In this document: positions 1 through 64,000 of the stretch, in pieces
How positions within the stretch are numbered: position 1 is the first letter of the stretch
Layout of the letters: the number at the start of each line of letters is the position of its first letter
From: Escherichia phage FL23
Sequence record: PP400787
Length of the DNA: 64,000 nucleotides
Strand: one strand, 5' to 3'
The notes under the pieces: model-generated
What the model saw: only the letters and a program-made list of their open reading frames with translations
Told to the model about the DNA's origin: nothing
Database searches by the model: none
Program-made: the position numbers and the translations under genes

Positions 1-1
1 A

Positions 2-184
2 GATAAAATTAAAGAATTGGTAGCTTTAATTCGCAAAGCAGATGAGGAACTTAGTGACTTTTCTTGGTTTTCGGCAGGCATTGCAAATAAAGGTATTGAA
101 AAATTTGAAGCTAAAGTTGATAATGCTTTAGAAGCGTTAGATATGTTTCTTGATGAAATTATCGATCATAATACGAGAGTTTAA
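2..184 (+). CDS. hypothetical protein, C-terminal fragment (start upstream of window)
   Basis: Open frame from window edge to TAA; same strand and packing as neighbours; no motif recognised. Confidence 0.3.
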   Translation, partial: DKIKELVALIRKADEELSDFSWFSAGIANKGIEKFEAKVDNALEALDMFLDEIIDHNTRV

Positions 185-186
185 TT

Positions 187-381
187 ATGCTAACACGTGA
201 ACAGTTTGAAAAAATTATTAAATTAGCACGTGATATTGAAATAGATTCATACCAATTAGCAGTTGAGCATTGTGAAGGATATTCATACGACGGTATAGAA
301 GCAGCTAAAAAGGATTTGGATAAATCCAAAGCTAAGTTAGTTCAATATCTTGAAATGATTAGGTGGAATAATGAAAACTGA
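187..381 (+). CDS. hypothetical protein (64 aa)
   Basis: ORF track; starts 3 nt after previous stop; acidic/helical composition. Confidence 0.4.
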   Translation: MLTREQFEKIIKLARDIEIDSYQLAVEHCEGYSYDGIEAAKKDLDKSKAKLVQYLEMIRWNNEN

Positions 382-546
382 AAAGCAGATGTTTTTAATG
401 AAGCTAATTGAAGAATATGCTAATGCAGTTTCTGACTATGAATGTTCTTCTCGGGAAAGAGGCACAGCTTTCGCTAAAGAAGAAATGAAAATCATGGTTG
501 ATGCTCACACAAAGCTTCAGAATTTTATTGAAAACGTCATTTAATG

Positions 547-583
547 GTTTACAAGTTGGCAAGATTATGATATAGTAATCTTG
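547..583 (+). promoter_or_regulatory. T4-type early promoter (GTTTAC -35, ~18 nt spacer, TATAGT -10) with dyad caagatt/aatcttg flanking the -10
   Basis: GTTTAC at 547-552; TATAGT ~571-576; same architecture as the promoter at 37371. Confidence 0.5.
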
Positions 584-711
584 TCAACTGCCAAGGAGAA
601 GAGAATGAAAGTTTTGTTTGTTGTGTATGTGATGATTCAATATAATTATCCAATGTTTACTTATAATCTGGTGAACAACATTATTGATATTATTCAAAGG
701 AGTATGTAATT

Positions 712-1269
712 GTGGGTGAGTCGAAGAGAATCAATATGAAACGATTAGTATTAGAAGTTAGTCCGCTTTTTGGTGAATTAGCTATAGAAAAAGTAAATAA
801 TATGTATCGTTTGACGCAAGAAGATGATATGTTATATTTTACGCCTAGTGAAATTGTTCGTTTAACCCAAATTGAATATGCTTATACTGATAAAATAGTA
901 AGCATCAATGATGAGCACAAAATTCATTTTTATTCTTCATGCCCAGGATTTAATATTAAAAGCGAGTCAATGTGCTTATCAATTAATAATTGGGATAATT
1001 TTATAACTAAGATTAAATATTTTTATTATTCTAATGAAAGAAAACATAGTTTAAAATGGCTCAAAAATTGCAATGCTATTATTACTAACGCTTGCAATCA
1101 GAATGATGAAACTGTTTTAAACGTATCAAAATGCTATGAAGATGGTGATGTCTTAACTATTCGTCAAATTGATGATTTTCGATCGTATATTGTCACATTT
1201 ACCAAAGACGAAGCTATTGCGTTAAAGACTTATCTCGATTCTGTTATTCCAACTATGACTTCAAAGTGA
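712..1269 (+). CDS. hypothetical protein (185 aa), paralog of the next gene
   Basis: GTG start 10 nt after AAGGAG; C-terminus (EAIALKTYLDSVIPTMTSK) resembles C-terminus of ORF 1276-1797 (EAEAMIKYLTTVTPSMKG). Confidence 0.5.
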   Translation: MGESKRINMKRLVLEVSPLFGELAIEKVNNMYRLTQEDDMLYFTPSEIVRLTQIEYAYTDKIVSINDEHKIHFYSSCPGFNIKSESMCLSINNWDNFITKIKYFYYSNERKHSLKWLKNCNAIITNACNQNDETVLNVSKCYEDGDVLTIRQIDDFRSYIVTFTKDEAIALKTYLDSVIPTMTSK

Positions 1270-1275
1270 GGAAAT

Positions 1276-1797
1276 ATGTTTATTTCAAGTGGAAGCGGTT
1301 TAATTCGTGTTGAATTTAAAAATGACATCTTTCTTATTCAAGGAGATGATATTATTAAAATGAGTTATGACGAAATCAAGAAAATTTGTCATGCTCTTGA
1401 AAGTCATGGAAAAGTGAACGCTGTTATTGATATTGGCGATTTATGGGTAACGCTTTATGAAGTATCCGAAGGATTTAACATTGAAGATGAAAATAACATT
1501 TTAGCTATTGATAAAAGAACTGATTTGTTTGATGTATTAAAAGCCTATGAGCAGTCAAATGGCGGAAGAAAAGCTGTATTGATTTATCAAAAACCGCATT
1601 CATGTGGAACTGCTTCAATCATTTCAAATATTGAAGGCGAAGTTGATACTTATATGTGTGTTTTAAAAGCTGATGGTGACCGTCATCCGGATTTTATTTC
1701 TATTCGTCAAAACAATGGAGAAATTTCATTATCAAAATCAGAAGCTGAAGCCATGATTAAGTATTTAACAACCGTTACGCCTTCAATGAAAGGATAA
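1276..1797 (+). CDS. hypothetical protein (173 aa), paralog of previous gene
   Basis: ORF track; shared C-terminal motif with 712-1269; 6-nt gap to previous gene. Confidence 0.5.
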   Translation: MFISSGSGLIRVEFKNDIFLIQGDDIIKMSYDEIKKICHALESHGKVNAVIDIGDLWVTLYEVSEGFNIEDENNILAIDKRTDLFDVLKAYEQSNGGRKAVLIYQKPHSCGTASIISNIEGEVDTYMCVLKADGDRHPDFISIRQNNGEISLSKSEAEAMIKYLTTVTPSMKG

Positions 1798-1799
1798 TT

Positions 1800-2261
1800 A
1801 TGATTATTAATGAAAACTCTTGGCACTATAAATTATTCAAATTGTTTAACGATGAATGGCAACGACCTAAGACACTATGCGCATATTTTTGGTCTATTGC
1901 CATTCCTACATTTTTCGTTTCTATTTTTGGATGTGCTATACTCGTAGGTCTAACAATTATTTGTGCAGAAAGCCTACAGCGTTGGATTATTTTTGGTAGT
2001 TTATGGACTTTGCTTCCATCAGCATTTATACTTGCGCTTTTGGTTGTTTTACTTATTATCGGTTCATTTGTTATTCCTGCACATTTGCGTGAAAAATATA
2101 AAGATTATAAATGGAAAAAGGATTATGCTTTACACGTAGAAAATATTGATAGGGCGTATAAAGGTTTATCTCCTATTCAACCCAAGAAATCGGTTATCGT
2201 TGAATTTTTAAAAGCTCGTAAAGCTAAAGTATGTCCTGTTATTGAATATAAGGCTGAATGA
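1800..2261 (+). CDS. small membrane protein (about 2 predicted TM helices)
   Basis: Two long hydrophobic stretches (IAIPTFFVSIFGCAILVGLTIICA and LLPSAFILALLVVLLIIGSFVIPA); stop overlaps start of next gene (ATGA). Confidence 0.5.
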   Translation: MIINENSWHYKLFKLFNDEWQRPKTLCAYFWSIAIPTFFVSIFGCAILVGLTIICAESLQRWIIFGSLWTLLPSAFILALLVVLLIIGSFVIPAHLREKYKDYKWKKDYALHVENIDRAYKGLSPIQPKKSVIVEFLKARKAKVCPVIEYKAE

Positions 2262-3271
2262 TGAAAACAGTAATGAAAAGTTATTTTGGTAGTCATCTTT
2301 ATGGAACTTCTACCCCAGAATCTGATGTAGATTTTAAAGAAATCTTTGTTCCTCCTGCTCGCGATATTCTTATCGGAAATGTTAAAGAGCATATGAGTAA
2401 AAATACTAACAATACATCATCTAAAAACACTAAAGATGATATTGACCATGAACTATACAGTCTTAAATATTTCTTTAAATTAGCAGCAGATGGTGAAACT
2501 GTAGCATTGGATATGCTTCACACTCCACCTGAACTAGTGGTTAAATCTGATTTGCCTGATGTGTGGAAGTTTATTCAAGACAACCGTTCTCGTTTTTATA
2601 CGACTAACATGAAATCCTATTTAGGATATGTCCGCAAGCAAGCTTCTAAATACGGTGTCAAGGGTTCTCGTTTGGCTGCATTACGTGATGTATTGAAAGT
2701 AGTTAATCAAATCCCTGAGCAGTGGATTGATTACCAAGAAGATGGTTCTATTAAGCAGCGTCGCACTAAAGTTGAAGATATTAAGCATCGTCTTCCAGAA
2801 AACGAATTCTGTGAATGGGTGTTCCATAATCATGAGAAAACAGGCCCACAAACGTTCTACACTGTGTTGGGTCGTAAATATCAGACAACGCTTTCTCTTA
2901 TTGAGCTTAAGCAGTCACTGAACAAATTAGATGCTGAATATGGTGAACGTGCTCGTAAGGCCGAAGCCAATGAAGGTATTGACTGGAAAGCTCTGAGTCA
3001 TGCTTGCCGTGGTGGACTCCAACTATTGGAAATTTACAAAACTGGTGACTTGGTTTATCCACTCCAAGATGCTCCATTTATTCTCGACGTGAAGTTGGGT
3101 AAACATCCATTTAAAACGGTTCAAGAGTTTTTGGAAGATGTGGTCGATCAAGTAGAAGCAGCATCTACTGAAGCTTCTAAGAACGGTATGCAGCAAAAAG
3201 TAGACATGGGTTTCTGGGATGACTTCCTTGAGAAGGTCTATCTTGAAAACCATCGAAGTTATTATAAATGA
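2258..3271 (+). CDS. Pol-beta-superfamily nucleotidyltransferase-like protein (337 aa)
   Basis: N-terminal YFGSHLYGTSTPESDVDF = G-S-x10-D-x-D nucleotidyltransferase signature; candidate third carboxylate in VALDMLH; helical C-terminal half. Confidence 0.6.
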   Translation: MMKTVMKSYFGSHLYGTSTPESDVDFKEIFVPPARDILIGNVKEHMSKNTNNTSSKNTKDDIDHELYSLKYFFKLAADGETVALDMLHTPPELVVKSDLPDVWKFIQDNRSRFYTTNMKSYLGYVRKQASKYGVKGSRLAALRDVLKVVNQIPEQWIDYQEDGSIKQRRTKVEDIKHRLPENEFCEWVFHNHEKTGPQTFYTVLGRKYQTTLSLIELKQSLNKLDAEYGERARKAEANEGIDWKALSHACRGGLQLLEIYKTGDLVYPLQDAPFILDVKLGKHPFKTVQEFLEDVVDQVEAASTEASKNGMQQKVDMGFWDDFLEKVYLENHRSYYK

Positions 3272-3272
3272 T

Positions 3273-3300
3273 AGGGAGCCTTCGGGCTCCCTTTTTTATT
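3273..3300 (+). terminator. rho-independent terminator (GC hairpin with UUCG loop plus T-run)
   Basis: agggagccTTCGggctccc followed by ttttttattt. Confidence 0.65.
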
Positions 3301-3303
3301 TCA

Positions 3304-3385
3304 AAAATTTTTCACAAAACTGTTTACAAGCATAAAGCTTTATGGTACTATACAACTATCAACTGATACGGATTTGGAGAATAAA
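3304..3385 (+). repeat. early promoter plus conserved leader cassette, copy 1
   Basis: aaaattttttcacaaaactGTTTAC...tggTACTATacaactatcaactgatacggatttGGAGaataaa; near-identical copies at 31884, 58641, 62275 and variants at 5458, 59148, 50480. Confidence 0.6.
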
Positions 3386-4354
3386 ATGAAAACTGTAACT
3401 ATCAATAAGGGTATCTACTTCGGTAAAGAAATCTCTGGAACTTTTGAGCTCTTAGGCGAATGGTTCCCAGATAATGCTCCGGTAGATGCACAAGGAGATG
3501 GTAAAGTTTTTGTTGAAATTGACGGTAAACGTCGCGGTGTTTGGGTTTACAAATCAGACATTTCATATGATGGTGTAAAAGTTGAAGAAGTTAAAGAATC
3601 ATATGAAGATATGAAAACCCGCATTAATAAAAGATTTAATGTTATGGGAATGATGACGAATGGTATTATTAACGGAAACATTCGTTCATTAATTATCTCT
3701 GGTGCGGCGGGTATTGGTAAAACGTATTCTTTAGATAAAGCTTTGAATAAAGCAAATGATAATGGATACATTGAGTATAAAAGCATTAATGGTAAAATCT
3801 CTGGTATCGGTCTTTATGAACAGCTTTGGAATAATCGTGAAGAGAATTCTGTCCTTTTGATTGATGATGTGGATGTTTTCTCTGATATGGACATTCTTAA
3901 TCTTCTGAAAGCTGCTCTGGACACTGGAGAGACCCGTAAAGTCTGCTGGAGCACTGCATCTTCTTACTTAGAAGAAAAAGGCATTGAGCGTGAGTTTGAA
4001 TTTAAAGGAACGATTGTTTTTATCACAAACGTTGACATTGACCGCGAATTAGACCGTGGTACTAAACTTGCTCCACATTTACAAGCATTAGTGTCCCGCT
4101 CAGTTTATTTAGATTTGGGTGTTCACACTAATGAAGAAATTATGGTCAGGGTTGAAGATGTTATTCTTTCAACTGACATGATGCAAAAGCGCGGTCTTTC
4201 TGATGAAGAAACTTATAAAGCATTATCATGGATGAAAGTCAATGTTAATCGTTTACGCAATGTTTCACTGCGTACTGCTCTTTATCTTGCTGACTTTATT
4301 ATGACCGACAAAAACCATTGGGAAGAAATCGCTGAAACGGTATTATTAAAATGA
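3386..4354 (+). CDS. AAA+/P-loop ATPase (323 aa)
   Basis: Walker A GAAGIGKT, Walker B VLLIDDVD; ATG 6 nt after GGAG of the conserved leader. Confidence 0.6.
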   Translation: MKTVTINKGIYFGKEISGTFELLGEWFPDNAPVDAQGDGKVFVEIDGKRRGVWVYKSDISYDGVKVEEVKESYEDMKTRINKRFNVMGMMTNGIINGNIRSLIISGAAGIGKTYSLDKALNKANDNGYIEYKSINGKISGIGLYEQLWNNREENSVLLIDDVDVFSDMDILNLLKAALDTGETRKVCWSTASSYLEEKGIEREFEFKGTIVFITNVDIDRELDRGTKLAPHLQALVSRSVYLDLGVHTNEEIMVRVEDVILSTDMMQKRGLSDEETYKALSWMKVNVNRLRNVSLRTALYLADFIMTDKNHWEEIAETVLLK

Positions 4355-5070
4355 AAAAATATTTTACTATCTATAAAACTGAAATATTAAATTTAAAGAC
4401 AGGTATTAAGAAATACTATTATGGTCGACATATAACTAATAATACCAATGATTCGTATGTTGGTAGTGGAAATTATATAGAACGTGTAAAAGTGTCAAAT
4501 GACCACATATTATCAAAAACGGTTTTAGAAGTTTTTGATAATTATGATAAAATGGTACAAGCTGAAATATTATATATCATGGCAGGTAAATTGAAATATG
4601 GGAAAAACTGTGTTAACCTGTCATACGGGGGTGAAGGAGGAAAGGTTGCAGATGAAACTAGGATAAAATGCAAAAAGCATTCTATAAATTTATGGAAAAA
4701 TCCTAATCATATACAGCATATGAAGAAAAAGATGAAAGAGGTCACATCCACGCCGGAAGCTAAATTAAACACTTCAATAAAAACTTCGCAACGATATAAG
4801 GACCCGGTTTTTGTTAGAAAAGTTAGTAATATTATTAAAAAGAAACTAAGCAATCCTGCAGTAAAAGAAAAGCATATTAATGGAATTAAAGCTGCAAAGC
4901 GTTCTCATTTAACTATATGGCAGTATGAAGATGAATTATTCGAGCTCTGGAAAGAAACTAAATGTGGATGGAGAAAATTTACAAAGGAAGCTATAAAACA
5001 CGGATATCCAAATGAACCGTATCGTAGTATGGTATCAACTTTTCAGAAAAGACATTTAGAAGAATCCTAA
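4351..5070 (+). CDS. free-standing GIY-YIG homing endonuclease (Seg-like)
   Basis: N-terminal IYKTEILNLKTGIKKYYYGRH ... YVGSG module shared with the segF-like ORF at 40822; K/N-rich C-terminal DNA-binding repeats; ATGA overlap with upstream gene. Confidence 0.6.
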   Translation: MKKYFTIYKTEILNLKTGIKKYYYGRHITNNTNDSYVGSGNYIERVKVSNDHILSKTVLEVFDNYDKMVQAEILYIMAGKLKYGKNCVNLSYGGEGGKVADETRIKCKKHSINLWKNPNHIQHMKKKMKEVTSTPEAKLNTSIKTSQRYKDPVFVRKVSNIIKKKLSNPAVKEKHINGIKAAKRSHLTIWQYEDELFELWKETKCGWRKFTKEAIKHGYPNEPYRSMVSTFQKRHLEES

Positions 5071-5140
5071 GACAAAAAGGCAGTTCAGAAATAGATTATA
5101 TGGACTGCCATCAAAAAGATGACTAGAATTAAACTGGTAA

Positions 5141-5455
5141 ATGGAGGTAATGATGTTATACTCAAAGGCTCGTGAAATTTACGAAACTAAAATTAAAGAA
5201 GCAGTATTTAAGTTCGCAACGACAATGCGATGGACAAATGACTGGGAGTATTCAAAAAATCATAAGAAGCCCATGGTGACAAGAAAGGCTCATATGTTAG
5301 TGTTAATAGACCGTGAGCAGATTAAAGCCCGAGAAGCCCTCCAGAATCATAAAAAGGCTGCCTTTGAATGGTTTATGGATAACACTGCTCCTGAGACTAA
5401 GAAAGCAGTGAGTGCATGGTTCAGTGGAAAAAATTGTGAAAGAAGTTTCTTTTAG
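5141..5455 (+). CDS. hypothetical protein (104 aa)
   Basis: ORF track only. Confidence 0.4.
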   Translation: MEVMMLYSKAREIYETKIKEAVFKFATTMRWTNDWEYSKNHKKPMVTRKAHMLVLIDREQIKAREALQNHKKAAFEWFMDNTAPETKKAVSAWFSGKNCERSFF

Positions 5456-5457
5456 TG

Positions 5458-5515
5458 GTTTACAAGACTGTTCCTCTGTGGTACTATACAACTATCAACT
5501 ACGGAGGAACAGAAA
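5458..5515 (+). repeat. early promoter/leader cassette, variant class (identical to copy at 59148)
   Basis: GTTTACaagactgttcctctgtggTACTATacaactatcaactacGGAGGaacagaaa-ATG; arms ctgttcctc/gaggaacag are inverted repeats. Confidence 0.6.
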
Positions 5516-6043
5516 ATGAACGCTAAAGATATTTTCAACCTGGTAAATTACAACGATGGTAAATTTAAATCTGAAGCACAAAGCAAGTTCTTTAATGACA
5601 TCTCAATCGGAGGTGAAATCACGGTTGATGGAGGACAAATTTACAAATCCCGTTGGAATTGGATCGTTATTATCGATGAGATTGGTATTGTAGAAATTTA
5701 CAAGAATACGAATAAAAATCGTACATTACACTGGTCTCGTGATACTAACGAACAATACAAAAAGGATAAAGCATCTAAATTATCTCGTGTAACTCAAGAA
5801 GATATTGAGTTCATCAAGAAAGATATTTTGATGTATGATAACTTAATTGCTGAAGAGCAAGCTGTTATTGATAAATTTGATGAGATTAAAGCTTCTCGTG
5901 AAATTCCTGATTTTATGAAAGAATCAGTAAATGAACGATACACTCTCATTTCAGAGCGTATCGAAACTTACAAAAAGCAAAGAGCTGAACGCCAAAATAC
6001 TCTTCGGAAGTTTGAAGAACGGTTAAAGACGGTACTCGCATAA
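5516..6043 (+). CDS. hypothetical protein (175 aa)
   Basis: ORF track; ATG directly after cassette SD. Confidence 0.5.
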   Translation: MNAKDIFNLVNYNDGKFKSEAQSKFFNDISIGGEITVDGGQIYKSRWNWIVIIDEIGIVEIYKNTNKNRTLHWSRDTNEQYKKDKASKLSRVTQEDIEFIKKDILMYDNLIAEEQAVIDKFDEIKASREIPDFMKESVNERYTLISERIETYKKQRAERQNTLRKFEERLKTVLA

Positions 6044-6098
6044 CCGCTTTATACCAAGGATGGTATAATGGTTCTAAGCCCTTTTAATTGAGATTATT

Positions 6099-6332
6099 AT
6101 GAAACGGTTGATAATTAAAAGATTGAATTTATTGATATGTTGTTTATGTGTAGTAGTTGCATATGGTTATTACGCAATTAATGATTATATGCACTATAAA
6201 GATTATGATGTTACTGTAGTTAATACCCTTACAGGAACTCAAGGAAAGGGGTCTAGTTTATTGCTGTATATGAACTCAAAGACGGTTATAGATTTAGCGA
6301 ATATATTTCACCGGAGATGTATTCTTCAATAG
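6099..6332 (+). CDS. small hydrophobic protein (77 aa)
   Basis: ORF track; N-terminal hydrophobic segment LNLLICCLCVVVAYGYYAI. Confidence 0.4.
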   Translation: MKRLIIKRLNLLICCLCVVVAYGYYAINDYMHYKDYDVTVVNTLTGTQGKGSSLLLYMNSKTVIDLANIFHRRCILQ

Positions 6333-6499
6333 AAAAAGGTGATAATATTACTGTAAGTTTACGTCCTTTCGACGTAAAACAGACATGGTTTGATAATATT
6401 GTTTGGTTCTTTGGAATGGTATTAGTTCAATCTGTGTGTGGTGCTTATATAGTCTGTTCTATCTTATTCTGTATATTTAGTAAAATTGAAATTGAGTGA
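6317..6499 (+). CDS. small hydrophobic protein (60 aa)
   Basis: ORF track; C-terminal hydrophobic segment. Confidence 0.3.
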   Translation: MYSSIEKGDNITVSLRPFDVKQTWFDNIVWFFGMVLVQSVCGAYIVCSILFCIFSKIEIE

Positions 6500-6506
6500 G
6501 GAAAAT

Positions 6507-7394
6507 ATGTCAGTAGTAATTAATAATGTCAATGCAGTAATTAAATCTTTAGTTAATAAAAAATTGAATGAATGGACTGTACTTTGTCGTGGAGAGCCAG
6601 ATAAATTTTTTCATAGATTTAACCCAACTTTGGATTTGAATGTTATTGACAGAGATGTTCATGCCAAAATTTTAGATAAATTTAAAGTTGATATTGGATT
6701 TGGATTAGAAAAACATTTACAGCGAACAAACGGGTCTGGAATGAGTTTATCTAATCGCATTATGAAAGCCCTTAATAAAATTGGAGCGTTGTCTCGTATT
6801 AATGCGAGTGAAATTCTTCGTAATTATAATAAAGGATATGACCTTTATGGTCGACTAATGCCGAAGTTATCATTTGACCAAATGATTGCAGATTTGTGGG
6901 AAAATCAGCGACGATTATTAGCATTAGGCGCTCGATTGGCTAAAGGTCTAGATAAACAAATGATTTTTAAGACCAATAATACAGAAGACCTTAAATGCTT
7001 TAAATTTAGTATTCGCGGAGATGATTATTACATCAGAGCTCACTCTACAGATTATGTTAATATGGGGCATCATCTCTGTTTAGCTTTTGAAGTTTTAAAA
7101 GAAGCTGGAACATTAGAATATACGTCTGGTGCTAAATGCCCGATTGGTTCAAATTGTATTTTGATTTATCGCCCGGATGAATCCAGTTCAACTAAATTGC
7201 CTACGAAACCTGTACCAGTTCGTAGTAATGAAAAACATTCTGAACAAATTGATTATTTTAATAAACAGATTGAAGAGCTGAATATTTCTATTCAACAATA
7301 TGATGATGAAATTTTCAGACTATCTGGATTGAGTAGTAAAGCTAAATCTGAGCGTGAAAAGTTAATTAAAATTGTTGATTTACTTAAATCTTAA
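6507..7394 (+). CDS. hypothetical protein with C-terminal coiled coil, tandem paralog 1 of 4
   Basis: ATG after GAGG; central RRLLALGARLAKG-type motif and heptad-like C-terminal tail shared with next three genes. Confidence 0.5.
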   Translation: MSVVINNVNAVIKSLVNKKLNEWTVLCRGEPDKFFHRFNPTLDLNVIDRDVHAKILDKFKVDIGFGLEKHLQRTNGSGMSLSNRIMKALNKIGALSRINASEILRNYNKGYDLYGRLMPKLSFDQMIADLWENQRRLLALGARLAKGLDKQMIFKTNNTEDLKCFKFSIRGDDYYIRAHSTDYVNMGHHLCLAFEVLKEAGTLEYTSGAKCPIGSNCILIYRPDESSSTKLPTKPVPVRSNEKHSEQIDYFNKQIEELNISIQQYDDEIFRLSGLSSKAKSEREKLIKIVDLLKS

Positions 7395-7402
7395 GGAACA
7401 CC

Positions 7403-8431
7403 ATGAAAACTCGTTCTCAAATTGAAGATATGGTTCGTACTGCCAGCGATACTCGTAATGTTATGACATTTTTGTGTGAAAATAATTTAGACCCTGATAA
7501 AGTTAATCGTGCTATTCATCACTTTAAATATCTAAATAGCAGTGAATGGTTACGTCATTTTAGTAAAGCGGGGTATATTACACAAATGACTGCTCGTGAG
7601 CAGCTCACCGATTTCTGTAAAACTATTGATTATAAAAATCCTCTATTTGTTCAAGGCGTTGGTCAAAGTAAGGTCGATTTATCATCTGGATTTTTCAATC
7701 CAAATCATTATCGTATTGAATGGAGATTTATTGCTCTGTTCCGTAGACAATTAAAGCAAATTTTATCAACTGCGAGTCGATTGAAAGGTTCTGATATTAA
7801 CTTAAAGAACCTGAAATTTGATGGTTATACTCTTCAGATGGAAGTAAGACCATTAAAAGAAAATAACAGAACTGCACGAATTAGCTTTAAACCTAATACA
7901 AAAAATTCTCTTTCAATTTGCGAATGCCTTAAATCGCAGTTGACAGAAGCATTTAAGTATATGGACGTTGTTGCTGCTGTCCAGTCTAAGATTTTACCTC
8001 GTTTTGAGCGATTTAAATTAGACACAACAACATATGAACTTGATATGATCGTTTCATTTAAATACGATTTTTTGAGAAAGGACGAAGTCACGCAAGAGAA
8101 AAAGCAAGAAGTGCAAGATAACTTAAATTTAAATTTATCCAATTACTCATCAAACGATCCTAAATTTTGGATGTATAGTTCAGGTAATAAGGATGCATGG
8201 AAATTCAATAAAGTGAATTTTCTTCCTGTTGAAAATCCGAGTCTTAAACCTGTTGAAAAATGGCATGCCGATGCGATTGAGAAGTCTATCAAGGCAGTAG
8301 ATGATGAACTCGTTAAAGCAACTAATGAAGTGCTAGAAGCTGAAAAGATGCTAGAAAAAGCTCAAGAAAAAGTCAAAAATCTTACGAAGCAACGTTCTAA
8401 ACTGAACAATGCACTAAATGCACTAAACTAG
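7403..8431 (+). CDS. hypothetical protein with C-terminal coiled coil, tandem paralog 2 of 4
   Basis: ORF track; motif RRQLKQILSTASRLKG; coiled-coil tail. Confidence 0.5.
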   Translation: MKTRSQIEDMVRTASDTRNVMTFLCENNLDPDKVNRAIHHFKYLNSSEWLRHFSKAGYITQMTAREQLTDFCKTIDYKNPLFVQGVGQSKVDLSSGFFNPNHYRIEWRFIALFRRQLKQILSTASRLKGSDINLKNLKFDGYTLQMEVRPLKENNRTARISFKPNTKNSLSICECLKSQLTEAFKYMDVVAAVQSKILPRFERFKLDTTTYELDMIVSFKYDFLRKDEVTQEKKQEVQDNLNLNLSNYSSNDPKFWMYSSGNKDAWKFNKVNFLPVENPSLKPVEKWHADAIEKSIKAVDDELVKATNEVLEAEKMLEKAQEKVKNLTKQRSKLNNALNALN

Positions 8432-8460
8432 TTTACTTTTCCACAAGGATGTGGTATAAT
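8431..8460 (+). promoter_or_regulatory. T4-type early promoter
   Basis: GTTTAC-ttttccacaaggatgtgg-TATAAT; same element upstream of rIIA.1 at 54166. Confidence 0.55.
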
Positions 8461-8488
8461 GTTCTTACTTTCTACTGAGGAGATTAAT

Positions 8489-9490
8489 ATGACTCGTAAC
8501 GAATATATCAAATCATTCAATAGTGTTATTGATGATAAAGCTATACCGATGTTTGGTCAAAATATCGTTCTTTCTATTATCAATCAATGGCTCAATAGTG
8601 TTGATGCAAGTATTGTTTCTTCTGCTAAATTTATTCATGAAATTCGTAAAATTTCTAGCCGTGTAGATAAAGATAATATCAAGAAAACCTTTAAAGAGTC
8701 TCGTCTTCTTTCATATTTGGTTAATCGGGATATTCTTGGTAATTTTGGGAAAGAAATTAAACGAACCAAAGATGTAGTAGGATATAATTGGTTCGGTGAT
8801 GTTAATTCTTATCATCTTAATAATAAAGAAGACCCTGAGAATATTTTTACTCGTCGTTGGATTAGTAATTTCAGACTTTTTAAGAAACAAATTCTAAAAT
8901 CAGCTTCTAAATTATGTTATGGCGATTATCGTCAAATTCATCCTTTGGCTTCTGATATGATTATCATAAAAGAATATGAACTTGATAAAAATAAAGCAGC
9001 TATTTTTGTGAATTATGAATTTTTTACACCAGAAGCTAATCAAAAGAACATTAATAAATTTTTCTCAATTGCTAGTGATACAACTCGTCAGTTAGAGACT
9101 GCATTACTTTGTATGGAAACGGTAGAAAATATTCATACTTATCCTTTTAAGAATATATGCGGTTGGGAAGGATATAAAATTGTAGTTAGTCTTCGTGAAG
9201 TAAAGTGCGCGTACTCACCTACTAATAAAGAAATTTATCAACAAAAATGTGAAGAAATTGTGAATACCCCTAAAGAAGAAACTACTCTTGAGGAACTAAT
9301 GGATAATCTTGATGATTCACCTGAATCGGTAGAAATTCGTCCAGAAGTTATTGCATTAGAAAAAGCTTATAAAGAAGTTCTAGAAATTTCTAATAAAGCA
9401 CAGAAAGAATATGAGCAGGCTAAAAGGATTTGGGAAGAATCTGTTAATCGCCTGGATCGTCTTGAACAAGCTTTACAGTTAATTAAGTAA
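8489..9490 (+). CDS. hypothetical protein with C-terminal coiled coil, tandem paralog 3 of 4
   Basis: ATG after GAGGAG; motif KKQILKSASKLCYG; coiled-coil tail. Confidence 0.5.
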   Translation: MTRNEYIKSFNSVIDDKAIPMFGQNIVLSIINQWLNSVDASIVSSAKFIHEIRKISSRVDKDNIKKTFKESRLLSYLVNRDILGNFGKEIKRTKDVVGYNWFGDVNSYHLNNKEDPENIFTRRWISNFRLFKKQILKSASKLCYGDYRQIHPLASDMIIIKEYELDKNKAAIFVNYEFFTPEANQKNINKFFSIASDTTRQLETALLCMETVENIHTYPFKNICGWEGYKIVVSLREVKCAYSPTNKEIYQQKCEEIVNTPKEETTLEELMDNLDDSPESVEIRPEVIALEKAYKEVLEISNKAQKEYEQAKRIWEESVNRLDRLEQALQLIK

Positions 9491-9542
9491 TTTAAAGCCA
9501 AGGATGGCTCGGAGTATAAACCATTAACCAAGTGAGAAGAAC

Positions 9543-10472
9543 ATGAAAACTCGTAAACATTATATTGATTATTTTGACAGTCTTATTACTAAACATCGTA
9601 ATTATCAGATAGGACACAGGGCAGTAATCAATAATATTCTTCGTGATTTCCTTCAATATGTTGGCCAGGAAAATCATATCTGTAAAGATACTCAAAACGC
9701 TTATTCTCATTCGTTAGGCAATTTGCTTCAATGGTTTAAACGTTCTCGTCTGTTATCTTCTACTGTAGCTAGTGATAACATTAAAAACTTTATGAAGCCG
9801 AGCTTCATTAAATCTGAGACATCTATAACCGATTTGGTTGAATTTACTATTGTTAACGATGTTAAAAAGACCCATTTGGCTGATTGGTTATCTACCATTC
9901 CCGAAACTAAATTTGCTGATAAATTCGCTTGTCAATTCAATGACCAAGTGAATATGCTTTTTAAGCATGCTCGTAAACTATTTACCGCGGGCGATGACCG
10001 TACAAATACAGTTCATGTTAAGGATTGGGTTATTGCTGATGAAGTAACACACAAGCCAGGTGGTTCATCAGTATTAATTAATATCCAGGTTCCTTATTAT
10101 TACTCACGTAATCTCGGCACCATGACAGCTAGAGAAATTAATAAGCACAACAAAATTATTCGTTCGTTGTCTTATAAACTCTGCACGATGGTGGAGATGA
10201 TGGACGTAGTGGAAATGTATGACGAAACCGAAGATAATGGTTCAATGCTGTACAGTTCACGCATTCTAATTAAACTGAAGAACCCTAATACATATAAGCA
10301 AGTTGTAAAAGAACCTAAAGCAGAAAAGGCTGATAATCTGAGTGAAGAACGCGAATATCTCAATGCTCGTTTGATTGAAGTTGAAGCCCAAATTGCAGAA
10401 CACACCAAATTGTTAAAAGCTCTTAATGCAAAAGCAAATGGTTTACGTAATGCTATTGAGGTATTGAAATGA
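9543..10472 (+). CDS. hypothetical protein with C-terminal coiled coil, tandem paralog 4 of 4
   Basis: ORF track; motif FKHARKLFTAGDD; coiled-coil tail. Confidence 0.5.
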   Translation: MKTRKHYIDYFDSLITKHRNYQIGHRAVINNILRDFLQYVGQENHICKDTQNAYSHSLGNLLQWFKRSRLLSSTVASDNIKNFMKPSFIKSETSITDLVEFTIVNDVKKTHLADWLSTIPETKFADKFACQFNDQVNMLFKHARKLFTAGDDRTNTVHVKDWVIADEVTHKPGGSSVLINIQVPYYYSRNLGTMTAREINKHNKIIRSLSYKLCTMVEMMDVVEMYDETEDNGSMLYSSRILIKLKNPNTYKQVVKEPKAEKADNLSEEREYLNARLIEVEAQIAEHTKLLKALNAKANGLRNAIEVLK

Positions 10473-10783
10473 AAAAGCGTCTATTAGAAGACATTGCAGC
10501 TTCAAGTAATTCCAGTTTAATTAAAATTATTATGGCCGGTGAAGAAGACGATTTGGAAATGCGTGGAAAGATTCATGGTTGTGATGATTATAGCAGCCCT
10601 ATTAATTGGGATTCTGTAATGGTCATGGTTGAACGCCGCGAACGTGCTTCTAAAAACGTTCCTAATTGCCCTGAATGTGGAACTGAACAGGTGCAATTGG
10701 TCCATTGGCAGACTAGTAATCTTCGTTATAAATGTCGCCATTGTAAACACCGATTTGACCGAGAAGAAAATGACCAAGCGTAA
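10469..10783 (+). CDS. small zinc-ribbon protein (104 aa)
   Basis: CPECG ... CRHCKH four-Cys pattern; ATGA overlap with upstream gene. Confidence 0.45.
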
Positions 10784-11012
10784 AGAATATATGGAGACTG
10801 CTGAAAAGGCAGTCCGTGAATTAGCAATAGCTTATTATAATGAACATGGTAAATTTCCTGATAGATACAGCGTGCTTAAATCTGCTTTAACTCGTTCATA
10901 TAAAAATATGCTATCAGAAGTAAGTGATATTATATACAAACATAAAGAACAAACGGGCCAAAGTCTTGATTACGACGAGACTTTTAAACAAGTATTAGGA
11001 ATTAAGGAATAA
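10770..11012 (+). CDS. hypothetical protein (80 aa); start uncertain
   Basis: In-frame ATG inside track ORF 10629-11012 chosen to reduce overlap with previous gene. Confidence 0.35.
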
Positions 11013-11013
11013 T

Positions 11014-11277
11014 ATGTTTAAAGTATATGGTTATGATAGCAACATCCACAAATGCGTGTATTGCGATAATGCAAAACGTCTCTTGACTGTGAAGAAACAG
11101 CCGTTTGAATTTATCAACATTATGCCGGAAAAAGGTGTTTTTGATGATGAGAAAATTGCTGAGCTTCTGACTAAACTAGGTCGTGATACTCAAATAGGCT
11201 TGACAATGCCTCAGGTATTTGCTCCTGATGGAAGTCATATTGGTGGATTTGACCAATTGCGGGAATACTTTAAATGA
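11014..11277 (+). CDS. nrdC: glutaredoxin (T4 NrdC thioredoxin)
   Basis: 87 aa; MFKVYGYDSNIHKCVYCDNAKRLL with CxxC; matches recalled T4 NrdC. Confidence 0.9.
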   Translation: MFKVYGYDSNIHKCVYCDNAKRLLTVKKQPFEFINIMPEKGVFDDEKIAELLTKLGRDTQIGLTMPQVFAPDGSHIGGFDQLREYFK

Positions 11278-11489
11278 TGCTCGAAGGAACTGACTATATT
11301 CATGATTACCGCGGAAGCGCGGTATATGTAGGTGATGAAGTTGCAGTTTATTATGGGTATGGAACTTTGATGACAGCCAAGGTTATTCAAATTAAAAATA
11401 ATCGTGCTAAACTCGAAGTTTATTATTCTAATGGTGAAAAGTCTATTTCTAAGTGGAAATACGGTGATTGCATGGTCAAACTGGGGTAA
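11274..11489 (+). CDS. hypothetical protein (71 aa)
   Basis: ORF track; ATGA overlap with nrdC. Confidence 0.4.
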   Translation: MMLEGTDYIHDYRGSAVYVGDEVAVYYGYGTLMTAKVIQIKNNRAKLEVYYSNGEKSISKWKYGDCMVKLG

Positions 11490-11784
11490 ATATGATATAC
11501 GATATTAGTGCAGCAAGAGCTCCATCAATGGTTACTATTCCTGTTGAAGAATTAGATCGTCTTCATAAAATTGAAGAACTTCTTTGGGAAATTGAATGTG
11601 ACCTGCCATCAGGATTAGAATCCTGGGTTGATTATGAAGAACTTAATAAGCTTCGGGGTTAAACCTTGGTGGGCGGCTAGATGGGAAACTGTAGAGCCAG
11701 AGCCGGAAGAACCGGTTTACACTGATGAAGAAACAGTATATAATGAACCAACGATAAATGACTTAATTGATATGGAGATGGGAC

Positions 11785-12270
11785 ATGATTACAGTAGATA
11801 AGTGGTTTAGAATTAATCGTGCTGATACAGGGCTATGTAATTACTGGCCGGAACTTAGTGCAGGTACTGTCTTTAAAGTTCGTGAACTTGCAAAAGAATG
11901 TGAAGATGATATAGAACCTGATACTGGAATTATTGAAATTGAACTTTCTGATGGAAAGATTATTAATATCTACGATAAGCCAATTACGTATTGGTGTTTG
12001 TGGAATACTGAATCAGTCGAAAATGGCGAAATTGAAGAAGTTGTAGAGCGAACTAATCAAGTTGTTCAGAAGCCTAAAGCTGGTTTTCAAGGTGAACGTA
12101 TTTCATACGCGTTAGCTAAATTAGCTGCACAAGAAAATAACGATGGCTATGAAGGAAATTTAATGCAAGCTGCCGCAGAGTACATTGAATGGCTTGAAAC
12201 TCAAATTTCTTTTTCTGACCGAATGATTCAGCAATATAAGCGATTGCATCAAATGTTTTACAATACTTGA
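11785..12270 (+). CDS. pin: protease inhibitor PinA-like (161 aa)
   Basis: Position between nrdC and gene 49 and length equal to T4 Pin when started at the internal ATG; sequence identity not verified. Confidence 0.6.
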   Translation: MITVDKWFRINRADTGLCNYWPELSAGTVFKVRELAKECEDDIEPDTGIIEIELSDGKIINIYDKPITYWCLWNTESVENGEIEEVVERTNQVVQKPKAGFQGERISYALAKLAAQENNDGYEGNLMQAAAEYIEWLETQISFSDRMIQQYKRLHQMFYNT

Positions 12271-12282
12271 AAATAATAAATA

Positions 12283-12311
12283 CCCTTATCTATTTAAGGT
12301 AAGGGTTTATT
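12283..12311 (+). terminator. probable rho-independent terminator
   Basis: accctta...taagggt hairpin followed by TTTATT. Confidence 0.4.
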
Positions 12312-12785
12312 ATGTTATTGACTGGCAAATTATATAAAGAAGAAAAACAAAAATTTTATAATGCACAAAACGGTAAATGCTTAATTTGCCAACGAGAACT
12401 AAATCCTGATGTTCAAGCTAATCATCTTGATCATGACCATGAATTAAATGGACCAAAAGCAGGAAAGGTACGTGGATTGCTTTGTAATCTTTGCAATGCT
12501 GCAGAAGGTCAAATGAAGCACAAATTTAATCGTTCTGGCTTAAAGGGACAAGGTGTTGATTATCTTGAATGGTTAGAAAATTTACTTACTTACTTAAAAT
12601 CCGATTACACCCAAAATAATATTCACCCTAACTTTGTTGGAGATAAATCAAAGGAATTTTCTCGTTTAGGAAAAGAGGAAATGATGGCTGAGATGCTTCA
12701 AAGAGGATTTGAATATAATGAATCTGACACCAAAACACAGTTAATAGCTTCATTTAAGAAGCAGCTTAGAAAGAGTTTAAAATGA
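12312..12785 (+). CDS. 49: endonuclease VII (Holliday-junction resolvase)
   Basis: 157 aa; Cys-rich CLICQ ... HLDHDHE ... CNLCN zinc site; matches recalled T4 gp49. Confidence 0.85.
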   Translation: MLLTGKLYKEEKQKFYNAQNGKCLICQRELNPDVQANHLDHDHELNGPKAGKVRGLLCNLCNAAEGQMKHKFNRSGLKGQGVDYLEWLENLLTYLKSDYTQNNIHPNFVGDKSKEFSRLGKEEMMAEMLQRGFEYNESDTKTQLIASFKKQLRKSLK

Positions 12786-13319
12786 CAATTGAAAAAGAAA
12801 TTGAAGGATTGATTCATAAAACTAATAAAGACCTTTTAAACGAGAATGCTAATAAAGATTCTCGTGTTTTTCCAACTCAACGGGACCTTATGGCTGGTAT
12901 TGTGTCTAAACACATTGCCAAAAATATGGTCCCGTCTTTTATTATGAAAGCGCATGAAAGCGGAATTATTCATTTCCATGATATTGATTATTCCCCTGCT
13001 CTTCCATTTACTAATTGCTGTTTAGTAGATTTAAAAGGAATGCTTGAAAACGGATTTAAGCTAGGTAATGCACAGATTGAAACTCCTAAATCAATTGGCG
13101 TTGCTACTGCAATTATGGCACAAATTACTGCACAGGTTGCTTCTCACCAATATGGCGGAACTACATTTGCTAATGTCGATAAAGTACTTTCTCCTTATGT
13201 TAAACGCACCTATGCAAAACATATTGAGGATGCAGAAAAATGGCAAATCGCTGATGCGTTGAATTATGCTCAATCTAAAACAGAAAAAGACGTATACGAT
13301 GCATTCCAGGCGTATGAGT
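12782..13319 (+). CDS. nrdD: anaerobic ribonucleoside-triphosphate reductase, exon 1
   Basis: N-terminal NrdD sequence; reading frame ends just after QAYE; exon end placed after a U to satisfy group I rule and a 605-aa product. Confidence 0.75.
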
Positions 13320-13532
13320 TAATTTAATTCAGGCTCATGTAAAACCGGTCTAAACGGGGAACCTCTCTAGTAGACAATCCCGTGCTAAATGTTTTTAGAA
13401 AAACTAAATGCCTAACGACTAACCGTGATGAATGTAGCGGTGTAGAATAGAAGCTAATGCTATTCGAAACGGCCGGCATCGAAAGATGAAGATATAGTCT
13501 AATCTGCATGGCGACATGCAGCAGTCATCTTG

Positions 13533-13540
13533 TATAAATA
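13533..13540 (+). promoter_or_regulatory. T4 late promoter (TATAAATA) inside intron, upstream of the intron endonuclease gene
   Basis: Exact TATAAATA 30 nt upstream of the HEG ATG. Confidence 0.5.
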
Positions 13541-13569
13541 AGATTATCTTATGAATACGAGGTGAAACA

Positions 13570-14340
13570 ATGAAATGGATAAAAAGACGTTGTACTAAAA
13601 TAAAAGATAAAGACGCATTTACATACTTAGTTAAGTTTTCTAATGGCGACATTTATATCGGTTATAAAAAATTTAGAACAATTAAAAACAAGCCCACAAA
13701 CTGGAAAACTTACACAACGTCATCTAAGTATATAAATGAACGCTTAAAAACTGATACACCTACTAAATGGATAATTTTAAAAACATTTGATAGTTATAAA
13801 GATGCATTAAAACATGAAGAAGAGGTCATACGTAAATATTTTTATAGCAAAAAATGTTTAAATAAATCCATAGGCGGTAAAAAGTTTTATAAGCATCCGG
13901 ATACTGAAGAACATATTCAAAAATTAAGAGATGCTCATAAGGGTAAAGTGTTATCCGAATCTCATAAAAACAATATAAAATCTTCTGTAGCTGAATATTA
14001 TGCTAAAAACGGAAGATCTAAGGAACATGTGCAAAATAATATCAATAGTCGAAAAAGTAAAAAACAAATATCGATAAAGCTTAAAAATAAAACTTTTAGA
14101 AGTTTTAAAAAAGCAGCGGAATATTTAAATTGCACTGAAAGTGAAGTCGAAACTCATCCTCTTGTTTTGAGTATTAAGACTACTATTCATAAAGTTCCTG
14201 AATATGTGGTTGTTGACGGTATTAAGTATACGTCTTATATAGAAGCAGCTAAAGCGCTAAATTTTCATCCTAGCACTATAAAAGAACGTTGCATATCTAT
14301 GGACTATCCAAATTTTGTTGTTTCATATAAACGGGCATGA
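13570..14340 (+). CDS. intron-encoded GIY-YIG homing endonuclease (I-TevII-like)
   Basis: 256 aa ORF wholly inside the nrdD intron; YLVKFSNGDIYIGYK GIY-YIG-like module; size close to T4 I-TevII. Confidence 0.65.
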   Translation: MKWIKRRCTKIKDKDAFTYLVKFSNGDIYIGYKKFRTIKNKPTNWKTYTTSSKYINERLKTDTPTKWIILKTFDSYKDALKHEEEVIRKYFYSKKCLNKSIGGKKFYKHPDTEEHIQKLRDAHKGKVLSESHKNNIKSSVAEYYAKNGRSKEHVQNNINSRKSKKQISIKLKNKTFRSFKKAAEYLNCTESEVETHPLVLSIKTTIHKVPEYVVVDGIKYTSYIEAAKALNFHPSTIKERCISMDYPNFVVSYKRA

Positions 14341-14366
14341 ATTTGCGACTCATGCTGAATATAATG

Positions 14367-15646
14367 ATGAAGTAAATACACTTTTCAGCTCTAATGGGCA
14401 GACTCCTTTTGTAACAATTACATTTGGTACAGGAACTGACTGGACTGAACGAATGATTCAGAAAGCAATTCTGAAAAATCGTATTAAAGGTCTTGGTCGT
14501 GATGGGATAACTCCTATTTTCCCTAAGCTTGTTATGTTTGTTGAAGAAGGTGTTAATCTTTATAAAGACGATCCGAACTATGATATTAAGCAGCTTGCTC
14601 TAGAGTGCGCAAGCAAAAGAATGTATCCTGATATTATTTCAGCTAAGAACAATAAAGCTATCACTGGTTCATCTGTTCCTGTTTCTCCAATGGGTTGCCG
14701 TAGTTTCTTGAGCGTATGGAAAGATTCGACTGGTAATGAAATTCTTGATGGACGTAATAATCTTGGTGTTGTAACACTGAATCTTCCTCGTATCGCATTA
14801 GATTCTTATATTGGAACACAGTTCAATGAACAGAAATTTGTTGAATTGTTCAATGAACGAATGGATTTATGTTTTGAAGCTTTGATGTGTAGAATTAGTT
14901 CCTTAAAAGGAGTTAAAGCTACTGTTGCTCCTATTCTTTACCAAGAAGGTGCATTTGGGGTTCGTCTTAAACCTGATGACGATATAATTGAGTTATTTAA
15001 AAACGGTAGAAGTTCAGTGTCTTTAGGATACATTGGTATTCACGAATTGAATATTCTTGTCGGTCGTGATATTGGACGAGAAATTTTAACTAAAATGAAT
15101 GCTCATCTTAAACAGTGGACTGAAAGAACCGGATTTGCTTTTAGTTTATATTCGACTCCTGCTGAAAACCTTTGTTATCGCTTCTGTAAACTCGATACAG
15201 AAAAATATGGAAGCGTAAAAGATGTTACCGATAAAGGCTGGTACACTAACAGTTTCCATGTCTCAGTAGAAGAAAATATTACTCCGTTTGAAAAGATTTC
15301 TCGTGAAGCGCCATATCATTTCATTGCGACAGGTGGTCACATTTCTTATGTTGAACTTCCTGATATGAAAAATAACTTGAAAGGTCTTGAGGCCGTATGG
15401 GATTATGCTGCACAACATTTAGATTATTTTGGTGTTAATATGCCAGTGGATAAATGTTTTACATGCGGAAGTACCCATGAAATGACTCCTACTGAAAACG
15501 GATTTGTTTGTTCTATTTGTGGAGAAACTGATCCTAAAAAGATGAATACAATAAGAAGAACATGTGGCTATCTTGGAACTCCTAGCGTTGTTCCATGGAA
15601 TTTAGGTAAAATGAAAGAAATGGTAAAACGAGTAAAACATGCATAG
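14367..15646 (+). CDS. nrdD: anaerobic ribonucleoside-triphosphate reductase, exon 2
   Basis: Continues NrdD frame (EVNTLFSSNGQTPFVTITFGTG ...); C-terminal CxxC ... CxxC zinc ribbon; exon1+exon2 = 605 aa. Confidence 0.75.
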
Positions 15647-16469
15647 ATATTATATAATTTATAAAATAACAAATATAATTAATTCAAAGGAATATATCGG
15701 TGCGCATAGCACCGATAACATAAATGACGGTTATATGGGGTCAGGAACATTGATTCGTGCCGCTTTATTAAAATATGGTAGAAAAAATTTTAATAAAGAA
15801 ATTTTACATGTTTTTGATAATGAAAAACAAATGTATGATAAAGAAGCTGAACTTGTAACCGAAGAGTATTGTCTAAAAGAAAATACATATAATATTAAAC
15901 CTGGTGGAAAAGGTGGAACTGCTTATGAACAGACACTTGAACATCGCCACAAAAATAGTTTGGCAAATAAAGGTAAAAAGAAAACAGAAAAAACTAAAAT
16001 AGCTATTTCACGCGCTTTAAAGAAATATAAACGTACGCCAGAGCATCAAGCAAATTTAAATAAAGCTGTAAGCATAGCTATGAAGCGAAAAGATGTTAGA
16101 AGTAAATTAGTTGGAGAGCGGTCTGAGAAAGATAAATTATCTATATCAAACGGTGTTAAAAAATATTACAATTCTTTGAGCGAAGAAGAACGCGTTCTTC
16201 TTCGCAAGCGAATTATTGAAGGTAAAAAGAATTCTCCCATGTCATTGGAATCTAGACAAAAGCTTTCAAAAGCTTTAAAAGGACTTCAAGTTGGTTCAAA
16301 AAATCCAATGTATGGAAAAATTTCTCCAACTAGCAAAACCGTTTCAGTTGACGGTATTAAATATGATTCAATTAAAAAGTGCTCAAATGCCATAAAAGTT
16401 TCTAGACATCTTATACTAAAACGCTGTAATTCTACTGATGAAGCTTGGAAAAATTGGATATTATTATGA
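15639..16469 (+). CDS. free-standing GIY-YIG homing endonuclease between nrdD and nrdG
   Basis: YYIIYKITNIINSKEYIGAH ... GYMGSG; repeated K-rich NUMOD-like C-terminal repeats; overlaps nrdD stop and nrdG start. Confidence 0.65.
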   Translation: MHRYYIIYKITNIINSKEYIGAHSTDNINDGYMGSGTLIRAALLKYGRKNFNKEILHVFDNEKQMYDKEAELVTEEYCLKENTYNIKPGGKGGTAYEQTLEHRHKNSLANKGKKKTEKTKIAISRALKKYKRTPEHQANLNKAVSIAMKRKDVRSKLVGERSEKDKLSISNGVKKYYNSLSEEERVLLRKRIIEGKKNSPMSLESRQKLSKALKGLQVGSKNPMYGKISPTSKTVSVDGIKYDSIKKCSNAIKVSRHLILKRCNSTDEAWKNWILL

Positions 16470-16936
16470 ATTATGACAGAATATACCCGTGCTGCTTTGT
16501 GAATGGCCCTGGCTGCAGGACCGTTCTTTTCGTTACAGGTTGTTTGCATAAATGCGAAGGGTGTTATAATAAATCAACATGGAATGCTAGAAATGGTATT
16601 CCATTTACTGGTGAAACACTAGAACAATTAATTGAATGTTTGAATAATGATTATATAGAAGGATTAACTATAACTGGAGGAGACCCTCTTTATCCTGATA
16701 ACAGAGACGTGATTCATTGCATTGTTCAAACAGTAAAAAATCTTTATCCCAATAAAAGCATTTGGTTGTGGACAGGATATAAATTTGAAGATATTAAACA
16801 ACTAGAAATGCTTAAATATGTTGATGTTATTATTGATGGGAAGTATGAGAAAAATCTTCCGACTAAAAAGCTGTGGCGAGGATCAGATAATCAGCGACTT
16901 TGGTCAAATACCGATGGGGTGTGGAAACATGATTAA
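16466..16936 (+). CDS. nrdG: anaerobic RNR activating enzyme (radical SAM)
   Basis: 156 aa from internal ATG; Cys cluster CCFVNGPGC ... GCLHKCEGC. Confidence 0.85.
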   Translation: MNYDRIYPCCFVNGPGCRTVLFVTGCLHKCEGCYNKSTWNARNGIPFTGETLEQLIECLNNDYIEGLTITGGDPLYPDNRDVIHCIVQTVKNLYPNKSIWLWTGYKFEDIKQLEMLKYVDVIIDGKYEKNLPTKKLWRGSDNQRLWSNTDGVWKHD

Positions 16937-17054
16937 ATTGAATTATATTATGGATACTATAAATGATATGATTTTTCATTTTGGTCCAGAATTTTATTCG
17001 CAATATAGTTTAGTGCTTATCAATGCTTGGTTAATCAATTAAAGGTAAATGTAA

Positions 17055-17267
17055 ATGTATAAATTTCGTAAAGGTTTAGCTGATTTTCTTACAACTGTAA
17101 CATTCTTTCTGTTTATGGCAGTTGGAGCTATTTTCCTTATTCCTTTTATTGCTATATTTTTCGTGATTAGTTTGATTTCTCCAGAAAAGGGTTTATCTTC
17201 TAGCGAGTTCAATGAGCGTCTGGATAAAATTACTAACAAGCTGAATGCTGCTCTTAGTAAGGAATAG
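17055..17267 (+). CDS. small membrane protein (70 aa)
   Basis: Hydrophobic core FFLFMAVGAIFLIPFIAIFFVISLI. Confidence 0.4.
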   Translation: MYKFRKGLADFLTTVTFFLFMAVGAIFLIPFIAIFFVISLISPEKGLSSSEFNERLDKITNKLNAALSKE

Positions 17268-17269
17268 TT

Positions 17270-17578
17270 GTGAAACAAAATAAGATTGAAGTCTATGGAA
17301 TTCCAGATGAAGTAGGTCGTTGTCCTGGATGTCAATCAGTTACAAAACTTCTAAAGGAGCTCAATGCTCCTTTTACTTTCTATAAAGTTCTTACAAATAA
17401 TGGTAAGATTGAGTATGATCGTCCACTGATTGTATCTCTTGCTAAACGAGCTGGATTCACATCTCTTAACATTCGTTATCCAGTCATTTTCATTAATGAT
17501 TCTAGACAAAAGAACATTAAACACTTCAAAGAAACTCTCATTTCACTTGGATATGATAGAGATATCATAGAAGACTAA
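17270..17578 (+). CDS. nrdH: glutaredoxin/thioredoxin-fold protein (NrdH-like)
   Basis: 102 aa, CPGC redox motif, GTG start; position equivalent to T4 nrdH. Confidence 0.65.
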   Translation: MKQNKIEVYGIPDEVGRCPGCQSVTKLLKELNAPFTFYKVLTNNGKIEYDRPLIVSLAKRAGFTSLNIRYPVIFINDSRQKNIKHFKETLISLGYDRDIIED

Positions 17579-17605
17579 GACGGGCCCTCTGGGCCTTTCT
17601 TTCTT
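17579..17605 (+). terminator. rho-independent terminator
   Basis: ggccc-tct-gggcc hairpin followed by T-rich run. Confidence 0.5.
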
Positions 17606-17905
17606 ACATTCTGTATATTACCATTCTAAGCTATCGTTCCCTTCTTATCATTCCCTAAAATAATTTTCACAAAGTTGTTTACAACGAGCTCAAACTGTGG
17701 TATTATTAACATATGAATTACCTTTGAGGAATTGATATGATTGATAAAGAGATTAAAATTGACCAGTATTATCGTGTTAACGGACATATCGTTATTGTTA
17801 CAGCAGTCGATGATCTAGATGTTCATTATACTGTGATTAAATGGAACAAACGTATGATTTGTGATCGTGCTGTATTTAGTTCAGTTGCTAAGGAAATTAA
17901 ACTCC

Positions 17906-18199
17906 ATGGGTAAAACGTATCGTCGTAAAGACTTAAAAGTGCGTGATTATGACTATTTTGGAAAGCGTAAAGCTCCTGATGGTGTAAGTCATAAAGATAT
18001 GGTTGAAAACATTTTTCGCTCAGATAAGTGGCGTAGAATGAAAGGCATTGATTCAGAAGTTAAAGATGAGCTAAATCGTCAATTACGCGGTGAAGTAAGA
18101 AAGTTGAAAAAATCAGTTTACATTGACGATGATTTTGATTATAATACTTCTCAACGAGTTGCTAAACGTAAATCAAACGAGTGTTATCGTTACAGCTGA
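17906..18199 (+). CDS. small highly basic protein (97 aa)
   Basis: K/R-rich throughout (GKTYRRKDLKVRDYDYFGKRK ...); start chosen at internal ATG. Confidence 0.35.
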   Translation: MGKTYRRKDLKVRDYDYFGKRKAPDGVSHKDMVENIFRSDKWRRMKGIDSEVKDELNRQLRGEVRKLKKSVYIDDDFDYNTSQRVAKRKSNECYRYS

Positions 18200-18338
18200 G
18201 GAAAATATGAATATCAAACGAATGCTTTTTAAACAAGGACTATATACTTTAAATGTTACTCCAAAAGGCGATACGACCAAGTGGTCAGTAAATGACTGGA
18301 TTAAATTTATTGATGAAAATGGCAATTGGGAAATTTAA

Positions 18339-18539
18339 ATGAATCCTGAATCTAAATTATCGCAGCGAATTGCCGAAGCTCGTCGTCAGTTCTTTGAAAA
18401 TATGATAGCCCAAGGTATTGATGACGAAGTTTTTCTAAACTGGTTTTGGAACCACAAATATTCAAGTTGCTCAGGAGCAATATTATTATCAGCCGCAATG
18501 ATGTATGAAGGCTGGAAGGGTGCCAAAAAGTTTAGCTAA
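18339..18539 (+). CDS. hypothetical protein (66 aa)
   Basis: ORF track; followed by terminator. Confidence 0.4.
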   Translation: MNPESKLSQRIAEARRQFFENMIAQGIDDEVFLNWFWNHKYSSCSGAILLSAAMMYEGWKGAKKFS

Positions 18540-18563
18540 GGGCTTCGGCCCTTTTTTGGATAA
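18540..18563 (+). terminator. rho-independent terminator (gggcTTCGgccc + T-run)
   Basis: aagggcttcggcccttttttgg. Confidence 0.65.
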
Positions 18564-18592
18564 TAAAATTTTAACGTAATTGAGGATAATGT

Positions 18593-18919
18593 ATGACTAT
18601 TCAAATTAAAAACGCCATCAATTCTTACGCATATGATAAAGTAGTTTCTTTGCTAGAAAAAGGCGATATTGTAACTCCTCAAATTTTGGATAAATGGGAA
18701 AAAGAGCTTCATCAGATGATGAAACAGAATGATCAGAAGATTGGACGCAATACTGTCCGTGAATTGTTGGTTCAATATATCTTGTCAGAATTTGATGTTA
18801 AAGCTTTCGGTGTAGAATCTAAAGCTTATCAAAAGCATGAAATTTCCGATAAAACTATTCGTCGCATGAAAAATCAACGCAAGAAAAAATTTGCAGACCT
18901 GAAAATTACTAAGGTATAA
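18593..18919 (+). CDS. hypothetical protein (108 aa)
   Basis: ORF track. Confidence 0.4.
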   Translation: MTIQIKNAINSYAYDKVVSLLEKGDIVTPQILDKWEKELHQMMKQNDQKIGRNTVRELLVQYILSEFDVKAFGVESKAYQKHEISDKTIRRMKNQRKKKFADLKITKV

Positions 18920-18921
18920 TT

Positions 18922-19137
18922 ATGAACGAAGCTCTTATTAACGATTTGCGTCTTGCTGGATATGAAGTAAATACAAATGGCATTGGTTTAACTCAAATTG
19001 AAGGAAACGGATTCATCCTTGAGTATGAATTTAGCCAATGGTGGTTATATGCCAATTACGGCGAATTGATTGAATATGTTGACCAATTTGATTCACTAGA
19101 TGCAGCTCTTGAAGCGGCTAAGTTGATGAATGTATGA
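18922..19137 (+). CDS. hypothetical protein (71 aa)
   Basis: ORF track. Confidence 0.4.
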   Translation: MNEALINDLRLAGYEVNTNGIGLTQIEGNGFILEYEFSQWWLYANYGELIEYVDQFDSLDAALEAAKLMNV

Positions 19138-19382
19138 AATTTATTAATATTTCTATTACTATTGAAAATTATGGCATTTTCTATGTTGACCAATACATGA
19201 AAATTTCATTTTTCCCAAATAAGACTGGTGTTGGATATTGGGAAAGCCATGTTTCTGAATTAAATGAAAGTGAATATGTTAATACACATGAAAAGTTTTT
19301 AGACTTTTTATATCATGCTGATTTAACTAGTCATTATATAGATATTCATGAATTTAAAAAGATGATGGAAAAAGTATTCTAA
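19134..19382 (+). CDS. hypothetical protein (82 aa)
   Basis: ORF track; ATGA overlap. Confidence 0.4.
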   Translation: MKFINISITIENYGIFYVDQYMKISFFPNKTGVGYWESHVSELNESEYVNTHEKFLDFLYHADLTSHYIDIHEFKKMMEKVF

Positions 19383-19481
19383 GCATACTGTTTACTTAGA
19401 TAACTGATATCCTCTATGCTTTAAGATAGATCTTCAAATATTATGATATAATAGATCTATGAATTGAGCTAAGAGGTGAAA

Positions 19482-20039
19482 ATGTCAGAAACTAAGCCTA
19501 AATATAATTACGTAAACAATAAAGAGCTTTTACAAGCTATTATTGATTGGAAAACAGAATTAGCAAATAATAAAGACCCAAATAAAGTAGTTCGTCAAAA
19601 TGATACTATCGGATTAGCCATTATGCTTATTGCAGAAGGCTTATCTAAACGTTTCAACTTTTCAGGATACACCCAGTCTTGGAAACAAGAAATGATTGCA
19701 GATGGTATAGAAGCTTCTATTAAGGGGCTTCATAATTTTGATGAAACGAAATATAAAAACCCACATGCGTATATAACTCAAGCTTGTTTTAATGCATTCG
19801 TCCAACGTATTAAAAAAGAACGTAAGGAAGTTGCAAAGAAATATAGTTACTTCGTTCACAATGTCTATGACAGCCGTGACGACGATATGGTTGCGTTAGT
19901 AGATGAAACTTTTATTCAAGACATCTACGATAAAATGACGCATTACGAAGAATCAACCTATAGAACACCGGGGGCTGAAAAGAAAAGTGTTGTAGACGAT
20001 TCTCCTAGTTTGGATTTTTTATATGAGGCTAACGATTAA
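19482..20039 (+). CDS. 55: late-transcription sigma factor gp55
   Basis: 185 aa from [24 protein letters not shown]; matches recalled T4 gp55. Confidence 0.9.
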
Positions 20040-20241
20040 CCTCTCCGGATTCTTGGAAGAAATACCTGAAGTTGAAGCTATTCCCTATTTACTTAAAATG
20101 TATCTCAGGGAAGTTTTAGCTCTTGACATTGATATTGATCCAGAAAATCCGTATGATACCGCTTTTAAATCTAATGGTGTAGAATTAAACTATCGGTATC
20201 ATTTAACAGATGATGATTTTTATTTTATATTAGAGAAATAA
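20023..20241 (+). CDS. hypothetical protein (72 aa)
   Basis: ORF track; overlaps end of gene 55. Confidence 0.35.
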
Positions 20242-20242
20242 T

Positions 20243-20560
20243 ATGACTGATAAACCCGAAATTAATGATGAAGTGGAAAAGCTTATTTCTTCTATTGAAG
20301 AAAAGAACCGTCTTGAAGCAGAAAGAAAAGCAAATAAGTTATTGTCTAAAAACAAACGCGAACTGAATCGTCTTTATAAGCACGCTCAGATTGCAGCTGA
20401 AAATAATAATTTTGCTCAATACGAATATGCTATCAAGAAAAGTCGGGATATTCTGAAACAGCCATATAACGATGAACTCATCAGTATTCTTTGGAAGACT
20501 ACTAGATCGCAAATTGAGGATATGATTGATGCTTACACACGTAAAATTCAAGCGTCTTAA
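20243..20560 (+). CDS. hypothetical protein (105 aa)
   Basis: ORF track. Confidence 0.4.
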   Translation: MTDKPEINDEVEKLISSIEEKNRLEAERKANKLLSKNKRELNRLYKHAQIAAENNNFAQYEYAIKKSRDILKQPYNDELISILWKTTRSQIEDMIDAYTRKIQAS

Positions 20561-20732
20561 AATTAATGCAGGATTTACTGAATCTTTGAATGGTCATCTT
20601 TGTGTGAAAATTTCTGAAAAAGAATACCATGATAGTTCAATTAAAGAAGTTAATCCTCCTATTGTAAGAGCAGACCCTAATATGAAAGTGTGGGTTGATT
20701 CCTATCAAGTCAAAAAATGGTGGCAACTGTGA
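20526..20732 (+). CDS. hypothetical protein (68 aa)
   Basis: ORF track. Confidence 0.35.
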   Translation: MMLTHVKFKRLKINAGFTESLNGHLCVKISEKEYHDSSIKEVNPPIVRADPNMKVWVDSYQVKKWWQL

Positions 20733-20880
20733 AAGATGAACACCCAGACTTCTGAAATAGATTATAATAAAATTCGTTCCTCTAAAGTAGAAGGAACTAT
20801 AACATATAAGCGCATAAAATTTAAAAGTTCTAACGAGCCTCTGTATGGCGTATTATGCGGATAGGGGCTTCGGCTCCTAT

Positions 20881-20907
20881 ATTGCTTTATAAATTTTTGG
20901 TAAAATA
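20881..20907 (+). promoter_or_regulatory. MotA-dependent middle promoter (MotA box TTGCTTTA + -10 TAAAAT)
   Basis: tTGCTTTAtaaatttttggTAAAAT upstream of alpha-gt. Confidence 0.5.
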
Positions 20908-20930
20908 AACCAAAACAAAGAGGATATTAA

Positions 20931-22133
20931 ATGAAAGTATGTATTTTTATGGCTCGAGGTCTTGAAGGTTGTGGTGTAACTAAATTTTCTCTTGAGCAAC
21001 GTGATTGGTTTATTAAAAATGGTCATGAAGTAACTTTGGTTTATGCTAAAGATAAATCATTTACTCGTAATTGCGCGCATGATTATAAATCATTTTCAAT
21101 TCCGGTTTTATTGGCAAAAGAATACGATAAAACACTTAAGCTGGTAAATGATTGTGATATTCTAATTATCAATTCAGTTCCTGCTACTTCGGTTGAAGAA
21201 GACACTATTAATAACTATAAAAAAATTATTGATAACATTAAACCTTCTGTTCGTGTTGTAGTTTATCAGCATGACCATTCTTCTCTTTCTTTGCGTCGAA
21301 ATTTGGGATTAGAAGAAACTGTTCGTCGAGCTGATGTTATTTTTAGCCATTCTGATAATGGCGATTTTAATAAAGTTCTGATGAAAGAATGGTATCCAGA
21401 AACTGTTTCTCTGTTTGATGATATTGAAGAAGCACCGACAGTATATAACTTTCAGCCTCCTATGGATATTGCGAAGGTTCGGTCAACTTACTGGAAAGAT
21501 GTTTCTGAAATTAACATGAATATCAACCGTTGGATTGGTCGTACGACTACATGGAAAGGTTTTTATCAGATGTTTGATTTTCACGAAAAACATCTTAAAC
21601 CTGCAGGACTAAGTACTATTATGGAAGGTCTGGAACGTTCTCCAGCGTTCATTCCTATTAAAGAAAAAGGAATTCCATACGAGTATTATCGTCTTCATCA
21701 AGTAGACCAAATTAAAATTGCTCCTAATTTGCCAACGCAAATTCTTGACCGTTATGTAAATAGCGAAATGCTTGAACGCATGAGTAAATCCGGATTTGGT
21801 TATCAGTTGAGTAAGTTGGATAAAAAATATCTGCAACGTTCTTTAGAATATACTCATCTCGAGCTTGGTGCTTGCGGTACAATTCCTGTTTTCTGGAAAT
21901 CTACTGGCGAAAATTTAAAATTCCGTGTTGATAATACTCCTTTGACCTCGCATGATAGCGGTATCATTTGGTTTGATGAAAATGATATGGAATCAACGTT
22001 TGAACGTATTAAAGAACTGTCATCTGACCGAACTCTTTATGACCGTGAGCGAGAAAAAGCATATGAATTTTTGTATCAGCATCAAGATTCAAGCTTCTGC
22101 TTTAAAGAACAGTTTGACATTATTACAAAATAA
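20931..22133 (+). CDS. agt: DNA alpha-glucosyltransferase
   Basis: 400 aa; MKVCIFMARGLEGCGVTKFSLEQRDWFIKNGHEVTLVYAK closely matches recalled T4 AGT. Confidence 0.85.
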   Translation: MKVCIFMARGLEGCGVTKFSLEQRDWFIKNGHEVTLVYAKDKSFTRNCAHDYKSFSIPVLLAKEYDKTLKLVNDCDILIINSVPATSVEEDTINNYKKIIDNIKPSVRVVVYQHDHSSLSLRRNLGLEETVRRADVIFSHSDNGDFNKVLMKEWYPETVSLFDDIEEAPTVYNFQPPMDIAKVRSTYWKDVSEINMNINRWIGRTTTWKGFYQMFDFHEKHLKPAGLSTIMEGLERSPAFIPIKEKGIPYEYYRLHQVDQIKIAPNLPTQILDRYVNSEMLERMSKSGFGYQLSKLDKKYLQRSLEYTHLELGACGTIPVFWKSTGENLKFRVDNTPLTSHDSGIIWFDENDMESTFERIKELSSDRTLYDREREKAYEFLYQHQDSSFCFKEQFDIITK

Positions 22134-22156
22134 AGGGCTTCGGCCCTTTAGCTTTA
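22134..22156 (+). terminator. rho-independent terminator fused to a MotA-box-like promoter
   Basis: aaagggcTTCGgcccttt then aGCTTTA ... TATAAT. Confidence 0.55.
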
Positions 22157-22172
22157 TACGGAGTTTGATATA

Positions 22173-22313
22173 ATGATATTTCTTGGATATGTGATACTTT
22201 TTCTTGCATTTTATCTATTCACTAGAGCATGCTGGATTGGTTTCTTTAGCACACCAGATGGGTTTATTTCAATAATTTTATTTTGCATTTCAATGACGGT
22301 TCTTGATATATGA
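22173..22313 (+). CDS. small membrane protein (46 aa)
   Basis: Hydrophobic; stop overlaps gene 47 ATG; below ORF-track size cutoff, coordinates approximate. Confidence 0.3.
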   Translation: MIFLGYVILFLAFYLFTRACWIGFFSTPDGFISIILFCISMTVLDI

Positions 22314-23329
22314 AAATTTTAAATTTAGGTGATTGGCATTTAGGCGTTAAAGCTGATGATGAGTGGATTCGTGGTATTCAAATTGATGGAATTAAACAAG
22401 CGATAGAATATTCTAAGAAAAATGGAATTACTGTATGGATTCAATATGGTGATATTTTTGATGTGCGAAAAGCAATCACGCATAAAACTATGGAGTTTGC
22501 CCGTGAAATAGTTCAAATGCTTGATGGTGCTGGAATCACATTACATACTATTGTAGGAAATCACGATCTCCACTATAAAAATGTAATGCATCCAAATGCC
22601 TCTACTGAGCTTTTGGCTAAATATCCTAATGTTAAAGTATATGATAAGCCTACTACAGTAGATTTTGACGGATGTTTAATTGATTTAATTCCTTGGATGT
22701 GTGAAGAAAATACTGGTGAAATTCTTGAGCATATCAAAACTTCATCTGCTTCTTTTTGTGTTGGTCACTGGGAACTGAATGGATTTTATTTTTATAAAGG
22801 AATGAAATCTCATGGTCTTGAACCTGATTTCCTTAAGACTTATAAAGAAGTGTGGTCTGGTCACTTCCATACTATTTCTGAGGCTGCTAACGTCAGATAT
22901 ATTGGGACACCATGGACACTAACAGCAGGTGACGAGAATGACCCTCGTGGGTTCTGGATGTTTGATACAGAAACAGAACGAATGGAATTTATTCCAAATA
23001 ATACTACCTGGCATCGTAGAATTCATTATCCATTTAAAGGAAAAATTGACTATAAAGATTTTACAAATCTATCAGTACGTGTTATAGTAACTGAAGTAGA
23101 CAAAAATCTGATGAAGTTCGAATCTGAACTAGAGAAAGTTGTGCATTCATTACGAGTTGTGTCAAAGATTGATAACTCTGTCGAGTCAGATGACAGCGAA
23201 GAGGTTGAAGTTCAATCTCTTCAGACGTTGATGGAAGAATACATTAATGCAATTCCAGACATCACCGATTCTGACCGTGAAGCACTTATTCAATATGCAA
23301 ATCAGCTATATGTAGAGGCAACACAATGA
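22310..23329 (+). CDS. 47: recombination/repair nuclease subunit gp47 (Mre11/SbcD-like)
   Basis: 339 aa; phosphoesterase motifs GDWHLG, GNHD; T4 gp47 length. Confidence 0.9.
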   Translation: MKILNLGDWHLGVKADDEWIRGIQIDGIKQAIEYSKKNGITVWIQYGDIFDVRKAITHKTMEFAREIVQMLDGAGITLHTIVGNHDLHYKNVMHPNASTELLAKYPNVKVYDKPTTVDFDGCLIDLIPWMCEENTGEILEHIKTSSASFCVGHWELNGFYFYKGMKSHGLEPDFLKTYKEVWSGHFHTISEAANVRYIGTPWTLTAGDENDPRGFWMFDTETERMEFIPNNTTWHRRIHYPFKGKIDYKDFTNLSVRVIVTEVDKNLMKFESELEKVVHSLRVVSKIDNSVESDDSEEVEVQSLQTLMEEYINAIPDITDSDREALIQYANQLYVEATQ

Positions 23330-23589
23330 CTTTTGATGAATTTAAAAATGTTATGATGAGTCAGCATTTTGAATGCGAAGTAAAAGATGATATTGGGCAT
23401 AAAGAAATTATTGAATATTGGTTTGAACCGCTAGAGGTTGAAGATAATTGTATTAAAAAGGTTACGGTCTGCACTGACTGGGCTGTATCCTTTAACTTCA
23501 ACATTTTAGATAATGACACACCTAAATCATTACGAGATATGGCCGTATCTTGTATTAAGGATGCATACTGTGAAGTTTTCGACATTTGA
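23326..23589 (+). CDS. hypothetical protein (87 aa)
   Basis: ORF track; ATGA overlap with gene 47. Confidence 0.4.
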   Translation: MTFDEFKNVMMSQHFECEVKDDIGHKEIIEYWFEPLEVEDNCIKKVTVCTDWAVSFNFNILDNDTPKSLRDMAVSCIKDAYCEVFDI

Positions 23590-23776
23590 CATTAATGATG
23601 AATTCATAGCAAACATTGATTATACCGAAGAAGATTCTAGATATGTTGGAATAATTTATATTACATCAAAAACAGCACAAGGCGTTGTTTGCATGGCTGA
23701 ATTTGATGAATACTTTTTAGATTATGATGATATGATAGAATGGTCTAAAAGATACATTAAAAGGAATCTTTTGTGA
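23513..23776 (+). CDS. hypothetical protein; true start probably internal
   Basis: Track ORF overlaps previous gene by 77 nt; likely begins near 23564. Confidence 0.3.
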   Translation: MTHLNHYEIWPYLVLRMHTVKFSTFDINDEFIANIDYTEEDSRYVGIIYITSKTAQGVVCMAEFDEYFLDYDDMIEWSKRYIKRNLL

Positions 23777-25455
23777 AGAATTTTAAACTTAATAGAGTAA
23801 AATATAAAAATATAATGTCAGTTGGTCAAAATGGGATTGACATTCAATTAGATAAGGTTCAAAAAACTCTTATTACTGGACGAAATGGCGGTGGTAAGTC
23901 TACTATGCTAGAAGCCATCACATTTGGGCTTTTTGGCAAGCCATTTCGTGATGTAAAGAAAGGTCAATTAATAAACAGCACAAATAAGAAAGAACTTTTA
24001 GTTGAACTGTGGATGGAATATGATGAGAAAAAATACTATATCAAAAGAGGACAAAAACCAAACGTTTTCGAAATCACCGTTAACGGTACACGTCTTAATG
24101 AATCTGCCAGCAGTAAAGATTTCCAAGCAGAATTTGAACAGCTTATCGGAATGTCATATGCCAGTTTCAAGCAGATTGTTGTCCTTGGTACAGCAGGGTA
24201 TACCCCTTTCATGGGTTTGTCGACCCCTGCGCGAAGAAAGCTTGTGGAAGACCTGCTTGAGGTAGGAACATTAGCTGAAATGGATAAGCTTAATAAAGCA
24301 CTAATACGTGAATTAAATTCGCAGAACCAAGTGCTTGATGTTAAAAAAGATAGTATTATCCAACAAATTAAAATATATAATGATAACGTTGAACGCCAGA
24401 AAAAATTAACGGGTGACAACCTTACTCGTCTGCAAAATATGTATGATGATTTGGCAAAAGAAGCTAGAACGCTAAAATCTGAAATAGAAGAAGCTAATGA
24501 AAGATTAGTTAATATTGTTTTAGATGAAGACCCGACTGATGCATTTAATAAAATCGGTCAAGAAGCAGTTTTAATTAAATCAAAAATTGACTCGTATAAT
24601 AAAGTCATTAATATGTATCACGAAGGTGGATTATGTCCAACCTGTTTGTCACAATTAAGTTCCGGTGATAAAGTTGTTTCTAAAATTAAAGATAAAGTTT
24701 CTGAATGTACGCATTCGTTTGAACAGCTTTCAACACACCGTGATAATTTAAAAGTTCTTGTTGATGAATACCGAGATAATATTAAAACCCAACAGTCGTT
24801 GGCAAATGATATTCGCAATAAAAAGCAATCTCTGATCGCAGCAGTAGATAAAGCTAAAAAGGTTAAAGCGGCTATAGAAAAAGCATCTTCTGAGTTTATT
24901 GACCATGCTGATGAAATAGCACTGCTTCAAGAAGAACTTGATAAAATTGTTAAGACAAAAACTAATTTAGTAATGGAAAAATACCACCGAGGAATTTTGA
25001 CTGATATGCTCAAAGATTCTGGTATTAAAGGTGCTATTATTAAAAAGTACATTCCATTATTTAATAAGCAGATTAACCATTATCTTAAAATAATGGAAGC
25101 GGATTATGTGTTTACATTAGATGAAGAATTTAATGAGACAATTAAATCCCGTGGTCGCGAAGATTTTAGTTATGCTTCATTTAGTGAAGGTGAAAAAGCG
25201 CGAATTGATATTGCTCTTTTATTTACTTGGCGTGATATTGCTTCTATTGTATCTGGTGTTAGTATTAGTACATTAATACTCGATGAAGTGTTTGATGGGT
25301 CATTTGATGCCGAAGGTATTAAAGGTGTAGCTAATATTATAAATTCAATGAAAAACACTAATGTTTTTATAATTTCGCATAAAGACCATGACCCGCAAGA
25401 ATACGGTCAGCATCTTCAAATGAAGAAAGTTGGTCGATTTACTGTAATGGTTTAA
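23773..25455 (+). CDS. 46: recombination/repair ATPase gp46 (Rad50/SbcC-like)
   Basis: 560 aa, GTG start; Walker A GRNGGGKST; long coiled-coil; matches T4 gp46. Confidence 0.9.
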   Translation: MKNFKLNRVKYKNIMSVGQNGIDIQLDKVQKTLITGRNGGGKSTMLEAITFGLFGKPFRDVKKGQLINSTNKKELLVELWMEYDEKKYYIKRGQKPNVFEITVNGTRLNESASSKDFQAEFEQLIGMSYASFKQIVVLGTAGYTPFMGLSTPARRKLVEDLLEVGTLAEMDKLNKALIRELNSQNQVLDVKKDSIIQQIKIYNDNVERQKKLTGDNLTRLQNMYDDLAKEARTLKSEIEEANERLVNIVLDEDPTDAFNKIGQEAVLIKSKIDSYNKVINMYHEGGLCPTCLSQLSSGDKVVSKIKDKVSECTHSFEQLSTHRDNLKVLVDEYRDNIKTQQSLANDIRNKKQSLIAAVDKAKKVKAAIEKASSEFIDHADEIALLQEELDKIVKTKTNLVMEKYHRGILTDMLKDSGIKGAIIKKYIPLFNKQINHYLKIMEADYVFTLDEEFNETIKSRGREDFSYASFSEGEKARIDIALLFTWRDIASIVSGVSISTLILDEVFDGSFDAEGIKGVANIINSMKNTNVFIISHKDHDPQEYGQHLQMKKVGRFTVMV

Positions 25456-25467
25456 TTTATAAGAGAT

Positions 25468-25494
25468 TATGCTTTAATTTATTAGAGTATAATC
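25468..25494 (+). promoter_or_regulatory. MotA-dependent middle promoter
   Basis: aTGCTTTAa-11nt-TATAAT upstream of 25511 ORF. Confidence 0.5.
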
Positions 25495-25510
25495 TCTATG
25501 GAGGAAAAAC

Positions 25511-25699
25511 ATGGAATATTCAACCGGACAGCATCTATTAACTATTCCTGAAATAAAACGATATATTCTGAGAAATAATTTTTCTAATGAAGAGCATATA
25601 GTTACTGAATCTATGCTTAGGAATGCATTTAAAGCAGAATATACAAAAATAATGTCCAATAGAAATGAAGCTTGGACTGTTACTGATTATTATGACTAA
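25511..25699 (+). CDS. hypothetical protein (62 aa)
   Basis: ORF track; strong GGAGGA SD. Confidence 0.45.
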   Translation: MEYSTGQHLLTIPEIKRYILRNNFSNEEHIVTESMLRNAFKAEYTKIMSNRNEAWTVTDYYD

Positions 25700-25708
25700 A
25701 GGTGTATT

Positions 25709-26098
25709 ATGACTAAAATTACTGTGAATTATACTGTTGATGTAAAAGATATTCAGCCAAAACACGTGCGTTCTGAATCAAATCCACAAAACCAAAATAA
25801 AATTCGTCGAGCATGGGTTTTGTCTCTTTCTGATAACGCAATGGAAGTTATTCAGAACAAAATTAAATCTGCACCTGCTCGTCATGCGTATTATGAAGCT
25901 ATCGATCGTGAAGTAAGTAATAAATGGATTGAACTAATGCGCAAACATACTACAGAATCCCTAAACGCCGGTGCTAAATTTATTATGACTTCATGTGGTG
26001 AACGCCTTGAAGATGATTATTGTGGTAATGCAGATGAACGTCTAATTGTTGCTGCTCAAATTGTTGCGGAAACAATTGCGGCTGATTTTAATCGTTAA
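25709..26098 (+). CDS. rpbA: RNA polymerase-binding protein RpbA
   Basis: 129 aa; position between 46 and 45 and length equal to T4 RpbA. Confidence 0.75.
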
Positions 26099-26123
26099 TT
26101 GCTTTATTAAATTAGTTATAAAA
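26098..26123 (+). promoter_or_regulatory. MotA-dependent middle promoter of gene 45
   Basis: TTGCTTTA MotA box then TATAAA about 10 nt downstream. Confidence 0.5.
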
Positions 26124-26153
26124 TTAAATCTCATTTGAATTGAAGGAAATTAC

Positions 26154-26840
26154 ATGAAACTGTCTAAAGATACTACTGCTTTGCTTAAAAATTTCGCTAC
26201 TATTAACTCCGGTATTATGCTTAAATCCGGTCAATTTATTATGACTCGCGCAGTTAATGGTACAACTTATGCGGAAGCAAATATTTCTGACGTTATTGAT
26301 TTTGATGTAGCAATTTACGATTTGAACGGTTTTCTCGGCATTCTGTCTCTAGTTAATGATGATGCAGAAATTTCCCAGTCAGAAGATGGAAATATTAAAA
26401 TTGCTGATGCCCGCTCAACAATTTTTTGGCCAGCAGCCGATCCGAGTACAGTAGTTGCTCCTAATAAACCAATTCCATTCCCGGTAGCATCTGTTGTTAC
26501 TGAAATTAAAGCTGAAGACCTTCAACAGCTGTTGCGTGTATCTCGCGGTCTGCAGATTGATACAATTGCTATCACAGTAAAAGAAGGTAAAATCGTAATT
26601 AACGGTTTTAATAAAGTAGAAGATTCTGCTCTGACCCGTGTTAAATATTCTTTGACTCTTGGTGATTATGATGGTGAAAACACATTTAATTTCATTATCA
26701 ATATGGCAAATATGAAAATGCAACCAGGAAATTATAAACTTCTGCTTTGGGCAAAAGGTAAACAAGGCGCTGCTAAATTTGAAGGTGAACATGCGAATTA
26801 TGTAGTAGCTCTTGAAGCTGATTCTACCCATGATTTTTAA
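26154..26840 (+). CDS. 45: sliding clamp gp45
   Basis: 228 aa; sequence matches recalled T4 gp45. Confidence 0.9.
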   Translation: MKLSKDTTALLKNFATINSGIMLKSGQFIMTRAVNGTTYAEANISDVIDFDVAIYDLNGFLGILSLVNDDAEISQSEDGNIKIADARSTIFWPAADPSTVVAPNKPIPFPVASVVTEIKAEDLQQLLRVSRGLQIDTIAITVKEGKIVINGFNKVEDSALTRVKYSLTLGDYDGENTFNFIINMANMKMQPGNYKLLLWAKGKQGAAKFEGEHANYVVALEADSTHDF

Positions 26841-26842
26841 TA

Positions 26843-26864
26843 GAGGGCTTCGGCCCTTTATAAT
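26843..26864 (+). terminator. rho-independent terminator (gggcTTCGgccc)
   Basis: agagggcttcggcccttt. Confidence 0.6.
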
Positions 26865-26891
26865 TTACACTAAAACTTGAATGAGGAAATT

Positions 26892-27851
26892 ATGATTACT
26901 GTAAATGAAAAAGAACACATTCTTGAACAGAAATATCGTCCATCTACTATCGATGAATGTATTCTTCCCGCCTTTGATAAAGAAACCTTTAAATCTATTA
27001 CAAGTAAAGGTAAGATTCCACATATTATTCTTCATTCTCCTTCTCCAGGAACAGGTAAAACAACTGTAGCAAAAGCATTGTGTCATGATGTAAATGCTGA
27101 TATGATGTTTGTGAATGGGTCAGATTGTAAAATTGATTTCGTTCGTGGTCCTTTGACTAATTTTGCCAGTGCAGCTTCATTTGATGGTCGTCAAAAAGTA
27201 ATCGTTATTGATGAATTTGACCGCTCAGGGTTAGCAGAGTCTCAGCGACATCTTCGTTCCTTTATGGAAGCTTATAGTTCAAACTGTAGTATTATTATTA
27301 CTGCTAACAATATTGATGGTATTATTAAACCTCTCCAGTCACGCTGCCGAGTTATTACATTCGGTCAACCGACCGATGAAGATAAAATTGAAATGATGAA
27401 GCAGATGATTCGTCGATTGACTGAAATCTGCAAGCATGAAGGAATTGCTATAGCTGATATGAAAGTTGTAGCAGCTTTGGTTAAAAAGAATTTTCCTGAT
27501 TTTCGTAAAACTATTGGTGAGCTCGATAGTTATTCATCTAAAGGTGTTTTGGATGCTGGTATTTTATCACTGGTTACTAACGATCGTGGTGCTATTGATG
27601 ATGTTCTTGAGTCTCTCAAAAATAAAGATGTTAAACAACTCAGAGCTTTAGCACCAAAATATGCAGCTGATTATTCGTGGTTCGTGGGTAAACTTGCCGA
27701 AGAAATCTATTCACGTGTAACTCCACAAAGTATTATTCGTATGTACGAAATTGTTGGTGAAAATAATCAGTATCATGGTATTGCAGCTAACACTGAATTA
27801 CATTTAGCTTATCTTTTCATTCAATTAGCATGTGAAATGCAGTGGAAGTGA
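26892..27851 (+). CDS. 44: clamp loader large subunit gp44 (AAA+)
   Basis: 319 aa from internal ATG; Walker [10 protein letters not shown]; matches T4 gp44. Confidence 0.9.
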
Positions 27852-27852
27852 T

Positions 27853-28416
27853 ATGAGCTTATTTGAAGATGATATTCAATTAAACGAGCATCAAGTTGCT
27901 TGGTATTCAAAAGATTGGACAGCTGTCCAATCTGCTGCTGATTCTTTTAAGGAAAAAGCTGAAAATGAATTTTTTGAAATAATTGGAGCTATTAATAATA
28001 AAACTAAATGCTCTATTGCTCAAAAAGATTATTCAAAATTCATGGTTGAAAATGCATTATCACAATTTCCAGAGTGCATGCCAGCTGTATATGCAATGAA
28101 TTTAATCGGTTCTGGATTAAGTGATGAATCTCATTTTAATTATCTAATGGCTGCAGTTCCTCGTGGTAAAAGATATGGTAAATGGGCAAAACTGGTTGAA
28201 GATTCCACCGAAGTATTGATTATTAAGTTACTTGCTAAACAGTATCAAGTTAATACAAATGATGCAATTAACTATAAATCAATTCTTACTAAAAATGGAA
28301 AACTTCCTTTAGTATTAAAAGAACTAAAAGGTTTAGTCACGGATGATTTTTTGAAAGAAGTGACTAAGAACGTAAAAGAACAGAAACAACTCAAAAAACT
28401 AGCATTGGAATGGTAA
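27853..28416 (+). CDS. 62: clamp loader small subunit gp62
   Basis: 187 aa from [18 protein letters not shown]; matches T4 gp62. Confidence 0.9.
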
Positions 28417-28417
28417 A

Positions 28418-28786
28418 ATGATTGAAATTACTCTTAAAAAACCTGAAGATTTTCTGAAAGTAAAAGAAACTTTGACTCGCATGGGAATTGCTAATAATAA
28501 AGATAAAGTTCTGTATCAGTCCTGCCACATTCTCCAGAAAAAAGGACTATACTATATCGTTCATTTTAAAGAAATGCTTCGTATGGATGGCCGTCAGGTT
28601 GAAATGACAGAAGAAGATGAAGTTCGTCGTGATTCGATTGCATGGCTGTTAGAAGATTGGGGACTGATTGAAATCGCTCCTGGTCAAAGAACTTTTATGA
28701 AAGATTTAACTAATAACTTCCGAGTTATTTCTTTTAAACAAAAACATGAATGGAAACTCGTTCCTAAATATACGATTGGTAATTAA
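28418..28786 (+). CDS. regA: translational repressor RegA
   Basis: 122 aa; MIEITLKKPEDFLKVKETLTRMGIANNKDKVLYQSCHILQ matches T4 RegA. Confidence 0.9.
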   Translation: MIEITLKKPEDFLKVKETLTRMGIANNKDKVLYQSCHILQKKGLYYIVHFKEMLRMDGRQVEMTEEDEVRRDSIAWLLEDWGLIEIAPGQRTFMKDLTNNFRVISFKQKHEWKLVPKYTIGN

Positions 28787-28787
28787 T

Positions 28788-29009
28788 ATGACTGCTATAA
28801 CTCCACAAGAATACATGGCGTCTCTTAAAGAAAAATATAATCTTTCTGCAACAGAAACACTTTTCGATTTACCAGAAAACCTTCAACTAAAATTTCAGGT
28901 AGAATTTCAAAAATTAATTCACCCAGAACAAAAACACTTTACTGCGGTCGTTAAGTCAATTAATGCAGATGGAATGACAATTTTTCACCGACAAATAGCA
29001 CTAATTTAA
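28788..29009 (+). CDS. hypothetical protein (73 aa) between regA and gene 43
   Basis: Internal ATG of track ORF 28746-29009 placed just after regA stop. Confidence 0.35.
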   Translation: MTAITPQEYMASLKEKYNLSATETLFDLPENLQLKFQVEFQKLIHPEQKHFTAVVKSINADGMTIFHRQIALI

Positions 29010-29035
29010 GCAAGGGGCTTCGGCCCCTTATTTGG
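29010..29035 (+). terminator. rho-independent terminator (ggggcTTCGgcccc)
   Basis: aaggggcttcggccccttatttgg. Confidence 0.6.
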
Positions 29036-29049
29036 AGTATAATATATCA

Positions 29050-29087
29050 AGAGCCTAATAACTCGGGCTATAAACTAAGGAATATCT
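29050..29087 (+). promoter_or_regulatory. gene 43 translational operator (autogenous repression hairpin)
   Basis: AGCCU-AAUAACUC-GGGCU hairpin 18 nt upstream of the gene 43 ATG; loop AAUAACUC is the classical T4 gp43 operator loop. Confidence 0.7.
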
Positions 29088-31784
29088 ATGAAAGAATTTT
29101 ATATCTCTATCGAAACAGTCGGAAATAACATTGTTGAACGTTATATTGATGAAAACGGAAAGGAACGTACTCGTGAAGTAGAATATCTTCCGACTATGTT
29201 TAGGCATTGTAAGGAAGAGTCAAAGTACAAAGACATCTATGGTAAAAATTGCGCTCCTCAAAAATTTCCATCAATGAAAGATGCTCGAGATTGGATGAAG
29301 CGAATGGAAGACATCGGTCTCGAAGCTCTCGGTATGAACGATTTTAAACTCGCTTATATCAGTGATACATATGGTTCAGAAATTGTTTATGACCGAAAAT
29401 TTGTTCGTGTAGCTAACTGTGACATTGAGGTTACTGGTGATAAATTTCCTGACCCAATGAAAGCTGAATATGAAATTGATGCTATCACTCATTATGATTC
29501 AATTGACGATCGTTTTTATGTTTTCGACCTTTTGAATTCAATGTATGGTTCAGTATCAAAATGGGATGCAAAGTTAGCTGCTAAGCTTGACTGTGAAGGT
29601 GGTGATGAAGTTCCTCAAGAAATTCTTGACCGAGTAATTTATATGCCATTCGATAATGAGCGTGATATGCTCATGGAATATATCAATCTTTGGGAACAGA
29701 AACGACCTGCTATTTTTACTGGTTGGAATATTGAGGGATTTGACGTTCCGTATATCATGAATCGCGTTAAAATGGTTCTCGGTGAACGTAGTATGAAACG
29801 CTTCTCTCCAATCGGTCGGGTAAAATCTAAACTAATTCAAAATATGTACGGTAGCAAAGAAATTTATTCTATTGATGGCGTATCTATTCTTGATTATTTA
29901 GATTTGTACAAGAAGTTCGCATTTACTAATTTGCCGTCATTCTCTTTGGAATCAGTTGCTCAACATGAAACCAAAAAAGGTAAATTACCATACGACGGTC
30001 CTATTAATAAACTCCGTGAGACTAATCATCAACGATACATTAGTTATAACATCATTGACGTAGAATCAGTTCAAGCAATTGATAAAATTCGCGGGTTTAT
30101 CGATCTAGTTTTAAGTATGTCTTATTACGCTAAAATGCCTTTTTCTGGTGTAATGAGTCCTATTAAAACTTGGGATGCTATTATTTTTAACTCATTGAAA
30201 GGTGAACACAAGGTTATTCCTCAACAAGGTTCGCACGTTAAACAAAGTTTTCCGGGTGCATTTGTATTTGAACCTAAACCAATTGCTCGTCGATATATTA
30301 TGAGTTTTGACTTGACGTCTCTGTATCCGAGCATTATTCGTCAGGTTAACATTAGTCCTGAGACTATTCGTGGGCAGTTTAAAGTTCATCCAATTCATGA
30401 ATATATCGCAGGAACAGCTCCTAAACCGAGTGATGAATATTCTTGTTCTCCGAATGGATGGATGTATGATAAGCATCAAGAAGGTATCATTCCAAAGGAA
30501 ATCGCTAAAGTATTTTTCCAGCGTAAAGACTGGAAAAAGAAAATGTTCGCTGAAGAAATGAATGCCGAAGCTATTAAAAAGATTATTATGAAAGGCGCAG
30601 GGTCTTGTTCAACTAAACCAGAAGTTGAACGATATGTTAAGTTCAGTGATGATTTCTTAAATGAACTATCGAATTATACTGAATCTGTTCTCAATAGTCT
30701 GATTGAGGAATGTGAAAAAGCAGCTACACTTGCTAATACAAATCAGCTGAACCGTAAAATTCTTATTAACAGTCTTTATGGTGCTCTTGGTAATATTCAT
30801 TTCCGTTACTATGATTTGCGAAATGCTACTGCTATCACAATTTTTGGCCAAGTCGGTATTCAGTGGATTGCTCGTAAAATTAATGAATATCTGAATAAAG
30901 TATGCGGAACTAATGATGAAGATTTCATTGCAGCAGGTGATACTGATTCGGTATATGTTTGCGTAGATAAAGTTATTGAAAAAGTTGGTCTTGACCGATT
31001 CAAAGAGCAGAACGATTTAGTTGAATTCATGAATCAGTTCGGTAAGAAAAAGATGGAACCTATGATTGATGTTGCATATCGTGAGTTATGTGATTATATG
31101 AATAACCGCGAGCATCTGATGCATATGGACCGTGAAGCTATTTCTTGCCCTCCACTTGGTTCAAAGGGCGTCGGCGGATTTTGGAAAGCGAAAAAGCGTT
31201 ATGCTCTGAACGTTTATGATATGGAAGATAAACGATTTGCTGAACCGCATCTAAAAATCATGGGTATGGAAACTCAGCAGAGTTCAACACCAAAGGCAGT
31301 GCAAGAAGCTCTCGAAGAAAGTATTCGTCGTATTCTTCAGGAAGGTGAAGAGTCTGTCCAAGAATATTACAAGAACTTCGAGAAAGAATATCGTCAACTT
31401 GACTATAAAGTTATTGCTGAAGTAAAAACTGCGAACGATATAGCGAAATATGATGATAAAGGTTGGCCAGGATTTAAATGTCCGTTCCATATTCGTGGTG
31501 TGCTAACTTATCGTCGAGCTGTTAGTGGTCTGGGTGTAGCTCCAATTTTGGATGGAAATAAGGTAATGGTTCTTCCATTACGTGAAGGAAATCCATTTGG
31601 TGATAAGTGCATTGCTTGGCCGTCGGGTACAGAACTTCCAAAAGAAATTCGTTCTGATGTACTGTCTTGGATTGACTACTCAACTTTGTTCCAAAAATCG
31701 TTTGTTAAACCGCTTGCAGGTATGTGTGAATCGGCTGGTATGGACTATGAAGAAAAAGCTTCGTTAGACTTCCTGTTTGGCTGA
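29088..31784 (+). CDS. 43: DNA polymerase gp43
   Basis: 898 aa; near-identical to recalled T4 gp43 (exonuclease and polymerase motifs, e.g. DTDS, SLYPS). Confidence 0.95.
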   Translation: MKEFYISIETVGNNIVERYIDENGKERTREVEYLPTMFRHCKEESKYKDIYGKNCAPQKFPSMKDARDWMKRMEDIGLEALGMNDFKLAYISDTYGSEIVYDRKFVRVANCDIEVTGDKFPDPMKAEYEIDAITHYDSIDDRFYVFDLLNSMYGSVSKWDAKLAAKLDCEGGDEVPQEILDRVIYMPFDNERDMLMEYINLWEQKRPAIFTGWNIEGFDVPYIMNRVKMVLGERSMKRFSPIGRVKSKLIQNMYGSKEIYSIDGVSILDYLDLYKKFAFTNLPSFSLESVAQHETKKGKLPYDGPINKLRETNHQRYISYNIIDVESVQAIDKIRGFIDLVLSMSYYAKMPFSGVMSPIKTWDAIIFNSLKGEHKVIPQQGSHVKQSFPGAFVFEPKPIARRYIMSFDLTSLYPSIIRQVNISPETIRGQFKVHPIHEYIAGTAPKPSDEYSCSPNGWMYDKHQEGIIPKEIAKVFFQRKDWKKKMFAEEMNAEAIKKIIMKGAGSCSTKPEVERYVKFSDDFLNELSNYTESVLNSLIEECEKAATLANTNQLNRKILINSLYGALGNIHFRYYDLRNATAITIFGQVGIQWIARKINEYLNKVCGTNDEDFIAAGDTDSVYVCVDKVIEKVGLDRFKEQNDLVEFMNQFGKKKMEPMIDVAYRELCDYMNNREHLMHMDREAISCPPLGSKGVGGFWKAKKRYALNVYDMEDKRFAEPHLKIMGMETQQSSTPKAVQEALEESIRRILQEGEESVQEYYKNFEKEYRQLDYKVIAEVKTANDIAKYDDKGWPGFKCPFHIRGVLTYRRAVSGLGVAPILDGNKVMVLPLREGNPFGDKCIAWPSGTELPKEIRSDVLSWIDYSTLFQKSFVKPLAGMCESAGMDYEEKASLDFLFG

Positions 31785-31797
31785 TAGAATAAATCTA

Positions 31798-31822
31798 GGG
31801 ACCTCCGGGTCCCTTTTTCATA
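31798..31822 (+). terminator. rho-independent terminator
   Basis: gggacc-tccg-ggtccc then TTTTT. Confidence 0.6.
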
Positions 31823-31883
31823 CAAGTAATATAAATCTATACTTATGAAAAACAGATGATTCTGGATCCTTTGAATTCATTAA

Positions 31884-31965
31884 AAATTTTTTCACAAAAC
31901 TGTTTACATCCTTGTTCTTCCATGGTACTATACAACTATCAACTGATACGGATTTGGAGAATGAA
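31884..31965 (+). repeat. early promoter plus conserved leader cassette, copy 2
   Basis: Same aaaattttttcacaaaactGTTTAC ... ggtactatacaactatcaactgatacggatttggaga block as 3304-3385. Confidence 0.6.
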
Positions 31966-32346
31966 ATGAAAATCGCTATTTTGGTTATTGCATTAGGTCT
32001 TACTGGTTGTGTATCTCAAGGACCGGTAGTAAATCAGTCTGATGTAGGAAAAATTGTAAACTGTTCAAGCAAATTTTATAATCCTAATGTCAAGTGTTAT
32101 AAAGAAGCTCCAAAACAGACAGTAGAACAAATGCAGGCGAATTTTGACGAAGCTATTCGTCCAGATGAATCTGCTCAAGCATATCGTAATTCGGATGTAA
32201 TTACACGCGAAGAAAAAATTGAAAATTACTGCGCCGTGCTTTGGGCAAATTGGGCTAATAATTACCAGTTGCGTACTGGTAAAAATGCTCCAATGGAGTA
32301 TGTAGTGAATTCTTATAATTCATGCGTAAAAAATTTAACTAAGTGA
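31966..32346 (+). CDS. predicted lipoprotein (126 aa; T4 imm.1 position)
   Basis: Signal peptide with lipobox LTGC (MKIAILVIALGLTGCVSQG). Confidence 0.6.
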   Translation: MKIAILVIALGLTGCVSQGPVVNQSDVGKIVNCSSKFYNPNVKCYKEAPKQTVEQMQANFDEAIRPDESAQAYRNSDVITREEKIENYCAVLWANWANNYQLRTGKNAPMEYVVNSYNSCVKNLTK

Positions 32347-32353
32347 GGAAAAC

Positions 32354-32605
32354 ATGGAAACTTTAGTAGCAGGTTCAATTTTTATGGTTTTAGTTTCAGG
32401 CGTGTTGGCTATTATTATATACATGCTTCCATGGTTCATCGCCTTGATGCGTGGGTCAAAATCGACAGTAGGAATCTTTTTCACGTCTTTACTGTTTAAC
32501 TGGTCAATTATTGGTTGGTTTATTACATTTATTTGGTCAATTGCGGGTGAAACTAAAAAGTCTGCACAGCCAAATCAAGTAATTATCATCAGAGAGAAGG
32601 AATGA
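32354..32605 (+). CDS. imm: immunity to superinfection membrane protein Imm
   Basis: 83 aa, two TM helices; position and length as T4 Imm. Confidence 0.75.
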   Translation: METLVAGSIFMVLVSGVLAIIIYMLPWFIALMRGSKSTVGIFFTSLLFNWSIIGWFITFIWSIAGETKKSAQPNQVIIIREKE

Positions 32606-32758
32606 AAAGCAAAATTATAGCAGTGTTGCTTTTAATCTTGATGATTATAATAAGTATATACTATAGTGTAACGGTTCCTCTTATGATTCCAACTATTATT
32701 TTAGGTTGGGGTTTATTACTGTTACAAGTTAAATATGAATGTATCAATTGAGGTTTAA

Positions 32759-33499
32759 ATGATTAGTGACTCTATGACAGTTGAAGAAATCCGTCTTCAT
32801 TTGGGGCTTGCATTAAAGGAAAAAGATTTCGTAGTTGATAAAACTGGTGTTAAAACTATTGAAATTATTGGCGCATCATTTGTAGCAGATGAACCGTTTA
32901 TTTTTGGCGCTCTTAATGATGAATACATTCAGCGTGAACTTGAATGGTATAAATCTAAGAGCTTGTTTGTTAAAGATATTCCAGGTGAAACACCAAAGAT
33001 TTGGCAGCAGGTAGCATCTTCTAAAGGCGAAATTAACTCGAATTATGGTTGGGCTATCTGGTCAGAAGATAACTATGCTCAGTATGATATGTGTTTAGCT
33101 GAACTTGGTCAAAATCCTGATTCTCGACGTGGTATCATGATTTATACTCGTCCATCCATGCAATTTGACTACAATAAAGATGGTATGTCAGATTTCATGT
33201 GTACGAATACAGTACAGTACCTGATTCGTGATAAGAAAGTCAATGCAGTAGTAAGCATGCGCTCAAATGACGTGGTCTTCGGATTCCGTAATGATTATGC
33301 ATGGCAAAAATACGTATTAGATAAATTAGTATCTGATTTGAATGCAGGCGATTCAACTCGTCAGTATAAAGCAGGTTCTATTATATGGAATGTTGGAAGT
33401 CTTCATGTATATTCTCGTCATTTTTACTTGGTTGATCATTGGTGGAATACTGGCGAAACTCATATTGTGAAAAAAGATTATAACGGTGAGTGGAAATGA
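32759..33499 (+). CDS. 42: dCMP hydroxymethylase gp42
   Basis: 246 aa; thymidylate-synthase-like fold region; T4 gp42 length and position. Confidence 0.85.
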   Translation: MISDSMTVEEIRLHLGLALKEKDFVVDKTGVKTIEIIGASFVADEPFIFGALNDEYIQRELEWYKSKSLFVKDIPGETPKIWQQVASSKGEINSNYGWAIWSEDNYAQYDMCLAELGQNPDSRRGIMIYTRPSMQFDYNKDGMSDFMCTNTVQYLIRDKKVNAVVSMRSNDVVFGFRNDYAWQKYVLDKLVSDLNAGDSTRQYKAGSIIWNVGSLHVYSRHFYLVDHWWNTGETHIVKKDYNGEWK

Positions 33500-34338
33500 T
33501 TCAATTCGTAATTCCAAGTTATCAACGTGTAGGGGCAGTTTCTGCCCTTGATATGTTTCCGACTGATTATGAACCACATATTGTAGTACGTGAACACGAA
33601 GAAGAAGCTTATTATGATGCTTATGGGTCTAGAGCTAAAATTGTAACTATTCCTGATGATGTTAATGGAATTGCCGGTACTCGTAAAGCAATTACTGATA
33701 TGTATGCAGGTCAACGAATCTGGATGATTGACGATGATACTACTATTCGTATGAGTTCAATACGAAAGAGAGACGATAAACGGCGCGTAGATAAAATTAA
33801 TCAATTAACTCGTGAACAGTTCTATGAATTAATTCAATACGTTGAGGATGCTATGGATTGCGGGTATTATCACGGTCATGCTCGTCTACCAATTTTTAAA
33901 ATTACTTCATCTTGGGGTAATTATCGTGAAAACTCATATGGATTCACGAATACATGGTATGACCTCGGAAAACTTACGACAGAACAAATTGGGTATGGAA
34001 AAATTGATTTATGTGAAGATATGTATGCATTTCTCAATTTAATTAATCAAGGTTATCCGCATTTGGCCTTGTTCAAATATCTAGTTGTATCTGGAAAATC
34101 ACACGCTCCCGGTGGGTGTAGTTCAATTCGTAGTAATTCTAAACATAATAGAGCTCTTGAGCAAATCAATAGAGAGTTTCCAGAGCAAGCTCGTTGGAAA
34201 ACATCGAATATTGAAAAACGAAAATCGTTGGGTGAAGAAGACGAGCCATTAAAGGTTCTTCGCATGTGTGTTTCGCGTAAAGAAAAATCAGAAGCATTTC
34301 ATAAGTTTAATGCTATTCATCCAATAGCAGTTGATTAA
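33496..34338 (+). CDS. GT-A-fold glycosyltransferase in the T4 beta-gt slot (candidate glucosyl-HMC glucosyltransferase of T2/T6 type)
   Basis: N-terminal VIPSYQR and MIDDD (DxD) motifs; not similar to T4 beta-glucosyltransferase; located between 42 and uvsX. Confidence 0.55.
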   Translation: MIQFVIPSYQRVGAVSALDMFPTDYEPHIVVREHEEEAYYDAYGSRAKIVTIPDDVNGIAGTRKAITDMYAGQRIWMIDDDTTIRMSSIRKRDDKRRVDKINQLTREQFYELIQYVEDAMDCGYYHGHARLPIFKITSSWGNYRENSYGFTNTWYDLGKLTTEQIGYGKIDLCEDMYAFLNLINQGYPHLALFKYLVVSGKSHAPGGCSSIRSNSKHNRALEQINREFPEQARWKTSNIEKRKSLGEEDEPLKVLRMCVSRKEKSEAFHKFNAIHPIAVD

Positions 34339-34415
34339 TGCCTAAATTTATTGTGTTATAATTACTTTATCTTTAACCAGTGAGGAAAATATAATGATGC
34401 CTATGGAAAAAATGA

Positions 34416-35597
34416 ATGTCTATTGCAGATTTAAAATCCCGTTTGATTAAAGCTTCCACTTCTAAAATGACTGCTGAACTGACTACATCTAAATTCTTTA
34501 ATGAAAAGGATGTAATCCGTACAAAAATCCCAATGCTTAATATCGCTATTTCCGGCGCGATTGATGGTGGTATGCAGTCTGGTTTAACCATTTTTGCAGG
34601 TCCTTCTAAACACTTTAAATCAAATATGTCTTTGACTATGGTTGCGGCGTATTTGAACAAATATCCTGACGCGGTTTGTCTATTTTATGATAGTGAATTT
34701 GGTATTACTCCAGCTTATTTGCGATCCATGGGAGTTGACCCTGAACGAGTAATTCATACGCCAATTCAGTCAGTTGAACAACTGAAAATTGATATGGTGA
34801 ATCAGCTTGAAGCTATTGAGCGCGGTGAAAAGGTTATTGTATTCATCGACTCAATCGGTAATATGGCTTCTAAGAAAGAAACGGAAGATGCCTTGAATGA
34901 AAAATCTGTGGCAGATATGACTCGTGCTAAATCACTGAAGTCATTATTCCGTATTGTTACTCCTTATTTTAGTATTAAAAACATTCCATGCGTTGCGGTT
35001 AACCATACAATTGAAACAATTGAAATGTTTAGTAAAACCGTGATGACAGGCGGTACAGGCGTAATGTATTCGGCTGATACTGTATTCATTATCGGTAAAC
35101 GTCAGATTAAAGATGGTTCTGATCTTCAGGGGTATCAATTTGTTCTAAATGTAGAAAAATCTCGTACCGTTAAAGAAAAAAGTAAATTCTTTATTGATGT
35201 TAAATTTGACGGTGGTATCGATCCTTATTCTGGATTGTTAGATATGGCTCTTGAATTAGGATTTGTAGTAAAACCTAAAAATGGTTGGTATGCTCGTGAA
35301 TTTCTTGACGAAGAAACTGGCGAGATGATTCGCGAAGAAAAATCTTGGCGTGCAAAAGATACCAATTGCACTACATTCTGGGGTCCTTTATTTAAGCATC
35401 AGCCATTCCGAGATGCTATTAAACGCGCTTATCAGTTAGGTGCTATTGATAGTAATGAAATTGTTGAAGCTGAAGTCGACGAATTGATTAACTCAAAGGT
35501 TGAAAAATTTAAATCTCCAGAAAGTAAAAGTAAATCAGCTGCTGATTTAGAAACTGACCTAGATCAGTTAAGTGATATGGAAGAATTTAATGAATAA
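34416..35597 (+). CDS. uvsX: RecA-like recombinase UvsX
   Basis: 393 aa; Walker A GPSKHFKS; matches recalled T4 UvsX. Confidence 0.9.
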   Translation: MSIADLKSRLIKASTSKMTAELTTSKFFNEKDVIRTKIPMLNIAISGAIDGGMQSGLTIFAGPSKHFKSNMSLTMVAAYLNKYPDAVCLFYDSEFGITPAYLRSMGVDPERVIHTPIQSVEQLKIDMVNQLEAIERGEKVIVFIDSIGNMASKKETEDALNEKSVADMTRAKSLKSLFRIVTPYFSIKNIPCVAVNHTIETIEMFSKTVMTGGTGVMYSADTVFIIGKRQIKDGSDLQGYQFVLNVEKSRTVKEKSKFFIDVKFDGGIDPYSGLLDMALELGFVVKPKNGWYAREFLDEETGEMIREEKSWRAKDTNCTTFWGPLFKHQPFRDAIKRAYQLGAIDSNEIVEAEVDELINSKVEKFKSPESKSKSAADLETDLDQLSDMEEFNE

Positions 35598-35934
35598 AGA
35601 TGATTTGGATTTAGATCTAGAAATTATCGACGAATCCCCCTCTTCGGAGGGGGAAGAAGAAAGAAAAGAACGTCTTTTTAATGAATCTCTTAAGATAATT
35701 AAATCTGCCATGGAAAATGTTATCCAGGAGATTGTCATTAAACTAGAAGACGGTTCTACACACATTGTGTATGTGACAAAATTAGATTGGGTTGATGGAA
35801 AAGTCGTAATGGACTTTGCTGTTCTTGACCAAGAAAGAAAAGCTGAGTTAGCTCCTCATGTAGAAAAATGTATTACAATGCAACTACAAGATGCATTTAA
35901 TAAAAGGTCAAAGAAAAAATTTAAATTCTTTTAA
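35590..35934 (+). CDS. 40: gp40-like protein (head vertex assembly)
   Basis: Position between uvsX and 41; start at internal ATG overlapping uvsX stop. Confidence 0.6.
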   Translation: MNKDDLDLDLEIIDESPSSEGEEERKERLFNESLKIIKSAMENVIQEIVIKLEDGSTHIVYVTKLDWVDGKVVMDFAVLDQERKAELAPHVEKCITMQLQDAFNKRSKKKFKFF

Positions 35935-35943
35935 GGAGTAAGT

Positions 35944-37371
35944 GTGGTAGAAATTATTCTTTCTCATCTCATATTTGATCAAGCTTATTTTTCAAAAGTT
36001 TGGCCATATATGGATTCAGAATATTTTGAAAGTGGTCCAGCTAAAAATACATTCAAATTAATTAAATCTCATGTTAACGAGTACCATAGCGTTCCATCTA
36101 TTAATGCGTTAAATGTTGCGTTAGAAAATAGTTCATTTACTGAAACAGAATATTCTGGTGTAAAAACACTTATTTCAAAACTGGCCGATTCTCCGGAAGA
36201 CCATAGCTGGTTAGTAAAAGAAACAGAAAAATATGTTCAGCAAAGGGCGATGTTTAACGCCACATCTAAAATAATCGAAATTCAAACTAATGCTGAGCTT
36301 CCTCCGGAAAAACGAAATAAGAAAATGCCAGATGTAGGTGCTATTCCTGATATCATGCGTCAAGCATTATCAATTTCATTTGATAGCTACGTTGGTCATG
36401 ATTGGATGGATGACTACGAAGCACGCTGGCTATCTTATATGAATAAAGCTCGTAAGATTCCATTTAAACTCAGAATTCTAAACAAAATTACTAAAGGCGG
36501 AGCTGAGACTGGAACACTGAACGTTTTAATGGCTGGCGTTAACGTTGGTAAGTCATTAGGATTGTGTTCATTGGCAGCAGATTATTTGCAGCTCGGACAT
36601 AATGTTCTTTACATTTCTATGGAAATGGCAGAAGAAGTCTGTGCTAAACGTATTGATGCTAATATGCTTGATGTTTCTCTTGATGACATTGATGACGGGC
36701 ATATTTCTTACGCTGAGTATAAAGGAAAAATGGAAAAATGGCGCGAGAAATCTACTCTCGGTCGTTTAATCGTTAAGCAATATCCTACTGGTGGAGCAGA
36801 CGCTAATACATTTCGATCGCTTTTAAACGAATTGAAGCTCAAGAAGAATTTTGTTCCAACAATCATTATTGTCGACTATCTAGGTATTTGTAAATCTTGC
36901 CGCATCAGAGTTTACTCAGAAAATAGTTACACAACTGTTAAAGCCATCGCAGAAGAATTGCGTGCTCTGGCTGTTGAAACCGAAACTGTTCTTTGGACTG
37001 CAGCACAGGTTGGTAAACAAGCTTGGGACTCTTCCGATGTTAACATGAGCGATATTGCAGAATCTGCCGGTCTTCCAGCAACAGCTGATTTTATGCTTGC
37101 GGTCATTGAAACCGAGGAGCTAGCAGCTGCTGAACAACAACTCATTAAGCAAATCAAATCACGATACGGTGATAAGAATAAGTGGAATAAGTTTTTGATG
37201 GGTGTTCAAAAAGGAAATCAAAAATGGGTAGAAATTGAACAAGATTCTACTCCAACTGAAGTGAGTGAGGTAGCAGGTTCACAACAGATACAAGCTGAGC
37301 AGAATCGCTATCAAAGAAATGAATCCACTCGAGCTCAGTTAGATGCTTTGGCAAATGAATTAAAATTTTAG
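35944..37371 (+). CDS. 41: replicative DNA helicase gp41
   Basis: 475 aa, GTG start; matches recalled T4 gp41; Walker A GVNVGKS. Confidence 0.9.
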   Translation: MVEIILSHLIFDQAYFSKVWPYMDSEYFESGPAKNTFKLIKSHVNEYHSVPSINALNVALENSSFTETEYSGVKTLISKLADSPEDHSWLVKETEKYVQQRAMFNATSKIIEIQTNAELPPEKRNKKMPDVGAIPDIMRQALSISFDSYVGHDWMDDYEARWLSYMNKARKIPFKLRILNKITKGGAETGTLNVLMAGVNVGKSLGLCSLAADYLQLGHNVLYISMEMAEEVCAKRIDANMLDVSLDDIDDGHISYAEYKGKMEKWREKSTLGRLIVKQYPTGGADANTFRSLLNELKLKKNFVPTIIIVDYLGICKSCRIRVYSENSYTTVKAIAEELRALAVETETVLWTAAQVGKQAWDSSDVNMSDIAESAGLPATADFMLAVIETEELAAAEQQLIKQIKSRYGDKNKWNKFLMGVQKGNQKWVEIEQDSTPTEVSEVAGSQQIQAEQNRYQRNESTRAQLDALANELKF

Positions 37372-37407
37372 TTTACAAGCTGACAAGACTATAGTATAGT
37401 AGTCTTG
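37371..37407 (+). promoter_or_regulatory. T4-type early promoter with dyad caagact/agtcttg flanking the -10
   Basis: GTTTAC-18nt-TATAGT upstream of dmd. Confidence 0.5.
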
Positions 37408-37429
37408 TTGGTTAAATGAGGAGATTGTT

Positions 37430-37612
37430 ATGGAATTAGTAAAGGTAGTATTTATGGGGTGGTTTAAGAATGAAAGCATGTTTACTAAAGAAACCACAAT
37501 GATGAAAGATGATGTTCAATGGGCTACTACTCAATATGCTGAAGTTAATAAAGCACTAGTTAAAGCTTTCATTGATGACAAGAAAGTATGTGAAGTGGAT
37601 TGCCGAGGATAA
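37430..37612 (+). CDS. dmd: Dmd, inhibitor of RnlA/LsoA toxins
   Basis: 60 aa; MELVKVVFMGWFKNESMFTKE matches recalled T4 Dmd. Confidence 0.8.
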   Translation: MELVKVVFMGWFKNESMFTKETTMMKDDVQWATTQYAEVNKALVKAFIDDKKVCEVDCRG

Positions 37613-37613
37613 T

Positions 37614-37871
37614 ATGCATATTGTTTTATTTAAACCTACTCCGTATAACGTCAGGAAAAATACGCAATTCAAAGCACTTATTGCAGATACGTGGGAATTG
37701 GTGTTAGATATTCCAGCAGAAGAAAGTCCTCCATTTGGTCGAGTGGAATTTATTAAGTTTGCTGTACGTCCTACGAAGAGGCAGATTCGTCAGTGTAAAA
37801 GGTATTTTCGTAAGATCGTCAAGTTAGAGAAACAGTTTGTAACATGTGATTATGCAAAAGTTTTAAAATAA
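37614..37871 (+). CDS. hypothetical protein (85 aa; T4 61.4 position)
   Basis: Internal ATG of track ORF 37572-37871 immediately after dmd stop. Confidence 0.45.
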   Translation: MHIVLFKPTPYNVRKNTQFKALIADTWELVLDIPAEESPPFGRVEFIKFAVRPTKRQIRQCKRYFRKIVKLEKQFVTCDYAKVLK

Positions 37872-37931
37872 CTGTTTACTTTTATTGGAAATTGAGATAC
37901 TATATAAACATAAACTACTGAGGAGATTATC

Positions 37932-38225
37932 ATGAAAAAATTTATCTTTGCTACAGTTTTTGCTTTAGCTTCTTGTGCTGCTCAGCCTGCTATGGCAGGT
38001 TATGATAAAGATTTGTGCGAATGGTCTATGACTGCGGATCAGACTGAGGTTGAAACTCAAATTGAAGCAGATATTATGAATATCGTTGAGCGCGATCGTC
38101 CTGAAATGAAAGCTGAAGTGCAAAAACAACTTAAGTCTGGTGGTGTAATGCAGTATAATTATGTTCTGTATTGCGATAAAAACTTCAATAATAAAAATAT
38201 CATCGCTGAAGTAGTAGGTGAATAA
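37932..38225 (+). CDS. sp: periplasmic Spackle (superinfection exclusion / lysozyme control)
   Basis: 97 aa with cleavable signal peptide MKKFIFATVFALASCAAQPAMA; T4 sp position. Confidence 0.75.
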   Translation: MKKFIFATVFALASCAAQPAMAGYDKDLCEWSMTADQTEVETQIEADIMNIVERDRPEMKAEVQKQLKSGGVMQYNYVLYCDKNFNNKNIIAEVVGE

Positions 38226-38851
38226 TGCTTTATCAAATGCACAAGTGTAAAGACACGTACAAATATAAAGGTGCCCAGTGTTATATCATTAATCGTGAAA
38301 ACGCAGGTCCAGGTCATTCGCATCAATCACGGTTTGTATTCGTTAAAAATAATGAAATTATAGCAGTTGCCAATTATATGCTTGTGACCAATGATGTTAA
38401 TCCGGTGCCTTTCACATATGACAATCTAATGGACTTGGCATATGATTATAATTGGTTTAATCATGACAATTTAGTTCATATTGAAGGTGTAGGATTTGAC
38501 ATCTCTTATTCTAGTTATTCGTTGTGCCCTATGAGCCGAGCTCATAAAGAGCCTGAATATTTTTCATTTCGTCGGCGTGTAGACTTTAAACGCAGCACAG
38601 AGTATGTCGGTGGAATCTTTGTTAAAGATAATCGAATTACTCGCATTATTTATCCTTTGGGCTGTGGTCAAAAAGATATTGATGTTGATTTAGACTTTAC
38701 TGAAAACATCATTAATCATATTGCTTCTGTGTATTTTGATATTGATCACAAAATTGTAATATGTGGATATGAATTACCATCAGAAAAACAGTCTAAAGTA
38801 AATGTTTCTATTGATGACCAAATTTTTAATGCTTTTATGAATAGAGGTTAA
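38225..38851 (+). CDS. 61.2-like protein (position of T4 anti-DarT factor AdfA)
   Basis: 208 aa, position between sp and 61; assignment by synteny and size only. Confidence 0.5.
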   Translation: MLYQMHKCKDTYKYKGAQCYIINRENAGPGHSHQSRFVFVKNNEIIAVANYMLVTNDVNPVPFTYDNLMDLAYDYNWFNHDNLVHIEGVGFDISYSSYSLCPMSRAHKEPEYFSFRRRVDFKRSTEYVGGIFVKDNRITRIIYPLGCGQKDIDVDLDFTENIINHIASVYFDIDHKIVICGYELPSEKQSKVNVSIDDQIFNAFMNRG

Positions 38852-39019
38852 TATGAAAACATATAAAGAATTTATCAAAGAAGATATGGTCGCTGGAGAT
38901 TCAGGTGGTAATCCTGAAAATATCTCTACCGGAACAACGTCAGGCGCTGTAGTAAATAAAGGTCCTGAACAGATTCCTAAAAAGAAAAAAGAGGAATCTA
39001 AAGAAAAAGAAGAGTAAAA

Positions 39020-40048
39020 ATGTCATCAATACCTTGGATTGATAATGAGTTTGCGTATCGTGCATTAGCTCATTTACCTAAATTCACACAAGTAAATAAT
39101 AGTTCAACTTTTAAATTACGGTTTAGATGCCCTGTTTGTGGAGATTCAAAAACCGACCAGAATAAAGCTCGTGGATGGTATTATGGTGATAATAATGAAG
39201 GAAATATTCATTGTTATAACTGTAACTATCATGCACCAATCGGAATATATTTAAAGGAGTTTGAACCCGATTTATATCGTGAGTATATCTTTGAAATAAG
39301 AAAAGAAAAAGGTAAAAGTCGTCCAGTAGAAAAACCTAAAGAACTTCCTAAACAACCTGAGAAGAAAATAATTAAATCTCTTCCGTCATGCGTTAGATTA
39401 GATAAACTGGCGGAAGACCATCCAATTATAAAATATGTAAAAGCTCGCTGTATTCCAAAGGATAAATGGAAATATCTTTGGTTTACAACCGAATGGCCTA
39501 AATTAGTTAATAGCATAGCACCGGGAACATATAAAAAGGAAATACCTGAGCCTCGTCTTGTTATTCCAATTTATAATGCTAATGGAAAAGCTGAGTCTTT
39601 TCAAGGACGTGCATTAAAGAAAGATGCTCCTCAAAAATATATCACCATCAAAGCTTATCCTGAGGCAACAAAAATTTATGGAGTTGAACGAGTCAAAGAT
39701 GGTGATGTATATGTTCTAGAAGGACCTATAGATTCACTTTTTATTGAAAATGGTATAGCTATTACGGGTGGTCAATTAGACCTAGAAGTTGTTCCATTTA
39801 AAGATAGGCGTGTGTGGGTTTTAGATAATGAACCTCGTCATCCTGACACTATTAAGCGAATGACTAAATTAGTTGATGCAGGAGAAAGGGTTATGTTTTG
39901 GGATAAATCTCCCTGGAAATCAAAAGATGTTAATGATATGATTAGAAAGGAAGGTGCAACCCCTGAACAAATTATGGAATATATGAAAAATAATATTGCC
40001 CAAGGGTTGATGGCTAAAATGCGGCTATCTAAATATGCTAAGATTTAA
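39020..40048 (+). CDS. 61: DNA primase gp61
   Basis: 342 aa; N-terminal zinc ribbon CPVCGDS ... CYNCNYH; Toprim region; T4 gp61. Confidence 0.9.
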   Translation: MSSIPWIDNEFAYRALAHLPKFTQVNNSSTFKLRFRCPVCGDSKTDQNKARGWYYGDNNEGNIHCYNCNYHAPIGIYLKEFEPDLYREYIFEIRKEKGKSRPVEKPKELPKQPEKKIIKSLPSCVRLDKLAEDHPIIKYVKARCIPKDKWKYLWFTTEWPKLVNSIAPGTYKKEIPEPRLVIPIYNANGKAESFQGRALKKDAPQKYITIKAYPEATKIYGVERVKDGDVYVLEGPIDSLFIENGIAITGGQLDLEVVPFKDRRVWVLDNEPRHPDTIKRMTKLVDAGERVMFWDKSPWKSKDVNDMIRKEGATPEQIMEYMKNNIAQGLMAKMRLSKYAKI

Positions 40049-40245
40049 ATTAACCCAACCAAAGCAAATGCTAAATCTACGAATGTATCAAGAGTAATTA
40101 CTGGAATATTAACACCATGAGCAATAGCAATTGGTGATAAAACAAAATTCCAGAGTAAAATTCCTACCATAGCAGAAATAGTAAAAGCTATACGTTTCTT
40201 ATTACCTTTTATGGCATTAACAAGTGCCATTAATTTTTGTACCAT
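40045..40245 (-). CDS. small membrane protein, antisense orientation (66 aa)
   Basis: Only minus-strand ORF lying in an intergenic gap; GGAGGA 4 nt before ATG on minus strand; two hydrophobic segments. Confidence 0.4.
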   Translation of the reverse strand: MVQKLMALVNAIKGNKKRIAFTISAMVGILLWNFVLSPIAIAHGVNIPVITLDTFVDLAFALVGLI

Positions 40246-40316
40246 ATGTCCTCCTTATTGCTTTATATATTTATTGTATAATTAATCTACTAACCCATGA
40301 ATTGAAAGGAAAAATA

Positions 40317-40832
40317 ATGGCTTACTTTAATGAATGTTCACAACTGATTGAAGGCGCTGATAAAGCTCAAAATGAATACTGGGATATTCTCGGTGATGAA
40401 AAAGACCCGCTGCAGGTTATGCTTGATATGCAGAAATCTTTACAGGTTCGTTTAGCAAATGACCGCGAATACTGTTATCATCCAGATAAATTAGAAACTG
40501 CCGGTGATGTTGTTTCTTGGATGCGTGAACAAAAAGACTGTATTGATGATGAATTCCGCGAACTTCTGACTTCTCTTGGTGAAATGTCACGTGGTGAAAA
40601 AGATGCATCGGCAGTTTGGAAAAAATGGAAAGCACGTTATATTGAAGCGCAAGAAAAACGCATTGATGAAATGTCCCCAGAAGATCAGCTCGAAATTAAA
40701 TTTGAGCTTGTGGATATATTTCATTTCGTATTAAATATGTTTGCTGGCCTTGGAATGAATGCGGAAGAAATCTTTAAACTTTATTATTTGAAAAATAAAC
40801 ATAATTTTGAACGTCAAGATAATGGGTATTAA
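40317..40832 (+). CDS. 56: dCTP pyrophosphatase gp56
   Basis: 171 aa from MAYFNECSQLIEGADKAQNEYWDILGDEKDPLQVMLD; matches recalled T4 gp56. Confidence 0.9.
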   Translation: MAYFNECSQLIEGADKAQNEYWDILGDEKDPLQVMLDMQKSLQVRLANDREYCYHPDKLETAGDVVSWMREQKDCIDDEFRELLTSLGEMSRGEKDASAVWKKWKARYIEAQEKRIDEMSPEDQLEIKFELVDIFHFVLNMFAGLGMNAEEIFKLYYLKNKHNFERQDNGY

Positions 40833-41496
40833 ACAAAAATTTTATAGAACATATATCGTAAAAGTTAGGACGCCGAAAGGCGTCTTTTGGTACGCTGGGA
40901 AACATGAATCATTTATTGTAAATCCATATGATGATAAATATCCGGGGTCAGGCAAAATACTATGGAACATATATCGTAAGTATGGTTTTAATTATAAAAT
41001 ACGTTGGTCAAAATGCCATGGTTCTAGAGAAAAATCATATGAAGTTGAACGCGAGCTAATATCTGCATTAAAACGTAAACACCCAGATACTTGCATTAAT
41101 ATTTCTCCTGGTGGTCAGGGTGGAGAAGGAAGAAAATGGACTGAGCAACAACGATTAGAACATAAACTTAGATTAAACAATCCTGAAACAAAAACTCGGA
41201 TGAAGAATTCACAACGTATAGCCCAAAATAGAGCAGAACGAAAAGCTCGGCAATCTGAAGTAATGAAAAAGTTTTATTCGAATGGCGGAAATAAAAAGAT
41301 TTCAGAAGGAACTTCAAGGGCGCAAAGAAAAGCGCCGCATTGGAATGAACCGCTTAAAAGCGAAATACATGAGTTATGGGTTTCTTTAGGTAAACCAGCA
41401 ACAGGCCCGGTTGTAAAGGCGCTTAAAGGAAAATATGATGTAACAAGTTCAGCTCTTAAGAATTTAATTTACTTATTCAGAAAAGAAGATGTATAA
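40822..41496 (+). CDS. segF: GIY-YIG homing endonuclease, SegF-like
   Basis: 224 aa from internal ATG; YRTYIVKVRTPKGVFWYAGKH ... YPGSG; immediately downstream of gene 56 as T4 segF. Confidence 0.65.
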   Translation: MGIKQKFYRTYIVKVRTPKGVFWYAGKHESFIVNPYDDKYPGSGKILWNIYRKYGFNYKIRWSKCHGSREKSYEVERELISALKRKHPDTCINISPGGQGGEGRKWTEQQRLEHKLRLNNPETKTRMKNSQRIAQNRAERKARQSEVMKKFYSNGGNKKISEGTSRAQRKAPHWNEPLKSEIHELWVSLGKPATGPVVKALKGKYDVTSSALKNLIYLFRKEDV

Positions 41497-41529
41497 ATAA
41501 TCATGTAATTTAAATAAAAGGAGAATTAC

Positions 41530-41775
41530 ATGGCTAGTACTCGCGGTTATGTTAATATTAAAACATTTGAGCAGAAATTAGATGGAAATAAGAAAATTGA
41601 AGGAAAGGAAATTTCTGTAGCTTTCCCTCTTTATTCTGACGTTCACAAAATTTCTGGTGCTCATTACCAGACGTTCCCTTCAGAAAAAGCAGCATATACT
41701 ACTGTATATGAAGAAAATCAGCGTACTGAATGGATTGCTGCAAACGAAGATTTGTGGAAAGTAACTGGTGGTTAA
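41530..41775 (+). CDS. soc: small outer capsid protein Soc
   Basis: MASTRGYVNIKTFEQKLDGNKKIEGKEISVAFPLYSDVHK matches recalled T4 Soc. Confidence 0.9.
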   Translation: MASTRGYVNIKTFEQKLDGNKKIEGKEISVAFPLYSDVHKISGAHYQTFPSEKAAYTTVYEENQRTEWIAANEDLWKVTGG

Positions 41776-41780
41776 TAATT

Positions 41781-41808
41781 CAAGGACTCCTTCGGGAGTC
41801 CTTTTTTC
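41781..41808 (+). terminator. rho-independent terminator
   Basis: ggactccTTCGggagtcc followed by TTTTTT. Confidence 0.65.
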
Positions 41809-41873
41809 ATTTAAATGGTTTACTTTCCAAAATGAGTATGGTATAATAGAATTATCTTATAGAGGAGAGCACT

Positions 41874-42080
41874 ATGTTAAATCGTTGGATTAAACCGAAT
41901 GAAGATTTAGATATTATCATTTCACGGCATGTAATGAAGAAATATGAACTACAGCCATGGTCTACAGAAGTTGTTGTGCATTCATTTATGATGTACGCAG
42001 ATGGTTCTGTTGAATTTAATGCAGAGATTCGATACGATTATGGCGAGAAGCAAGTTGAATTCAAAAGAGGCTTTTTGTAA
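41874..42080 (+). CDS. hypothetical protein (68 aa)
   Basis: ORF track. Confidence 0.4.
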   Translation: MLNRWIKPNEDLDIIISRHVMKKYELQPWSTEVVVHSFMMYADGSVEFNAEIRYDYGEKQVEFKRGFL

Positions 42081-42421
42081 TGTTTATCTTTAATTGGTTT
42101 AAAAGTTTCTTTACGGATTTTTTCTCTACAACTCCCGGAGAAGGTGTAGTTCCTATTTCAAATGATTACCTTCCTTTAACTGTAGTTGAATATGTTTATA
42201 TGGGAGATGGAACAGTAGAAGCAGTTACTATGACTTATGAAGAAGCCCAAGAATATTATAAAAATCCTTGGCGCTGGTCAACACCTACTACATCATCTAA
42301 TACGCAGAATACACAGTCTAGTTCTGATTCATATGACACTAATGTTCCTGTTCATGTATGGACGGGCGATTCATGTGGAAGTTCTTGCGATTCTAGTTGT
42401 TCATCTACATCTTGTGATTGA
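42080..42421 (+). CDS. hypothetical protein with Ser/Thr-rich linker and Cys/Ser/Asp-rich C-terminal tail
   Basis: C-terminus [18 protein letters not shown]. Confidence 0.4.
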
Positions 42422-42915
42422 GGAAAATTATGGAAGCGATTTTGTTTGAAATGTCTATCAATAGTATTAGTATGGCGTTTGTCAAGGATGTTCCAATTAC
42501 CGTAGCAGTAATGATTGATAAAAGATATGACAATAACATGTATCTAGTAGAAGATTTTATTTCAATGCCAATTCCAGAAGATGTTGAAATAAAACTTAAA
42601 AAGATCGGAATTATTGAAACTGTACAAAATTCTCCATTTATGGCAATTCAAGCATTTACTAAATCTAACTATATTGATGTTAGTGAAGCATATTATAATA
42701 ATAAACCATTGTCCTTCTATTCATATGATTCAATATATGACTGGAAAATAGATAAGGGAAATAAATTTATAATTACGGAAGAAAATGCGCTATCATATTT
42801 TATTACCTCTTTATGGAATAATTTAAATCCAAATTTACTCAAAATTCATAAATTTGACGATGCTCCTACTATTGTTTTAGGTAAAATAAATGAAAGCTCT
42901 CAAGAAGATTCTTGA
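42418..42915 (+). CDS. hypothetical protein (165 aa)
   Basis: ORF track; ATGA overlap. Confidence 0.45.
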
Positions 42916-43093
42916 ATGGTTCAATAGACCAAACTCAATGTACATTGACGATGGTTGGGTTGAACAAGCAAATAAAGAAATGCAAAACGAATCAGAAGAA
43001 TGGATGAAATCAATGATTAGTGCTGAGAAAGAAAAGAAATTAGAACGCTCAGCGCTTAAATTGATGAGAGACATCTATGGGGATAAATCATGA
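42890..43093 (+). CDS. hypothetical protein (67 aa)
   Basis: ORF track. Confidence 0.35.
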
Positions 43094-43246
43094 ACAGAGA
43101 TATGACGCTAGAAGAGGCCAAGGCTAAAGCAAATGAAGCATTGGATTTGCTTCTTAAAATTGGCAGTAAAATGATGGAAGAAAATGAGAAATATATCCAG
43201 GAAAACAAAATTCCTGACGGCCCATTAGTAGGCAAGAGGAAATCAC

Positions 43247-43717
43247 ATGATTGAAGTAGCAAAACATTATTCAATAGAATTTATGTCTAAAGAAGGTAAA
43301 TCGGTAAATACACTTGATAAAAAGTGCTCATTAATTATTCCTTTAGCAGAAAATCCGGATATTTTAATTAAAGATATAAAAGAAAGAAAATATCCAGAAA
43401 ATGTTATTCTAATTATAAAGCATACTGAAGATATTTTGCAGAACACTGATTCACCATTTTCTTCTTCTGAAGCTTTAACTATTAAAGGCTATAAAAGAGC
43501 TCATGAATATGGTCTTTTTGACCTGTTTGAAGACGATAAAGTTAAATTAGTTAGTCAACCTTCTAAAAGTAAAACATTCATTATTGAAGATATTAAAGAT
43601 ATAAATGCATTTGTTAAGATGGTCTGGGCTCATTTTGATGTTGGACTACGCTGGAGAATGTCCGAAGAAGAAAGAAAGATTATTGAAACTAATCGTTATT
43701 TTGGTTTTTATCGCTAG
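43247..43717 (+). CDS. hypothetical protein (156 aa)
   Basis: ORF track. Confidence 0.45.
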
Positions 43718-43725
43718 GAATTAAT

Positions 43726-43908
43726 ATGGATTTATTTGAGATGTTAGAAGATAATCATTCTACGAATATCCAGAATGATTCTAGTGATTATAAGAAAGAG
43801 TACCGTATAGTATTACAGAATTATGGAATTGAAGCCCCAGATGCTCTTTTAGAAGAACTAGCTTCATACCATCTTGACCCTCCGCCCTGGGCTCCCTGGG
43901 CAAAATAA
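43726..43908 (+). CDS. hypothetical protein (60 aa)
   Basis: ORF track. Confidence 0.35.
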   Translation: MDLFEMLEDNHSTNIQNDSSDYKKEYRIVLQNYGIEAPDALLEELASYHLDPPPWAPWAK

Positions 43909-43975
43909 TTCAAAAAGTTGTTTACTTTCCTTCCTAACAATGATATGATAGCTTCTGAAGTATATGGAGGCTATC

Positions 43976-44599
43976 ATGATTATTAATCTTGCAGATGTTG
44001 AACAGTTATCTATAAAAGCTGAAAGTGTCGATTTTCAATATGATATGTATAAAAAGGTCTGTGAAAAATTTACTGACTTTGAACAGTCAGTTCTTTGGCA
44101 ATGTATGGAAGCCAAAAAGAATGAAGCTCTTCATCGGCAGTTGAATAAAATCATTAAAAAGCATTTAACTGAATCACCTTATCAGTTATATCGTGGTATA
44201 TCAAAATCGACAAAAGAACTTATTAAAGATTTACAAGTTGGAGAAGTGTTTTCAACGAACAGAGTAGATTCATTTACTACTAGTTTGCATACAGCGTGTT
44301 CTTTTTCTTATGCTGAATATTTCACTGAAATAGTACTTCGCTTAAAAACTGATAAAGCTTTTAATTACTCTGACCATATCAGCGATATTATACTTTCTTC
44401 TCCTAATACTGAGTTTAAGTACACGTATGAAGATACTGATGGATTAGATTCAGAGCGTACTGATAACTTAATGATGATTGTGCATGAACAAGAATGGATG
44501 ATTCCAATTGGAAAGTATAAAATAACTTCTATTTCAAAAGAAAAATTACACAATTCATTTGGAACATTTAAAGTTTATGATATTGAGGTAGTTGAATGA
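43976..44599 (+). CDS. modB: ADP-ribosyltransferase ModB
   Basis: 207 aa from ATG with GGAGG SD; R-S-E ART motifs (YRGI, STxxS, EQEWMIP); T4 modB position. Confidence 0.7.
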   Translation: MIINLADVEQLSIKAESVDFQYDMYKKVCEKFTDFEQSVLWQCMEAKKNEALHRQLNKIIKKHLTESPYQLYRGISKSTKELIKDLQVGEVFSTNRVDSFTTSLHTACSFSYAEYFTEIVLRLKTDKAFNYSDHISDIILSSPNTEFKYTYEDTDGLDSERTDNLMMIVHEQEWMIPIGKYKITSISKEKLHNSFGTFKVYDIEVVE

Positions 44600-45198
44600 A
44601 ATACTCAGTAATGCAACTAAAAGATTTTAAAATAAAATCAATGGATGCATCGGTGCGTGCTTCTATTCGTGAAGAATTACTTTCTGAAGGGTTTAATTTA
44701 TCTGAAATTGAACTTTTAATTCATTGTATTACCAACAAACCAGATGACCATACTTGGTTAAATGAAATAATCAAATCTCGTTTGGAACCAAACGATAAAC
44801 CTCTTTGGAGAGGTGTTCCAGCTGAGACTAAACAAGTATTAAATCAAGGAATTGATATTATTAAATTTGATAAAGTAGTATCAGCTTCATATGATAAAAA
44901 TATAGCTCTACATTTTGCTTCCGGTTTAGAGTATAACACACAAGTTATTTTTGAATTCAAAGCTCCTATGGTATTCAATTTCCAGGAGTATGCTATAAAA
45001 GCTCTACGCTGTAAAGAATACAATCCAAACTTTAAGTTTCCGGATAGTCATCGTTATCGTAATATGGAATTAGTTTCAGATGAACAAGAAGTAATGATAC
45101 CAGCTGGAAGTGTATTTAGAATTGCAGATAGATATGAGTACAAAAAGTATTCAACATACACTATCTATACTCTTGAATTTGAAGGATTTAATCTATAA
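44596..45198 (+). CDS. modA: ADP-ribosyltransferase ModA
   Basis: 200 aa; paralog of ModB with WRGV ... SASY ... EQEVMIP motifs. Confidence 0.7.
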   Translation: MKYSVMQLKDFKIKSMDASVRASIREELLSEGFNLSEIELLIHCITNKPDDHTWLNEIIKSRLEPNDKPLWRGVPAETKQVLNQGIDIIKFDKVVSASYDKNIALHFASGLEYNTQVIFEFKAPMVFNFQEYAIKALRCKEYNPNFKFPDSHRYRNMELVSDEQEVMIPAGSVFRIADRYEYKKYSTYTIYTLEFEGFNL

Positions 45199-45321
45199 TG
45201 GAAGGACTTAGATTCATTATACCATGAAAGTTTTAAAGCATTTTTACATAAAGTTGTTTACAAGTTAAGGTAAAAATGTTATAGTATAAGTAGTTAACCG
45301 TCCGTAAGATGTGAGAAAAAT

Positions 45322-46068
45322 ATGAAGCTGTCTAATAATCAAATTCGTAAAATTAAACGTCGTCTAGAGCATACTCAGGCATCTGCAAAAAGACGTTCTA
45401 AAGATTTTAACTTAGACTTCAATTACATTAAGAACATTTTAGATCAGAAAGTTTGTGCTTACTCGGGAGAACCTTTTGATAATCGTATTGAAGGAGAGAA
45501 ATTATCATTAGAACGTTTTGATAATAACGTTGGATACATTAAAGGGAATGTTATTGCAGTAAAGAAAAAGTATAATACATTTCGTTCTGATTATACTTTA
45601 GAAGAGTTGATTGAAAAGCGTGATTTATTTGCTTTGCGAATTGGTCGTTCATCTGCGAAAAAAGTTCATAAACTAAATTTAGATGAAAAGAAATGGGCTA
45701 AAATCAAAAAGACTTATAATCAAATTAAAGCTATACAGAAAAAACGTGAAAACCGAATTGAACACATTTCTCAGCTTTCTAAATCAAAACAGACCTCTGA
45801 CATTAAGCTAAGGATTATAGCGCTTAAAGCTCGTATTGATGGTTCTCGCATAGCAGAAGGCGTTGAAGTTGTTAAATTGAACGTTCTTCTTAAAGGCTCG
45901 GATTGGAAAATTGTGAAAAAGTTGTCAGAAGCAGAAATGCAATATGATATGTGTGATAAAATTATTCAAGGTGTAGAGCGGTATCAAAACTTGTCTTTTA
46001 TTGATAAACTTAAACTGAAAAGAGGATATCCGCTAAATTGTTCAATTTTTAAACTTATCCGAGGATAA
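45322..46068 (+). CDS. srd: Srd-like protein (by position between modA and dda.1)
   Basis: 248 aa; synteny with T4 srd; sequence identity not verified. Confidence 0.5.
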   Translation: MKLSNNQIRKIKRRLEHTQASAKRRSKDFNLDFNYIKNILDQKVCAYSGEPFDNRIEGEKLSLERFDNNVGYIKGNVIAVKKKYNTFRSDYTLEELIEKRDLFALRIGRSSAKKVHKLNLDEKKWAKIKKTYNQIKAIQKKRENRIEHISQLSKSKQTSDIKLRIIALKARIDGSRIAEGVEVVKLNVLLKGSDWKIVKKLSEAEMQYDMCDKIIQGVERYQNLSFIDKLKLKRGYPLNCSIFKLIRG

Positions 46069-46069
46069 T

Positions 46070-46381
46070 ATGGTTTATGTATATGCGATAGTTTACCGAG
46101 ACAAAGACGGATTTACGGCGCCAGTTCCGCTTGATGAACATCGTCCTGCTGTATTTTTTGAATGGAAGATTGCTGATAAAGTATTTACCACTCTTAAAGA
46201 GCAGTATCAACTAGCTTTAGGTAAGGGAATTCCAAGATTAGTTGAGACTCCACGTAAATTTTGGTTTAATAAAATAGAAGTTAAACATGTTAAGCCTGAC
46301 GTAGACACACAAAGATTATATCAGCGAATTTTAGATACTGGGCGTATTGTTAGTATACCAATTGCAGGGAATTTACGATGA
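46070..46381 (+). CDS. hypothetical protein (103 aa; dda.1 position)
   Basis: ORF track; overlaps dda start. Confidence 0.45.
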   Translation: MVYVYAIVYRDKDGFTAPVPLDEHRPAVFFEWKIADKVFTTLKEQYQLALGKGIPRLVETPRKFWFNKIEVKHVKPDVDTQRLYQRILDTGRIVSIPIAGNLR

Positions 46382-47697
46382 CATTTGATGATTTGACCGA
46401 AGGCCAGAAAAATGCCTTTAACATTGTTATGAAGGCTATTAAAGAAAAGAAACATCATGTAACTATTAATGGACCTGCTGGTACTGGTAAGACTACTCTT
46501 ACCAAGTTCATCATTGAAGCTTTAATATCTACGGGTGAAACTGGTATTATTTTAGCAGCTCCTACTCATGCAGCTAAAAAGATTCTTTCAAAACTATCAG
46601 GGAAAGAAGCAAGTACTATTCATAGTATTCTTAAAATTAACCCAGTAACATATGAAGAAAATGTTCTTTTTGAACAGAAGGAAGTACCAGATTTAGCTAA
46701 ATGCAGAGTATTAATCTGCGACGAAGTGTCAATGTATGATAGAAAGCTATTTAAAATTTTGCTTTCAACTATTCCACCATGGTGTACTATAATTGGAATA
46801 GGAGATAATAAGCAAATTAGACCTGTTGACCCAGGAGAAAACACTGCTTATATCAGTCCATTCTTTACACATAAAGATTTTTATCAGTGTGAACTCACTG
46901 AAGTTAAACGCAGTAATGCTCCTATTATTGATGTAGCTACTGATGTTCGCAACGGTAAGTGGATTTATGATAAAATTGTTGACGGGCATGGAGTACGTGG
47001 ATTTACTGGTGATACCGCTTTACGCGATTTTATGGTAAATTATTTTTCAATCGTAAAATCACTAGATGATTTGTTTGAAAATCGCGTAATGGCATTTACG
47101 AATAAATCTGTTGACAAGTTAAATAGCATTATTCGCAAAAAGATTTTTGAAACTGATAAAGATTTTATCGTTGGTGAAATTATTGTAATGCAGGAACCAT
47201 TAATTAAAACATATAAAATTGATGGAAAGCCTGTGTCAGAAATTATTTTTAATAACGGACAATTAGTTCGTATTATAGAAGCAGAGTATACATCAACGTT
47301 TGTTAAAGCTCGTGGTGTTTCTGGAGAATATCTAATTCGTCATTGGGATTTAACAGTAGAAACTTACGGCGATGATGAATATTATCGTGAAAAGATTAAA
47401 ATAATTTCATCTGATGAAGAGCTGTATAAGTTTAACTTATTTTTAGGTAAAACGGCAGAAACTTATAAAAATTGGAATAAAGGTGGAAAAGCTCCATGGA
47501 GTGATTTTTGGGATGCTAAATCGCAGTTTAGTAAAGTGAAAGCACTTCCTGCATCAACATTCCATAAAGCTCAGGGCATGTCTGTAGACCGTGCTTTTAT
47601 CTATACGCCTTGTATTCATTATGCAGATGCTGAACTAGCTCAGCAGCTTCTTTATGTTGGTGTAACACGTGGTCGTTATGATGTGTTTTACGTATGA
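46378..47697 (+). CDS. dda: SF1 DNA helicase Dda
   Basis: 439 aa; Walker A GPAGTGKT; T4 Dda length and position. Confidence 0.9.
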   Translation: MTFDDLTEGQKNAFNIVMKAIKEKKHHVTINGPAGTGKTTLTKFIIEALISTGETGIILAAPTHAAKKILSKLSGKEASTIHSILKINPVTYEENVLFEQKEVPDLAKCRVLICDEVSMYDRKLFKILLSTIPPWCTIIGIGDNKQIRPVDPGENTAYISPFFTHKDFYQCELTEVKRSNAPIIDVATDVRNGKWIYDKIVDGHGVRGFTGDTALRDFMVNYFSIVKSLDDLFENRVMAFTNKSVDKLNSIIRKKIFETDKDFIVGEIIVMQEPLIKTYKIDGKPVSEIIFNNGQLVRIIEAEYTSTFVKARGVSGEYLIRHWDLTVETYGDDEYYREKIKIISSDEELYKFNLFLGKTAETYKNWNKGGKAPWSDFWDAKSQFSKVKALPASTFHKAQGMSVDRAFIYTPCIHYADAELAQQLLYVGVTRGRYDVFYV

Positions 47698-47718
47698 TTA
47701 AATTCGAGGAAGCTATTC

Positions 47719-47964
47719 GTGGAAATAACTAAAGACCAGTTTTATCTGCTCCAAGATAAAGTAAGCGAAATTTATGAAATAGCTTATAGCAAAAATCGCA
47801 AAAATGTGAAAACTGAATCAGGCAAGTTAATGCTTCAATTGGAAGAAATCGAACGAGATTTGATTGCGTTAGAATTCTTTTGTGGTGAAGTAAAAACTGT
47901 TACAATCAGTGATTACATTTTAGGTGAAATTAGCCATCTTTATAAGGCGGTTATTAATGATTGA
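47719..47964 (+). CDS. hypothetical protein (81 aa), paralog of next ORF
   Basis: GTG start; LEEIERDL ... ISDYILGEISHLYKAV resembles next ORF. Confidence 0.4.
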   Translation: MEITKDQFYLLQDKVSEIYEIAYSKNRKNVKTESGKLMLQLEEIERDLIALEFFCGEVKTVTISDYILGEISHLYKAVIND

Positions 47965-48199
47965 ATTAAGTTGGTGTCAGTTTAAATCTCTTATGACAAA
48001 TGTTAAAGCTGTCATTGAGGAAAATCCAGGACCTGATAATGTTACTATTCGCGAAAAAGCTTCAAAGATAGTATACAGTCTTGAAGAGATACAAAAAGAT
48101 ATTGAATCTATGACAAAATTTATTGATGAGCCCATTAATAAAGTTTATATCCAAGATTATACTGTAGGTCAAATTCGCGATTTAGCAAGGAAAATTTAA
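47924..48199 (+). CDS. hypothetical protein (91 aa)
   Basis: LEEIQKDI ... IQDYTVGQIRDLARKI; paralog of previous. Confidence 0.4.
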   Translation: MKLAIFIRRLLMIELSWCQFKSLMTNVKAVIEENPGPDNVTIREKASKIVYSLEEIQKDIESMTKFIDEPINKVYIQDYTVGQIRDLARKI

Positions 48200-48882
48200 T
48201 GTTTGATTTTATTATAGATTTTGAAACAATGGGAAGTGGTGAAAAAGCAGCTGTTATTGATTTGGCTGTTATTGCCTTTGACCCTAATCCAGAAGTAGTT
48301 GAAACATTTGATGAATTAGTTTCACGTGGCATTAAAATCAAATTTGATTTAAAAAGCCAAAAAGGACATCGTCTTTTTACTAAAAGCACTATTGAATGGT
48401 GGAAAAATCAGTCTCCTGAAGCTCGAAAAAATATTGCGCCATCAGATGAAGATGTAAGCACCATCGATGGTATTGCAAAATTTAATGATTACATCAATGC
48501 GCATAACATCGATCCTTGGAAATCTCAAGGCTGGTGCCGTGGAATGTCATTTGATTTTCCAATTTTAGTCGATCTCATTCGCGATATTCAACGTCTTAAT
48601 GGCGTTTCTGAGAATGAACTTGACACATTTAAGTTAGAACCATGTAAATTCTGGAATCAGCGTGATATTCGTACCAGAATTGAAGCACTTCTTCTTGTTC
48701 GTGATATGACCACGTGTCCTCTTCCAAAGGGAACTTTAGATGGATTCGTTGCACATGATTCTATTCATGACTGTGCGAAAGACATCCTGATGATGAAGTA
48801 TGCTTTGCGATATGCTATGGGTCTTGAAGATGCTCCGTCAGAGGAAGAGTGCGATCCTCTGTCTCTTCCAACAAAACGATAA
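48199..48882 (+). CDS. dexA: exonuclease A
   Basis: 227 aa; DEDDh-type exonuclease residues; T4 DexA length and position. Confidence 0.8.
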   Translation: MFDFIIDFETMGSGEKAAVIDLAVIAFDPNPEVVETFDELVSRGIKIKFDLKSQKGHRLFTKSTIEWWKNQSPEARKNIAPSDEDVSTIDGIAKFNDYINAHNIDPWKSQGWCRGMSFDFPILVDLIRDIQRLNGVSENELDTFKLEPCKFWNQRDIRTRIEALLLVRDMTTCPLPKGTLDGFVAHDSIHDCAKDILMMKYALRYAMGLEDAPSEEECDPLSLPTKR

Positions 48883-48945
48883 AAAGTTGTTTACTTCCTC
48901 GGTTAGTTGTGGTATTATAACACCATAGCTACTGAGGATAATAAA

Positions 48946-49446
48946 ATGAAAATTTATCGTGTTGAATCATCTTTTAGTATTCTTAATTATGAAGATGCTA
49001 TAACAATACGTCGAAATCTTTGTGTTCAAATAACGCCGTACAGGAGTATAATAGATTCATGGAGCGAAGAGTGGTTATTACACGTAGGTTATGATAGACC
49101 TAATTTTATGCATCATAGCGATAATAATAAAAGAATTCCTTTACCACACGAAGATAAACTATTAGTTAAAAACGCTAATATAGTAATTAATACTAAGTTC
49201 AAGAAAGATTATGTTGGAGTAGAATATCATATTCCCGGATGGTTTATAGGTCTTTATCATTTTGCTTTCGCTAGTGAATATGATATGATGAGATGGTTCA
49301 CACGAGAAGAGCGTGAAGAATTAGCTTCTAAAGGATTTTATCTTGCTGTATACGAAGTTCCTGAAGATGAAGTTATCATTGGCGGGCACCAAGTAATGTT
49401 CCGCAAATCGCATGCTGAATTAAAAGGCTTTATTACCTTAGATTAA
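48946..49446 (+). CDS. hypothetical protein (166 aa; motB position)
   Basis: Internal ATG after early promoter at ~48888; synteny only. Confidence 0.4.
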   Translation: MKIYRVESSFSILNYEDAITIRRNLCVQITPYRSIIDSWSEEWLLHVGYDRPNFMHHSDNNKRIPLPHEDKLLVKNANIVINTKFKKDYVGVEYHIPGWFIGLYHFAFASEYDMMRWFTREEREELASKGFYLAVYEVPEDEVIIGGHQVMFRKSHAELKGFITLD

Positions 49447-49456
49447 AGAGAAAATT

Positions 49457-49891
49457 ATGATTAAAATTAATACTACGTATCAAATGAAAAAACCGTCTGA
49501 AATTGATTTTCAGACAATGTCGAATACGACTGATAGCAAGTTTTGGGAACTTCTTGGTACAACTGGCGGATATCCTTTTACTGTTATTAGTGTTAATAGC
49601 GGAATTCTCATTGGTACAGTGTACATGGAAATTAGAAACTATTATGGAAGGGTATCATCATTCATCATCTATGAAGAAGATTTTAATCTATTGACAGAAA
49701 TTGAAAAATATGAAGACCCGACTGATTTGTTGTGTAAGGCAGTTTATATTCGTCGTCCATTCGCGAATCCGATTGGCGGTTGGGTAACTGACCAGTGGAT
49801 TGAAGATGGCGTTGAACTTCTTAATGTAGTTCATGCTGGAGAGTATTCTGTCGTTCCTCGCAGCGCAGTGATTAATGTTCGTGTAAGCTAG
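49457..49891 (+). CDS. hypothetical protein (144 aa), paralog of 49965-50462
   Basis: C-terminal motif GGWVTDQWIEDGVELLNVVHAGEY shared with next gene (AYITDQWVEDGVKLYNAVFLGTY). Confidence 0.45.
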   Translation: MIKINTTYQMKKPSEIDFQTMSNTTDSKFWELLGTTGGYPFTVISVNSGILIGTVYMEIRNYYGRVSSFIIYEEDFNLLTEIEKYEDPTDLLCKAVYIRRPFANPIGGWVTDQWIEDGVELLNVVHAGEYSVVPRSAVINVRVS

Positions 49892-49926
49892 TTTACAAAC
49901 TCTTGGGACCAGAGTATAATGGTCCC
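49891..49926 (+). promoter_or_regulatory. T4-type early promoter with 6-bp dyad gggacc/ggtccc bracketing the -10 TATAAT
   Basis: GTTTACaaactcttGGGACCagagTATAATGGTCCC. Confidence 0.5.
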
Positions 49927-49964
49927 GCGGAGTATAAAATCTTTTTAACAAGTGAGAAATAACT

Positions 49965-50462
49965 ATGATTATTAATATTGGTGAATTAGCTCGTGTATCT
50001 GATAAATCCCGCTCTAAAGCAGCAGGAAAATTGGTCGAAATTGTAAGCATTCAGCTTAAACATGGCGTTAAAGATGAAGATTCTGAAGTAAAAGTGCGTA
50101 TCATTCCTAAAGATGGAAAGTCTAAACCCCAGTTTGGCTATGTTCGTGCGAAATTTCTTGAATCTGCGTTTTTGAAAGCTGTTCCTGCTAAAGGAATTGA
50201 AACGATTGATACTTCGCATGTAGGCGTAGACTTTAAGTGGAAACTCGGTCAAGCTATTAAGTTCGTTGCTCCTTATGAATTCGAATTTACTGAAGATGAG
50301 GAAGGGGTTGTTCAAAAACACCGTACTCGTGCTATGTGCGCATACATTACCGATCAGTGGGTAGAAGATGGTGTTAAGCTGTACAACGCGGTATTTTTAG
50401 GAACATACAAAGTCATTCCTGAAAGTTGGATTAAACACTACAGCAAAGCTCGTTGTGCATAA
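49965..50462 (+). CDS. hypothetical protein (165 aa), paralog of 49457-49891
   Basis: ORF track; shared C-terminal motif. Confidence 0.45.
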   Translation: MIINIGELARVSDKSRSKAAGKLVEIVSIQLKHGVKDEDSEVKVRIIPKDGKSKPQFGYVRAKFLESAFLKAVPAKGIETIDTSHVGVDFKWKLGQAIKFVAPYEFEFTEDEEGVVQKHRTRAMCAYITDQWVEDGVKLYNAVFLGTYKVIPESWIKHYSKARCA

Positions 50463-50558
50463 AGTTTAAATTTTTTCATAAAACTATATACATCAGTAGT
50501 TGATTATGGTACTATATCAATATCAACTACTGATACAGAAAACAACTTGGAGAATAAA

Positions 50559-50828
50559 ATGGAAAACTTAATTATCATCGAGCAATCTTTTAATGATTAT
50601 GGTATGGCTTACGGTTATCGTGCGATAATGGAAGATTCTCGTGGATGTGTTATCGATATTGCTGAATGTAAAGATTTACTGCAGCTTTTGAAGATTGTTC
50701 GTAAAAATTGGGATTGTGAAAACATTAAAGTTCGTGTTGTAACGGAAGAAGAAACTGTTTTTCATGATGTAAAATTTGCCAAAGGTGCTGCTACTCTTCT
50801 GAAACGCATCGCTCCACTGTTCAATTAA
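50559..50828 (+). CDS. hypothetical protein (89 aa)
   Basis: ATG after degenerate copy of the leader cassette. Confidence 0.4.
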   Translation: MENLIIIEQSFNDYGMAYGYRAIMEDSRGCVIDIAECKDLLQLLKIVRKNWDCENIKVRVVTEEETVFHDVKFAKGAATLLKRIAPLFN

Positions 50829-50841
50829 TGAGGAAATTGTA

Positions 50842-51057
50842 ATGAAACGTAAAACTGTTCAGAAATGCACTAATGACGAATTTGAAGATGTATTATTCGA
50901 TCCAGATTTGGTAGTGGTTCAAAAGGAACACACTGCTAAGTTTACTCACTTGACTTCAGTTTATGTGTATGAAAAGGTTGGTGATAAACAACCGATTTAT
51001 GGTGTATTCCGTGAAATCACTGAAGACTGTACAACTTACTGGAAGGAAATTTATTAA
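50842..51057 (+). CDS. hypothetical protein (71 aa)
   Basis: ORF track. Confidence 0.4.
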
Positions 51058-51461
51058 TGGCTATTAGATTTGAAGTTAATAAATGGTATCAATTTAAAAA
51101 TAAACAAGCTCAAGAAGCTTTTATTAAAGACCATACTGATAACGGAATCTACGCACGCCGTTTAGGTATGGAACCTTTTAAAATTTTAGATGTTGACCAT
51201 CTCAGTCGTCCTACTAAAATTGTGACATCCACAGGTGTACTCAAACGTTGTGCCGGCGCTGATATCCTTGACGAAAACTTTATCTGGCTCTCTACTAACG
51301 AAGCTGAGTTCTTTGATGAAGTGGAAAATCCATACCAAGCTTCTGAAGAGCAAGAACAGATAGAAGATTTTACAGAATTCCCGGTAATGAAAGTTACTAT
51401 TGAAAATAATGAACATGCATGGTCCTTGTATCAGATGTTGAAAGCACATTTTAAGGAATAA
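51057..51461 (+). CDS. hypothetical protein (134 aa)
   Basis: ORF track. Confidence 0.4.
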
Positions 51462-51642
51462 TTATGCCAATGTATGATTATAAATGCCAATCCGAAGATT
51501 GCGGGCATGAATATGAAAAAATTAAAAAGATTTCTGAACGAGAAAATGATGTTTGCCCTAAATGTCATCGTCTGTCTATTCGTCGGCCTTCTGCTCCTAA
51601 GCATGTGAATGGCGGTTTTTACGACTTACTTAAAGGGTAATT

Positions 51643-52014
51643 ATGTTTAAAATCGGTAAGAAGTATCGTATTCGCGAAGGCGAAGAAAAGAAATATCTAT
51701 TTTCTGCTATTTATAGGAATGGTTCTATTAGTAATGTAATATCTACAAGCGAATTTATCGTTGAAGATATGAAGGGTAATAATGTTACAATGATTAGTAC
51801 AGCATCTGGAAATGATGGAAAAATTCTTCACAGTTTTCAGAGTAATGTTCTAATTTATGATGAAGAGTTTGACCTATTTGAAGAAGTTACAGAAGATTTT
51901 GATTTTGGATGCACCATCACTATGAAATCTGGTGACCCTCTTTCTTTTACAGTTAAAGATGAAAGAAGTCGCTTGAGAATTATTAGTCTCCTTCAAGCCA
52001 TTAAATTTGAGTGA
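51643..52014 (+). CDS. hypothetical protein (123 aa)
   Basis: ORF track. Confidence 0.4.
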   Translation: MFKIGKKYRIREGEEKKYLFSAIYRNGSISNVISTSEFIVEDMKGNNVTMISTASGNDGKILHSFQSNVLIYDEEFDLFEEVTEDFDFGCTITMKSGDPLSFTVKDERSRLRIISLLQAIKFE

Positions 52015-52018
52015 AATT

Positions 52019-52279
52019 ATGAAATATGTTAATCGTTCTATCGCGGCATTAGTATTAGCAGTATCTTTAGTAGGATGTACTGATGCTGATAATGCAACCA
52101 AAGTTTTGTCTTCAAGTGGTTTTACTAATATTGAAATTACTGGATATAATTGGTTCGGTTGCTCTGAAAATGATTTCCAACATACTGGATTTCGTGCTAT
52201 TGGACCTACCGGGCAGAAAGTAGAAGGAACCGTATGTTCTGGTCTATTCTTCAAGGATTCGACTATCCGCTTTAAATAA
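52019..52279 (+). CDS. predicted lipoprotein (86 aa)
   Basis: Signal peptide with lipobox LVGC (MKYVNRSIAALVLAVSLVGCTD). Confidence 0.5.
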   Translation: MKYVNRSIAALVLAVSLVGCTDADNATKVLSSSGFTNIEITGYNWFGCSENDFQHTGFRAIGPTGQKVEGTVCSGLFFKDSTIRFK

Positions 52280-52322
52280 AAGGCCTTCGGGCCTTTAGCT
52301 TTATGATTACTGGAGTATAATA
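52280..52322 (+). promoter_or_regulatory. terminator hairpin (ggccTTCGggcc) fused to MotA-box-like middle promoter of gene 39
   Basis: aaaggccttcgggccttt-aGCTTTA-12nt-TATAAT. Confidence 0.5.
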
Positions 52323-52348
52323 TTCCCGAAACCAAACGAGGATAAGTG

Positions 52349-54166
52349 ATGATTAAGAATGAAATTAAAATTCTGAGCGATATTGAACATATCAAAAAGC
52401 GTAGCGGCATGTATATTGGCTCTTCTGCTAATGAAATGCATGAGCGCTTTCTGTTTGGTAAATGGGAAAGTGTTCAGTATGTACCTGGTCTTGTTAAGCT
52501 TATTGATGAAATTATCGATAACTCAGTAGATGAAGGTATTCGTACTAAGTTTAAATTCGCGAATAAAATTAATGTTACTATTAAAAACAATCAAGTAACA
52601 GTTGAAGATAACGGTCGTGGTATTCCACAGGCGATGGTTAAAACACCTACCGGTGAAGAAATTCCTGGTCCTGTTGCTGCATGGACTATTCCAAAAGCAG
52701 GTGGTAACTTCGGTGATGACAAAGAACGCGTCACTGGCGGTATGAACGGTGTTGGTTCTAGTTTAACTAACATTTTTTCTGTGATGTTTGTCGGTGAAAC
52801 TGGCGACGGTCAAAATAATATTGTAGTTCGTTGTTCAAACGGCATGGAAAATAAATCATGGGAAACTATTCCTGGAAAATGGAAAGGAACTCGCGTTACT
52901 TTCATTCCTGATTTTATGTCATTTGAAACTAATGAGCTATCTCAAGTTTATCTTGACATTACACTAGATCGTCTCCAGACACTTGCAGTAGTTTATCCTG
53001 ATATTCAATTTACCTTTAATGGTAAAAAGGTTCAGGGCAATTTTAAGAAGTATGCACGCCAGTATGATGAGCATGCTATCGTTCAAGAACAGGAAAATTG
53101 CTCTATTGCGGTTGGTCGTTCACCGGATGGTTTTCGTCAATTAACATACGTCAATAACATTCATACTAAGAATGGTGGTCATCACATTGACTGTGTTATG
53201 GATGATATTTGTGAAGACCTTATTCCACAAATCAAACGTAAATTTAAAATTGATGTAACTAAAGCACGCGTTAAAGAATGTTTGACTATCGTCATGTTTG
53301 TTCGTGATATGAAAAACATGCGATTTGATTCTCAAACTAAAGAGCGTTTGACTTCTCCATTTGGTGAAATTCGTAGTCATATTCAGCTTGATGCTAAAAA
53401 GATTTCACGTGCTATTTTAAATAATGAAGCAATTTTAATGCCAATTATTGAAGCTGCTTTGGCTCGTAAATTGGCGGCAGAAAAAGCAGCAGAAACTAAA
53501 GCAGCTAAAAAGGCTTCTAAAGCTAAGGTTCATAAACATATTAAAGCGAATCTTTGTGGTAAAGATGCTGACACTACTCTTTTCTTGACTGAGGGTGATT
53601 CCGCTATCGGATATCTTATTGATGTTCGTGATAAAGAACTTCATGGTGGTTATCCATTACGTGGTAAAGTTCTCAACAGTTGGGGTATGTCATATGCTGA
53701 TATGCTTAAAAACAAAGAACTGTTTGATATTTGCGCAATCACTGGATTGGTTCTTGGTGAAAAAGCTGAAAACTTAAATTATCATAATATTGCAATTATG
53801 ACCGATGCTGACCATGATGGTCTAGGAAGCATTTATCCTTCTCTGCTCGGATTTTTCAGTAATTGGCCAGAACTGTTTGAACAAGGAAGAATTCGCTTTG
53901 TCAAAACTCCTGTAATCATCGCTCAGGTCGGTAAAAAACAAGAATGGTTTTATACAGTCGCTGAATATGAGAGTGCTAAAGATGCTCTACCTAAACATAG
54001 CATCCGTTATATTAAGGGACTTGGCTCTTTGGAAAAATCTGAATATCGTGAGATGATTCAAAATCCAGTATATGATGTTGTTAAACTTCCTGAGAATTGG
54101 AAAGAGCTTTTTGAAATGCTCATGGGAGATAATGCTGACCTTCGTAAAGAATGGATGAGCCAGTAG
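52349..54166 (+). CDS. 39: type II DNA topoisomerase large (GyrB-like ATPase) subunit gp39, unsplit form
   Basis: 605 aa single ORF (GHKL ATPase plus Toprim); T4 splits this into genes 39 and 60, here no gene 60. Confidence 0.9.
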   Translation: MIKNEIKILSDIEHIKKRSGMYIGSSANEMHERFLFGKWESVQYVPGLVKLIDEIIDNSVDEGIRTKFKFANKINVTIKNNQVTVEDNGRGIPQAMVKTPTGEEIPGPVAAWTIPKAGGNFGDDKERVTGGMNGVGSSLTNIFSVMFVGETGDGQNNIVVRCSNGMENKSWETIPGKWKGTRVTFIPDFMSFETNELSQVYLDITLDRLQTLAVVYPDIQFTFNGKKVQGNFKKYARQYDEHAIVQEQENCSIAVGRSPDGFRQLTYVNNIHTKNGGHHIDCVMDDICEDLIPQIKRKFKIDVTKARVKECLTIVMFVRDMKNMRFDSQTKERLTSPFGEIRSHIQLDAKKISRAILNNEAILMPIIEAALARKLAAEKAAETKAAKKASKAKVHKHIKANLCGKDADTTLFLTEGDSAIGYLIDVRDKELHGGYPLRGKVLNSWGMSYADMLKNKELFDICAITGLVLGEKAENLNYHNIAIMTDADHDGLGSIYPSLLGFFSNWPELFEQGRIRFVKTPVIIAQVGKKQEWFYTVAEYESAKDALPKHSIRYIKGLGSLEKSEYREMIQNPVYDVVKLPENWKELFEMLMGDNADLRKEWMSQ

Positions 54167-54195
54167 TTTACTTTACCACAAGGATGTGGTATAAT
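54166..54195 (+). promoter_or_regulatory. T4-type early promoter
   Basis: GTTTAC-tttaccacaaggatgtgg-TATAAT. Confidence 0.55.
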
Positions 54196-54220
54196 TAATT
54201 GGGCAAATGAGGATATTGAA

Positions 54221-54424
54221 ATGAAATCATATAAAGTAAATTTAGAACTTTTTGATAAAGCAGTTCATCGAGAATATAGAATCATTCAACGCTTTTTCGA
54301 TATGGGAGAAGCCGAAGAGTTTAAAAACCGCTTTAAGGATATTAGAGATAAAATTCAATCCGACACTGCAACTAAAGATGAACTACTAGAAGTTGCTGAA
54401 GTTATTAAACGCAATATGAATTAA
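54221..54424 (+). CDS. hypothetical protein (67 aa; rIIA.1 position)
   Basis: ORF track. Confidence 0.45.
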
Positions 54425-54434
54425 TGAGGAAATT

Positions 54435-56612
54435 ATGATTATCACCACTGAAAAAGAAACAATTCTTGGTAATGGTTCTAAATCAAAGGCATTTAGCATC
54501 ACAGCATCTCCTAAAGTATTTAAAATTTTGTCATCTGATTTGTATACAAACAAGATTCGCGCAGTAGTCCGCGAATTGATTACCAACATGATTGATGCCC
54601 ATGCTCTCAATGGAAATCCTGAAAAATTTATCATTCAAGTTCCAGGACGATTAGATCCGCGATTTGTTTGTCGAGATTTTGGTCCAGGTATGAGCGATTT
54701 TGATATTCAAGGTGATGATAATTCTCCTGGGTTGTATAATTCATACTTCAGTTCATCTAAAGCTGAATCTAACGATTTCATTGGTGGATTTGGTTTAGGT
54801 TCTAAATCTCCATTTAGTTATACTGATACGTTTAGTATTACTTCATATCATAAAGGTGAAATTCGTGGTTATGTAGCTTATATGGATGGTGATGGTCCAC
54901 AGATTAAACCTACATTCGTAAAAGAAATGGGTCCAGATGATAAAACTGGTATTGAAATCGTAGTTCCAGTTGAAGAAAAAGACTTTAGAAACTTTGCTTA
55001 TGAAGTTTCTTATATCATGCGACCGTTCAAAGATTTGGCTATCATTAATGGTCTTGACCGCGAAATTGATTATTTTCCGGATTTTGATGATTATTATGGC
55101 GTAAATCCAGAAAGATACTGGCCAGATCGTGGTGGATTGTACGCTATCTATGGTGGTATTGTTTATCCTATTGACGGTGTTATTAGAGACCGTAACTGGT
55201 TAAGCATTCGCAATGAAGTGAATTATATTAAGTTTCCAATGGGTTCACTTGATATTGCTCCATCGCGTGAGGCTCTTTCGCTGGATGATCGTACTCGTAA
55301 AAATATTATTGAGCGTGTTAAAGAGCTTAGTGAGAAGGCATTCAATGAAGATGTAAAACGATTTAAAGAATCTACATCTCCTCGTCATACATACCGTGAA
55401 TTGATGAAGATGGGATATTCTGCTCGAGATTATATGATTAGCAATTCAGTCAAATTCACGACTAAAAATCTGTCATATAAAAAGATGCAGAGCATGTTTG
55501 AACCTGACAGTAAGTTATGCAATGCAGGGGTTGTGTATGAAGTAAATCTTGACCCTCGACTGAAACGCATTAAGCAAAGCCATGAAACTTCAGCCGTTGC
55601 GTCAAGCTATCGTCTGTTTGGTATTAATACGACAAAAATTAATATTGTTATTGATAATACTAAAAATCGTGTTAATATTGTCCGTGGATTAGCACGCGCG
55701 TTAGATGATAGTGAATTTAATAACACTTTGAATATTCATCACAATGAGCGGCTTCTGTTTATTAATCCGGAAGTAGAATCACAGATTGATTTACTCCCTG
55801 ATATTATGGCAATGTTTGAAAGTGATGAAGTTAACATTCATTATTTGTCAGAAATTGAAGCTTTAGTTAAAAGTTATATTCCAAAGGCAGTAAAAAGTAC
55901 AGCTCCTCGTCCTAAAGCTGCTACTGCATTTAAGTTTGAAATTAAAGACGGGCGCTGGGAAAAAGAGGAACTATTTACGCTCACATCAGAAGCAGATGAA
56001 ATTACTGGTTATGTAGCATACATGCATCGTTCTGATATTTTCTCTATGGATGGTACTACATCGCTTTGTCATCCATCTACGAGTATTTTGACTCGTATGG
56101 CTAATCTTATTGGCATTAATGAATTTTATGTTATTCGTCCGCTTTTGCAGAAAAAGGTAAAAGAACTCGGTCAGTGTCAATGTATTTTTGAAACTCTACG
56201 TGATTTATATGTAGATGCTTTTGATGCTGTAGATTATGATAAGTATGTAGGTTATTCAAGTTCAGCTAAACGATACATTGATAAAATTATCAAGTATCCT
56301 GAGTTAGATTTTATGATGAAGTACTTCAGTGTAGATGAAGTTTCTGAAGAATATACACGACTCGCTAATATGGTTAGTTCATTACAGGGTGTATATTTCA
56401 ACGGTGGAAAAGATACCATCGGTCATGACATCTGGACAGTAACTAATCTTTTTGATGTATTATCAAATAATGCTTCAAAAAACAGTGATAAAATGGTTGC
56501 TGAGTTTACCAAGAAATTCCGTATTGTTTCCGACTTCATCGGTTATCGCAACTCTTTAAGTGATGATGAAGTTTCCCAAATCGCTAAAACTATGAAGGCC
56601 CTTGCGGCCTAA
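54435..56612 (+). CDS. rIIA: rIIA protein
   Basis: 725 aa; N-terminal GHKL-like ATPase region ([15 protein letters not shown]); T4 rIIA length. Confidence 0.9.
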
Positions 56613-56623
56613 TAAGGAAAATT

Positions 56624-57562
56624 ATGTACAATATTAAATGCCTGACCAAAAACGAACAAGCTGAAATTGTCAAACTGTATTCAAGTGGTAATTACACCCA
56701 ACAGGAATTGGCTGATTGGCAAGGTGTATCGGTGGACACAATCCGTCGTGTTTTGAAAAATGCTGAAGAAGCTGAGCGCTCCAAAGTTACCATTAGCGGT
56801 GACATTACAGTTACAGTTAATAGCGATGCAGTTATTGCTCCAGTTGCTAAATCTGATATTGTTTGGAATGCATCTAAAAAATTCATTTCAATTACCGTTG
56901 ACGGCGTAACTTATAACGCAACTCCTAATACTCATTCAAACTTCCAAGAAATTCTTAATCTGCTTGTTGCAGATAAATTGGAAGAAGCTGCGCAAAAAAT
57001 TAACGTTCGTCGCGCTGTTGAAAAATATATTTCCGGTGATGTTCGAATTGAAGGTGGAAGCTTGTTCTATCAAAACATTGAATTACGGTCTGGTTTAGTT
57101 GATCGTATTCTCGATTCGATGGAAAAAGGTGAAAACTTTGAATTTTATTTTCCGTTCCTGGAAAATCTGCTGGAAAACCCAAGCCAAAAAGCAGTATCTC
57201 GACTCTTTGATTTCTTGGTAGCAAATGATATTGAAATTACAGAAGATGGTTACTTCTATGCTTGGAAAGTAGTTCGCAGCAATTACTTTGATTGTCACTC
57301 AAATACCTTTGATAACAGCCCTGGTAAAGTAGTTAAAATGCCACGTACTCGCGTGAATGACGATGATACGCAAACTTGTTCTCGTGGTCTGCATGTGTGT
57401 TCTAAATCTTATATTCGTCACTTTGGCAGTTCAACCAGCCGAGTTGTAAAAGTTAAAGTACATCCTCGCGATGTAGTATCAATTCCGATTGATTATAACG
57501 ACGCTAAAATGCGTACCTGCCAATACGAAGTAGTTGAAGACGTTACTGAACAATTTAAATAA
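56624..57562 (+). CDS. rIIB: rIIB protein
   Basis: 312 aa; immediately downstream of rIIA; T4 rIIB length. Confidence 0.85.
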   Translation: MYNIKCLTKNEQAEIVKLYSSGNYTQQELADWQGVSVDTIRRVLKNAEEAERSKVTISGDITVTVNSDAVIAPVAKSDIVWNASKKFISITVDGVTYNATPNTHSNFQEILNLLVADKLEEAAQKINVRRAVEKYISGDVRIEGGSLFYQNIELRSGLVDRILDSMEKGENFEFYFPFLENLLENPSQKAVSRLFDFLVANDIEITEDGYFYAWKVVRSNYFDCHSNTFDNSPGKVVKMPRTRVNDDDTQTCSRGLHVCSKSYIRHFGSSTSRVVKVKVHPRDVVSIPIDYNDAKMRTCQYEVVEDVTEQFK

Positions 57563-57582
57563 GGGCTTCGGCCCTTAACTAA
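57563..57582 (+). terminator. rho-independent terminator (gggcTTCGgccc)
   Basis: aagggcttcggccctt. Confidence 0.55.
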
Positions 57583-57590
57583 GGAAAATT

Positions 57591-57785
57591 ATGTTAGGTT
57601 ATCAAGCACGAGTAAAAGAAGAATACGATCAATTAATGCTCAAAATTAATGCACTGAGCAAATTTTTAGAAAGTGAAAAGTTTTCAACGGTTAATGCAGT
57701 TGAGCAAGAACTGTTGCTTTCGCAGTTCATCTCAATGAAATCTTACGCGGATTGTTTAGAGAAAAGAATTGCACAGTTCAAATAA
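57591..57785 (+). CDS. hypothetical protein (64 aa)
   Basis: ORF track; flanked by two terminator hairpins. Confidence 0.4.
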   Translation: MLGYQARVKEEYDQLMLKINALSKFLESEKFSTVNAVEQELLLSQFISMKSYADCLEKRIAQFK

Positions 57786-57789
57786 AATA

Positions 57790-57815
57790 AGGGGCTTCGG
57801 CCCTTTTGTTTTAAG
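57790..57815 (+). terminator. rho-independent terminator (ggggcTTCGgccc + T-run)
   Basis: aaggggcttcggcccttttgtttt. Confidence 0.6.
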
Positions 57816-57823
57816 GAAAAATT

Positions 57824-58153
57824 ATGATTTATTGTATGAATATCGGTGATTCCGACATAAAAGAGATTAAACTGCACGGAAATCATCACGCTAATATTGT
57901 GTACTGCAATAAATTTGAGTTTGGTCATGAAAAACTTGGGGTTCTTTATTGCAATGATGTTATAATCATGGATAAAAAGGAACTCGATGAACTCGACCGT
58001 GAGTCTTTAGATGAAAATGACAGAATTTATTATGGTACTCTTAAAGTATATAACGCTTATCTTAGCGGTAAAAAGGAAAGTCTAAATGCAGAAAACGAAT
58101 CCGGGTTTACAGAGACTATTTCAGATTCCGACATTTACCCTATCGAACAATGA
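57824..58153 (+). CDS. hypothetical protein (109 aa)
   Basis: ORF track. Confidence 0.4.
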   Translation: MIYCMNIGDSDIKEIKLHGNHHANIVYCNKFEFGHEKLGVLYCNDVIIMDKKELDELDRESLDENDRIYYGTLKVYNAYLSGKKESLNAENESGFTETISDSDIYPIEQ

Positions 58154-58643
58154 TTTGACTAGTGAAATGAAGGTCAAAATTGCTGATACAGCAAGATACT
58201 CTTTAAAACAAAACCCAAACCAGGATAAAGCAGAAGTCATTGAAAGATGTCGTATCGCTGTGTACGCAGAATTTTTTGTAGCAGATTGGCTGAGCGGGTA
58301 TGTTAACAAAGGCCAAGAGGATGTTAATGACCCATATACATATGCGTGGGATGTATTGGCGCATCCAAGATATTGCGGGCTTCGTGTAGAAGTCAAAACA
58401 CACCAAACTGACTCACGTTGGATTTCTGTAACAACAGGATGCAGCGGAGAGTATCCATACGGTTCTGGAATAAATCTAGGGCCCATTCTGAATCATCAGG
58501 TCGCTGACTGTATAATTATATTCAACACTAAAGAAATTCATCCAGGTGTCATCCAGTACACTCCGAAGTTCATCGGTGATAGAGAAGACCTTCGTAAGGT
58601 TGTAAGAAAAAGCAACTACAACGGATGGTATCTTTCCATTTAA
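58086..58643 (+). CDS. denB: endonuclease IV (DenB)-like
   Basis: 185 aa, same length and position (between rIIB and ndd) as T4 DenB; overlaps previous ORF by 68 nt so start is uncertain. Confidence 0.55.
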   Translation: MQKTNPGLQRLFQIPTFTLSNNDLTSEMKVKIADTARYSLKQNPNQDKAEVIERCRIAVYAEFFVADWLSGYVNKGQEDVNDPYTYAWDVLAHPRYCGLRVEVKTHQTDSRWISVTTGCSGEYPYGSGINLGPILNHQVADCIIIFNTKEIHPGVIQYTPKFIGDREDLRKVVRKSNYNGWYLSI

Positions 58644-58723
58644 AAATTTTCACAAAACGGTTTACATACCACAAGGACTGTGGTACTATACAACTATCAA
58701 CTGATACGGATTTGGAGAACAAA
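58641..58723 (+). repeat. early promoter plus conserved leader cassette, copy 3
   Basis: GTTTACataccacaaggactgtggTACTATacaactatcaactgatacggatttggagaacaaa. Confidence 0.6.
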
Positions 58724-58930
58724 ATGTTTACTACAGCTGAATTAAAACGAGCAAAAGCTAAGAAAGGGCAAGGAAAATATAAAGCTGAATTAGTTAAAGA
58801 ACTTCAGTTTGCTGAGGCTGAATTGAATTCAATGATTATTCAAAATGCTCCAGAAGCTGAAATCGCTCTTAAACGTATTGCGAATAAGTGTCTTCGTGAT
58901 GCAATCGTCGATCTTTTAGCGGATTATTGA
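58724..58930 (+). CDS. hypothetical protein (68 aa)
   Basis: ATG after cassette SD. Confidence 0.45.
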   Translation: MFTTAELKRAKAKKGQGKYKAELVKELQFAEAELNSMIIQNAPEAEIALKRIANKCLRDAIVDLLADY

Positions 58931-59147
58931 GTAAAATGAAAATCGTTGAGATTGAACTATGAGTTCACTATGGTGGTGTTTTGTTTGGTTAATTAGTATT
59001 CCAGTAATTTGTTTAACATTTACTTTTGTAGTGAGGTTATTATGAAAATTTTGAATTCTGTACTTATTGCTTGCGCGTGGTGGGTTGCACAGGTTTCAGC
59101 GGTAGTAGTTGGTATTCACATTTATTACGAATATTTTTAAAAAAGTT

Positions 59148-59205
59148 GTTTACAAGACTGTTCCTCTGTGGTACTATACAACTATCAACTACGGAGGAAC
59201 AGAAA
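59148..59205 (+). repeat. early promoter/leader cassette, variant class (identical to 5458-5515)
   Basis: 58-nt block identical to copy at 5458. Confidence 0.6.
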
Positions 59206-59319
59206 ATGAAAAAGATTGTTAAAGCTATATGGAATGTAGTTATAATATTAGTAGTTTTGAGTATATTCCCAATCGTTTTAATGATTGATGTATTAAACGC
59301 TTACTTTGGATTTATGTGA
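59206..59319 (+). CDS. membrane micro-protein (37 aa)
   Basis: MKKIVKAIWNVVIILVVLSIFPIVLMIDVLNAYFGFM. Confidence 0.4.
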   Translation: MKKIVKAIWNVVIILVVLSIFPIVLMIDVLNAYFGFM

Positions 59320-59326
59320 GGAAAAT

Positions 59327-59524
59327 ATGAAGCGTAAACGCAGTGCTTTTACATTTATTGAATGGTTTTTCGATAATATTTTTCCAGCTTTATTCATTTT
59401 CATGCTGATTTTCGCCTTGGGTTCAGTTGTAGTTGGAATCTATTTGATGGCAGTTGTCGGAATGGACATTCATCAAAATGGCTTAAAATCTGTAGTTGAA
59501 ACAATTTGGAATGGTGTAAAATGA
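59327..59524 (+). CDS. small membrane protein (65 aa)
   Basis: Hydrophobic core FPALFIFMLIFALGSVVVGIYLMAVVG. Confidence 0.4.
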   Translation: MKRKRSAFTFIEWFFDNIFPALFIFMLIFALGSVVVGIYLMAVVGMDIHQNGLKSVVETIWNGVK

Positions 59525-59639
59525 TGAATTTGCTGAGTGGTTGGTTTTATATTCTTATGTTTTACATTGGCGCAAATTTTCCATATTGGATGGGATGGTC
59601 AACAACTGCATTTGGATTTTATACTCCTTGAGGTGAATT

Positions 59640-59855
59640 ATGAAAATCTTTAAAGATGTAAAAGTTGGTGAAATTTTTTGTTTAGATAATGGTGATCAGT
59701 TAATTCGTATTTCGCCCCTTAAAAGCACTAGCGAGAAAATGACAGTTAACGCTACTTTAGCAAATAACAGCAATGAACGTTTCTGTATTGAAAATGATAC
59801 TGAAACTTATACTGTAGAAGAGTTCTGGGAATTAATCGTCGCAGTCGACGATTAA
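59640..59855 (+). CDS. hypothetical protein (71 aa)
   Basis: ORF track. Confidence 0.4.
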   Translation: MKIFKDVKVGEIFCLDNGDQLIRISPLKSTSEKMTVNATLANNSNERFCIENDTETYTVEEFWELIVAVDD

Positions 59856-59915
59856 TTTATCGGCCGTATGTATTCATGCGGCCTTGGAGTAGAAAATAAT
59901 TTAGAGGAAATTAAT

Positions 59916-60374
59916 ATGAAATACATGACTGTTACTGATCTGAATAATGCAGGCGCTACTGTTATTGGTACAATCAAGGGTGGTGAGTGGTTTTTGGGAA
60001 TTCCACATAAAGATATTTTATCTAAACCTGGATTTTACTTTTTGGTGAGTAAATTAGATGGTCGTCCATTTAGTAATCCGTGTGTGTCTGCACGATTTTA
60101 TGTAGGTAATCAGCGTTCTAAGCAAGGATTTAGTGCGGTTCTAAGTCATATTCGTCAACGTCGGTCTCAGCTTGCGCGTACTATTGCAAATAACAATGTT
60201 CCATACACAGTATTTTATCTGCCTGCTTCTAAGATGAAACCTCTGACGACGGGATTTGGAAAAGGACAGTTAGCTTTAGCGTTTACTCGTAATCATCATT
60301 CTGAGTATCAAACACTTGAAGAAATGAACCGTATGTTGGCTGATAACTTTAAATTTGTTTTGCAGGCATATTAA
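59916..60374 (+). CDS. ndd: nucleoid disruption protein Ndd
   Basis: About 152 aa from [18 protein letters not shown]; position and size as T4 Ndd. Confidence 0.7.
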
Positions 60375-60454
60375 TGAGTAATTTCCATAACGAACATGTG
60401 ATGCAGTTCTATCGTAATAATCTTAAAACTAAAGGCGTCTTCGGACGCCAGTGA
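60374..60454 (+). CDS. stp: Stp peptide (activator of host PrrC/EcoprrI anticodon nuclease system)
   Basis: 26-aa [29 protein letters not shown] matches recalled T4 Stp; overlaps ndd stop. Confidence 0.8.
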
Positions 60455-60461
60455 GGAAAAT

Positions 60462-60620
60462 ATGAATATCGCAAAATTATTAGGAGTTATTTCATTTATT
60501 TGTTGGATAGTAGCATGTGTTTTAACTATCTGTATTGATGCCAGCAGCGTGTTTTCACAAGCTTTAGCTCAGGGTATGTGTGCATATTTAACATTTGTGT
60601 TGTTATCTACTAATGATTAA
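60462..60620 (+). CDS. ac: Ac (acridine sensitivity) membrane peptide
   Basis: 52-aa hydrophobic ORF after stp; T4 ac position. Confidence 0.6.
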   Translation: MNIAKLLGVISFICWIVACVLTICIDASSVFSQALAQGMCAYLTFVLLSTND

Positions 60621-60753
60621 GAAAATCTTGGGCTACTCAGTAGCCCTTGCTGCTTTATTGGTAGCACTATATTATGGAGTAATGTTCGGATTAATTCAAG
60701 TCGTGCTTTTCATTTCTGATGTTATTATGGCACTACATTCACTAGTATGGTAA
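60613..60753 (+). CDS. membrane micro-protein (46 aa; 52.1 position)
   Basis: Hydrophobic; coordinates derived by codon arithmetic. Confidence 0.35.
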   Translation: MIKKILGYSVALAALLVALYYGVMFGLIQVVLFISDVIMALHSLVW

Positions 60754-60757
60754 ATTT

Positions 60758-62086
60758 ATGCAACTGAATAATCGCGATTTAAAAAGTATCATTGATAATG
60801 AAGCATTGGCTTATGCTATGTACACGGTTGAAAATCGTGCTATCCCAAATATGATTGACGGATTTAAGCCAGTCCAACGATTTGTTATTGCTCGAGCTCT
60901 TGATTTGGCACGAGGAAATAAAGATAAGTTTCACAAACTTGCTTCTATTGCAGGTGGTGTAGCGGACCTTGGATATCATCATGGTGAAAACTCTGCGCAA
61001 GACGCAGGTGCTTTGATGGCTAACACTTGGAATAATAACTTTCCTCTGTTAGATGGTCAAGGAAACTTCGGTTCTCGTACCGTTCAAAAAGCAGCAGCAA
61101 GTCGTTATATTTTTGCTCGTGTAAGTAAAAATTTCTATAACGTATATAAAGATACTGAATATGCTCCGGTACATCAAGATAAAGAACACATTCCGCCTGC
61201 TTTCTATTTGCCTATTATTCCTACTGTTCTTCTTAATGGCGTTTCCGGTATTGCAACTGGTTATGCAACTTACATTCTTCCTCATAGTGTTTCTTCTGTC
61301 AAGAAAGCTGTACTACAAGCTCTTCAAGGAAAGAAAGTAACTAAACCGAAGGTAGAATTCCCAGAATTTCGTGGTGAAGTCGTTGAAATTGACGGTCAAT
61401 ATGAAATTCGTGGAACATACAAGTTTACTTCACGAACTCAAATGAATATCACTGAGATTCCATATAAGTATGATCGTGAAACTTATGTGAGTAAAATCTT
61501 AGACCCACTTGAAGATAAAGGCTTCATTACATGGGATGATGCTTGCGGTGAGCACGGTTTTGGATTCAAAGTTAAATTCCGCAAAGAATACTCTTTGAGC
61601 GATAACGAAGAAGAACGCCATGCAAAAATCATGAAAGACTTCGGGTTGATTGAGCGTCGTTCACAGAATATTACTGTTATTAATGAGAAAGGAAAGCTGC
61701 AAGTTTACGACAACGTAGTTGATTTAATTAAAGACTTCGTTGAAGTTCGTAAAACTTATGTCCAAAAACGAATTGATAACAAAATCAAAGAAACTGAATC
61801 AGCATTTCGTTTAGCCTTTGCCAAGGCGCATTTCATTAAGAAAGTAATTTCAGGTGAAATTGTTGTACAAGGTAAAACTCGCAAAGAACTGACCGAAGAA
61901 CTTTCTAAAATTGAGATGTATTCTTCTTATGTTGATAAACTAGTCGGAATGAATATTTTTCATATGACTTCTGATGAAGCAAAGAAACTTGCTGAAGAAG
62001 CTAAAGCTAAGAAAGAAGAAAACGAATATTGGAAAACTACTGATGTAGTTACCGAATACACTAAAGATTTAGAGGAAATCAAATGA
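60758..62086 (+). CDS. 52: type II DNA topoisomerase medium subunit gp52 (GyrA-like)
   Basis: 442 aa; T4 gp52 length. Confidence 0.9.
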   Translation: MQLNNRDLKSIIDNEALAYAMYTVENRAIPNMIDGFKPVQRFVIARALDLARGNKDKFHKLASIAGGVADLGYHHGENSAQDAGALMANTWNNNFPLLDGQGNFGSRTVQKAAASRYIFARVSKNFYNVYKDTEYAPVHQDKEHIPPAFYLPIIPTVLLNGVSGIATGYATYILPHSVSSVKKAVLQALQGKKVTKPKVEFPEFRGEVVEIDGQYEIRGTYKFTSRTQMNITEIPYKYDRETYVSKILDPLEDKGFITWDDACGEHGFGFKVKFRKEYSLSDNEEERHAKIMKDFGLIERRSQNITVINEKGKLQVYDNVVDLIKDFVEVRKTYVQKRIDNKIKETESAFRLAFAKAHFIKKVISGEIVVQGKTRKELTEELSKIEMYSSYVDKLVGMNIFHMTSDEAKKLAEEAKAKKEENEYWKTTDVVTEYTKDLEEIK

Positions 62087-62235
62087 GTCCATTCATTGGT
62101 ATTACAAGCGCGGCATTAGTATCTGGTAGCATTTTACTGGCGGGTTTAGGTGTTGTTCCAGCCGTAGCAGGAGGTCTTCTTGCGTTTGGAATTCAACGTG
62201 TTATCATGACAGTTATCACAGTCATGCAGTAATTT

Positions 62236-62265
62236 TAGGGAGAGCCTCGGCTCTCCCTTTTTTAT
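62236..62265 (+). terminator. rho-independent terminator
   Basis: gggagagccTCGGctctccc followed by TTTTTTATTTT. Confidence 0.65.
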
Positions 62266-62274
62266 TTTAAAATT

Positions 62275-62361
62275 TTTTTTTCACAAAACGGTTTACAACC
62301 AAAGCATACTGTGGTACTATACAACTATCAACTACTGATACAGAATTACGGAGATTAGAAA
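62275..62361 (+). repeat. early promoter plus leader cassette, copy upstream of motA
   Basis: tttttttcacaaaacgGTTTACaaccaaagcatactgtggTACTATacaactatcaact ... GGAG. Confidence 0.6.
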
Positions 62362-62997
62362 ATGTCTAAAGTAACTTACATCATCAAAGCTTCTAACGAT
62401 GTTCTGAATGAAAAAACTGCTGCGATTTTAATTACCATTGCTAAGAAAGATTTCATTACAGCTGCAGAAGTTCGTGAGGTGCATCCAGATTTAGGTAACG
62501 CAGTAGTTAATAGTAATATTGGGGTATTGATTAAAAAAGGCCTGGTGGAGAAATCTGGTGATGGATTAATCATTACAGGTGAAGCTCAGGATATCATTTC
62601 AAATGCAGCAACTTTATATGCGCAGGAAAACGCTCCAGAACTGCTGAAAAAACGAGCAACTCGTAAAGCTCGCGAAATTACTTCTGATATGGAAGAAGAT
62701 AAAGACTTCATGTTAAAACTTTTAGATGAAAATGGATTTGTTCTTAAAAAGGTTGAAACTTATCGTAGTAACTATCTCGCTATTTTAGAAAAACGCACTC
62801 ACGGAATTCGCAATTTTGAAATTAACAACAATGGAAATATGCGAATTTTTGGATACAAAATGATGGAACATCATATTCAGAAATTTACTGATATCGGAAT
62901 GTCATGCAAAATCGCTAAAAATGGTAATGTGTATCTTGACATTAAACGCTCGGCAGAAAACATTGAAGCAGTAATCACCGTAGCATCTGAACTGTGA
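62362..62997 (+). CDS. motA: middle-transcription activator MotA
   Basis: 211 aa; MSKVTYIIKASNDVLNEKTAAILITIAKKDFITAAEVREVHPDLG matches recalled T4 MotA. Confidence 0.9.
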   Translation: MSKVTYIIKASNDVLNEKTAAILITIAKKDFITAAEVREVHPDLGNAVVNSNIGVLIKKGLVEKSGDGLIITGEAQDIISNAATLYAQENAPELLKKRATRKAREITSDMEEDKDFMLKLLDENGFVLKKVETYRSNYLAILEKRTHGIRNFEINNNGNMRIFGYKMMEHHIQKFTDIGMSCKIAKNGNVYLDIKRSAENIEAVITVASEL

Positions 62998-63007
62998 GGA
63001 ATAAATA

Positions 63008-63337
63008 ATGAACAAGTTAGAAATTGTTAATGAACTTCGTCGTTGTGCAGAACCCACTCAAGAGGGGTGGGACATCTGGTATCATGGAGCTTATCTTGGA
63101 ACTATCGTAAAGATTAAGACTGGTAAATACATGATTATTCGTGAAAGTAAAGATGCTCCAGTAGGTATTCGCAATAATTTTATGGCAGCGATAAGTTCAT
63201 TTACGGATGCAGCTTACGAAATTTACCTTGCCGATTATAAAGAATTCCAGGAATCTCAACCGGTTATTCGTTCAATTGGTGTTAACAAAGCTCAGCAGAA
63301 AACTTTGTGGCAACGTATTAAAGGATGGTTTAAATGA
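63008..63337 (+). CDS. hypothetical protein (109 aa)
   Basis: ORF track. Confidence 0.4.
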
Positions 63338-63795
63338 ACCCATTTATTAATCGTTTAAAAATGCTGAATGTTCCTTTATCTCGTGAAACTCCAGAAAGTC
63401 TTGTTGAAAAATTTAAAGCGCATGGTTATAAATGCGCAGAAGAAGATATTCTGAAAGAAGTTCCTGAAATCTGTTGGCAGACTGCGTATTGGGATGAAAA
63501 CCAAAAGTATCAACGACGAATTGTCTGTGCAGCCAACCGTTTTAAATTAAAAGATGGACGAACTCTTATTATTCCAGGTGCTCGTCATTATTCTAAAGAT
63601 ATGGCAGAAGTTTTAGATGTAGTTAAACCCCAATTAGTTACTCAGCAAGTTTGTGATGATGACCAAGGGTTTATTGACCAATATAGTAATTATTGGACAC
63701 GTGAAGAAGCAATGATTATTGCAACTTATGCTGGACAAGTACGTATTGAACGTGGTGGTAGTGAAAAAGAACTTTACTCTGAGGACCTTTACTAA
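63334..63795 (+). CDS. hypothetical protein (153 aa)
   Basis: ORF track; ATGA overlap. Confidence 0.4.
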
Positions 63796-64000
63796 TGAAT
63801 ATTAAAAAGTTTCAAATTGATGGAATTATGAATCAAATTCAGGCGCTGGAATATGCCAATAAAATGATGTCAACTAAATGGGGAATTTATGCCAATGAAC
63901 CAGCATTTCAGTTCTGTAATATGGAATTCACTAAAAAGCTCGTAGGAAAAGATTATGTATGTCCATTTAGTTCTCCAGCAAATGGAATGCTAAAACCTGC
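63795..64000 (+). CDS. hypothetical protein, N-terminal fragment (runs off window)
   Basis: ATG overlapping previous stop; open to window end. Confidence 0.3.
   Translation, partial: MNIKKFQIDGIMNQIQALEYANKMMSTKWGIYANEPAFQFCNMEFTKKLVGKDYVCPFSSPANGMLKP

Follow-up and report, generated by a model that had tools for sequence, protein, structure and literature searches.

The mobD.2–nrdC.11 operon of Escherichia phage FL23: an RlaP-family nucleotidyltransferase with a probable part in tRNA repair

When the gene of a nucleotidyltransferase-fold enzyme adjoins, and is coupled to, that of a small membrane protein, are the two to be read as a signalling pair, or does the enzyme belong to some other business altogether? 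The question is raised by an operon in a 64,000-nucleotide stretch of Escherichia phage FL23 DNA (PP400787; hereafter, the window), for which an earlier note, made from the sequence alone, proposed either a minimal cyclic-nucleotide signalling module or a nucleotide-modifying counter-defence enzyme, and stated that no T4 protein that can be named is a match for any of the proteins. The latter statement is wrong, as T4 mobD.2, mobD.1 and nrdC.11 account for three of the five ORFs; the note's own fallback, that these genes are the equivalents of uncharacterised ORFs close to T4 nrdC, proved correct, the last of them being T4 nrdC.11 (98% identity). The locus is thus an accessory operon known from T4-type phages, with the gene order mobD.2-mobD.1-(paralogue)-(2-TM gene)-nrdC.11, an already catalogued early gene block, and bases 400-3500 of the window are 100% identical to Escherichia phage FL44 (Tequatrovirus). 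The value of the analysis lies in this correction: a seeming orphan pair of a nucleotidyltransferase (NTase) and a membrane protein is the known nrdC.11 region, and its enzyme is a member of a family for which the patching of RNA 3' ends has now been demonstrated.

The layout of the block, all of it on the strand given here, had been described accurately, as ORF, consensus and terminator scans placed the promoter, the five tightly packed ORFs and the strong terminator where the note had put them. The early promoter-like site, of sigma-70 type, occupies 548-576 (-35 TTTACA, a 17-nt spacer and an extended -10, TG-n-TATAGT), with 10 of 12 consensus matches plus the upstream TG; both hexamers are the same in T4 and AR1, the three differences in the 81-nt region all falling in the spacer, and the site is probably an active promoter. 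Successive genes are separated by gaps of 2 nt, 6 nt and 2 nt and, at the last junction, by an ATGA stop/start overlap, with a Shine-Dalgarno-like purine run at every junction, an arrangement that fits translational coupling. The operon is closed by an intrinsic terminator at 3273-3298 (GGGAGCC-UUCG-GGCUCCC, then a U-run), whose stem-loop (3273-3292) carries a UUCG loop on an 8-bp stem, 6 of the pairs being G-C, is followed by a T-run and folds with a minimum free energy of -17.7 kcal/mol (z = -3.68 versus shuffles). An Rfam search of window positions 1-5200 gave no RNA family match, and PADLOC and NCBIfam searches returned nothing significant for any gene of the operon.

The first gene (605-709), a 34-aa micro-ORF with AGGAG about 7 nt 5' of its ATG, is the orthologue of T4 mobD.2 (91% identity; phrog_3515, E 6.5e-22); the description of its product as hydrophobic holds in a mild sense but not at TM grade, its maximum KD19 being only 1.02, so that it is not a TM segment. 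It is followed by the mobD.1 orthologue of the y05I family (712-1269; 90% identity to T4 mobD.1), which starts at GTG 712 or at ATG 736, the equivalent of the latter being where the AR1 annotation begins, and which matches Pfam T4_y05I_N (1.5e-42) and T4_y05I_C (1.9e-20). The third gene (1276-1797) encodes a second, divergent protein of the same family (173 aa; 24-25% identity to mobD.1). The two proteins, suspected to be paralogues from the outset, indeed are: each passes the gathering score of both y05I models (PF24449 and PF24448), and their mutual identity of 24% (E 3e-10) marks a real but distant paralogy. Pfam labels proteins of this family merely as putative transcription factors. The second paralogue was found by tblastn in 448 phage records, in 433 of them at an identity of at least 90%; it is nearly confined to Tequatrovirus-like phages and absent from T4. 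For the genes that lie 5' of nrdC.11 in Jiaodavirus, Winklervirus, Pseudotevenvirus and Tulanevirus, kinship with mobD.1 was considered and set aside, as none is demonstrated at the 11-19% identity observed, and these genes have no Pfam match.

How does the FL23 operon relate to that of T4? Comparison of the window with T4 by blastn gave homology at 2-1294 and 2257-4333 and none in between. The intervening cassette (1295-2256), made up of the second paralogue and the TM gene, is replaced in T4 by mobD, the gene of an HNH homing endonuclease, so that the T4 operon reads mobD.2-mobD.1-mobD-nrdC.11. Outside the cassette the two phages share the enzyme (NP_049709, annotated 'nucleotidyltransferase'), mobD.1 and mobD.2 at 90-91%, the promoter hexamers and the downstream nrdC.10; they differ again after nrdC.10, where FL23 has a seg-like GIY-YIG gene and T4 has none. 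A viable T4 deletion spans nrdC.11-mobD.3 (PMC9825161), which is what an accessory gene for counter-defence would lead one to expect, and the operon is dispensable in T4 under laboratory conditions.

What kind of enzyme, then, is NrdC.11? Judged by its profile match, the 337-aa product of 2258-3271 (phrog_388, 8e-137; in T4 the annotated start is the second ATG, 2261) is an RlaP-family (PF10127) nucleotidyltransferase of the Pol-beta fold: its residues 7-135 score 44.2 bits against Pfam RlaP (gathering cutoff 23; E 2.5e-11), and every listed homologue carries a precomputed PF10127 assignment. The catalytic motif G11-S12-x10-D23-V24-D25, which the earlier note had recognized as intact, holds up under alignment, as G11, S12, D23 and D25 are invariant in 68 sequences of 39-99% identity, together with R231, H248, R251, K279 and three further aspartates, D61, D63 and D85, which are the candidates for the third metal ligand. 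All of these residues but D63 are also fixed in the proteins encoded in RNA-repair operons (an alignment of nine sequences). The RlaP catalytic signature of G-S, D-x-D and additional conserved carboxylates (D61 and D85, with D63 in the 68) is thus present in NrdC.11. The AF2 model (pLDDT 89.4) consists of an alpha/beta core (3-115), an extra beta-rich insert (approximately 153-212) and a helical C-terminal part (214-336). Searches of solved structures with the NrdC.11 sequence, its N-terminal half and the family profile gave nothing relevant, and Foldseek of the model against the PDB gave only weak, generic NTase matches (best E 4e-3). Kanamycin nucleotidyltransferase/ANT(4') and the NTase-like 3c18 resemble it at the level of the fold only (8-13% identity); the former enzymes have small molecules as their substrates, and 3c18 is uncharacterised.

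The RlaP family owes its name to the 'RNA ligase-associated Pol-beta' of Burroughs and Aravind, and two members from Pseudomonas RtcB operons, PfRlaP and PaRlaP, have been characterised in a December 2025 preprint, where they add one or two NMPs to an RNA 3'-OH, with a preference for 5' halves of cleaved tRNA and for Mn2+ (10.64898/2025.12.29.696909). NrdC.11 resembles them in Pfam membership, in the GS...DxD motif with its further invariant aspartates, in what the AF2 model suggests to be a succession of an NTase core and a C-terminal helical domain, and in having close relatives in RtcB and Pnkp-Hen1 operons. On the other hand, the preprint lists T4 NrdC.11 as an uncharacterised member of PF10127 cluster 5, whereas PfRlaP and PaRlaP fall into cluster 1a of the same network (10.64898/2025.12.29.696909); at about 337 aa NrdC.11 exceeds the 249-position Pfam model, its beta-rich insert is not mentioned in the two-domain description of PfRlaP, whose crystal structure comprises an N-terminal NTase domain and a C-terminal helical domain with the last helix packed back, and no ligase gene adjoins nrdC.11 in FL23. 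Both the insert and the restriction of the Pfam match to residues 7-135 have to be counted against a simple transfer of the repair function.

Further evidence comes from the bacterial relatives. In 15 of the 80 closest bacterial loci examined (30-54% identity, with matches that for the most part span nearly the whole protein), genes for RtcB, Hen1, Pnkp or Ro60 lie no more than 5 kb from the nrdC.11 relative, mostly in the same orientation; in these 15, RtcB is found 10 times, Hen1 seven times, and Pnkp with a ligase domain and Ro60/TROVE five times each. Hen1, Pnkp and RlaP are contiguous in L058, L083 and L087, and in L084 only 5 nt separate RtcB from RlaP. The remaining 65 of the 80 loci have no RNA-repair neighbour within 5 kb, which counts against repair, as does the lack of any RNA ligase gene in the FL23 operon or its flanks out to window position 5070; in T4, pseT and rnlA lie about 78 kb from nrdC.11. 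Across T4-like groups, the counts of nrdC.11, Pnkp and Rnl1 are nearly identical when phages are grouped by the first word of their names, and in jumbo phages the distribution of RlaP has been reported to mirror that of RNA ligases (PMC7824862). Phage gene neighbourhoods speak for repair as well: in Barbavirus the RlaP gene comes after those of a CCA-adding enzyme and a hydrolase, and in Pseudotevenvirus a ProQ_C-like gene stands immediately 5' of the nrdC.11 relative.

Taken together, family membership, intact catalytic residues, fold class and relatives in bacterial RNA-repair operons make it likely that NrdC.11 is a template-independent nucleotidyltransferase that helps to repair nuclease-cut tRNAs together with Pnkp and Rnl1. 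The first four are observed here; activity on RNA 3' ends, a damaged tRNA as the substrate and cooperation with Pnkp and Rnl1 are what we infer from them. According to this proposal, a host anticodon nuclease of the 'wobble-excising' RloC type would cut a tRNA and remove a nucleotide, NrdC.11 would put one or two NMPs back on the 3'-OH of the 5' tRNA fragment, and the phage Pnkp (pseT) and RNA ligase 1 (rnlA), whose genes lie at other places in T4-type genomes, would then seal an anticodon loop of full length. RloC excises the wobble nucleotide and is expected thereby to defeat repair by T4 Pnk/Rnl1 (PMC3458546). If NrdC.11 works in this way, it would be a third tRNA-repair component of T4-type phages beside Pnkp and Rnl1, and it would counter those anticodon nucleases that excise a nucleotide, as RloC does. 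The counter-defence idea of the earlier note fits the antidote role against tRNA-cutting ribotoxins that has been proposed for the family. The preprint adds two caveats: random nucleotide addition restores just a fraction of tRNAs, and the chemistry of RtcB is incompatible with the product of RlaP (10.64898/2025.12.29.696909). Nor does repair explain why, in several genera, the TM gene is conserved next to nrdC.11 and translationally coupled to it. The literature has carried the RNA-repair idea since 2016; it did not arise from the FL23 locus, and it is directly testable in T4 genetics.

Could the enzyme modify RNA 3' ends for a purpose other than repair? It might tail host or phage RNAs for decay or stability, or top up tRNA 3' ends, and such a role would sit well with the ligase-free FL23 operon, with the bacterial relatives that lack a repair neighbour, with the little NTP specificity of characterised RlaPs, which accept any NTP or dATP when labelling rRNA, tRNA and fragments, and with Barbavirus, where the gene adjoins that of a CCA-adding enzyme (the order being CCA-adding enzyme, hydrolase and then RlaP). 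Against such a role, the addition halts after 1-2 nt and favours the 5' half of cleaved tRNA, and the repeated occurrence of relatives in operons with RtcB, Pnkp-Hen1 and Ro60 speaks for repair; we consider it unlikely, if the best of the alternatives. Somewhat less probable again is that the target of NrdC.11 is a protein or a small molecule, to be nucleotidylated as by MNT/MntA, GlnE, DrrA or KNTase; a host HEPN RNase toxin, for instance, might be AMPylated and thereby silenced as a means of counter-defence. The likeness to such enzymes is generic to the fold (4-16% identity), the RlaP threshold is passed and that of MNT is not (13.2 bits for the MntA equivalog versus a cutoff of 60), E. coli proteins and DNA are not substrates of PfRlaP and PaRlaP, and the genomic context of the relatives is RNA repair rather than HEPN toxins.

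If NrdC.11 probably serves tRNA repair, what is its membrane-protein neighbour for? The fourth gene (1800-2261) encodes a 153-aa membrane protein that hydropathy, charge distribution, family alignments and phrog_944 ('membrane protein') identify as a probable two-helix hairpin: two hydrophobic segments (approximately 28-55 and 62-92; maximum KD19 2.99), which agree with the two-TM character first ascribed to it, are followed by a basic C-terminal tail with 15 K/R, and the AF2 model comprises two long helices at low confidence (pLDDT 63). Two motifs are conserved in the family alignments, NSWHY...PKTLCAYFW in the N-terminal part and the basic KARKAKVCP in the C-terminal part. A homologue search returned only 23 clusters, and those that are annotated all come from T4-like phages. 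The protein has no significant match in Pfam, PADLOC or NCBIfam and none among PDB chains, whether searched as a single sequence or as a family profile with E up to 10, other than CrcB noise. Its gene was found by tblastn in 850 phage records, a count that overlooks more diverged homologues such as that in Acj61, compared with 1517 for nrdC.11. In several T4-like genera it is a conserved, translationally coupled neighbour of nrdC.11; it is missing from T4, looks disrupted in T2 and others, and does not stand beside the nrdC.11 relatives of Pseudotevenvirus, Tulanevirus, Schizotequatrovirus or Barbavirus, of two metagenomic large-phage contigs or of any of the 80 bacterial loci. Since T4 and other lineages keep the enzyme without it, the enzyme does not need the 2-TM protein, which on comparative grounds is a lineage-restricted neighbour, apparently dispensable for NrdC.11.

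It is nevertheless conceivable, albeit improbable, that the pairing seen in several Tevenvirinae genera and in an Acinetobacter Twarogvirinae phage is a real functional module, in which the membrane protein would either be gated by nucleic-acid products of the NTase or act as a tether for RNA-end repair near membrane-bound ribosomes, its loss from T4 being secondary to the insertion of mobD. The adjacency itself is weak evidence, as T4-like genomes are by and large collinear. Slightly more doubtful still is the specific version modelled on Hailong, in which the HalA channel is restrained by nucleic-acid products of HalB and which could serve competitor exclusion or interference with a host Hailong system. 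HalB (PDB 9dbh) makes oligo-dA and has 217 aa against the 337 of NrdC.11; the likeness observed between the two lies in the generic NTase core (15% identity), and sequence searches gave no match. The searches just described found no HalA-type channel partner in the PDB or PADLOC, the clade of NrdC.11 is linked to RNA-repair operons rather than to a channel and has no TM partner at the bacterial loci, and T4 is joined by several other phage lineages in keeping the enzyme on its own.

The cyclic-nucleotide module of the earlier note, a minimal CBASS-like pair of a CD-NTase and an activated TM effector, whose sole support is that an NTase-fold gene adjoins a small membrane-protein gene, was rejected and is exceedingly improbable: NrdC.11 is a Pfam RlaP protein that shares with the cGAS/DncV-like CD-NTases of CBASS only the Pol-beta superfamily catalytic motif, with no CD-NTase match in Pfam or PADLOC and no match to cGAS, DncV or OAS folds above the generic level in Foldseek, the 2-TM protein matches no known CBASS effector family in Pfam, PADLOC or NCBIfam, no nucleotide-sensing effector accompanies the enzyme, and the enzyme occurs alone in T4, in four other phage genera, on two metagenomic contigs and at the 80 bacterial loci. 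As a minor observation on the records themselves, the annotations 'thioredoxin' and 'MobD molybdopterin...' are propagated errors that are worth correcting.

The 337-aa product of the ORF at 2258-3271, NrdC.11, is an already catalogued member of its family, with a likely role that has been proposed in print. With a score of 44.2 bits (cutoff 23), Pfam places it in RlaP, PF10127 ('RNA repair pathway DNA polymerase beta family'), and PHROGs in phrog_388, 'nucleotidyltransferase'; an exhaustive profile-free search returned 3428 representative relatives, and all homologues that the indexed searches listed carry PF10127. The clean nucleotidyltransferase signature that an earlier note had read here, G-S-x10-D-V-D, corresponds to G11 S12 ... 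D23 V24 D25 and holds up in an alignment of 68 sequences (39-99% identity), where G11, S12, D23, D25, D61, D63, D85, R231, H248, R251, K279 and others are invariant, with at least one further conserved carboxylate available as a third metal ligand. Given this invariance, the catalytic apparatus is intact. In the AlphaFold2 (AF2) model built from the same alignment (pLDDT 89.4), an alpha/beta core at the N-terminus is followed by a beta-rich segment (~153-212) and a C-terminal helical domain; the middle segment, of five predicted strands, falls beyond residues 7-135, the part matched by Pfam RlaP, is retained in bacterial relatives from RNA-repair operons, and may represent a clade-specific RNA-binding insert.

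What company does this enzyme keep elsewhere? One genome per bacterial species was scanned and 80 loci were fetched, their NrdC.11 relatives sharing 30-54% identity with the phage protein, mostly over near full length; neighbouring genes were clustered and the recurrent clusters annotated with Pfam. Within 5 kb of the relative lay RtcB (10 loci), Hen1 (7), the kinase-phosphatase-ligase Pnkp (5) or Ro60/TROVE-vWA (5), at least one of the four being present in 15/80. Three loci (L058, L083 and L087) display a contiguous same-strand Hen1-Pnkp-RlaP arrangement, and in a fourth (L084) only 5 nt separate RtcB and RlaP. The proteins from RNA-repair operons align with NrdC.11 over the whole length, insert included, and all of the invariant residues but D63 are conserved in them. 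Among phages, RlaP follows a CCA-adding tRNA nucleotidyltransferase and a hydrolase in the Barbavirus Rheinheimera phage Barba19A (L017, 747-3400), and in the Pseudotevenvirus Citrobacter phage Margaery (L016, 2121-3496) a ProQ_C-like gene overlaps the start of the RlaP gene. On a metagenomic ~336-kb phage-like contig (L007/L008, 6023-9480), the RlaP relative is preceded by genes for a Band_7/SPFH protein and for three small membrane proteins that do not belong to the two-helix family described below, and is followed by a dual-specificity phosphatase-like gene.

Two relatives from Pseudomonas RtcB operons, PfRlaP and PaRlaP, were described in a December 2025 preprint as extending RNA 3'-OH ends by one or two NMPs (or dNMPs), with a preference for Mn2+ and, on a mimic of a cleaved tRNA, for the 5' half; DNA and protein are not substrates, and aminoacylation of a tRNA lacking one anticodon-loop nucleotide was partly restored (10.64898/2025.12.29.696909). 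The similarity network of that study marks T4 NrdC.11, in cluster 5, as an uncharacterised member (10.64898/2025.12.29.696909). Iyer et al. noted that RlaP and RNA ligases show mirrored distributions across jumbo phages, and predicted that RlaP puts back the nucleotides that RloC-type nucleases excise (PMC7824862). In T4, pseT and rnlA lie about 78 kb from nrdC.11. When phage records are grouped by the word that opens the phage name, nrdC.11, Pnkp and Rnl1 occur in near-equal numbers (286/286/287 for Klebsiella, 83/83/83 for Shigella and 69/70/69 for Acinetobacter), which is consistent with cooperation of the three, as weak evidence only, because all are broadly conserved in T4-like phages. 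The finding is an ordinary one, save for the previously suggested idea that T4 carries a putative antidote to nucleotide-excising anticodon nucleases.

Of the readings in the earlier note, that of a counter-defence enzyme, here one acting on nucleic acid, is broadly right. A module resembling Hailong, which likewise pairs a membrane protein with a nucleotidyltransferase and whose HalB is the best fold hit, is retained as a low-probability alternative, since the likeness is generic to the nucleotidyltransferase core and the positive evidence favours RNA repair. The earlier note's other reading, cyclic-nucleotide signalling through a membrane effector, finds no support.

The 153-aa protein encoded directly 5' (1800-2261) does contain two strongly hydrophobic segments, followed by a lysine/arginine-rich C-terminus; in its low-confidence AF2 model (pLDDT 63), short N- and C-terminal helices bracket two long ones. 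The family matched nothing in Pfam, PADLOC, NCBIfam or PDB sequences. By tblastn it occurs in 850 phage records versus 1517 for NrdC.11, with the gene immediately preceding nrdC.11 in RB32-type Tequatrovirus, Mosigvirus and Gaprivervirus and lying three small genes ahead of it in Jiaodavirus and Winklervirus. Acinetobacter phages were absent from the groups named by that search, which missed the copies in phage Acj61; there, and in related metagenomic contigs, a family HMM finds two tandem copies (164 and 129 aa in Acj61, L014, 1212-2092), then a 94-aa gene and nrdC.11. Given this distribution, the proximity of the two genes is old. NrdC.11 clearly does not need the membrane protein. No family gene stands beside the enzyme in the Tulanevirus, Pseudotevenvirus, Schizotequatrovirus and Barbavirus loci and two metagenomic large-phage contigs examined, or in any of the 80 bacterial loci, and T4 lacks it. 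Some Tequatrovirus copies look disrupted (among them TadeuszReichstein, P0381; vB_EcoM_CE1, P0383; and P0385): the T2 copy (P0380) has a different N-terminus, drawn from the +1 frame seen at 1810-1947, while T2 NrdC.11 is still full-length at about 99% identity, and two other phages among the database representatives encode truncated proteins that stop beyond the second TM helix and lack KARKAKVCP, the conserved motif of the C-terminus.

Contrary to the earlier note, which could name no T4 counterpart, three of the ORFs match T4 proteins at 90-98%: mobD.2 (605-709, 91% identity), mobD.1 (712-1269, 90%) and nrdC.11 (2258-3271, 98%). Homology to T4 (blastn) covers 2-1294 and 2257-4333, resuming at the first base of nrdC.11; the intervening 962 nt (1295-2256) comprise the second mobD.1-family paralogue (1276-1797) and the membrane protein gene. 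T4 carries in the same slot (56450-57257) the HNH homing-endonuclease gene mobD, a clean cassette swap, and Edgell et al. list the mobD insertion site as nrdC.11/mobD.1 (PMC2988022). The two genes may have been displaced in the T4 lineage by mobD insertion. A viable T4 deletion spans nrdC.11-mobD.3 (PMC9825161), and the mobD.2-nrdC.11 block is therefore accessory.

The operon anatomy proposed earlier was confirmed, its ORF coordinates being reproduced by ORF listing; the gene names used here are those of the AR1 and T4 annotations. The stretch 400-3500 is 100% identical to the minus strand of the Tequatrovirus Escherichia phage FL44 record (PP400790.1) and 95-97% identical to hundreds of T4-type phages. 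A promoter-like site (548-576: TTTACA, 17-nt spacer, TATAGT, TG upstream) and a strong terminator (3273-3292; -17.7 kcal/mol, z = -3.7 versus shuffles) lie where expected; both hexamers are identical across T4 and AR1, and only three spacer positions vary in the 81-nt region. Successive ORFs of the five are separated by 2, 6 and 2 nt and, at the last junction, share an ATGA overlap; a purine-rich Shine-Dalgarno-like run lies ahead of each junction, a layout that fits translational coupling. The 34-aa product of 605-709, reported as hydrophobic, is only mildly so. The two middle proteins are true if distant paralogues (24% identity, E 3e-10), both passing Pfam T4_y05I_N and T4_y05I_C. The mobD.1 start is ambiguous: GTG 712, which has a strong AGGAG 9 nt before it, would follow mobD.2 after 2 nt, and databases use ATG 736 (as in AR1) or, in T4, an intermediate start.

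Downstream, nrdC.10 (3374/3386-4354) has its own early-type promoter-like site (3323-3351) and encodes a 322-326-aa P-loop protein conserved as phrog_1250, with sub-threshold AAA/STAND matches only (nSTAND3, 1e-4; AAA_16, 2e-4). Between nrdC.10 and nrdC.9, where T4 has no DNA, lies a 239-aa seg-like GIY-YIG homing endonuclease gene (4351-5070, block 4334-5066; phrog_314, E 1e-29), AR1 having a shorter one (165 aa) annotated segE. In the FL44 stretch PP400790.1, 43849-50022, most nrdC.x genes, nrdC.11 among them, are labelled 'thioredoxin', as in many RAST-annotated phages, and RefSeq gives several mobD.x genes the name 'molybdopterin-guanine dinucleotide biosynthesis protein MobD'; both labels are propagated misannotation.

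Follow-up and report, generated by a model that had tools for sequence, protein, structure and literature searches.

The early promoters of phage T4 combine UP element, -35, TGn and -10 with "additional regions of consensus" (Hinton 2010, PMC2988021, reviewing Liebig & Ruger 1989). In the PeSL elements of T4 and PST, i.e., within the genus of the phage studied here, an AT-rich tract is followed by TTTACW-N17-TAYWAT, a Shine-Dalgarno sequence (SD) and an ATG (Comeau, Arbiol & Krisch 2014, PMC4122927). According to the legend of Fig. 6A of that paper, T4 ndd.4/.5 are exchanged for PST ORF268/269 in the ndd region. The crossovers of the RB49/phi1 PeSLs were placed between the -10 and the SD/ATG (Arbiol et al. 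2010, PMC2839356), and recombination in T4 is published to occur at microhomologies of 6-10 bp. The target consensus of the endoribonuclease RegB with ribosomal protein S1 is GG*AGRAYARAA (Durand et al. 2006, PMC1702504; Uzan & Miller 2010, PMC3014915). RegB needs no specific sequence upstream of the GGAG (Durand et al. 2006); among its published substrates, T4 motA RNA is a good one while nrdC.8 is moderately cleaved.

Here, we analysed a stretch of 64,000 nucleotides of Escherichia phage FL23 (sequence record PP400787), which is called the window throughout. An earlier note on this stretch had reported a near-identical promoter-plus-leader block at five places in front of unrelated genes. 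All five copies are present, with the variants spanning 50461-50561 and 62266-62364 (motA), the coding sequences behind them are unrelated, and their promoter spacers differ. The list was incomplete, since a repeat search combined with a promoter regular expression revealed three further members (5433-5518, 59123-59208 and a degenerate one at 37849-37934), such that the family has 8 copies. The repeated block is the known T-even early-promoter/PeSL family with RegB/S1-type SDs, i.e., a feature that has already been described.

The copies follow the early-promoter layout GTTTAC, 18 nt ending in TGG, and TACTAT, with an A/T-rich tract from -60 to -36 in all 8 copies; their 3' part holds the SD and the start codon of the gene that follows. 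In an alignment of the copies, conservation is seen in the UP tract, the -35 and -10, the early transcribed region and the SD, but not in the 18-nt spacer or the coding regions. The -10 hexamer is TACTAT in 8/8 copies, and the sequence behind it is ACAACTATCAACT or closely similar. The 10 other early-type promoters of the same strand show TATAAT, TATAGT, TATTAT or TATGAT instead and have unrelated leaders. Among orthologs the hexamer does vary, since the motB.2 promoter (window 48889-48948 vs. T4 8243) has TATTAT in the window and TACTAT in T4, where it is presumably the well-studied P8.1.

The extent of identity is beyond chance. An exact three-way block of 39 nt, TGGTACTATACAACTATCAACTGATACGGATTTGGAGAA, is found at 3343-3381, 31923-31961 and 58681-58719, for which the chance expectation is none, and the longest exact pairwise tract covers 41 nt (3342-3382 and 31922-31962). 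The 35-mer TACTATACAACTATCAACTGATACGGATTTGGAGA occurs exactly at 3346, 31926 and 58684 and had 0 matches in 100 dinucleotide shuffles. The core TATCAACT(N0-4)GATAC is found 5 times in the window vs. 0 expected.

Three of the copies, all on the + strand as are the cassettes described below, form the A-type. The nrdC.10 cassette (3297-3388) is identical to the T4 nrdC.10 promoter from -35 to ATG. It consists of the UP tract (3297-3321), -35 GTTTAC (3322-3327), a spacer ending in TGG (3328-3345), -10 TACTAT (3346-3351), a predicted transcription start site (TSS) at ~3358, the SD/RegB site GGAGAATAAAA (3376-3386) and the ATG at 3386. The gene behind it, labelled an AAA+ ATPase by the earlier note, is nrdC.10 (322 aa), whose P-loop NTPase matches are weak and sub-threshold only. 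The gene of the second copy (31877-31968; -35 at 31902, -10 at 31926-31931, SD GGAGAATGAAA at 31956-31966, ATG at 31966), the lipoprotein of the note, is imm.1, which belongs to DUF5481 and carries a lipobox. The third cassette (58635-58726; -35 at 58660, -10 at 58684-58689, SD GGAGAACAAAA at 58714-58724) starts directly after the denB stop codon and is referred to as denB-distal. It precedes a 68-aa ORF (58724-58930) to which a family search assigned no family.

The B-type comprises the cassettes of nrdC.8 (5433-5518; -35 at 5458, -10 at 5482-5487, SD GGAGG at 5503, ATG at 5516) and of ndd.4, a gene of 37 aa (59123-59208). The motA variant (62266-62364) has its -35 at 62291, its -10 at 62315-62320, the SD/RegB site GGAGATTAGAA at 62350-62360 and the ATG at 62362; Pfam matches to MotA_activ and MotCF confirm the gene label. 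A second variant (50461-50561; -35 ATATAC at 50486, -10 at 50510-50515, RegB consensus GGAGAATAAAA at 50549-50559) precedes an 89-aa ORF (50559-50828) between motB and cef. Its -10 is spanned by a 13-bp perfect inverted repeat (50492-50504 / 50522-50534; z -4.8). The degenerate copy (37849-37934) belongs to spackle (sp), with -10 TACTAT at 37898-37903, leader ATAAACATAAACTACTGAGGAG and ATG at 37932.

The note had called the cassettes PeSL-like. This holds insofar as they belong to the same element family as the PeSLs of T4 and PST from the Krisch group, but only 2/8 copies have a directly adjacent upstream stem-loop. These are the nrdC.10 cassette, where a terminator-like UUCG hairpin with T-run (3273-3292, + strand) lies directly 5' and represents the "SL" of a PeSL, and the motA cassette (terminator-like hairpin with T-run at 62237-62258, + strand). 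Terminator scans of 1-7000 and 57000-64000 found none adjoining the copies at 5433, 58635 and 59123, and no hairpin with T-run is visible by eye at 37849 and 50461. For the imm.1 copy (31877), a GGGACC...GGTCCC hairpin lies on the 5' side at a distance of about 65 nt.

Next, we considered the RNA that starts at the cassettes' own promoters. The leader MFEs range from -0 to -4.8 kcal/mol with z-scores of about -0.7 to +1.8 (family members: -0.7 to +1.2), and no Rfam family matched anywhere in the window at gathering thresholds. Inspection of the sequence by eye showed no MotA box or late promoter overlapping a cassette and no mini-ORF in the leader.

The earlier note had further suggested that the GGAG-containing leader is a RegB substrate. 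Scanning the window for the consensus resulted in only three 11/11 matches (3376, 50549, 58714), all of them inside the cassette family. Matches of 10/11 were obtained for imm.1 (31956), motA (62350), the motB leader and the motB.2 GGAU site. The scan thus recovers published RegB substrates, as motA, the motB leader and motB.2 are among the latter, and motA mRNA is indeed a known RegB target in T4. The B-type and sp copies score lower. In total, 12 matches with at least 10/11 were observed on the + strand vs. ~4.7 expected per strand from shuffling. Within own-promoter leaders, the candidate RegB/S1 sites are predicted to be single-stranded. RegB of the related phage FL44 has 153 aa, 153/154 identical to T4 RegB, and is encoded outside the window. 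The idea that the cassettes are candidate substrates is supported by the 11/11 matches of three copies in a phage that encodes RegB. RegB does not account for the identical leader, since nothing specific is needed 5' of the GGAG, such that it explains 11 nt and not the rest.

Comparison with related genomes shows that the cassettes are found in fixed places. Positions 2500-6500 and the 68-aa ORF (58727-58930) are each a 100% match to Escherichia phage FL44 (Tequatrovirus). The + strand of the window corresponds to the T4 early strand, leading from the mobD region via nrdC, genes 43-47, 41, 56, dda, motB, 39, rIIA/B, denB, ndd and 52 to motA. T4 carries the same cassettes before nrdC.10, nrdC.8, imm.1, sp, in motB-cef, denB-distal, and before ndd.4 and motA, and has further family members at e.8, frd.3, mobD.5 and internal-protein loci. 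A query of 85 nt was found in 549 phage records at about 6-8 places in each, and the record of phage Lutter has a terminator followed by a promoter annotated at the orthologous nrdC.10 site. Each site keeps its locus-specific spacer in FL44, T4, PST and five IMG/VR genomes. The comparative set comprises about 8 genomes, of which several are partial, and the IMG/VR core scan covers 20 loci from a handful of contigs, i.e., it is a small population-level test.

We also evaluated whether the cassettes are hyper-conserved, which was rejected: conservation between orthologs is 96.1% overall, compared to 94.6% and 98.1% for the flanks. As this is no higher than the flanks, the comparison does not demonstrate purifying selection on the mid-leader. 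The divergence of orthologous cassettes is bimodal, with 0% at nrdC.10, motA and motB-cef and 7-10% at imm.1, denB-distal and ndd.4.

We consider it quite probable that the cassettes are paralogs of each other and represent a single subclass of T4-type immediate-early promoters, including the 5' UTR and translation-initiation region, and that their identity reflects constraint, descent and exchange together. That is, an A/T-rich UP tract, -35 GTTTAC, an 18-nt locus-specific spacer whose terminal TGG would provide an extended -10, and -10 TACTAT would be followed by a conserved start region (ACAACT-ATCAACT), a short G-poor unstructured leader, the GGAG SD, an A-rich tail and the ATG. Judged from the sequence and the T4 literature, host sigma-70 RNA polymerase would fire these promoters right after infection, the open leader would allow for efficient translation, and RegB with ribosomal protein S1 would cut inside the GGAG and switch the message off within minutes. 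The identity would then have three layers. First, the promoter through about +16 would be under functional constraint; lambda PL and T7 A1, two strong phage promoters, also begin with AUC. Second, the SD and tail would be constrained as combined ribosome-binding and RegB/S1 site. Third, the roughly 15-25 nt in between (+13 to SD) would be lineage-specific, resulting from common descent and from gene conversion, i.e., ectopic homologous exchange that takes place now and then between cassettes in a phage whose recombination is very active. In addition, the conserved blocks and the RTAAAATGAAA start-codon junction may serve as joints for the insertion and deletion of small ORFs, following the published PeSL modular-shuffling idea, while the cassettes themselves would remain in fixed positions.

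The strongest rival holds that the whole leader is a specific site or signal, e.g., for a shut-off function of early promoters, and is kept identical by selection alone without any exchange. The invariance of the nrdC.10 and motA cassettes from -35 to ATG in four genomes each fits this view, and the published reviews give no mechanism for early shut-off, which would leave room for such a signal. RB69, which belongs to a different genus, provides evidence on both sides. In its first 50 kb, where a strict promoter regular expression yielded 5 sites, only TACTAT-N6-ATCAACTAC is kept, at imm.1. The conservation of this core shows that the start-site region is constrained, whereas the leader past about +16 is not conserved, contrary to what selection on the whole leader predicts. 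Neither is it shared between subfamilies that have the same promoter, nor is there a predicted leader structure or an Rfam family, and RegB requires nothing 5' of its GGAG.

Direct evidence for exchange comes from alleles that match paralogs rather than orthologs. The window's ndd.4 and nrdC.8 cassettes are identical in 63/63 positions from -35 through ATG+2 (5458-5520 and 59148-59210) although they are located 54 kb apart. With T4's ndd.4 cassette, in contrast, only 56/62 aligned positions match (6 differ), while the flanks are 96-99% identical. The ndd.4 identity with nrdC.8 is, at the sequence level, a signature of gene conversion. The converted allele is also found in one IMG/VR genome, while the alternative allele (T4, PST and others) begins with TACCCTATCAAC, like the promoters of internal-protein genes. 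Similarly, the imm.1 spacer alternates among genomes between an e.8-like and an nrdC.8-like form, and the window's mosaic carries the T4 e.8 spacer. In T4, the promoters of frd.3 and nrdC.10 are the same up to ACAACTATC, and this includes the spacer. For the ACT indel, slippage could be an alternative origin to conversion. As the ndd.4 and imm.1 cassettes are mosaic, leader identity beyond the part kept in RB69 fits common descent plus exchange. The recombination potential proposed in the earlier note thus receives support from the mosaic alleles, which point to sequence exchange between cassettes, and we regard selection alone as improbable.

Next, we studied whether the cassettes are linked to gene-content changes. 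Compared to T4, the window shows 14 indels or replacements, of which 2/14 touch any of the 18 promoter cassettes; this is not significant (P=0.19). In one of these two, T4 has lost an internal part of the 89-aa ORF, and no cassette exchange is involved. The ORF is intact in the window, while T4 6550-6557 has retained an 11-codon frameshifted remnant with an internal deletion of ~200 bp flanked by AAAA. Sites of T4-relative differences in the window are 40256-40277, 20915-20940, 33481-34428, 15621-16458, 1294-2257 and 4351-5070. Homing-endonuclease genes (mobD, mobC, mobB, segA, mobA/60) are found at many of the segments specific to T4. The window has seg-like GIY-YIG ORFs at 4351-5070 and about 15645-15899, and a tblastn search of it, unlike in T4, detected no dam, mobB, mobC, mobD, beta-glucosyltransferase, 49.2 or 49.3.

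Among about 8 genomes, on the other hand, ORFs are gained or lost at all three A-type loci, with junctions in the leader or at the ATG. Downstream of the denB-distal cassette, PST has ORF269 followed by ORF268, the window has ORF269 only, T4 has neither, and ORF268 alone is found at five IMG/VR loci from four contigs; every one of the joints lies at the start-codon repeat RTAAAATGAAA. The window's 68-aa ORF, the equivalent of PST ORF269, thus appears as a gene-sized indel module (58724-58939, + strand) bounded by the repeat AAAATG (58721-58726, 58934-58939), and ORF269 is found in 122 records. In PST, the nested ORF269/ORF268 series (1198-1673) is situated between denB and ndd.6, in the same ndd region as the exchange of Fig. 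6A in Comeau et al. (2014), and a mini-ORF, MKIVEIEL, overlaps the ndd.6 start. At imm.1, four genomes have an extra ORF of 78-85 aa between the cassette's ATG and imm.1. At nrdC.10, contig IMGVR_UViG_3300045988_128797 (1620-2375) contains a 730-bp three-ORF module inside the leader, between ACAACTATCAA and ATCAAAGGAGAATAAAATG. The module encodes ORFs of 49, 87 and 66 aa along with two more hairpin-embedded promoters, and both of its joints lie at a CTATCAA core. The joints of ORF turnover fit the published PeSL crossover zones as well as T4's recombination at 6-10 bp of microhomology. The gene-content link suggested by the note is therefore seen as ORF turnover at the three A-type loci but not as a significant enrichment of window-vs.-T4 breakpoints.

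These junctions also bear on a second rival, according to which the block is autonomously mobile, i.e., moves by transposition or mini-circle integration and thereby carries or captures genes. The same block in front of unrelated genes, T4's frd.3 copy of the nrdC.10 promoter with its spacer, and the PeSL mini-circles detected in RB49/phi1 speak for such a process. However, each locus has its own spacer, no recombinase or terminal repeats are associated with the block, and the junctions consist of short microhomologies, as is usual for general recombination in T4. Given locus-own spacers and fixed orthologous positions in T4, PST, FL44, the IMG/VR contigs and about 549 records, the cassettes are not wandering elements, so that the term "mobile" used by the earlier note is overstated and we consider this explanation very unlikely.

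A third alternative places a structured cis-regulatory RNA element, be it a riboswitch, a thermosensor or an sRNA target, in the A-type leader, and a small possible UAUCA-loop-UGAUA hairpin in the GATAC-containing copies might speak for it. We reject it as highly implausible, because neither the cassettes' own transcripts nor read-through RNA fold more stably than shuffled sequences. Furthermore, the predicted TSS cuts away part of this mini-stem, B-type copies are without the latter and the whole window has 0 Rfam matches.

We also investigated RNA that reads into the cassettes from upstream. In such read-through RNA, 9/18 early promoters are located in strong predicted hairpins that span the -10 (z from -2.3 to -6.5), with one arm in the promoter spacer and the other at the transcript start, often over the SD, among them 5468-5512, 59158-59202, 50492-50534, 553-588, 37378-37413, 48895-48940, 43940-43985 and 49900-49935. 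The SD is buried by the hairpin at nrdC.8, ndd.4, motB.2 and the gene at 43976. For the B-type, spacer positions 5468-5482 pair with 5498-5512 over 15 bp (MFE -23.2), and the two B-type stems (5468-5512, 59158-59202) reach z -5.8 and -6.5. Since the spacer provides the 5' arm and the SD lies within the 3' arm, only RNA initiated upstream would fold. The motB.2 GGAU site (48936) sits in a strong read-through hairpin as well. For the A-type and motA cassettes, read-through z-scores are +0.35 (nrdC.10), +1.0 (imm.1), -1.8 (denB-distal) and -0.45 (motA), i.e., no RBS-sequestering hairpin was found in A-type copies when read-through folds are compared with shuffles.

Strong start-codon structure is found for 6/15 early-promoter-associated genes vs. 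6/85 others (Fisher P=0.002). As a positive control, the gene 49 ortholog (13495-13590; 13570) was recovered, where the late promoter TATAAATA lies in an RBS-sequestering hairpin (z -5.9). Across 8 variants, 95.8% of the B-type stem is paired; the changes are wobble-only and one-sided, no double compensatory change is seen among these variants, and the shuffle control was uninformative. The arm sequences differ between promoters, and part of the variation is G·U wobble. At the sequence level, the wobble variation and differing arms are hints at a role of the hairpins in RNA.

Based on these folding predictions, we put forward tentatively, as a possible but rather doubtful model, that about half of the T4-type early promoters are placed inside hairpins as a general "transcript-origin gate": read-through RNA would be translationally silent and RegB-resistant, and translation would be restricted to RNA from the own promoter. 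Such a gate would complement the RegB cleavage used by the unstructured A-type cassettes and extend the late-gene mechanism to early genes. If confirmed, the promoter-spanning hairpins would explain the translational independence of tandem early genes. As a weaker add-on, the +1 to +16 core (ATCAACTAC) may act as an operator for early-promoter shut-off.

The window contains other repeated elements as well. A second near-identical early-promoter family, TAGTTTACTTT(T/A)CCACAAGGATGTGGTATAAT, is found at 8429-8460, 54164-54195 and 41816-41847, where the first two are 97% identical. Its spacer has a CCACA-AGGA-TGTGG hairpin, which also occurs in the spacer of the denB-distal cassette. Furthermore, intergenic hairpins of the GGGCTTCGGCCC type with UUCG tetraloops are located at 22127, 26837, 29007, 52274, 57784, 18526 and 57549; these are classic T4 stable tetraloop terminators or stabilisers.

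In summary, the window rediscovers T4 early promoter/leader cassettes, RegB sites and the PeSL shuffling idea, all of which are ordinary for this phage group. It provides a worked example, within a single 64-kb window, of constrained parts, of parts homogenised by exchange, and of a leader core and start-codon repeat that serve as joints of ORF turnover.

Finally, we relate the cassettes to the known systems. The PeSLs of RB49/phi1 are likewise repeated blocks of ~100 bp with promoter, SD and ATG that accompany small ORFans (Arbiol et al. 2010, PMC2839356). They represent a different sequence family with near-consensus TTGACA/TATAAT promoters and polyG/polyC terminator stems, and their mini-circles were shown experimentally. 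The B-type and several other early promoters resemble T4 e, soc, 49 and I-TevI, where an RBS-sequestering hairpin includes an internal promoter. The published hairpins, however, use late promoters, and a 2010 review gives this mechanism for late-promoter genes only, whereas the window's cases involve early promoters.

With known RegB/S1 sites, the cassettes share the GGAG SD followed by an A-rich 7-mer in an unstructured part of early transcripts. The site covers 11 nt, such that the 25 nt of leader upstream of it, which puzzled the earlier note, are outside. With the T4 early promoters in general, they have in common the UP/-35 GTTTAC/TGn/-10 architecture and extra consensus regions, and every copy has a T4 ortholog. 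The window's family is one subclass of these promoters, set by -10 TACTAT and the shared transcribed region, and its identities of 39-63 nt are not predicted by the general consensus. The T4/PST PeSLs come from the same genus and share the layout of the elements. In the portion of Comeau et al. (2014, PMC4122927) drawn on here, the TACTAT/ATCAACT subfamily is neither singled out nor tied to RegB. The denB-distal junctions form a nested deletion series at a start-codon repeat of roughly 9 nt and do not necessarily represent an exchange of two full PeSLs as in T4/PST. The cassette and ORF at 58635-58930 themselves correspond to PST ORF269 of the T4/PST PeSL pair.

Follow-up and report, generated by a model that had tools for sequence, protein, structure and literature searches.

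Two loci in the genome of Escherichia phage FL23 carry the same short promoter and leader, and at both of them the segment between the -35 and -10 elements is complementary to the Shine-Dalgarno (SD) region of the gene that follows. This raises the question of whether translation of these genes depends on the promoter from which their mRNA was started. An earlier note on this DNA proposed that transcripts entering from upstream hide the ribosome-binding site (RBS) in a hairpin, while transcripts of the local promoter leave it free. In this work, we follow up this proposal in the whole 64,000-nt stretch analysed (record PP400787, hereafter the window), in related phages, and by comparison with known systems of T4.

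Two identical cassettes

The source phage of the window is a Tequatrovirus. Positions 4500-7500 are 100% identical to Escherichia phage FL44 and about 97% identical to RB32, T6, and AR1, and the strand of early transcription in T4 corresponds to the + strand of the window. As the earlier note had stated, the two copies match at 58 of 58 positions (5458-5515 and 59148-59205); there is no further site with three or fewer mismatches, and 100 shuffles gave a chance expectation of 0 matches. The extent of the identity had been underestimated, however: reading of the flanks showed that it covers 63 nt and continues through ATGAA, being limited by the region of the upstream stop codon on one side and by codon 2 on the other. 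Copy 1 occupies the 60-nt gap between nrdC.9 (5141-5455) and nrdC.8. Both reading frames that had been named as following the copies, ORF 5516 and a 37-aa micro-ORF, begin where expected, at 5516 (NrdC.8) and 59206 (Ndd.4). In Pfam, NrdC.8 and Ndd.4 are without any family, and DUF7203 is the only match of NrdC.9. The coordinates of all these features are collected in Table 1.

Table 1. Positions of the cassettes, their elements, and neighbouring features in the window
Feature	Position	Strand	Remarks
Copy 1 cassette	5458..5520	+	nrdC.9 stop to nrdC.8 codon 2; identical to 59148-59210
Copy 1 promoter	5459..5487	+	early-type sigma70; TTTACA-17-TACTAT; TGg extended -10 at 5479-5481; -10 at 5482-5487
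Copy 1, 5' arm	5468..5482	+	CTGTTCCTCTGTGGT; promoter spacer, TGg, first -10 base
Copy 1, 3' arm	5498..5512	+	ACTACGGAGGAACAG; SD GGAGG at 5503-5507, 8 nt before ATG 5516
nrdC.8 ORF	5516..6043	+	175 aa
Copy 2 cassette	59148..59210	+	between ndd.5 and ndd.4
Copy 2 elements	-35 59149-59154; -10 59172-59177; 5' arm 59158-59172; 3' arm 59188-59202; SD 59193-59197		
ndd.4 micro-ORF	59206..59319	+	37 aa; predicted inner-membrane protein in T4 annotation
Upstream early promoter, nrdC.10	3322..3351	+	'early promoter 54.4' of U76612; likely read-through source for copy 1
Upstream early promoter	58660..58689	+	likely read-through source for copy 2
Third member, dexA-motB.2	48889..48948	+	non-identical; promoter GTTTAC-N18-TATTAT

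Several observations concern the reading frames around the copies. In T4, ndd.4 is annotated as 42 aa, from an upstream ATG supplied by the variant ACTAtGG within the 3' arm. The window (59188-59206, compared with T4 locus L003, 4765-4750) has ACTAcGG at this place and retains only the 37-aa start, which has a proper SD; the start annotated in T4 is probably too far upstream. A 239-aa ORF at 4351-5070, between nrdC.10 and nrdC.9, is missing from that position in T4 (U76612). It is annotated as a seg-like or homing endonuclease in RB32, AR1, and others, and no Pfam match was obtained for it at E<=0.01. An antisense ORF over copy 1 (5491-5303, TTG start) was considered as a reason for the anti-SD sequence and rejected, because TTG 5491 lies upstream of that strand's only SD-like GAGGAA.

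Promoters and likely sources of read-through RNA

A promoter scan found TTTACA-17-TACTAT with TG before the -10 at both copies. The -35 (GTTTAC) and the extended -10 belong to the early class, and the late-promoter motif TATAAATA is absent from the cassette promoter. The +1 of the copy 1 promoter is predicted near 5494. At the orthologous nrdC.9-nrdC.8 junction, -35/-10 signals are annotated in the T4 record U76612, and a 'predicted early promoter' is annotated in fPS-90. The -10 and the initial transcribed sequence of copy 1 also occur in 'early promoter 54.4', and the cassettes are members of a larger T4 early-promoter family with TGGTACTATACAACTATCAACT in common, to which that promoter belongs. 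Since early promoters lie upstream of both copies (Table 1) and a scan of the + strand detected no terminator-like site from 3322 to copy 1 or from 58660 to copy 2, read-through RNA is expected across both cassettes.

The hairpin and its predicted folds

The spacer segment ctgttcctc had been described as the reverse complement of gaggaacag. The complementarity is confirmed, but its length of 9 nt is not, as the stem comprises 15 bp. In copy 1 RNA, CUGUUCCUCUGUGGU (5468-5482) pairs with ACUACGGAGGAACAG (5498-5512) through 13 Watson-Crick and 2 G-U pairs, closing a 15-nt loop that carries most of the -10 together with the predicted +1. The stability of this stem is about -23 to -25 kcal/mol. For a segment of 73 nt, the predicted fold has -25.5 kcal/mol (z = -6.1), a stability that 0/200 shuffles equal, and the stem is retained in 141-nt contexts at both loci. 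A search of Rfam yielded no match that reached the gathering threshold anywhere in the window, and within 5380-5600 there was none at E<=1.

RNA folding agrees with the claim that the SD is paired in read-through RNA and free in promoter-initiated RNA. In the predicted fold of spacer-containing RNA, the probability that GGAGG is unpaired is about 0, compared with 0.58-0.89 (MFE 0) in RNA that starts at the predicted +1. The interpretation given in the earlier note is thus supported in all its computable parts, at the level of modelled structures. The upstream genes' stop codons lie 13 nt (copy 1) and 18 nt (copy 2) ahead of the 5' arm; given the usual ribosome footprint, a terminating ribosome would at these distances not reach the arm or only just touch it, and terminating ribosomes should therefore leave the stem unmelted.

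The window contains other promoter-associated and terminator-like hairpins. At the early-type promoter 50486-50533, the spacer TCAGTAGTTGAT and the leader ATCAACTACTGA that follows it form 13 bp (-20.2 kcal/mol, z = -5.3); this hairpin spans the -10 and +1, and the SD near 50551 is free, so that the RBS is untouched. An early-promoter subfamily, TAGTTTACTTT.CCACAAGGATGTGGTATAAT, found at 8429-8460, 54164-54195, and 41816-41847, has a 5-7-bp palindrome, CCACA..TGTGG, lying wholly within the spacer. Repeated GGGCTTCGGCCC terminator-like hairpins with UUCG tetraloops occur at 22127, 26837, 29007, 52274, and 57784, and also at 18526 and 57549.

Conservation of spacer-to-SD stems

Stems that join the promoter spacer to the SD, with differing arms, were found upstream of ndd.4, nrdC.8, and motB.2 in three to five genera, and the register of orthologous stems also varies between genera. 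At ndd.4, the arms are CUGUUCUUCCGUGGU/ACUAUGGAGGAACAG in T4, CAUCUCCAUUAG/CUAAUGGAGAUG (also CATCTCCATTAG/CTAATGGAGATG) in JS98, CATCTCCATTA/TAATGGAGATG in IME08, CAUCUCCAGUGGUUG/CAACUACUGGAGAUG (also CATCTCCAGTGGTTG/CAACTACTGGAGATG) in Gaprivervirus MN01, and UUCUCCGUUAG/CUAACGGAGAA (also TTCTCCGTTAG/CTAACGGAGAA) in Karamvirus EnA02. Kosakonia phage 305 has only TCCATT/AATGGA at this locus, a weak stem (p = 0.36). At nrdC.8, Dhakavirus arms are AUCUCCAGUAG/CUACUGGAGGU (also ATCTCC(G/A)GTAG/CTACTGGAGGT). The strong Mosigvirus stem at this gene, GGUCUAU/AUAGACC, covers the -10 only and leaves the SD outside. A weak outer helix in the same leader, CUUUUAGU/ACUGGAGG, contains three G-U pairs and might reach the SD; it was given no weight.

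The third member of the group, located between dexA and motB.2, came from a scan of every early-type promoter in the window. Its stem, 48896-48913 / 48922-48938 (UCCUCGGU.AGUUGUGGU / ACCAUAGCUACUGAGGA), covers the SD and folds at -23.7 kcal/mol (z = -4.7). The design is kept in Dhakavirus (UUCUCCUCAUG/CAUGAGGAGAA; TTCTCCTCATG/CATGAGGAGAA) and in Mosigvirus (UUCUCCUCUGGUU/AACCAGAGGAGAA; TTCTCCTCTGGTT/AACCAGAGGAGAA), with compensatory changes in both. A perfect 14-bp spacer-SD stem, TTCTCCAGTAGTTG/CAACTACTGGAGAA, was also noticed in two further loci (L044, 165-222, and L051) ahead of a 105-aa ORF (MKTIDCKAEFKIFYHG...) that has no homologue in the window; this would be a fourth gene with the spacer-SD design.

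Duplexes between each spacer and its own leader reach -16 to -26 kcal/mol, compared with about -6 +/- 2.3 kcal/mol for shuffled spacers, and in 9 of 12 orthologues the own duplex is better than composition-preserving spacer shuffles at p<=0.0005. The best leader for each spacer is its own, with one exception that involves two types with the same arms, and partner swaps between types cost 5-15 kcal/mol. This comparison of own and swapped duplex energies constitutes the between-type evidence. When sequences were aligned across genera with MAFFT, the arms did not fall into a common register, because the anti-SD segment adjoins the -10 in Tequatrovirus cassettes but the -35 in those of the Dhakavirus type. 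For this reason, the column-wise count of covariation was restricted to the Dhakavirus type. There, 82% of cells pair, compared with 26-56% when partners are slid. In the gap-free alignment of the Dhakavirus/Gaprivervirus type, two pairs are altered on both sides (GC<->UA in 4 sequences, AU<->UA in 1), counts that rest on few independent events, as the sequences are few and closely related within each genus.

Where pairs inside the stems depart from Watson-Crick pairing, they are G-U on the sense strand, and the sense RNA consequently exceeds the antisense RNA in stability, by up to 9.5 kcal/mol, in 10 of the 12 sequences. Such imperfections favour a constraint acting at the RNA level over one acting at the DNA level. 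Judged from these comparisons, the hairpin looks to be under selection, although the Kosakonia ndd.4 stem and the Mosigvirus nrdC.8 stem speak against it.

Exchange between cassettes

The identity of the two copies might be taken as a fixed design, but related genomes contradict this. The two copies of T4 itself differ from each other. In its nrdC.8 cassette, ..GACCGTTCCTCTGTGG..CGGAGGAACAC.., the two outer stem pairs are broken without compensation, and the T4 ndd.4 cassette reads ..GACTGTTCTTCCGTGGTACTATTACCC..ATGGAGGAACAG... Phage e11/2 has the ndd.4 type at its nrdC.8 locus, while the ndd.4 locus of the window and that of one IMG/VR locus (L014) are of the nrdC.8 type, and another locus (L011) carries a mosaic cassette. 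At ndd.4, the junction found in the window is matched at >=99% by about 14 of 565 public phage records, and 433 match it at 90-95%. Identical copies are thus a minority state that derives from recombination. From this comparison, we infer that the 63-nt identity arose when paralogous cassettes exchanged sequence by short-patch recombination or gene conversion. Such exchange has been described for the promoter-early stem-loop (PeSL) cassettes of T4-like phages (Arbiol et al. 2010, PMC2839356; Comeau et al. 2014, PMC4122927), and PeSL-mediated exchange has been proposed at ndd.4/ndd.5 in particular (PMC4122927).

A scan of IMG/VR with the -35 and -10 as anchors returned only 11 loci. In three loci (L004, L006, and L008), the class-2 spacer of the window is joined to a non-complementary class 1 leader; pairing between spacer and leader is therefore not obligatory. 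The spacer in question is AAGACTGTTCTTCCATGG, and the chimeras imply crossovers in the common GGTACTATACAACTATCAACT core. Class 1 cassettes are also present in the window itself, at 3304-3388, 31884-31968, and 58642-58726, where they have the -10, leader, SD, and ATG in common (..TATCAACTGATACGGATTTGGAGAATAAAATG). The nrdC.8 junction of JS98 (L065) is composed of a 5' half of the ndd.4 type and a 3' half of the nrdC.8 type, which gives rise to a U x C mismatch in mid-stem.

Proposed mechanism and alternative explanations

The best explanation of these observations, and one that we regard as fairly probable, is a PeSL-type early cassette whose RBS-hiding hairpin ties the ORF to its own promoter. 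Each copy is a T4-type early promoter/leader cassette, and its -35/-10 spacer would double as an anti-SD strand. RNA arriving from upstream promoters would contain both arms and form the 15-bp hairpin that buries GGAGG, and nrdC.8 or ndd.4 would then stay untranslated on it. RNA started at the cassette's own promoter, with its +1 in the loop, would lack the 5' arm, and its RBS would be free. Expression of the ORF would in this way be bound to the immediate-early transcripts that its own early promoter yields, and shielded from read-through transcription, both from upstream and later. Both the translational block and the insulating role are what the modelled folds suggest, and any gain from limiting NrdC.8 and Ndd.4 to own-promoter transcripts is speculative. 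Protection of the buried GGAG from RegB cleavage would be a likely side effect, and an untranslated ORF on read-through RNA could invite Rho-dependent polarity. In T4, the GGAG of nrdC.8 is 'moderately' cut by RegB in vivo (PMC1702504), which indicates that this leader is expressed early and is at least partly accessible.

RegB also provides an alternative in which the main selected function of the hairpin is RNA stability: burial of GGAG would spare polycistronic read-through mRNA from cleavage by RegB or other RNases, while own-promoter transcripts would be RegB-sensitive and short-lived. GGAG in early SDs is a target of RegB cleavage, which secondary structure inhibits, the nrdC.8 site is cleaved only to the moderate degree mentioned above, and RegB cleaves just two GGAU sites, that of motB.2 being one (PMC1702504); the near-zero unpaired probability of the SD in long RNA fits this reading as well. 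However, C residues 3' of GGAG reduce cleavage (PMC1702504) and explain the moderate cutting at nrdC.8 equally well, and protection is compatible with translational sequestration, as one helix does both. We consider stability unlikely to be the main function. It is less likely still that the stem-loop is a terminator or attenuator of upstream transcription, as proposed for PeSLs generally, and that its overlap with the SD is incidental. Arbiol et al. did show terminator-like activity for one RB49/phi1 PeSL stem-loop, with attenuation proposed as its role, and other promoters of the window have G+C-rich UUCG hairpins with T-runs just upstream (3273-3292 and 62237-62258). In the cassettes, by contrast, no U-tract lies 3' of the 3' arm (AAAAUGAA; post-stem sequence AAAATGAA), the 15-nt loop is long, and the terminator scan was silent at both copies, all of which makes intrinsic termination unlikely there. 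Termination also does not predict that the 3' arm should coincide with the SD at each of three loci and across several genera despite changes in arm sequence and register.

The position of the 3' arm is likewise left without a reason if the inverted repeat is a palindrome of the DNA that plays no part as RNA, being a recombination hotspot or a product of quasi-palindrome templated mutation kept for cassette shuffling. The clear signs of exchange between cassettes speak for such a palindrome, as do the small spacer palindromes of many other early promoters in the window (CCACAAGGATGTGG, CATAAAGCTTTATG) and the speculation of the PeSL authors that stem-loops may be recombination targets. The internal mismatches, on the other hand, are G-T on the sense strand only, hence G-U in RNA. 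A loop of 15-23 nt, moreover, disfavours cruciform extrusion, and we find a purely DNA-level role quite improbable. Chance complementarity between pyrimidine-rich early spacers and purine-rich SDs, multiplied when a single cassette was duplicated, is the least plausible explanation and, in our opinion, a highly improbable one. Several T4 early spacers do start with TTTCC or TTCC, and the Tequatrovirus copies are paralogous and hence not independent. Yet composition-preserving spacer shuffles never match the observed duplex energy (p<=0.0005), most other TTCC-rich spacers of the window reach only -2 to -10 kcal/mol, and differing arms and registers recur in other genera and at motB.2.

Possible significance

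If the hairpin acts as modelled, it adds an early-promoter version to the classic T4 rule that an RBS is freed when the promoter lies within its hairpin, and it would give PeSL stem-loops a concrete, testable function other than termination. It also suggests how T4-like phages hold small accessory genes under autonomous control in long, overlapping early units. The use of the spacer as an anti-SD strand is a compact design that could serve context-independent expression cassettes. The broader picture of T4 gene regulation is unchanged by this finding.

A wider generalisation is possible, and we put it forward tentatively: self-insulating early-gene cassettes may form a conserved class in T4-like phages. 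The spacer would be the anti-SD strand and, whatever the site at which a cassette lands, its ORF would be translated from its own promoter alone. If such a class exists, some PeSL stem-loops would be translational insulators, possibly also RegB shields, rather than terminators, and this would explain how ORFan cassettes are shuffled between transcription units without mis-expression.

Comparison with known systems

Considered as promoter cassettes, the two copies are PeSLs. Both copies fit the sigma70-like promoter consensus given for PeSLs of the T4/PST pair, TTTACW-N17-TAYWAT (PMC4122927). They resemble PeSLs further in the stable stem-loop tied to the promoter and in the SD and ATG of the downstream gene placed at the 3' end. 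PeSLs are intergenic, adjoin small ORFans in hyperplastic regions, and undergo recombination between copies, ndd.4/ndd.5 being among the examples (PMC2839356, PMC4122927); the ORFan context of the window cassettes, with the apparent reciprocal transfer of alleles and the mosaics between nrdC.8 and ndd.4, is similar. The AT-rich upstream region of PeSLs may be represented by AATATTTTTAAAAAAGTT at copy 2 and, at copy 1, by the 3' end of nrdC.9, AAGTTTCTTTTAGTG, which is AT-rich but coding. The stem-loops differ in position. Published PeSL stem-loops lie upstream of the -35/-10, overlap them or lie between them, or occur just before the +1, and are read as terminators or attenuators; those of PST/T4 are drawn 'just upstream of the promoter'. 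In the window, by contrast, the arms flank the -10 and +1, the SD itself serves as the 3' arm, and a U-tract is missing; the spacer-to-SD position falls outside the five published subclasses. A full-text search of the two PeSL papers found no mention of SD pairing.

Hairpins that occlude the RBS and limit translation of read-through RNA are known from free-standing homing endonuclease genes, Aeh1 mobE and T4 segB (review PMC3014915). Unlike the stems described here, they are not part of a repeated promoter cassette and are not common to several loci. In the literature searched, from which the main T4 genome review was missing, no description of an early-promoter variant of the RBS hairpin was found. 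The cassette type and the control logic are each known in T4; it is their combination that appears to be undescribed.

The control logic itself is that of the T4 genes e, soc, 49, and I-TevI, in which the SD and/or AUG are paired in long transcripts (PMC3014915; McPheeters et al. 1986), and a promoter in or beside the 5' arm yields transcripts without this arm, which are translated (PMC3014915). The leader of gene 49, a published paradigm, served as a positive control within the window: at 12270-12314, a hairpin buries its SD and AUG, and a late-promoter-like AATAAATA lies in the 5' arm. The cassettes share with these genes an SD that is predicted to be paired in long RNA and an internal promoter with its predicted +1 in the loop. 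The difference lies in the class of promoter: in e, soc, 49, and I-TevI it is late (gp55, TATAAATA) and forms an early-off/late-on switch, whereas in the cassettes of the window it is of the early sigma70 type.

Follow-up and report, generated by a model that had tools for sequence, protein, structure and literature searches.

Four tandem genes of a T4-like phage, nrdC.6 to nrdC.3, as diverged members of one superfamily and candidates for early counter-defence

The window analysed here is a stretch of 64,000 nucleotides from Escherichia phage FL23 (sequence record PP400787), 100% identical in sequence to phage FL44 (Tequatrovirus). It carries a tandem array of four open reading frames, all on the + strand and at the coordinates assigned to them in an earlier note made from the sequence alone. 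Comparison with T4 nrdC.3-nrdC.6, as that note had proposed, identified the four as orthologues of T4 nrdC.6, nrdC.5, nrdC.4, and nrdC.3, in that order and in identical synteny, the array lying between nrdC.7/nrdC.8 and nrdC.2/nrdC. The encoded proteins are 97% (nrdC.6), 94.4% (nrdC.5), 95% (nrdC.4), and 60% (nrdC.3, a different allele) identical to their T4 counterparts. The neighbours of the locus are the nucleotide-metabolism genes nrdC, nrdD, nrdG, and nrdH. The genes and intergenic elements are:

6507..7394, + strand: nrdC.6 orthologue, 295 aa, which has diverged furthest within the superfamily (ORF, annotation, phrog_2257)
7403..8431, + strand: nrdC.5 orthologue, 342 aa (Pfam DUF7235; identity to T4 NrdC.5)
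8432..8460, + strand: T4-type early promoter 5' of nrdC.4 (GTTTAC, 17 nt, TATAAT with TG), containing the stem-loop CCACAAGGATGTGG
8489..9490, + strand: nrdC.4 orthologue, 333 aa (phrog_1435; AlphaFold model)
9491..9542, + strand: nrdC.4-nrdC.3 spacer, with the stem-loop motif GCCAAGGATGGC as at 8432-8460, then TATAAA
9543..10472, + strand: nrdC.3 orthologue, 309 aa (phrog_1435; hhalign against nrdC.4)
10469..10783, + strand: nrdC.2, 104 aa, with a C-terminal zinc ribbon

Translation of nrdC.4 is better placed at 8489 than at the deposited start, 8459, since the ATG at 8459 falls inside the -10 box of the early promoter while 8489 is served by a GAGGAG Shine-Dalgarno sequence. The nrdC.4-nrdC.3 spacer is, from its sequence, a probable weaker early promoter or a cassette resembling the PeSL cassettes described for T4-like phages (PMC2839356, PMC4122927). 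nrdC.5 has been called an early gene (PMC9391042). At the distal end of the array, the stop codon that ends the last family member shares nucleotides with the nrdC.2 ATG (AAATGA), and this overlap is conserved in every genus examined, including the Marfa and PEi20 annotations.

The four genes had been taken for paralogues that arose through tandem duplication and divergence. BLASTP among the four window proteins supports the nrdC.4/nrdC.3 pair only (E 4e-7), and it is at the profile level that formal pairwise and HMM-HMM comparison revealed similarity above chance. Using hhalign, nrdC.4 and nrdC.3 match with a probability of 97.6% (E 3e-12), and nrdC.5 matches the two combined with a probability of 91% (E 1e-6), a result that is the same when the tails are removed. 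For nrdC.6 against the other three families P was 1.5e-4, as against 0.1-0.7 for controls, which were reversed decoys and neighbouring families unrelated to the array. By BLASTP, homologues from other T4-like genera act as bridges that complete the chain: nrdC.6 is linked to P0172 (1.6e-7) and P0168 (6e-7), P0172 to P0175 (1e-12), and P0175 both to nrdC.5 (3e-6) and to nrdC.4. HMMs built with one family left out recover the window gene of the omitted family from among 262 window ORFs without a false positive (E 2e-11 to 1e-17), and nrdC.6 is still detected (E 2e-11) by an HMM lacking any nrdC.6 sequence; this link rests on the bridging sequences from other genera, and detection fails once they are omitted. 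Pfam DUF7235 (PF23882) matches nrdC.5 over positions 1-307 of its 307 with 419 bits (cut-off 30; E 1e-125), while the same Pfam search gave no DUF7235 match in nrdC.6, nrdC.4, or nrdC.3. Precomputed PF26897 assignments exist for close homologues of nrdC.4 and nrdC.3, and Mosigvirus-type nrdC.6 homologues carry PF26899.

Structure prediction, which had been suggested as a check, was carried out for nrdC.4 (pLDDT 82.8, pTM 0.68) and nrdC.5 (pLDDT 76) using AlphaFold. The secondary-structure elements follow one another in identical order in the two models, which are not fully independent because the input alignment of nrdC.5 contained the other families. The nrdC.4 model also matches BFVD models of nrdC.3, of nrdC.6 (JS10 NrdC.6, E 3e-5), and of uncharacterised proteins from about ten T4-like genera. 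In the common plan, the N-terminal helices, which vary, are followed by an alpha/beta core, then by a disordered linker, and finally by a C-terminal helix of 48-58 aa. The portion described earlier as a domain of about 250 aa is shared, but it is a composite of N-terminal helical region, core, and linker rather than one domain. Within T4-type sequences, the core and tail are the least variable parts, and the N-terminal region and linker the most variable. The recurring central motif was read correctly, in that its four strings occupy the same alignment columns and correspond in the nrdC.4 and nrdC.5 models to the long helix of the core:

6882..6947, + strand: central motif helix of nrdC.6, MIADLWENQRRLLALGARLAKG, aa 126-147 (alignment columns common to all four)
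7721..7789, + strand: central motif helix of nrdC.5, WRFIALFRRQLKQILSTASRLKG, aa 107-129 (alignment; model helix 105-127)
8846..8923, + strand: central motif helix of nrdC.4, FTRRWISNFRLFKKQILKSASKLCYG, aa 120-145 (alignment; model helix 119-142)
9912..9998, + strand: central motif helix of nrdC.3, FADKFACQFNDQVNMLFKHARKLFTAGDD, aa 124-152 (alignment)

The C-terminal tails, predicted earlier to be coiled coils, are:

7230..7391, + strand: C-terminal heptad helix of nrdC.6, aa 242-295 (best heptad window from aa 247, p 0.02)
8252..8428, + strand: C-terminal heptad helix of nrdC.5, aa 284-342 (model helix 284-341, pLDDT 84-93)
9341..9487, + strand: C-terminal heptad helix of nrdC.4, aa 285-333 (model helix 285-332)
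10338..10469, + strand: C-terminal heptad helix of nrdC.3, aa 266-309 (alignment to the tails of the other three; hydrophobic 4-3 spacing)

In the nrdC.4 and nrdC.5 models the tail is a single unbroken helix of 48 and 58 residues, respectively (pLDDT 80-93). For nrdC.6, nrdC.5, and nrdC.4, the highest-scoring heptad windows fall in the tail (p 0.01-0.02 against shuffles), and the crude window score was non-significant for the nrdC.3 tail. Across 31 family members, conserved hydrophobic columns recur at 3-4 spacing and the periodicity power peaks at 3.5 (1.09 versus 0.33 at 3.6), so that long model helices, conserved a/d positions, and period all bear out the coiled-coil prediction. Relative to the other families, the T4-type nrdC.5 tail contains an insertion of exactly one heptad (aa 304-310), which keeps the register. 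The tail is a conserved module of the family with a motif of its own, P-x-x-E..H-A-x-x-I ... L..A..LK, and among its weak PDB sequence matches coiled-coil proteins (GCN4, geminin, NEMO, Smc) predominate. This helix probably drives oligomerisation or docking.

Could the resemblance instead be a product of chance and coiled-coil composition, with nrdC.4 and nrdC.3 as the only true paralogues? BLASTP fails to reach significance for four of the six pairs and leave-one-out detection is lost without the bridging sequences, as such an explanation would have it. It is nevertheless already contradicted by the evidence, and we regard it as highly improbable: profile similarity outlasts the removal of the tails while decoys and neighbouring families stay at background, bridging sequences link all four genes at E 1e-6 to 1e-12, the two models share their secondary-structure order, and the nrdC.4 model matches NrdC.6 structurally. 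The profile comparisons and predicted structures together indicate that nrdC.6, nrdC.5, nrdC.4, and nrdC.3 are highly diverged copies of one gene and constitute one superfamily. Their origin by tandem duplication and divergence is supported by this membership and by a copy number that rises from one to three to four at the same locus.

The family was found in Straboviridae-type phages only. It has no more than 29 representatives in a set of 1.84 billion, and every one whose source was traced comes from a T4-like phage. Marfavirus and Kanagawavirus have one copy, Mosigvirus, Dhakavirus, and Gaprivervirus three, and Tequatrovirus four. Natural in-frame fusions occur (nrdC.6::nrdC.4 in Manna, nrdC.5::nrdC.3 in P0056, and others), as do natural deletions: Pinarejo is without nrdC.6, and ACG-C40 without nrdC.5-nrdC.3. 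nrdC.3 exists as three allelic types; that of the window is 60% identical to the T4 type, 75% identical to the Mosigvirus type, and 94-100% identical to nrdC.3 of other Tequatrovirus phages. nrdC.3 has undergone allelic replacement; dS between its alleles is about 0.9-1.0, compared with 0.1-0.2 in the surrounding region. The comparison of dN/dS across related phages, also proposed earlier, gave gene-level figures of 0.11-0.40 for nrdC.5, nrdC.4, and nrdC.3 and of 0-0.06 for nrdC, gp49, and nrdC.8, placing the three genes 3-10 times above their neighbours. The value for nrdC.6, about 0.08, signifies strong purifying selection and is atypical of an arms-race gene. All values are below 1, indicating that the genes are functional. 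The specificity diversification suggested in the earlier note is consistent with the raised dN/dS, the allelic replacement of nrdC.3, and the deletions and fusions, without being demonstrated by them.

A published function exists for nrdC.5 only, in T4, and derives from one complementation experiment: T4 nrdC.5, supplied in trans from a plasmid, is enough for a T4 deletion mutant to plate again on Dsr1-bearing cells (Srikant, Guegler and Laub, eLife 2022; PMC9391042). Dsr1 is a SIR2 NADase triggered by the phage major capsid protein (PMC13581612). Defence targeting, which had been suggested for the whole array in ignorance of this result, is supported for one of the four, nrdC.5, whose T4 orthologue (94% identity) overcomes Dsr1. 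On balance, we think that the four paralogues probably represent a family in the course of diversification, whose early proteins silence host immune proteins and so counter defence. In such a model, the four proteins would be made early from T4-type early promoters, ahead of the late virion proteins, and the family would bind and silence host immune proteins. The nrdC.5 orthologue of the window would counter Dsr1 as the T4 protein does, perhaps by binding it directly before capsid protein builds up, while nrdC.3, nrdC.4, and nrdC.6 would direct this scaffold at further immune proteins or at different variants of Dsr1/Avs7-type sensors. Duplication, allelic replacement, and deletion in a hyperplastic region would then tune the repertoire to the hosts met.

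The conserved tail and the coupling to nrdC.2 could alternatively mean that the proteins share a partner or work in one complex, and not that their specificities are independent. The paralogues would then assemble through their similar heptad tails into a hetero-oligomer with one function, possibly together with the translationally coupled zinc-ribbon protein NrdC.2. From family to family the tail is indeed the best-conserved part, keeping its a/d register and terminal L..A..LK, the overlap of the last member with the nrdC.2 start recurs in all genera examined, and tail-swapping in-frame fusions persist in phages obtained by plating (Manna). We nonetheless consider such a complex unlikely, given the single copy in Marfavirus and Kanagawavirus, the viability of natural phages lacking nrdC.6 (Pinarejo) or nrdC.5-nrdC.3 (ACG-C40), and the restoration of plating on Dsr1 cells by plasmid-borne nrdC.5 alone, although the main text of that paper is silent on whether the neighbouring genes are deleted in the mutant (PMC9391042). 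A role unrelated to immunity, in modulating a host factor or nucleotide/NAD+ metabolism, with an indirect effect of nrdC.5 on Dsr1, appears somewhat less likely still. The location among nrdC, nrdD, nrdG, and nrdH and the slow evolution of nrdC.6 would suit such a role, as would the resemblance of part of the predicted core to the N-terminal domain of the RNA polymerase alpha subunit. RNA polymerase is the target of many T4 early proteins. Against it, Pfam, PHROGs, PADLOC, and PDB sequence searches revealed no enzyme-like family or motif (the sole PADLOC match being a weak one of coiled-coil type, to BrxC, E 0.0014, over the nrdC.4 tail), the genes are dispensable and are missing from natural isolates and from the evolved T4 clone, and no phenotype has been reported other than one confined to Dsr1-carrying hosts (PMC9391042).

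A further reading, to which we attach slightly less credence again, makes the proteins early, non-activating pseudo-ligands that mimic a conserved virion protein. They would use a tail-terminator-like core and an oligomerising coiled coil to occupy Dsr1/Avs7-type and Avs sensors, which recognise shape, ahead of the genuine late structural proteins, each paralogue tuned to a different receptor. The solved folds nearest to the alpha/beta core of both models are those of tail terminator or completion proteins, with 100-115 residues aligned at about 3 A; lambda gpU, T5 p142, SPP1 gp17-like proteins, and DUF3168 are the terminators concerned, and the resemblance is to the core of predicted models. 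Terminator Pfam families have no match at E <= 1 in the four proteins, and hhalign to T4 gp15 gave P 0.1-0.6. Tail terminators are, moreover, late genes of the tail/neck module, whereas nrdC.3-nrdC.6 sit behind early promoters in the nrdC block of early accessory genes. Were the pseudo-ligand reading true, it would point to a general phage strategy in which immunity is blinded by disarmed copies of the phage's own parts.

If they are paralogues of an anti-Dsr1 gene, nrdC.3, nrdC.4, and nrdC.6 become three concrete, testable candidate inhibitors of other defence systems in T4, the reference phage, most of whose accessory early genes are without known function. With one to four copies, three nrdC.3 alleles, and fusions between paralogues, nature also provides a series for mapping specificity on a fixed scaffold. 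With the major capsid protein now identified as what triggers Dsr1, such an inhibitor family would help to explain how phages evade receptors directed at virion proteins they cannot do without. The advance is an incremental one: nrdC.5 already had a phenotype, the genes and their database families had been described, and what is new is the unifying inference.

Pfam families PF23882, PF26897, and PF26899 and PHROGs 2351, 1435, and 2257 already contain nrdC.5, nrdC.4 with nrdC.3, and nrdC.6, respectively, but as three separate families or groups with no function assigned, which are here joined as one superfamily with a defined domain plan. The T4 NrdC.5 publication gives no mechanism, structure, or paralogue relationship; the gene at 7403-8431 is its orthologue in the same position, and the other three are distant paralogues of the same architecture. 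In its organization, the array resembles the hyperplastic regions of T4-like phages with their PeSL cassettes and the anti-defence islands (IP locus, dmd-tifA-adfA), likewise an accessory early block. Promoter/stem-loop cassettes between genes and frequent gain, loss, and swapping among closely related phages are common to the array and the hyperplastic regions (PMC2839356, PMC4122927, PMC9391042), while the array differs from these regions and islands in being built from paralogues that belong to a single family, and not from small genes unrelated to each other. The working model for NrdC.5 is provided by DSAD1 of SPbeta, a phage protein that neutralises the defence-associated sirtuin DSR2 by binding this sensor (PMC10973363, PMC10981675, PMC11087589). 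DSAD1 comes from another phage group and its target is a sensor of the tail tube, and that NrdC.5 binds directly is a proposal; in both cases, the sirtuin targeted is one that senses a virion protein.

Between 6000 and 11300 the window matches Escherichia phage FL44 (PP400790.1, Tequatrovirus) at 100% identity, and many T4-like phages are about 96% identical to it over the same interval. Alignment to the annotated T4 record, whose map is the reverse complement of the window's + strand, established the four tandem ORFs as orthologues of nrdC.6, nrdC.5, nrdC.4, and nrdC.3, the genes with which the earlier note proposed a comparison; the coordinates assigned there are correct. The locus is arranged as follows.

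Upstream of the array: nrdC.11, nrdC.10, nrdC.9, nrdC.8 and nrdC.7
6507-7394, + strand: nrdC.6
7403-8431, + strand: nrdC.5
8432-8460, + strand: canonical T4 early promoter GTTTAC-N17-TATAAT, before nrdC.4
8489-9490, + strand: nrdC.4
9543-10472, + strand: nrdC.3
Downstream of the array: nrdC.2, nrdC.1, nrdC, pin, gene 49 and nrdD

The label "thioredoxin" carried by all these genes in FL44's own record appears to be carried over from the annotation of nrdC. For nrdC.4, the start at 8489 read from the sequence is favoured over the deposited start at 8459, because the ATG of 8459 lies within the −10 box of the promoter and a GAGGAG ribosome-binding site is present at 8489.

In T4, nrdC.7 is a single gene of 133 aa; relative to it, a 7-bp deletion near 6266 breaks the copy in the window (6099-6499) into ORFs at 6099-6332 and 6317-6499. 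The FL44 gene is then a pseudogene, unless the deletion is a sequencing error. The nrdC.6 gene of T4 AF158101 (4103-4930) is annotated as encoding 275 aa without a coiled coil because of a 1-nt deletion within its tail-coding part, while other T4 records carry the full 295 aa. Between nrdC.10 and nrdC.9, where T4 has no gene, the window carries a 239-aa homing-endonuclease-like ORF (4351-5070; phrog_314, E 1e-29), with an N-terminus that is GIY-YIG-like by eye. At 12782-14340, nrdD is interrupted after 181 codons and a homing-endonuclease ORF comes next, an arrangement that resembles the T4 nrdD intron with I-TevII; the FL44 record annotates nrdD here in two pieces, along with a homing endonuclease.

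The proposal that the four proteins are paralogues was examined by pairwise BLASTP, which was significant for nrdC.4 and nrdC.3 (E 4e-7, 26% over 227 aa), members of a single PHROGs group, but for no other pair, so that profiles were needed. Family alignments were built from the same locus in 12 further phages of four genera. In hhalign comparisons of these shallow alignments the values for nrdC.5 and nrdC.6 were just marginal, and were improved by richer profiles and bridging sequences. Profile-profile comparison joined nrdC.4 to nrdC.3 (97.6%, E 3e-12), nrdC.5 to nrdC.4+3 (91%, E 1e-6, 131 columns, unchanged when the last 60 residues were cut off), and nrdC.6 to the other three (51%, P 1.5e-4). 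The combined nrdC.5+6 profile matched that of nrdC.4+3 with E 5e-10 in a local run and, in a second run, with 94.7% and E 6e-8 over 228 columns reaching the C-terminus; the nrdC.8, nrdC.10, and nrdC.11 families and reversed decoys gave P values of 0.1-0.7. The nrdC.8 protein (5516-6043, 175 aa) has a charged helical C-terminal tail (…YKKQRAERQNTLRKFEERLKTVLA) loosely like that of the family, a likeness to which no profile test gave significance (P about 0.2).

Homologue searches yielded for the most part T4-type sequences that were almost identical, and known relatives were not recovered; nrdC.8 used as a synteny anchor for more distant phages gave the same 741 records. When 1.84 billion representatives were searched exhaustively by HMMER with a profile of the superfamily, only 29 proteins were found, including full-length distant members that link the families by plain BLASTP: nrdC.6 to the homologue P0172 (1.6e-7), P0172 to a second homologue, P0175 (1e-12), and P0175 both to nrdC.5 (3e-6) and, across 287 residues, to nrdC.4. 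With each family in turn excluded from the HMM, the corresponding window gene was still recovered (nrdC.6, E 2e-11; nrdC.5, 1e-17; nrdC.4, 8e-17; nrdC.3, 3e-13), with no other match among 262 window ORFs; the link was lost without the bridging sequences. Paralogy is thus borne out by profile scores above decoys, bridging BLASTP, and the leave-one-family-out HMMs, and no further member beyond the four was found in the 64-kb window.

AlphaFold models of nrdC.4 (39-sequence alignment; pLDDT 82.8, pTM 0.68) and nrdC.5 (31 sequences; pLDDT 76) agree in the order of their elements. N-terminal helices are followed by a beta hairpin and a long helix, then by a hairpin, a helix, and another hairpin; a disordered linker (residues 261-283 and 225-278, respectively) leads to a single helix at the C-terminus, 48 residues long in nrdC.4 and 58 in nrdC.5. 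Because the nrdC.5 alignment included the other families, the models are not wholly independent of each other. The recurring central motif noticed in the sequences occupies shared columns of the superfamily alignment in all four proteins and corresponds to the long core helix in both models. Full-length Foldseek matches of the nrdC.4 model in BFVD (E 1e-4 to 1e-8) comprised an nrdC.3 model, JS10 NrdC.6 (E 3e-5), and proteins of 300-370 aa, uncharacterised, from T4-like phages of Acinetobacter (two proteins in Acj61), Enterobacter, Pectobacterium, Erwinia, Yersinia, Serratia, and Klebsiella. Against the cores of the two models, solved structures scored as follows.

P74-26 terminator: 7.7 / 6.1
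SaPI1 DUF3168: 7.4 / 6.3
T5 p142: 7.2 / 6.0
GTA: 7.0 / 6.8
Lambda gpU: 6.1 / 5.7

RNA polymerase alpha-NTD-like domains and designed alpha/beta proteins reached comparable scores over shorter stretches, and there was no sequence-level signal to T4 gp15 or any solved structure; for these reasons we describe the predicted alpha/beta core as terminator-like without claiming family membership. Tests for a relation by sequence to T4 gp15, gp14, and gp19 were negative. The nrdC.5 orthologue of phage T6 (AP018814.1, 47493-48512) is named "tail sheath stabilizer and completion protein", which agrees with such a fold but is probably an automatic label.

The heptad-like character of the tails was upheld. 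In nrdC.6, nrdC.5, and nrdC.4 the highest-scoring heptad windows fall in the tail (p 0.01-0.02), and across 31 members the conserved hydrophobic columns keep strict 4-3 spacing with a periodicity maximum at 3.5, not 3.6. Because of this spacing, a register-keeping insertion of exactly seven residues in the T4-type nrdC.5 tail, the family motif P-x-x-E..H-A-x-x-I preceding the helix, and the ending h-x-x-h-L-K common to all four proteins, the tail is a conserved module, more than helical filler. P0063, a 173-aa protein from an 803-nt ENA contig, joins a 120-aa unrelated N-terminus, with no counterpart among isolated phages, to a tail of 52 aa that matches the nrdC.5 tail exactly; this unverified lead could reflect module shuffling or chimeric assembly.

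The locus holds one copy in Marfavirus and Kanagawavirus and four in Tequatrovirus. Dhakavirus, Gaprivervirus, and Mosigvirus have three: each carries nrdC.6 and an nrdC.5-like gene, together with nrdC.4 in the first two genera and nrdC.3 in Mosigvirus. Natural deletions have joined paralogues in Salmonella phage Manna (5215-6252, in-frame nrdC.6(1-269)::nrdC.4(251-333)) and in P0056, an nrdC.5::nrdC.3 fusion. ACG-C40 (5805-6216) retains only an nrdC.5 N-terminal stub and an nrdC.3 remnant, and Pinarejo (around 6001-6141) has lost nrdC.6 except for its last 47 codons. There are three nrdC.3 alleles, and that of FL44 is 60% identical to T4's with a dS of about 1, against a regional dS of 0.1-0.2, which indicates recombinational replacement. 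Gene-wide dN/dS (nrdC.6, 0.08; nrdC.5, 0.11-0.21; nrdC.4, 0.15-0.40; nrdC.3, 0.17-0.35), compared with 0-0.06 for nrdC, gene 49, and nrdC.8, marks the four as functional genes under less constraint than their neighbours. The N-terminal helices and linker are the most variable parts in T4-type sequences.

The earlier note's suggestion of defence targeting holds for T4 nrdC.5 by its phenotype: a T4 clone with deletions fails to plate on ECOR17 unless dsr1, encoding a SIR2 NADase, is disrupted, cloned dsr1 protects MG1655 from the deleted clone, and nrdC.5 supplied in trans is enough to restore plating on Dsr1-expressing cells (Srikant, Guegler and Laub, eLife 2022, PMC9391042). This is the single experimental result on these genes. 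Its extension to the other genes draws on homology, expression timing, and evolutionary behaviour, and on these grounds it is most likely that all four proteins are made early and neutralise host immune proteins by binding them. Dsr1 would be blocked by NrdC.5 ahead of capsid protein build-up; recognition would fall to the N-terminal region and core, oligomerisation or docking to the tail, and the paralogues would represent one scaffold, retargeted. Searches of Pfam, PHROGs, PADLOC, and PDB sequences gave no functional annotation for the four proteins, and literature searches on nrdC.3-6, DUF7235, and the Dsr1 inhibitor mechanism found nothing beyond PMC9391042, with no NrdC.5 mechanism and no function for nrdC.3, nrdC.4, or nrdC.6. 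A role unrelated to defence is a rival explanation.

Another is that the proteins are virion-protein look-alikes plugging receptors. E. coli Dsr1 shares its sensor with Avs7 and responds to the major capsid protein of the phage; another Avs family senses tail terminators (2026 Nature, PMC13581612). A simple tail-terminator decoy for Dsr1 is weakened because the trigger is the major capsid protein. A third rival makes the paralogues and NrdC.2 one hetero-oligomeric machine. In every genus examined (the window and comparison loci L002, L003, L005, L009-L011, L014, and L015), the stop codon of the last family copy overlaps the start codon of nrdC.2, a zinc-ribbon gene (window 10469-10472), as AAATGA in six genera and TAATG in Mosigvirus; this invariable overlap suggests that translational coupling is conserved and that the two may be partners. 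Neutralisation of host immune proteins remains the preferred reading.

Prior knowledge covers the genes, their three Pfam families and three PHROG groups, and the phenotype of nrdC.5. With respect to the searchable literature, the single superfamily uniting the four, its domain plan with a terminator-like core, the heptad tail and its motif, the conserved nrdC.2 coupling, and the copy-number and allele pattern appear to be new.

Stem-loop/promoter cassettes precede nrdC.7, nrdC.4, and nrdC.3, and contain CAAGGATG, of which the window holds 7 copies (1.6 expected).

6055: within a short inverted repeat of the promoter spacer, nrdC.7
8444: likewise, nrdC.4
9499: likewise, nrdC.3
19014, 31907, 42483 and 54179: further copies

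These cassettes resemble the published PeSL promoter/stem-loop cassettes of T4-like phages, which have been proposed to mediate gene shuffling (PMC2839356, PMC4122927).
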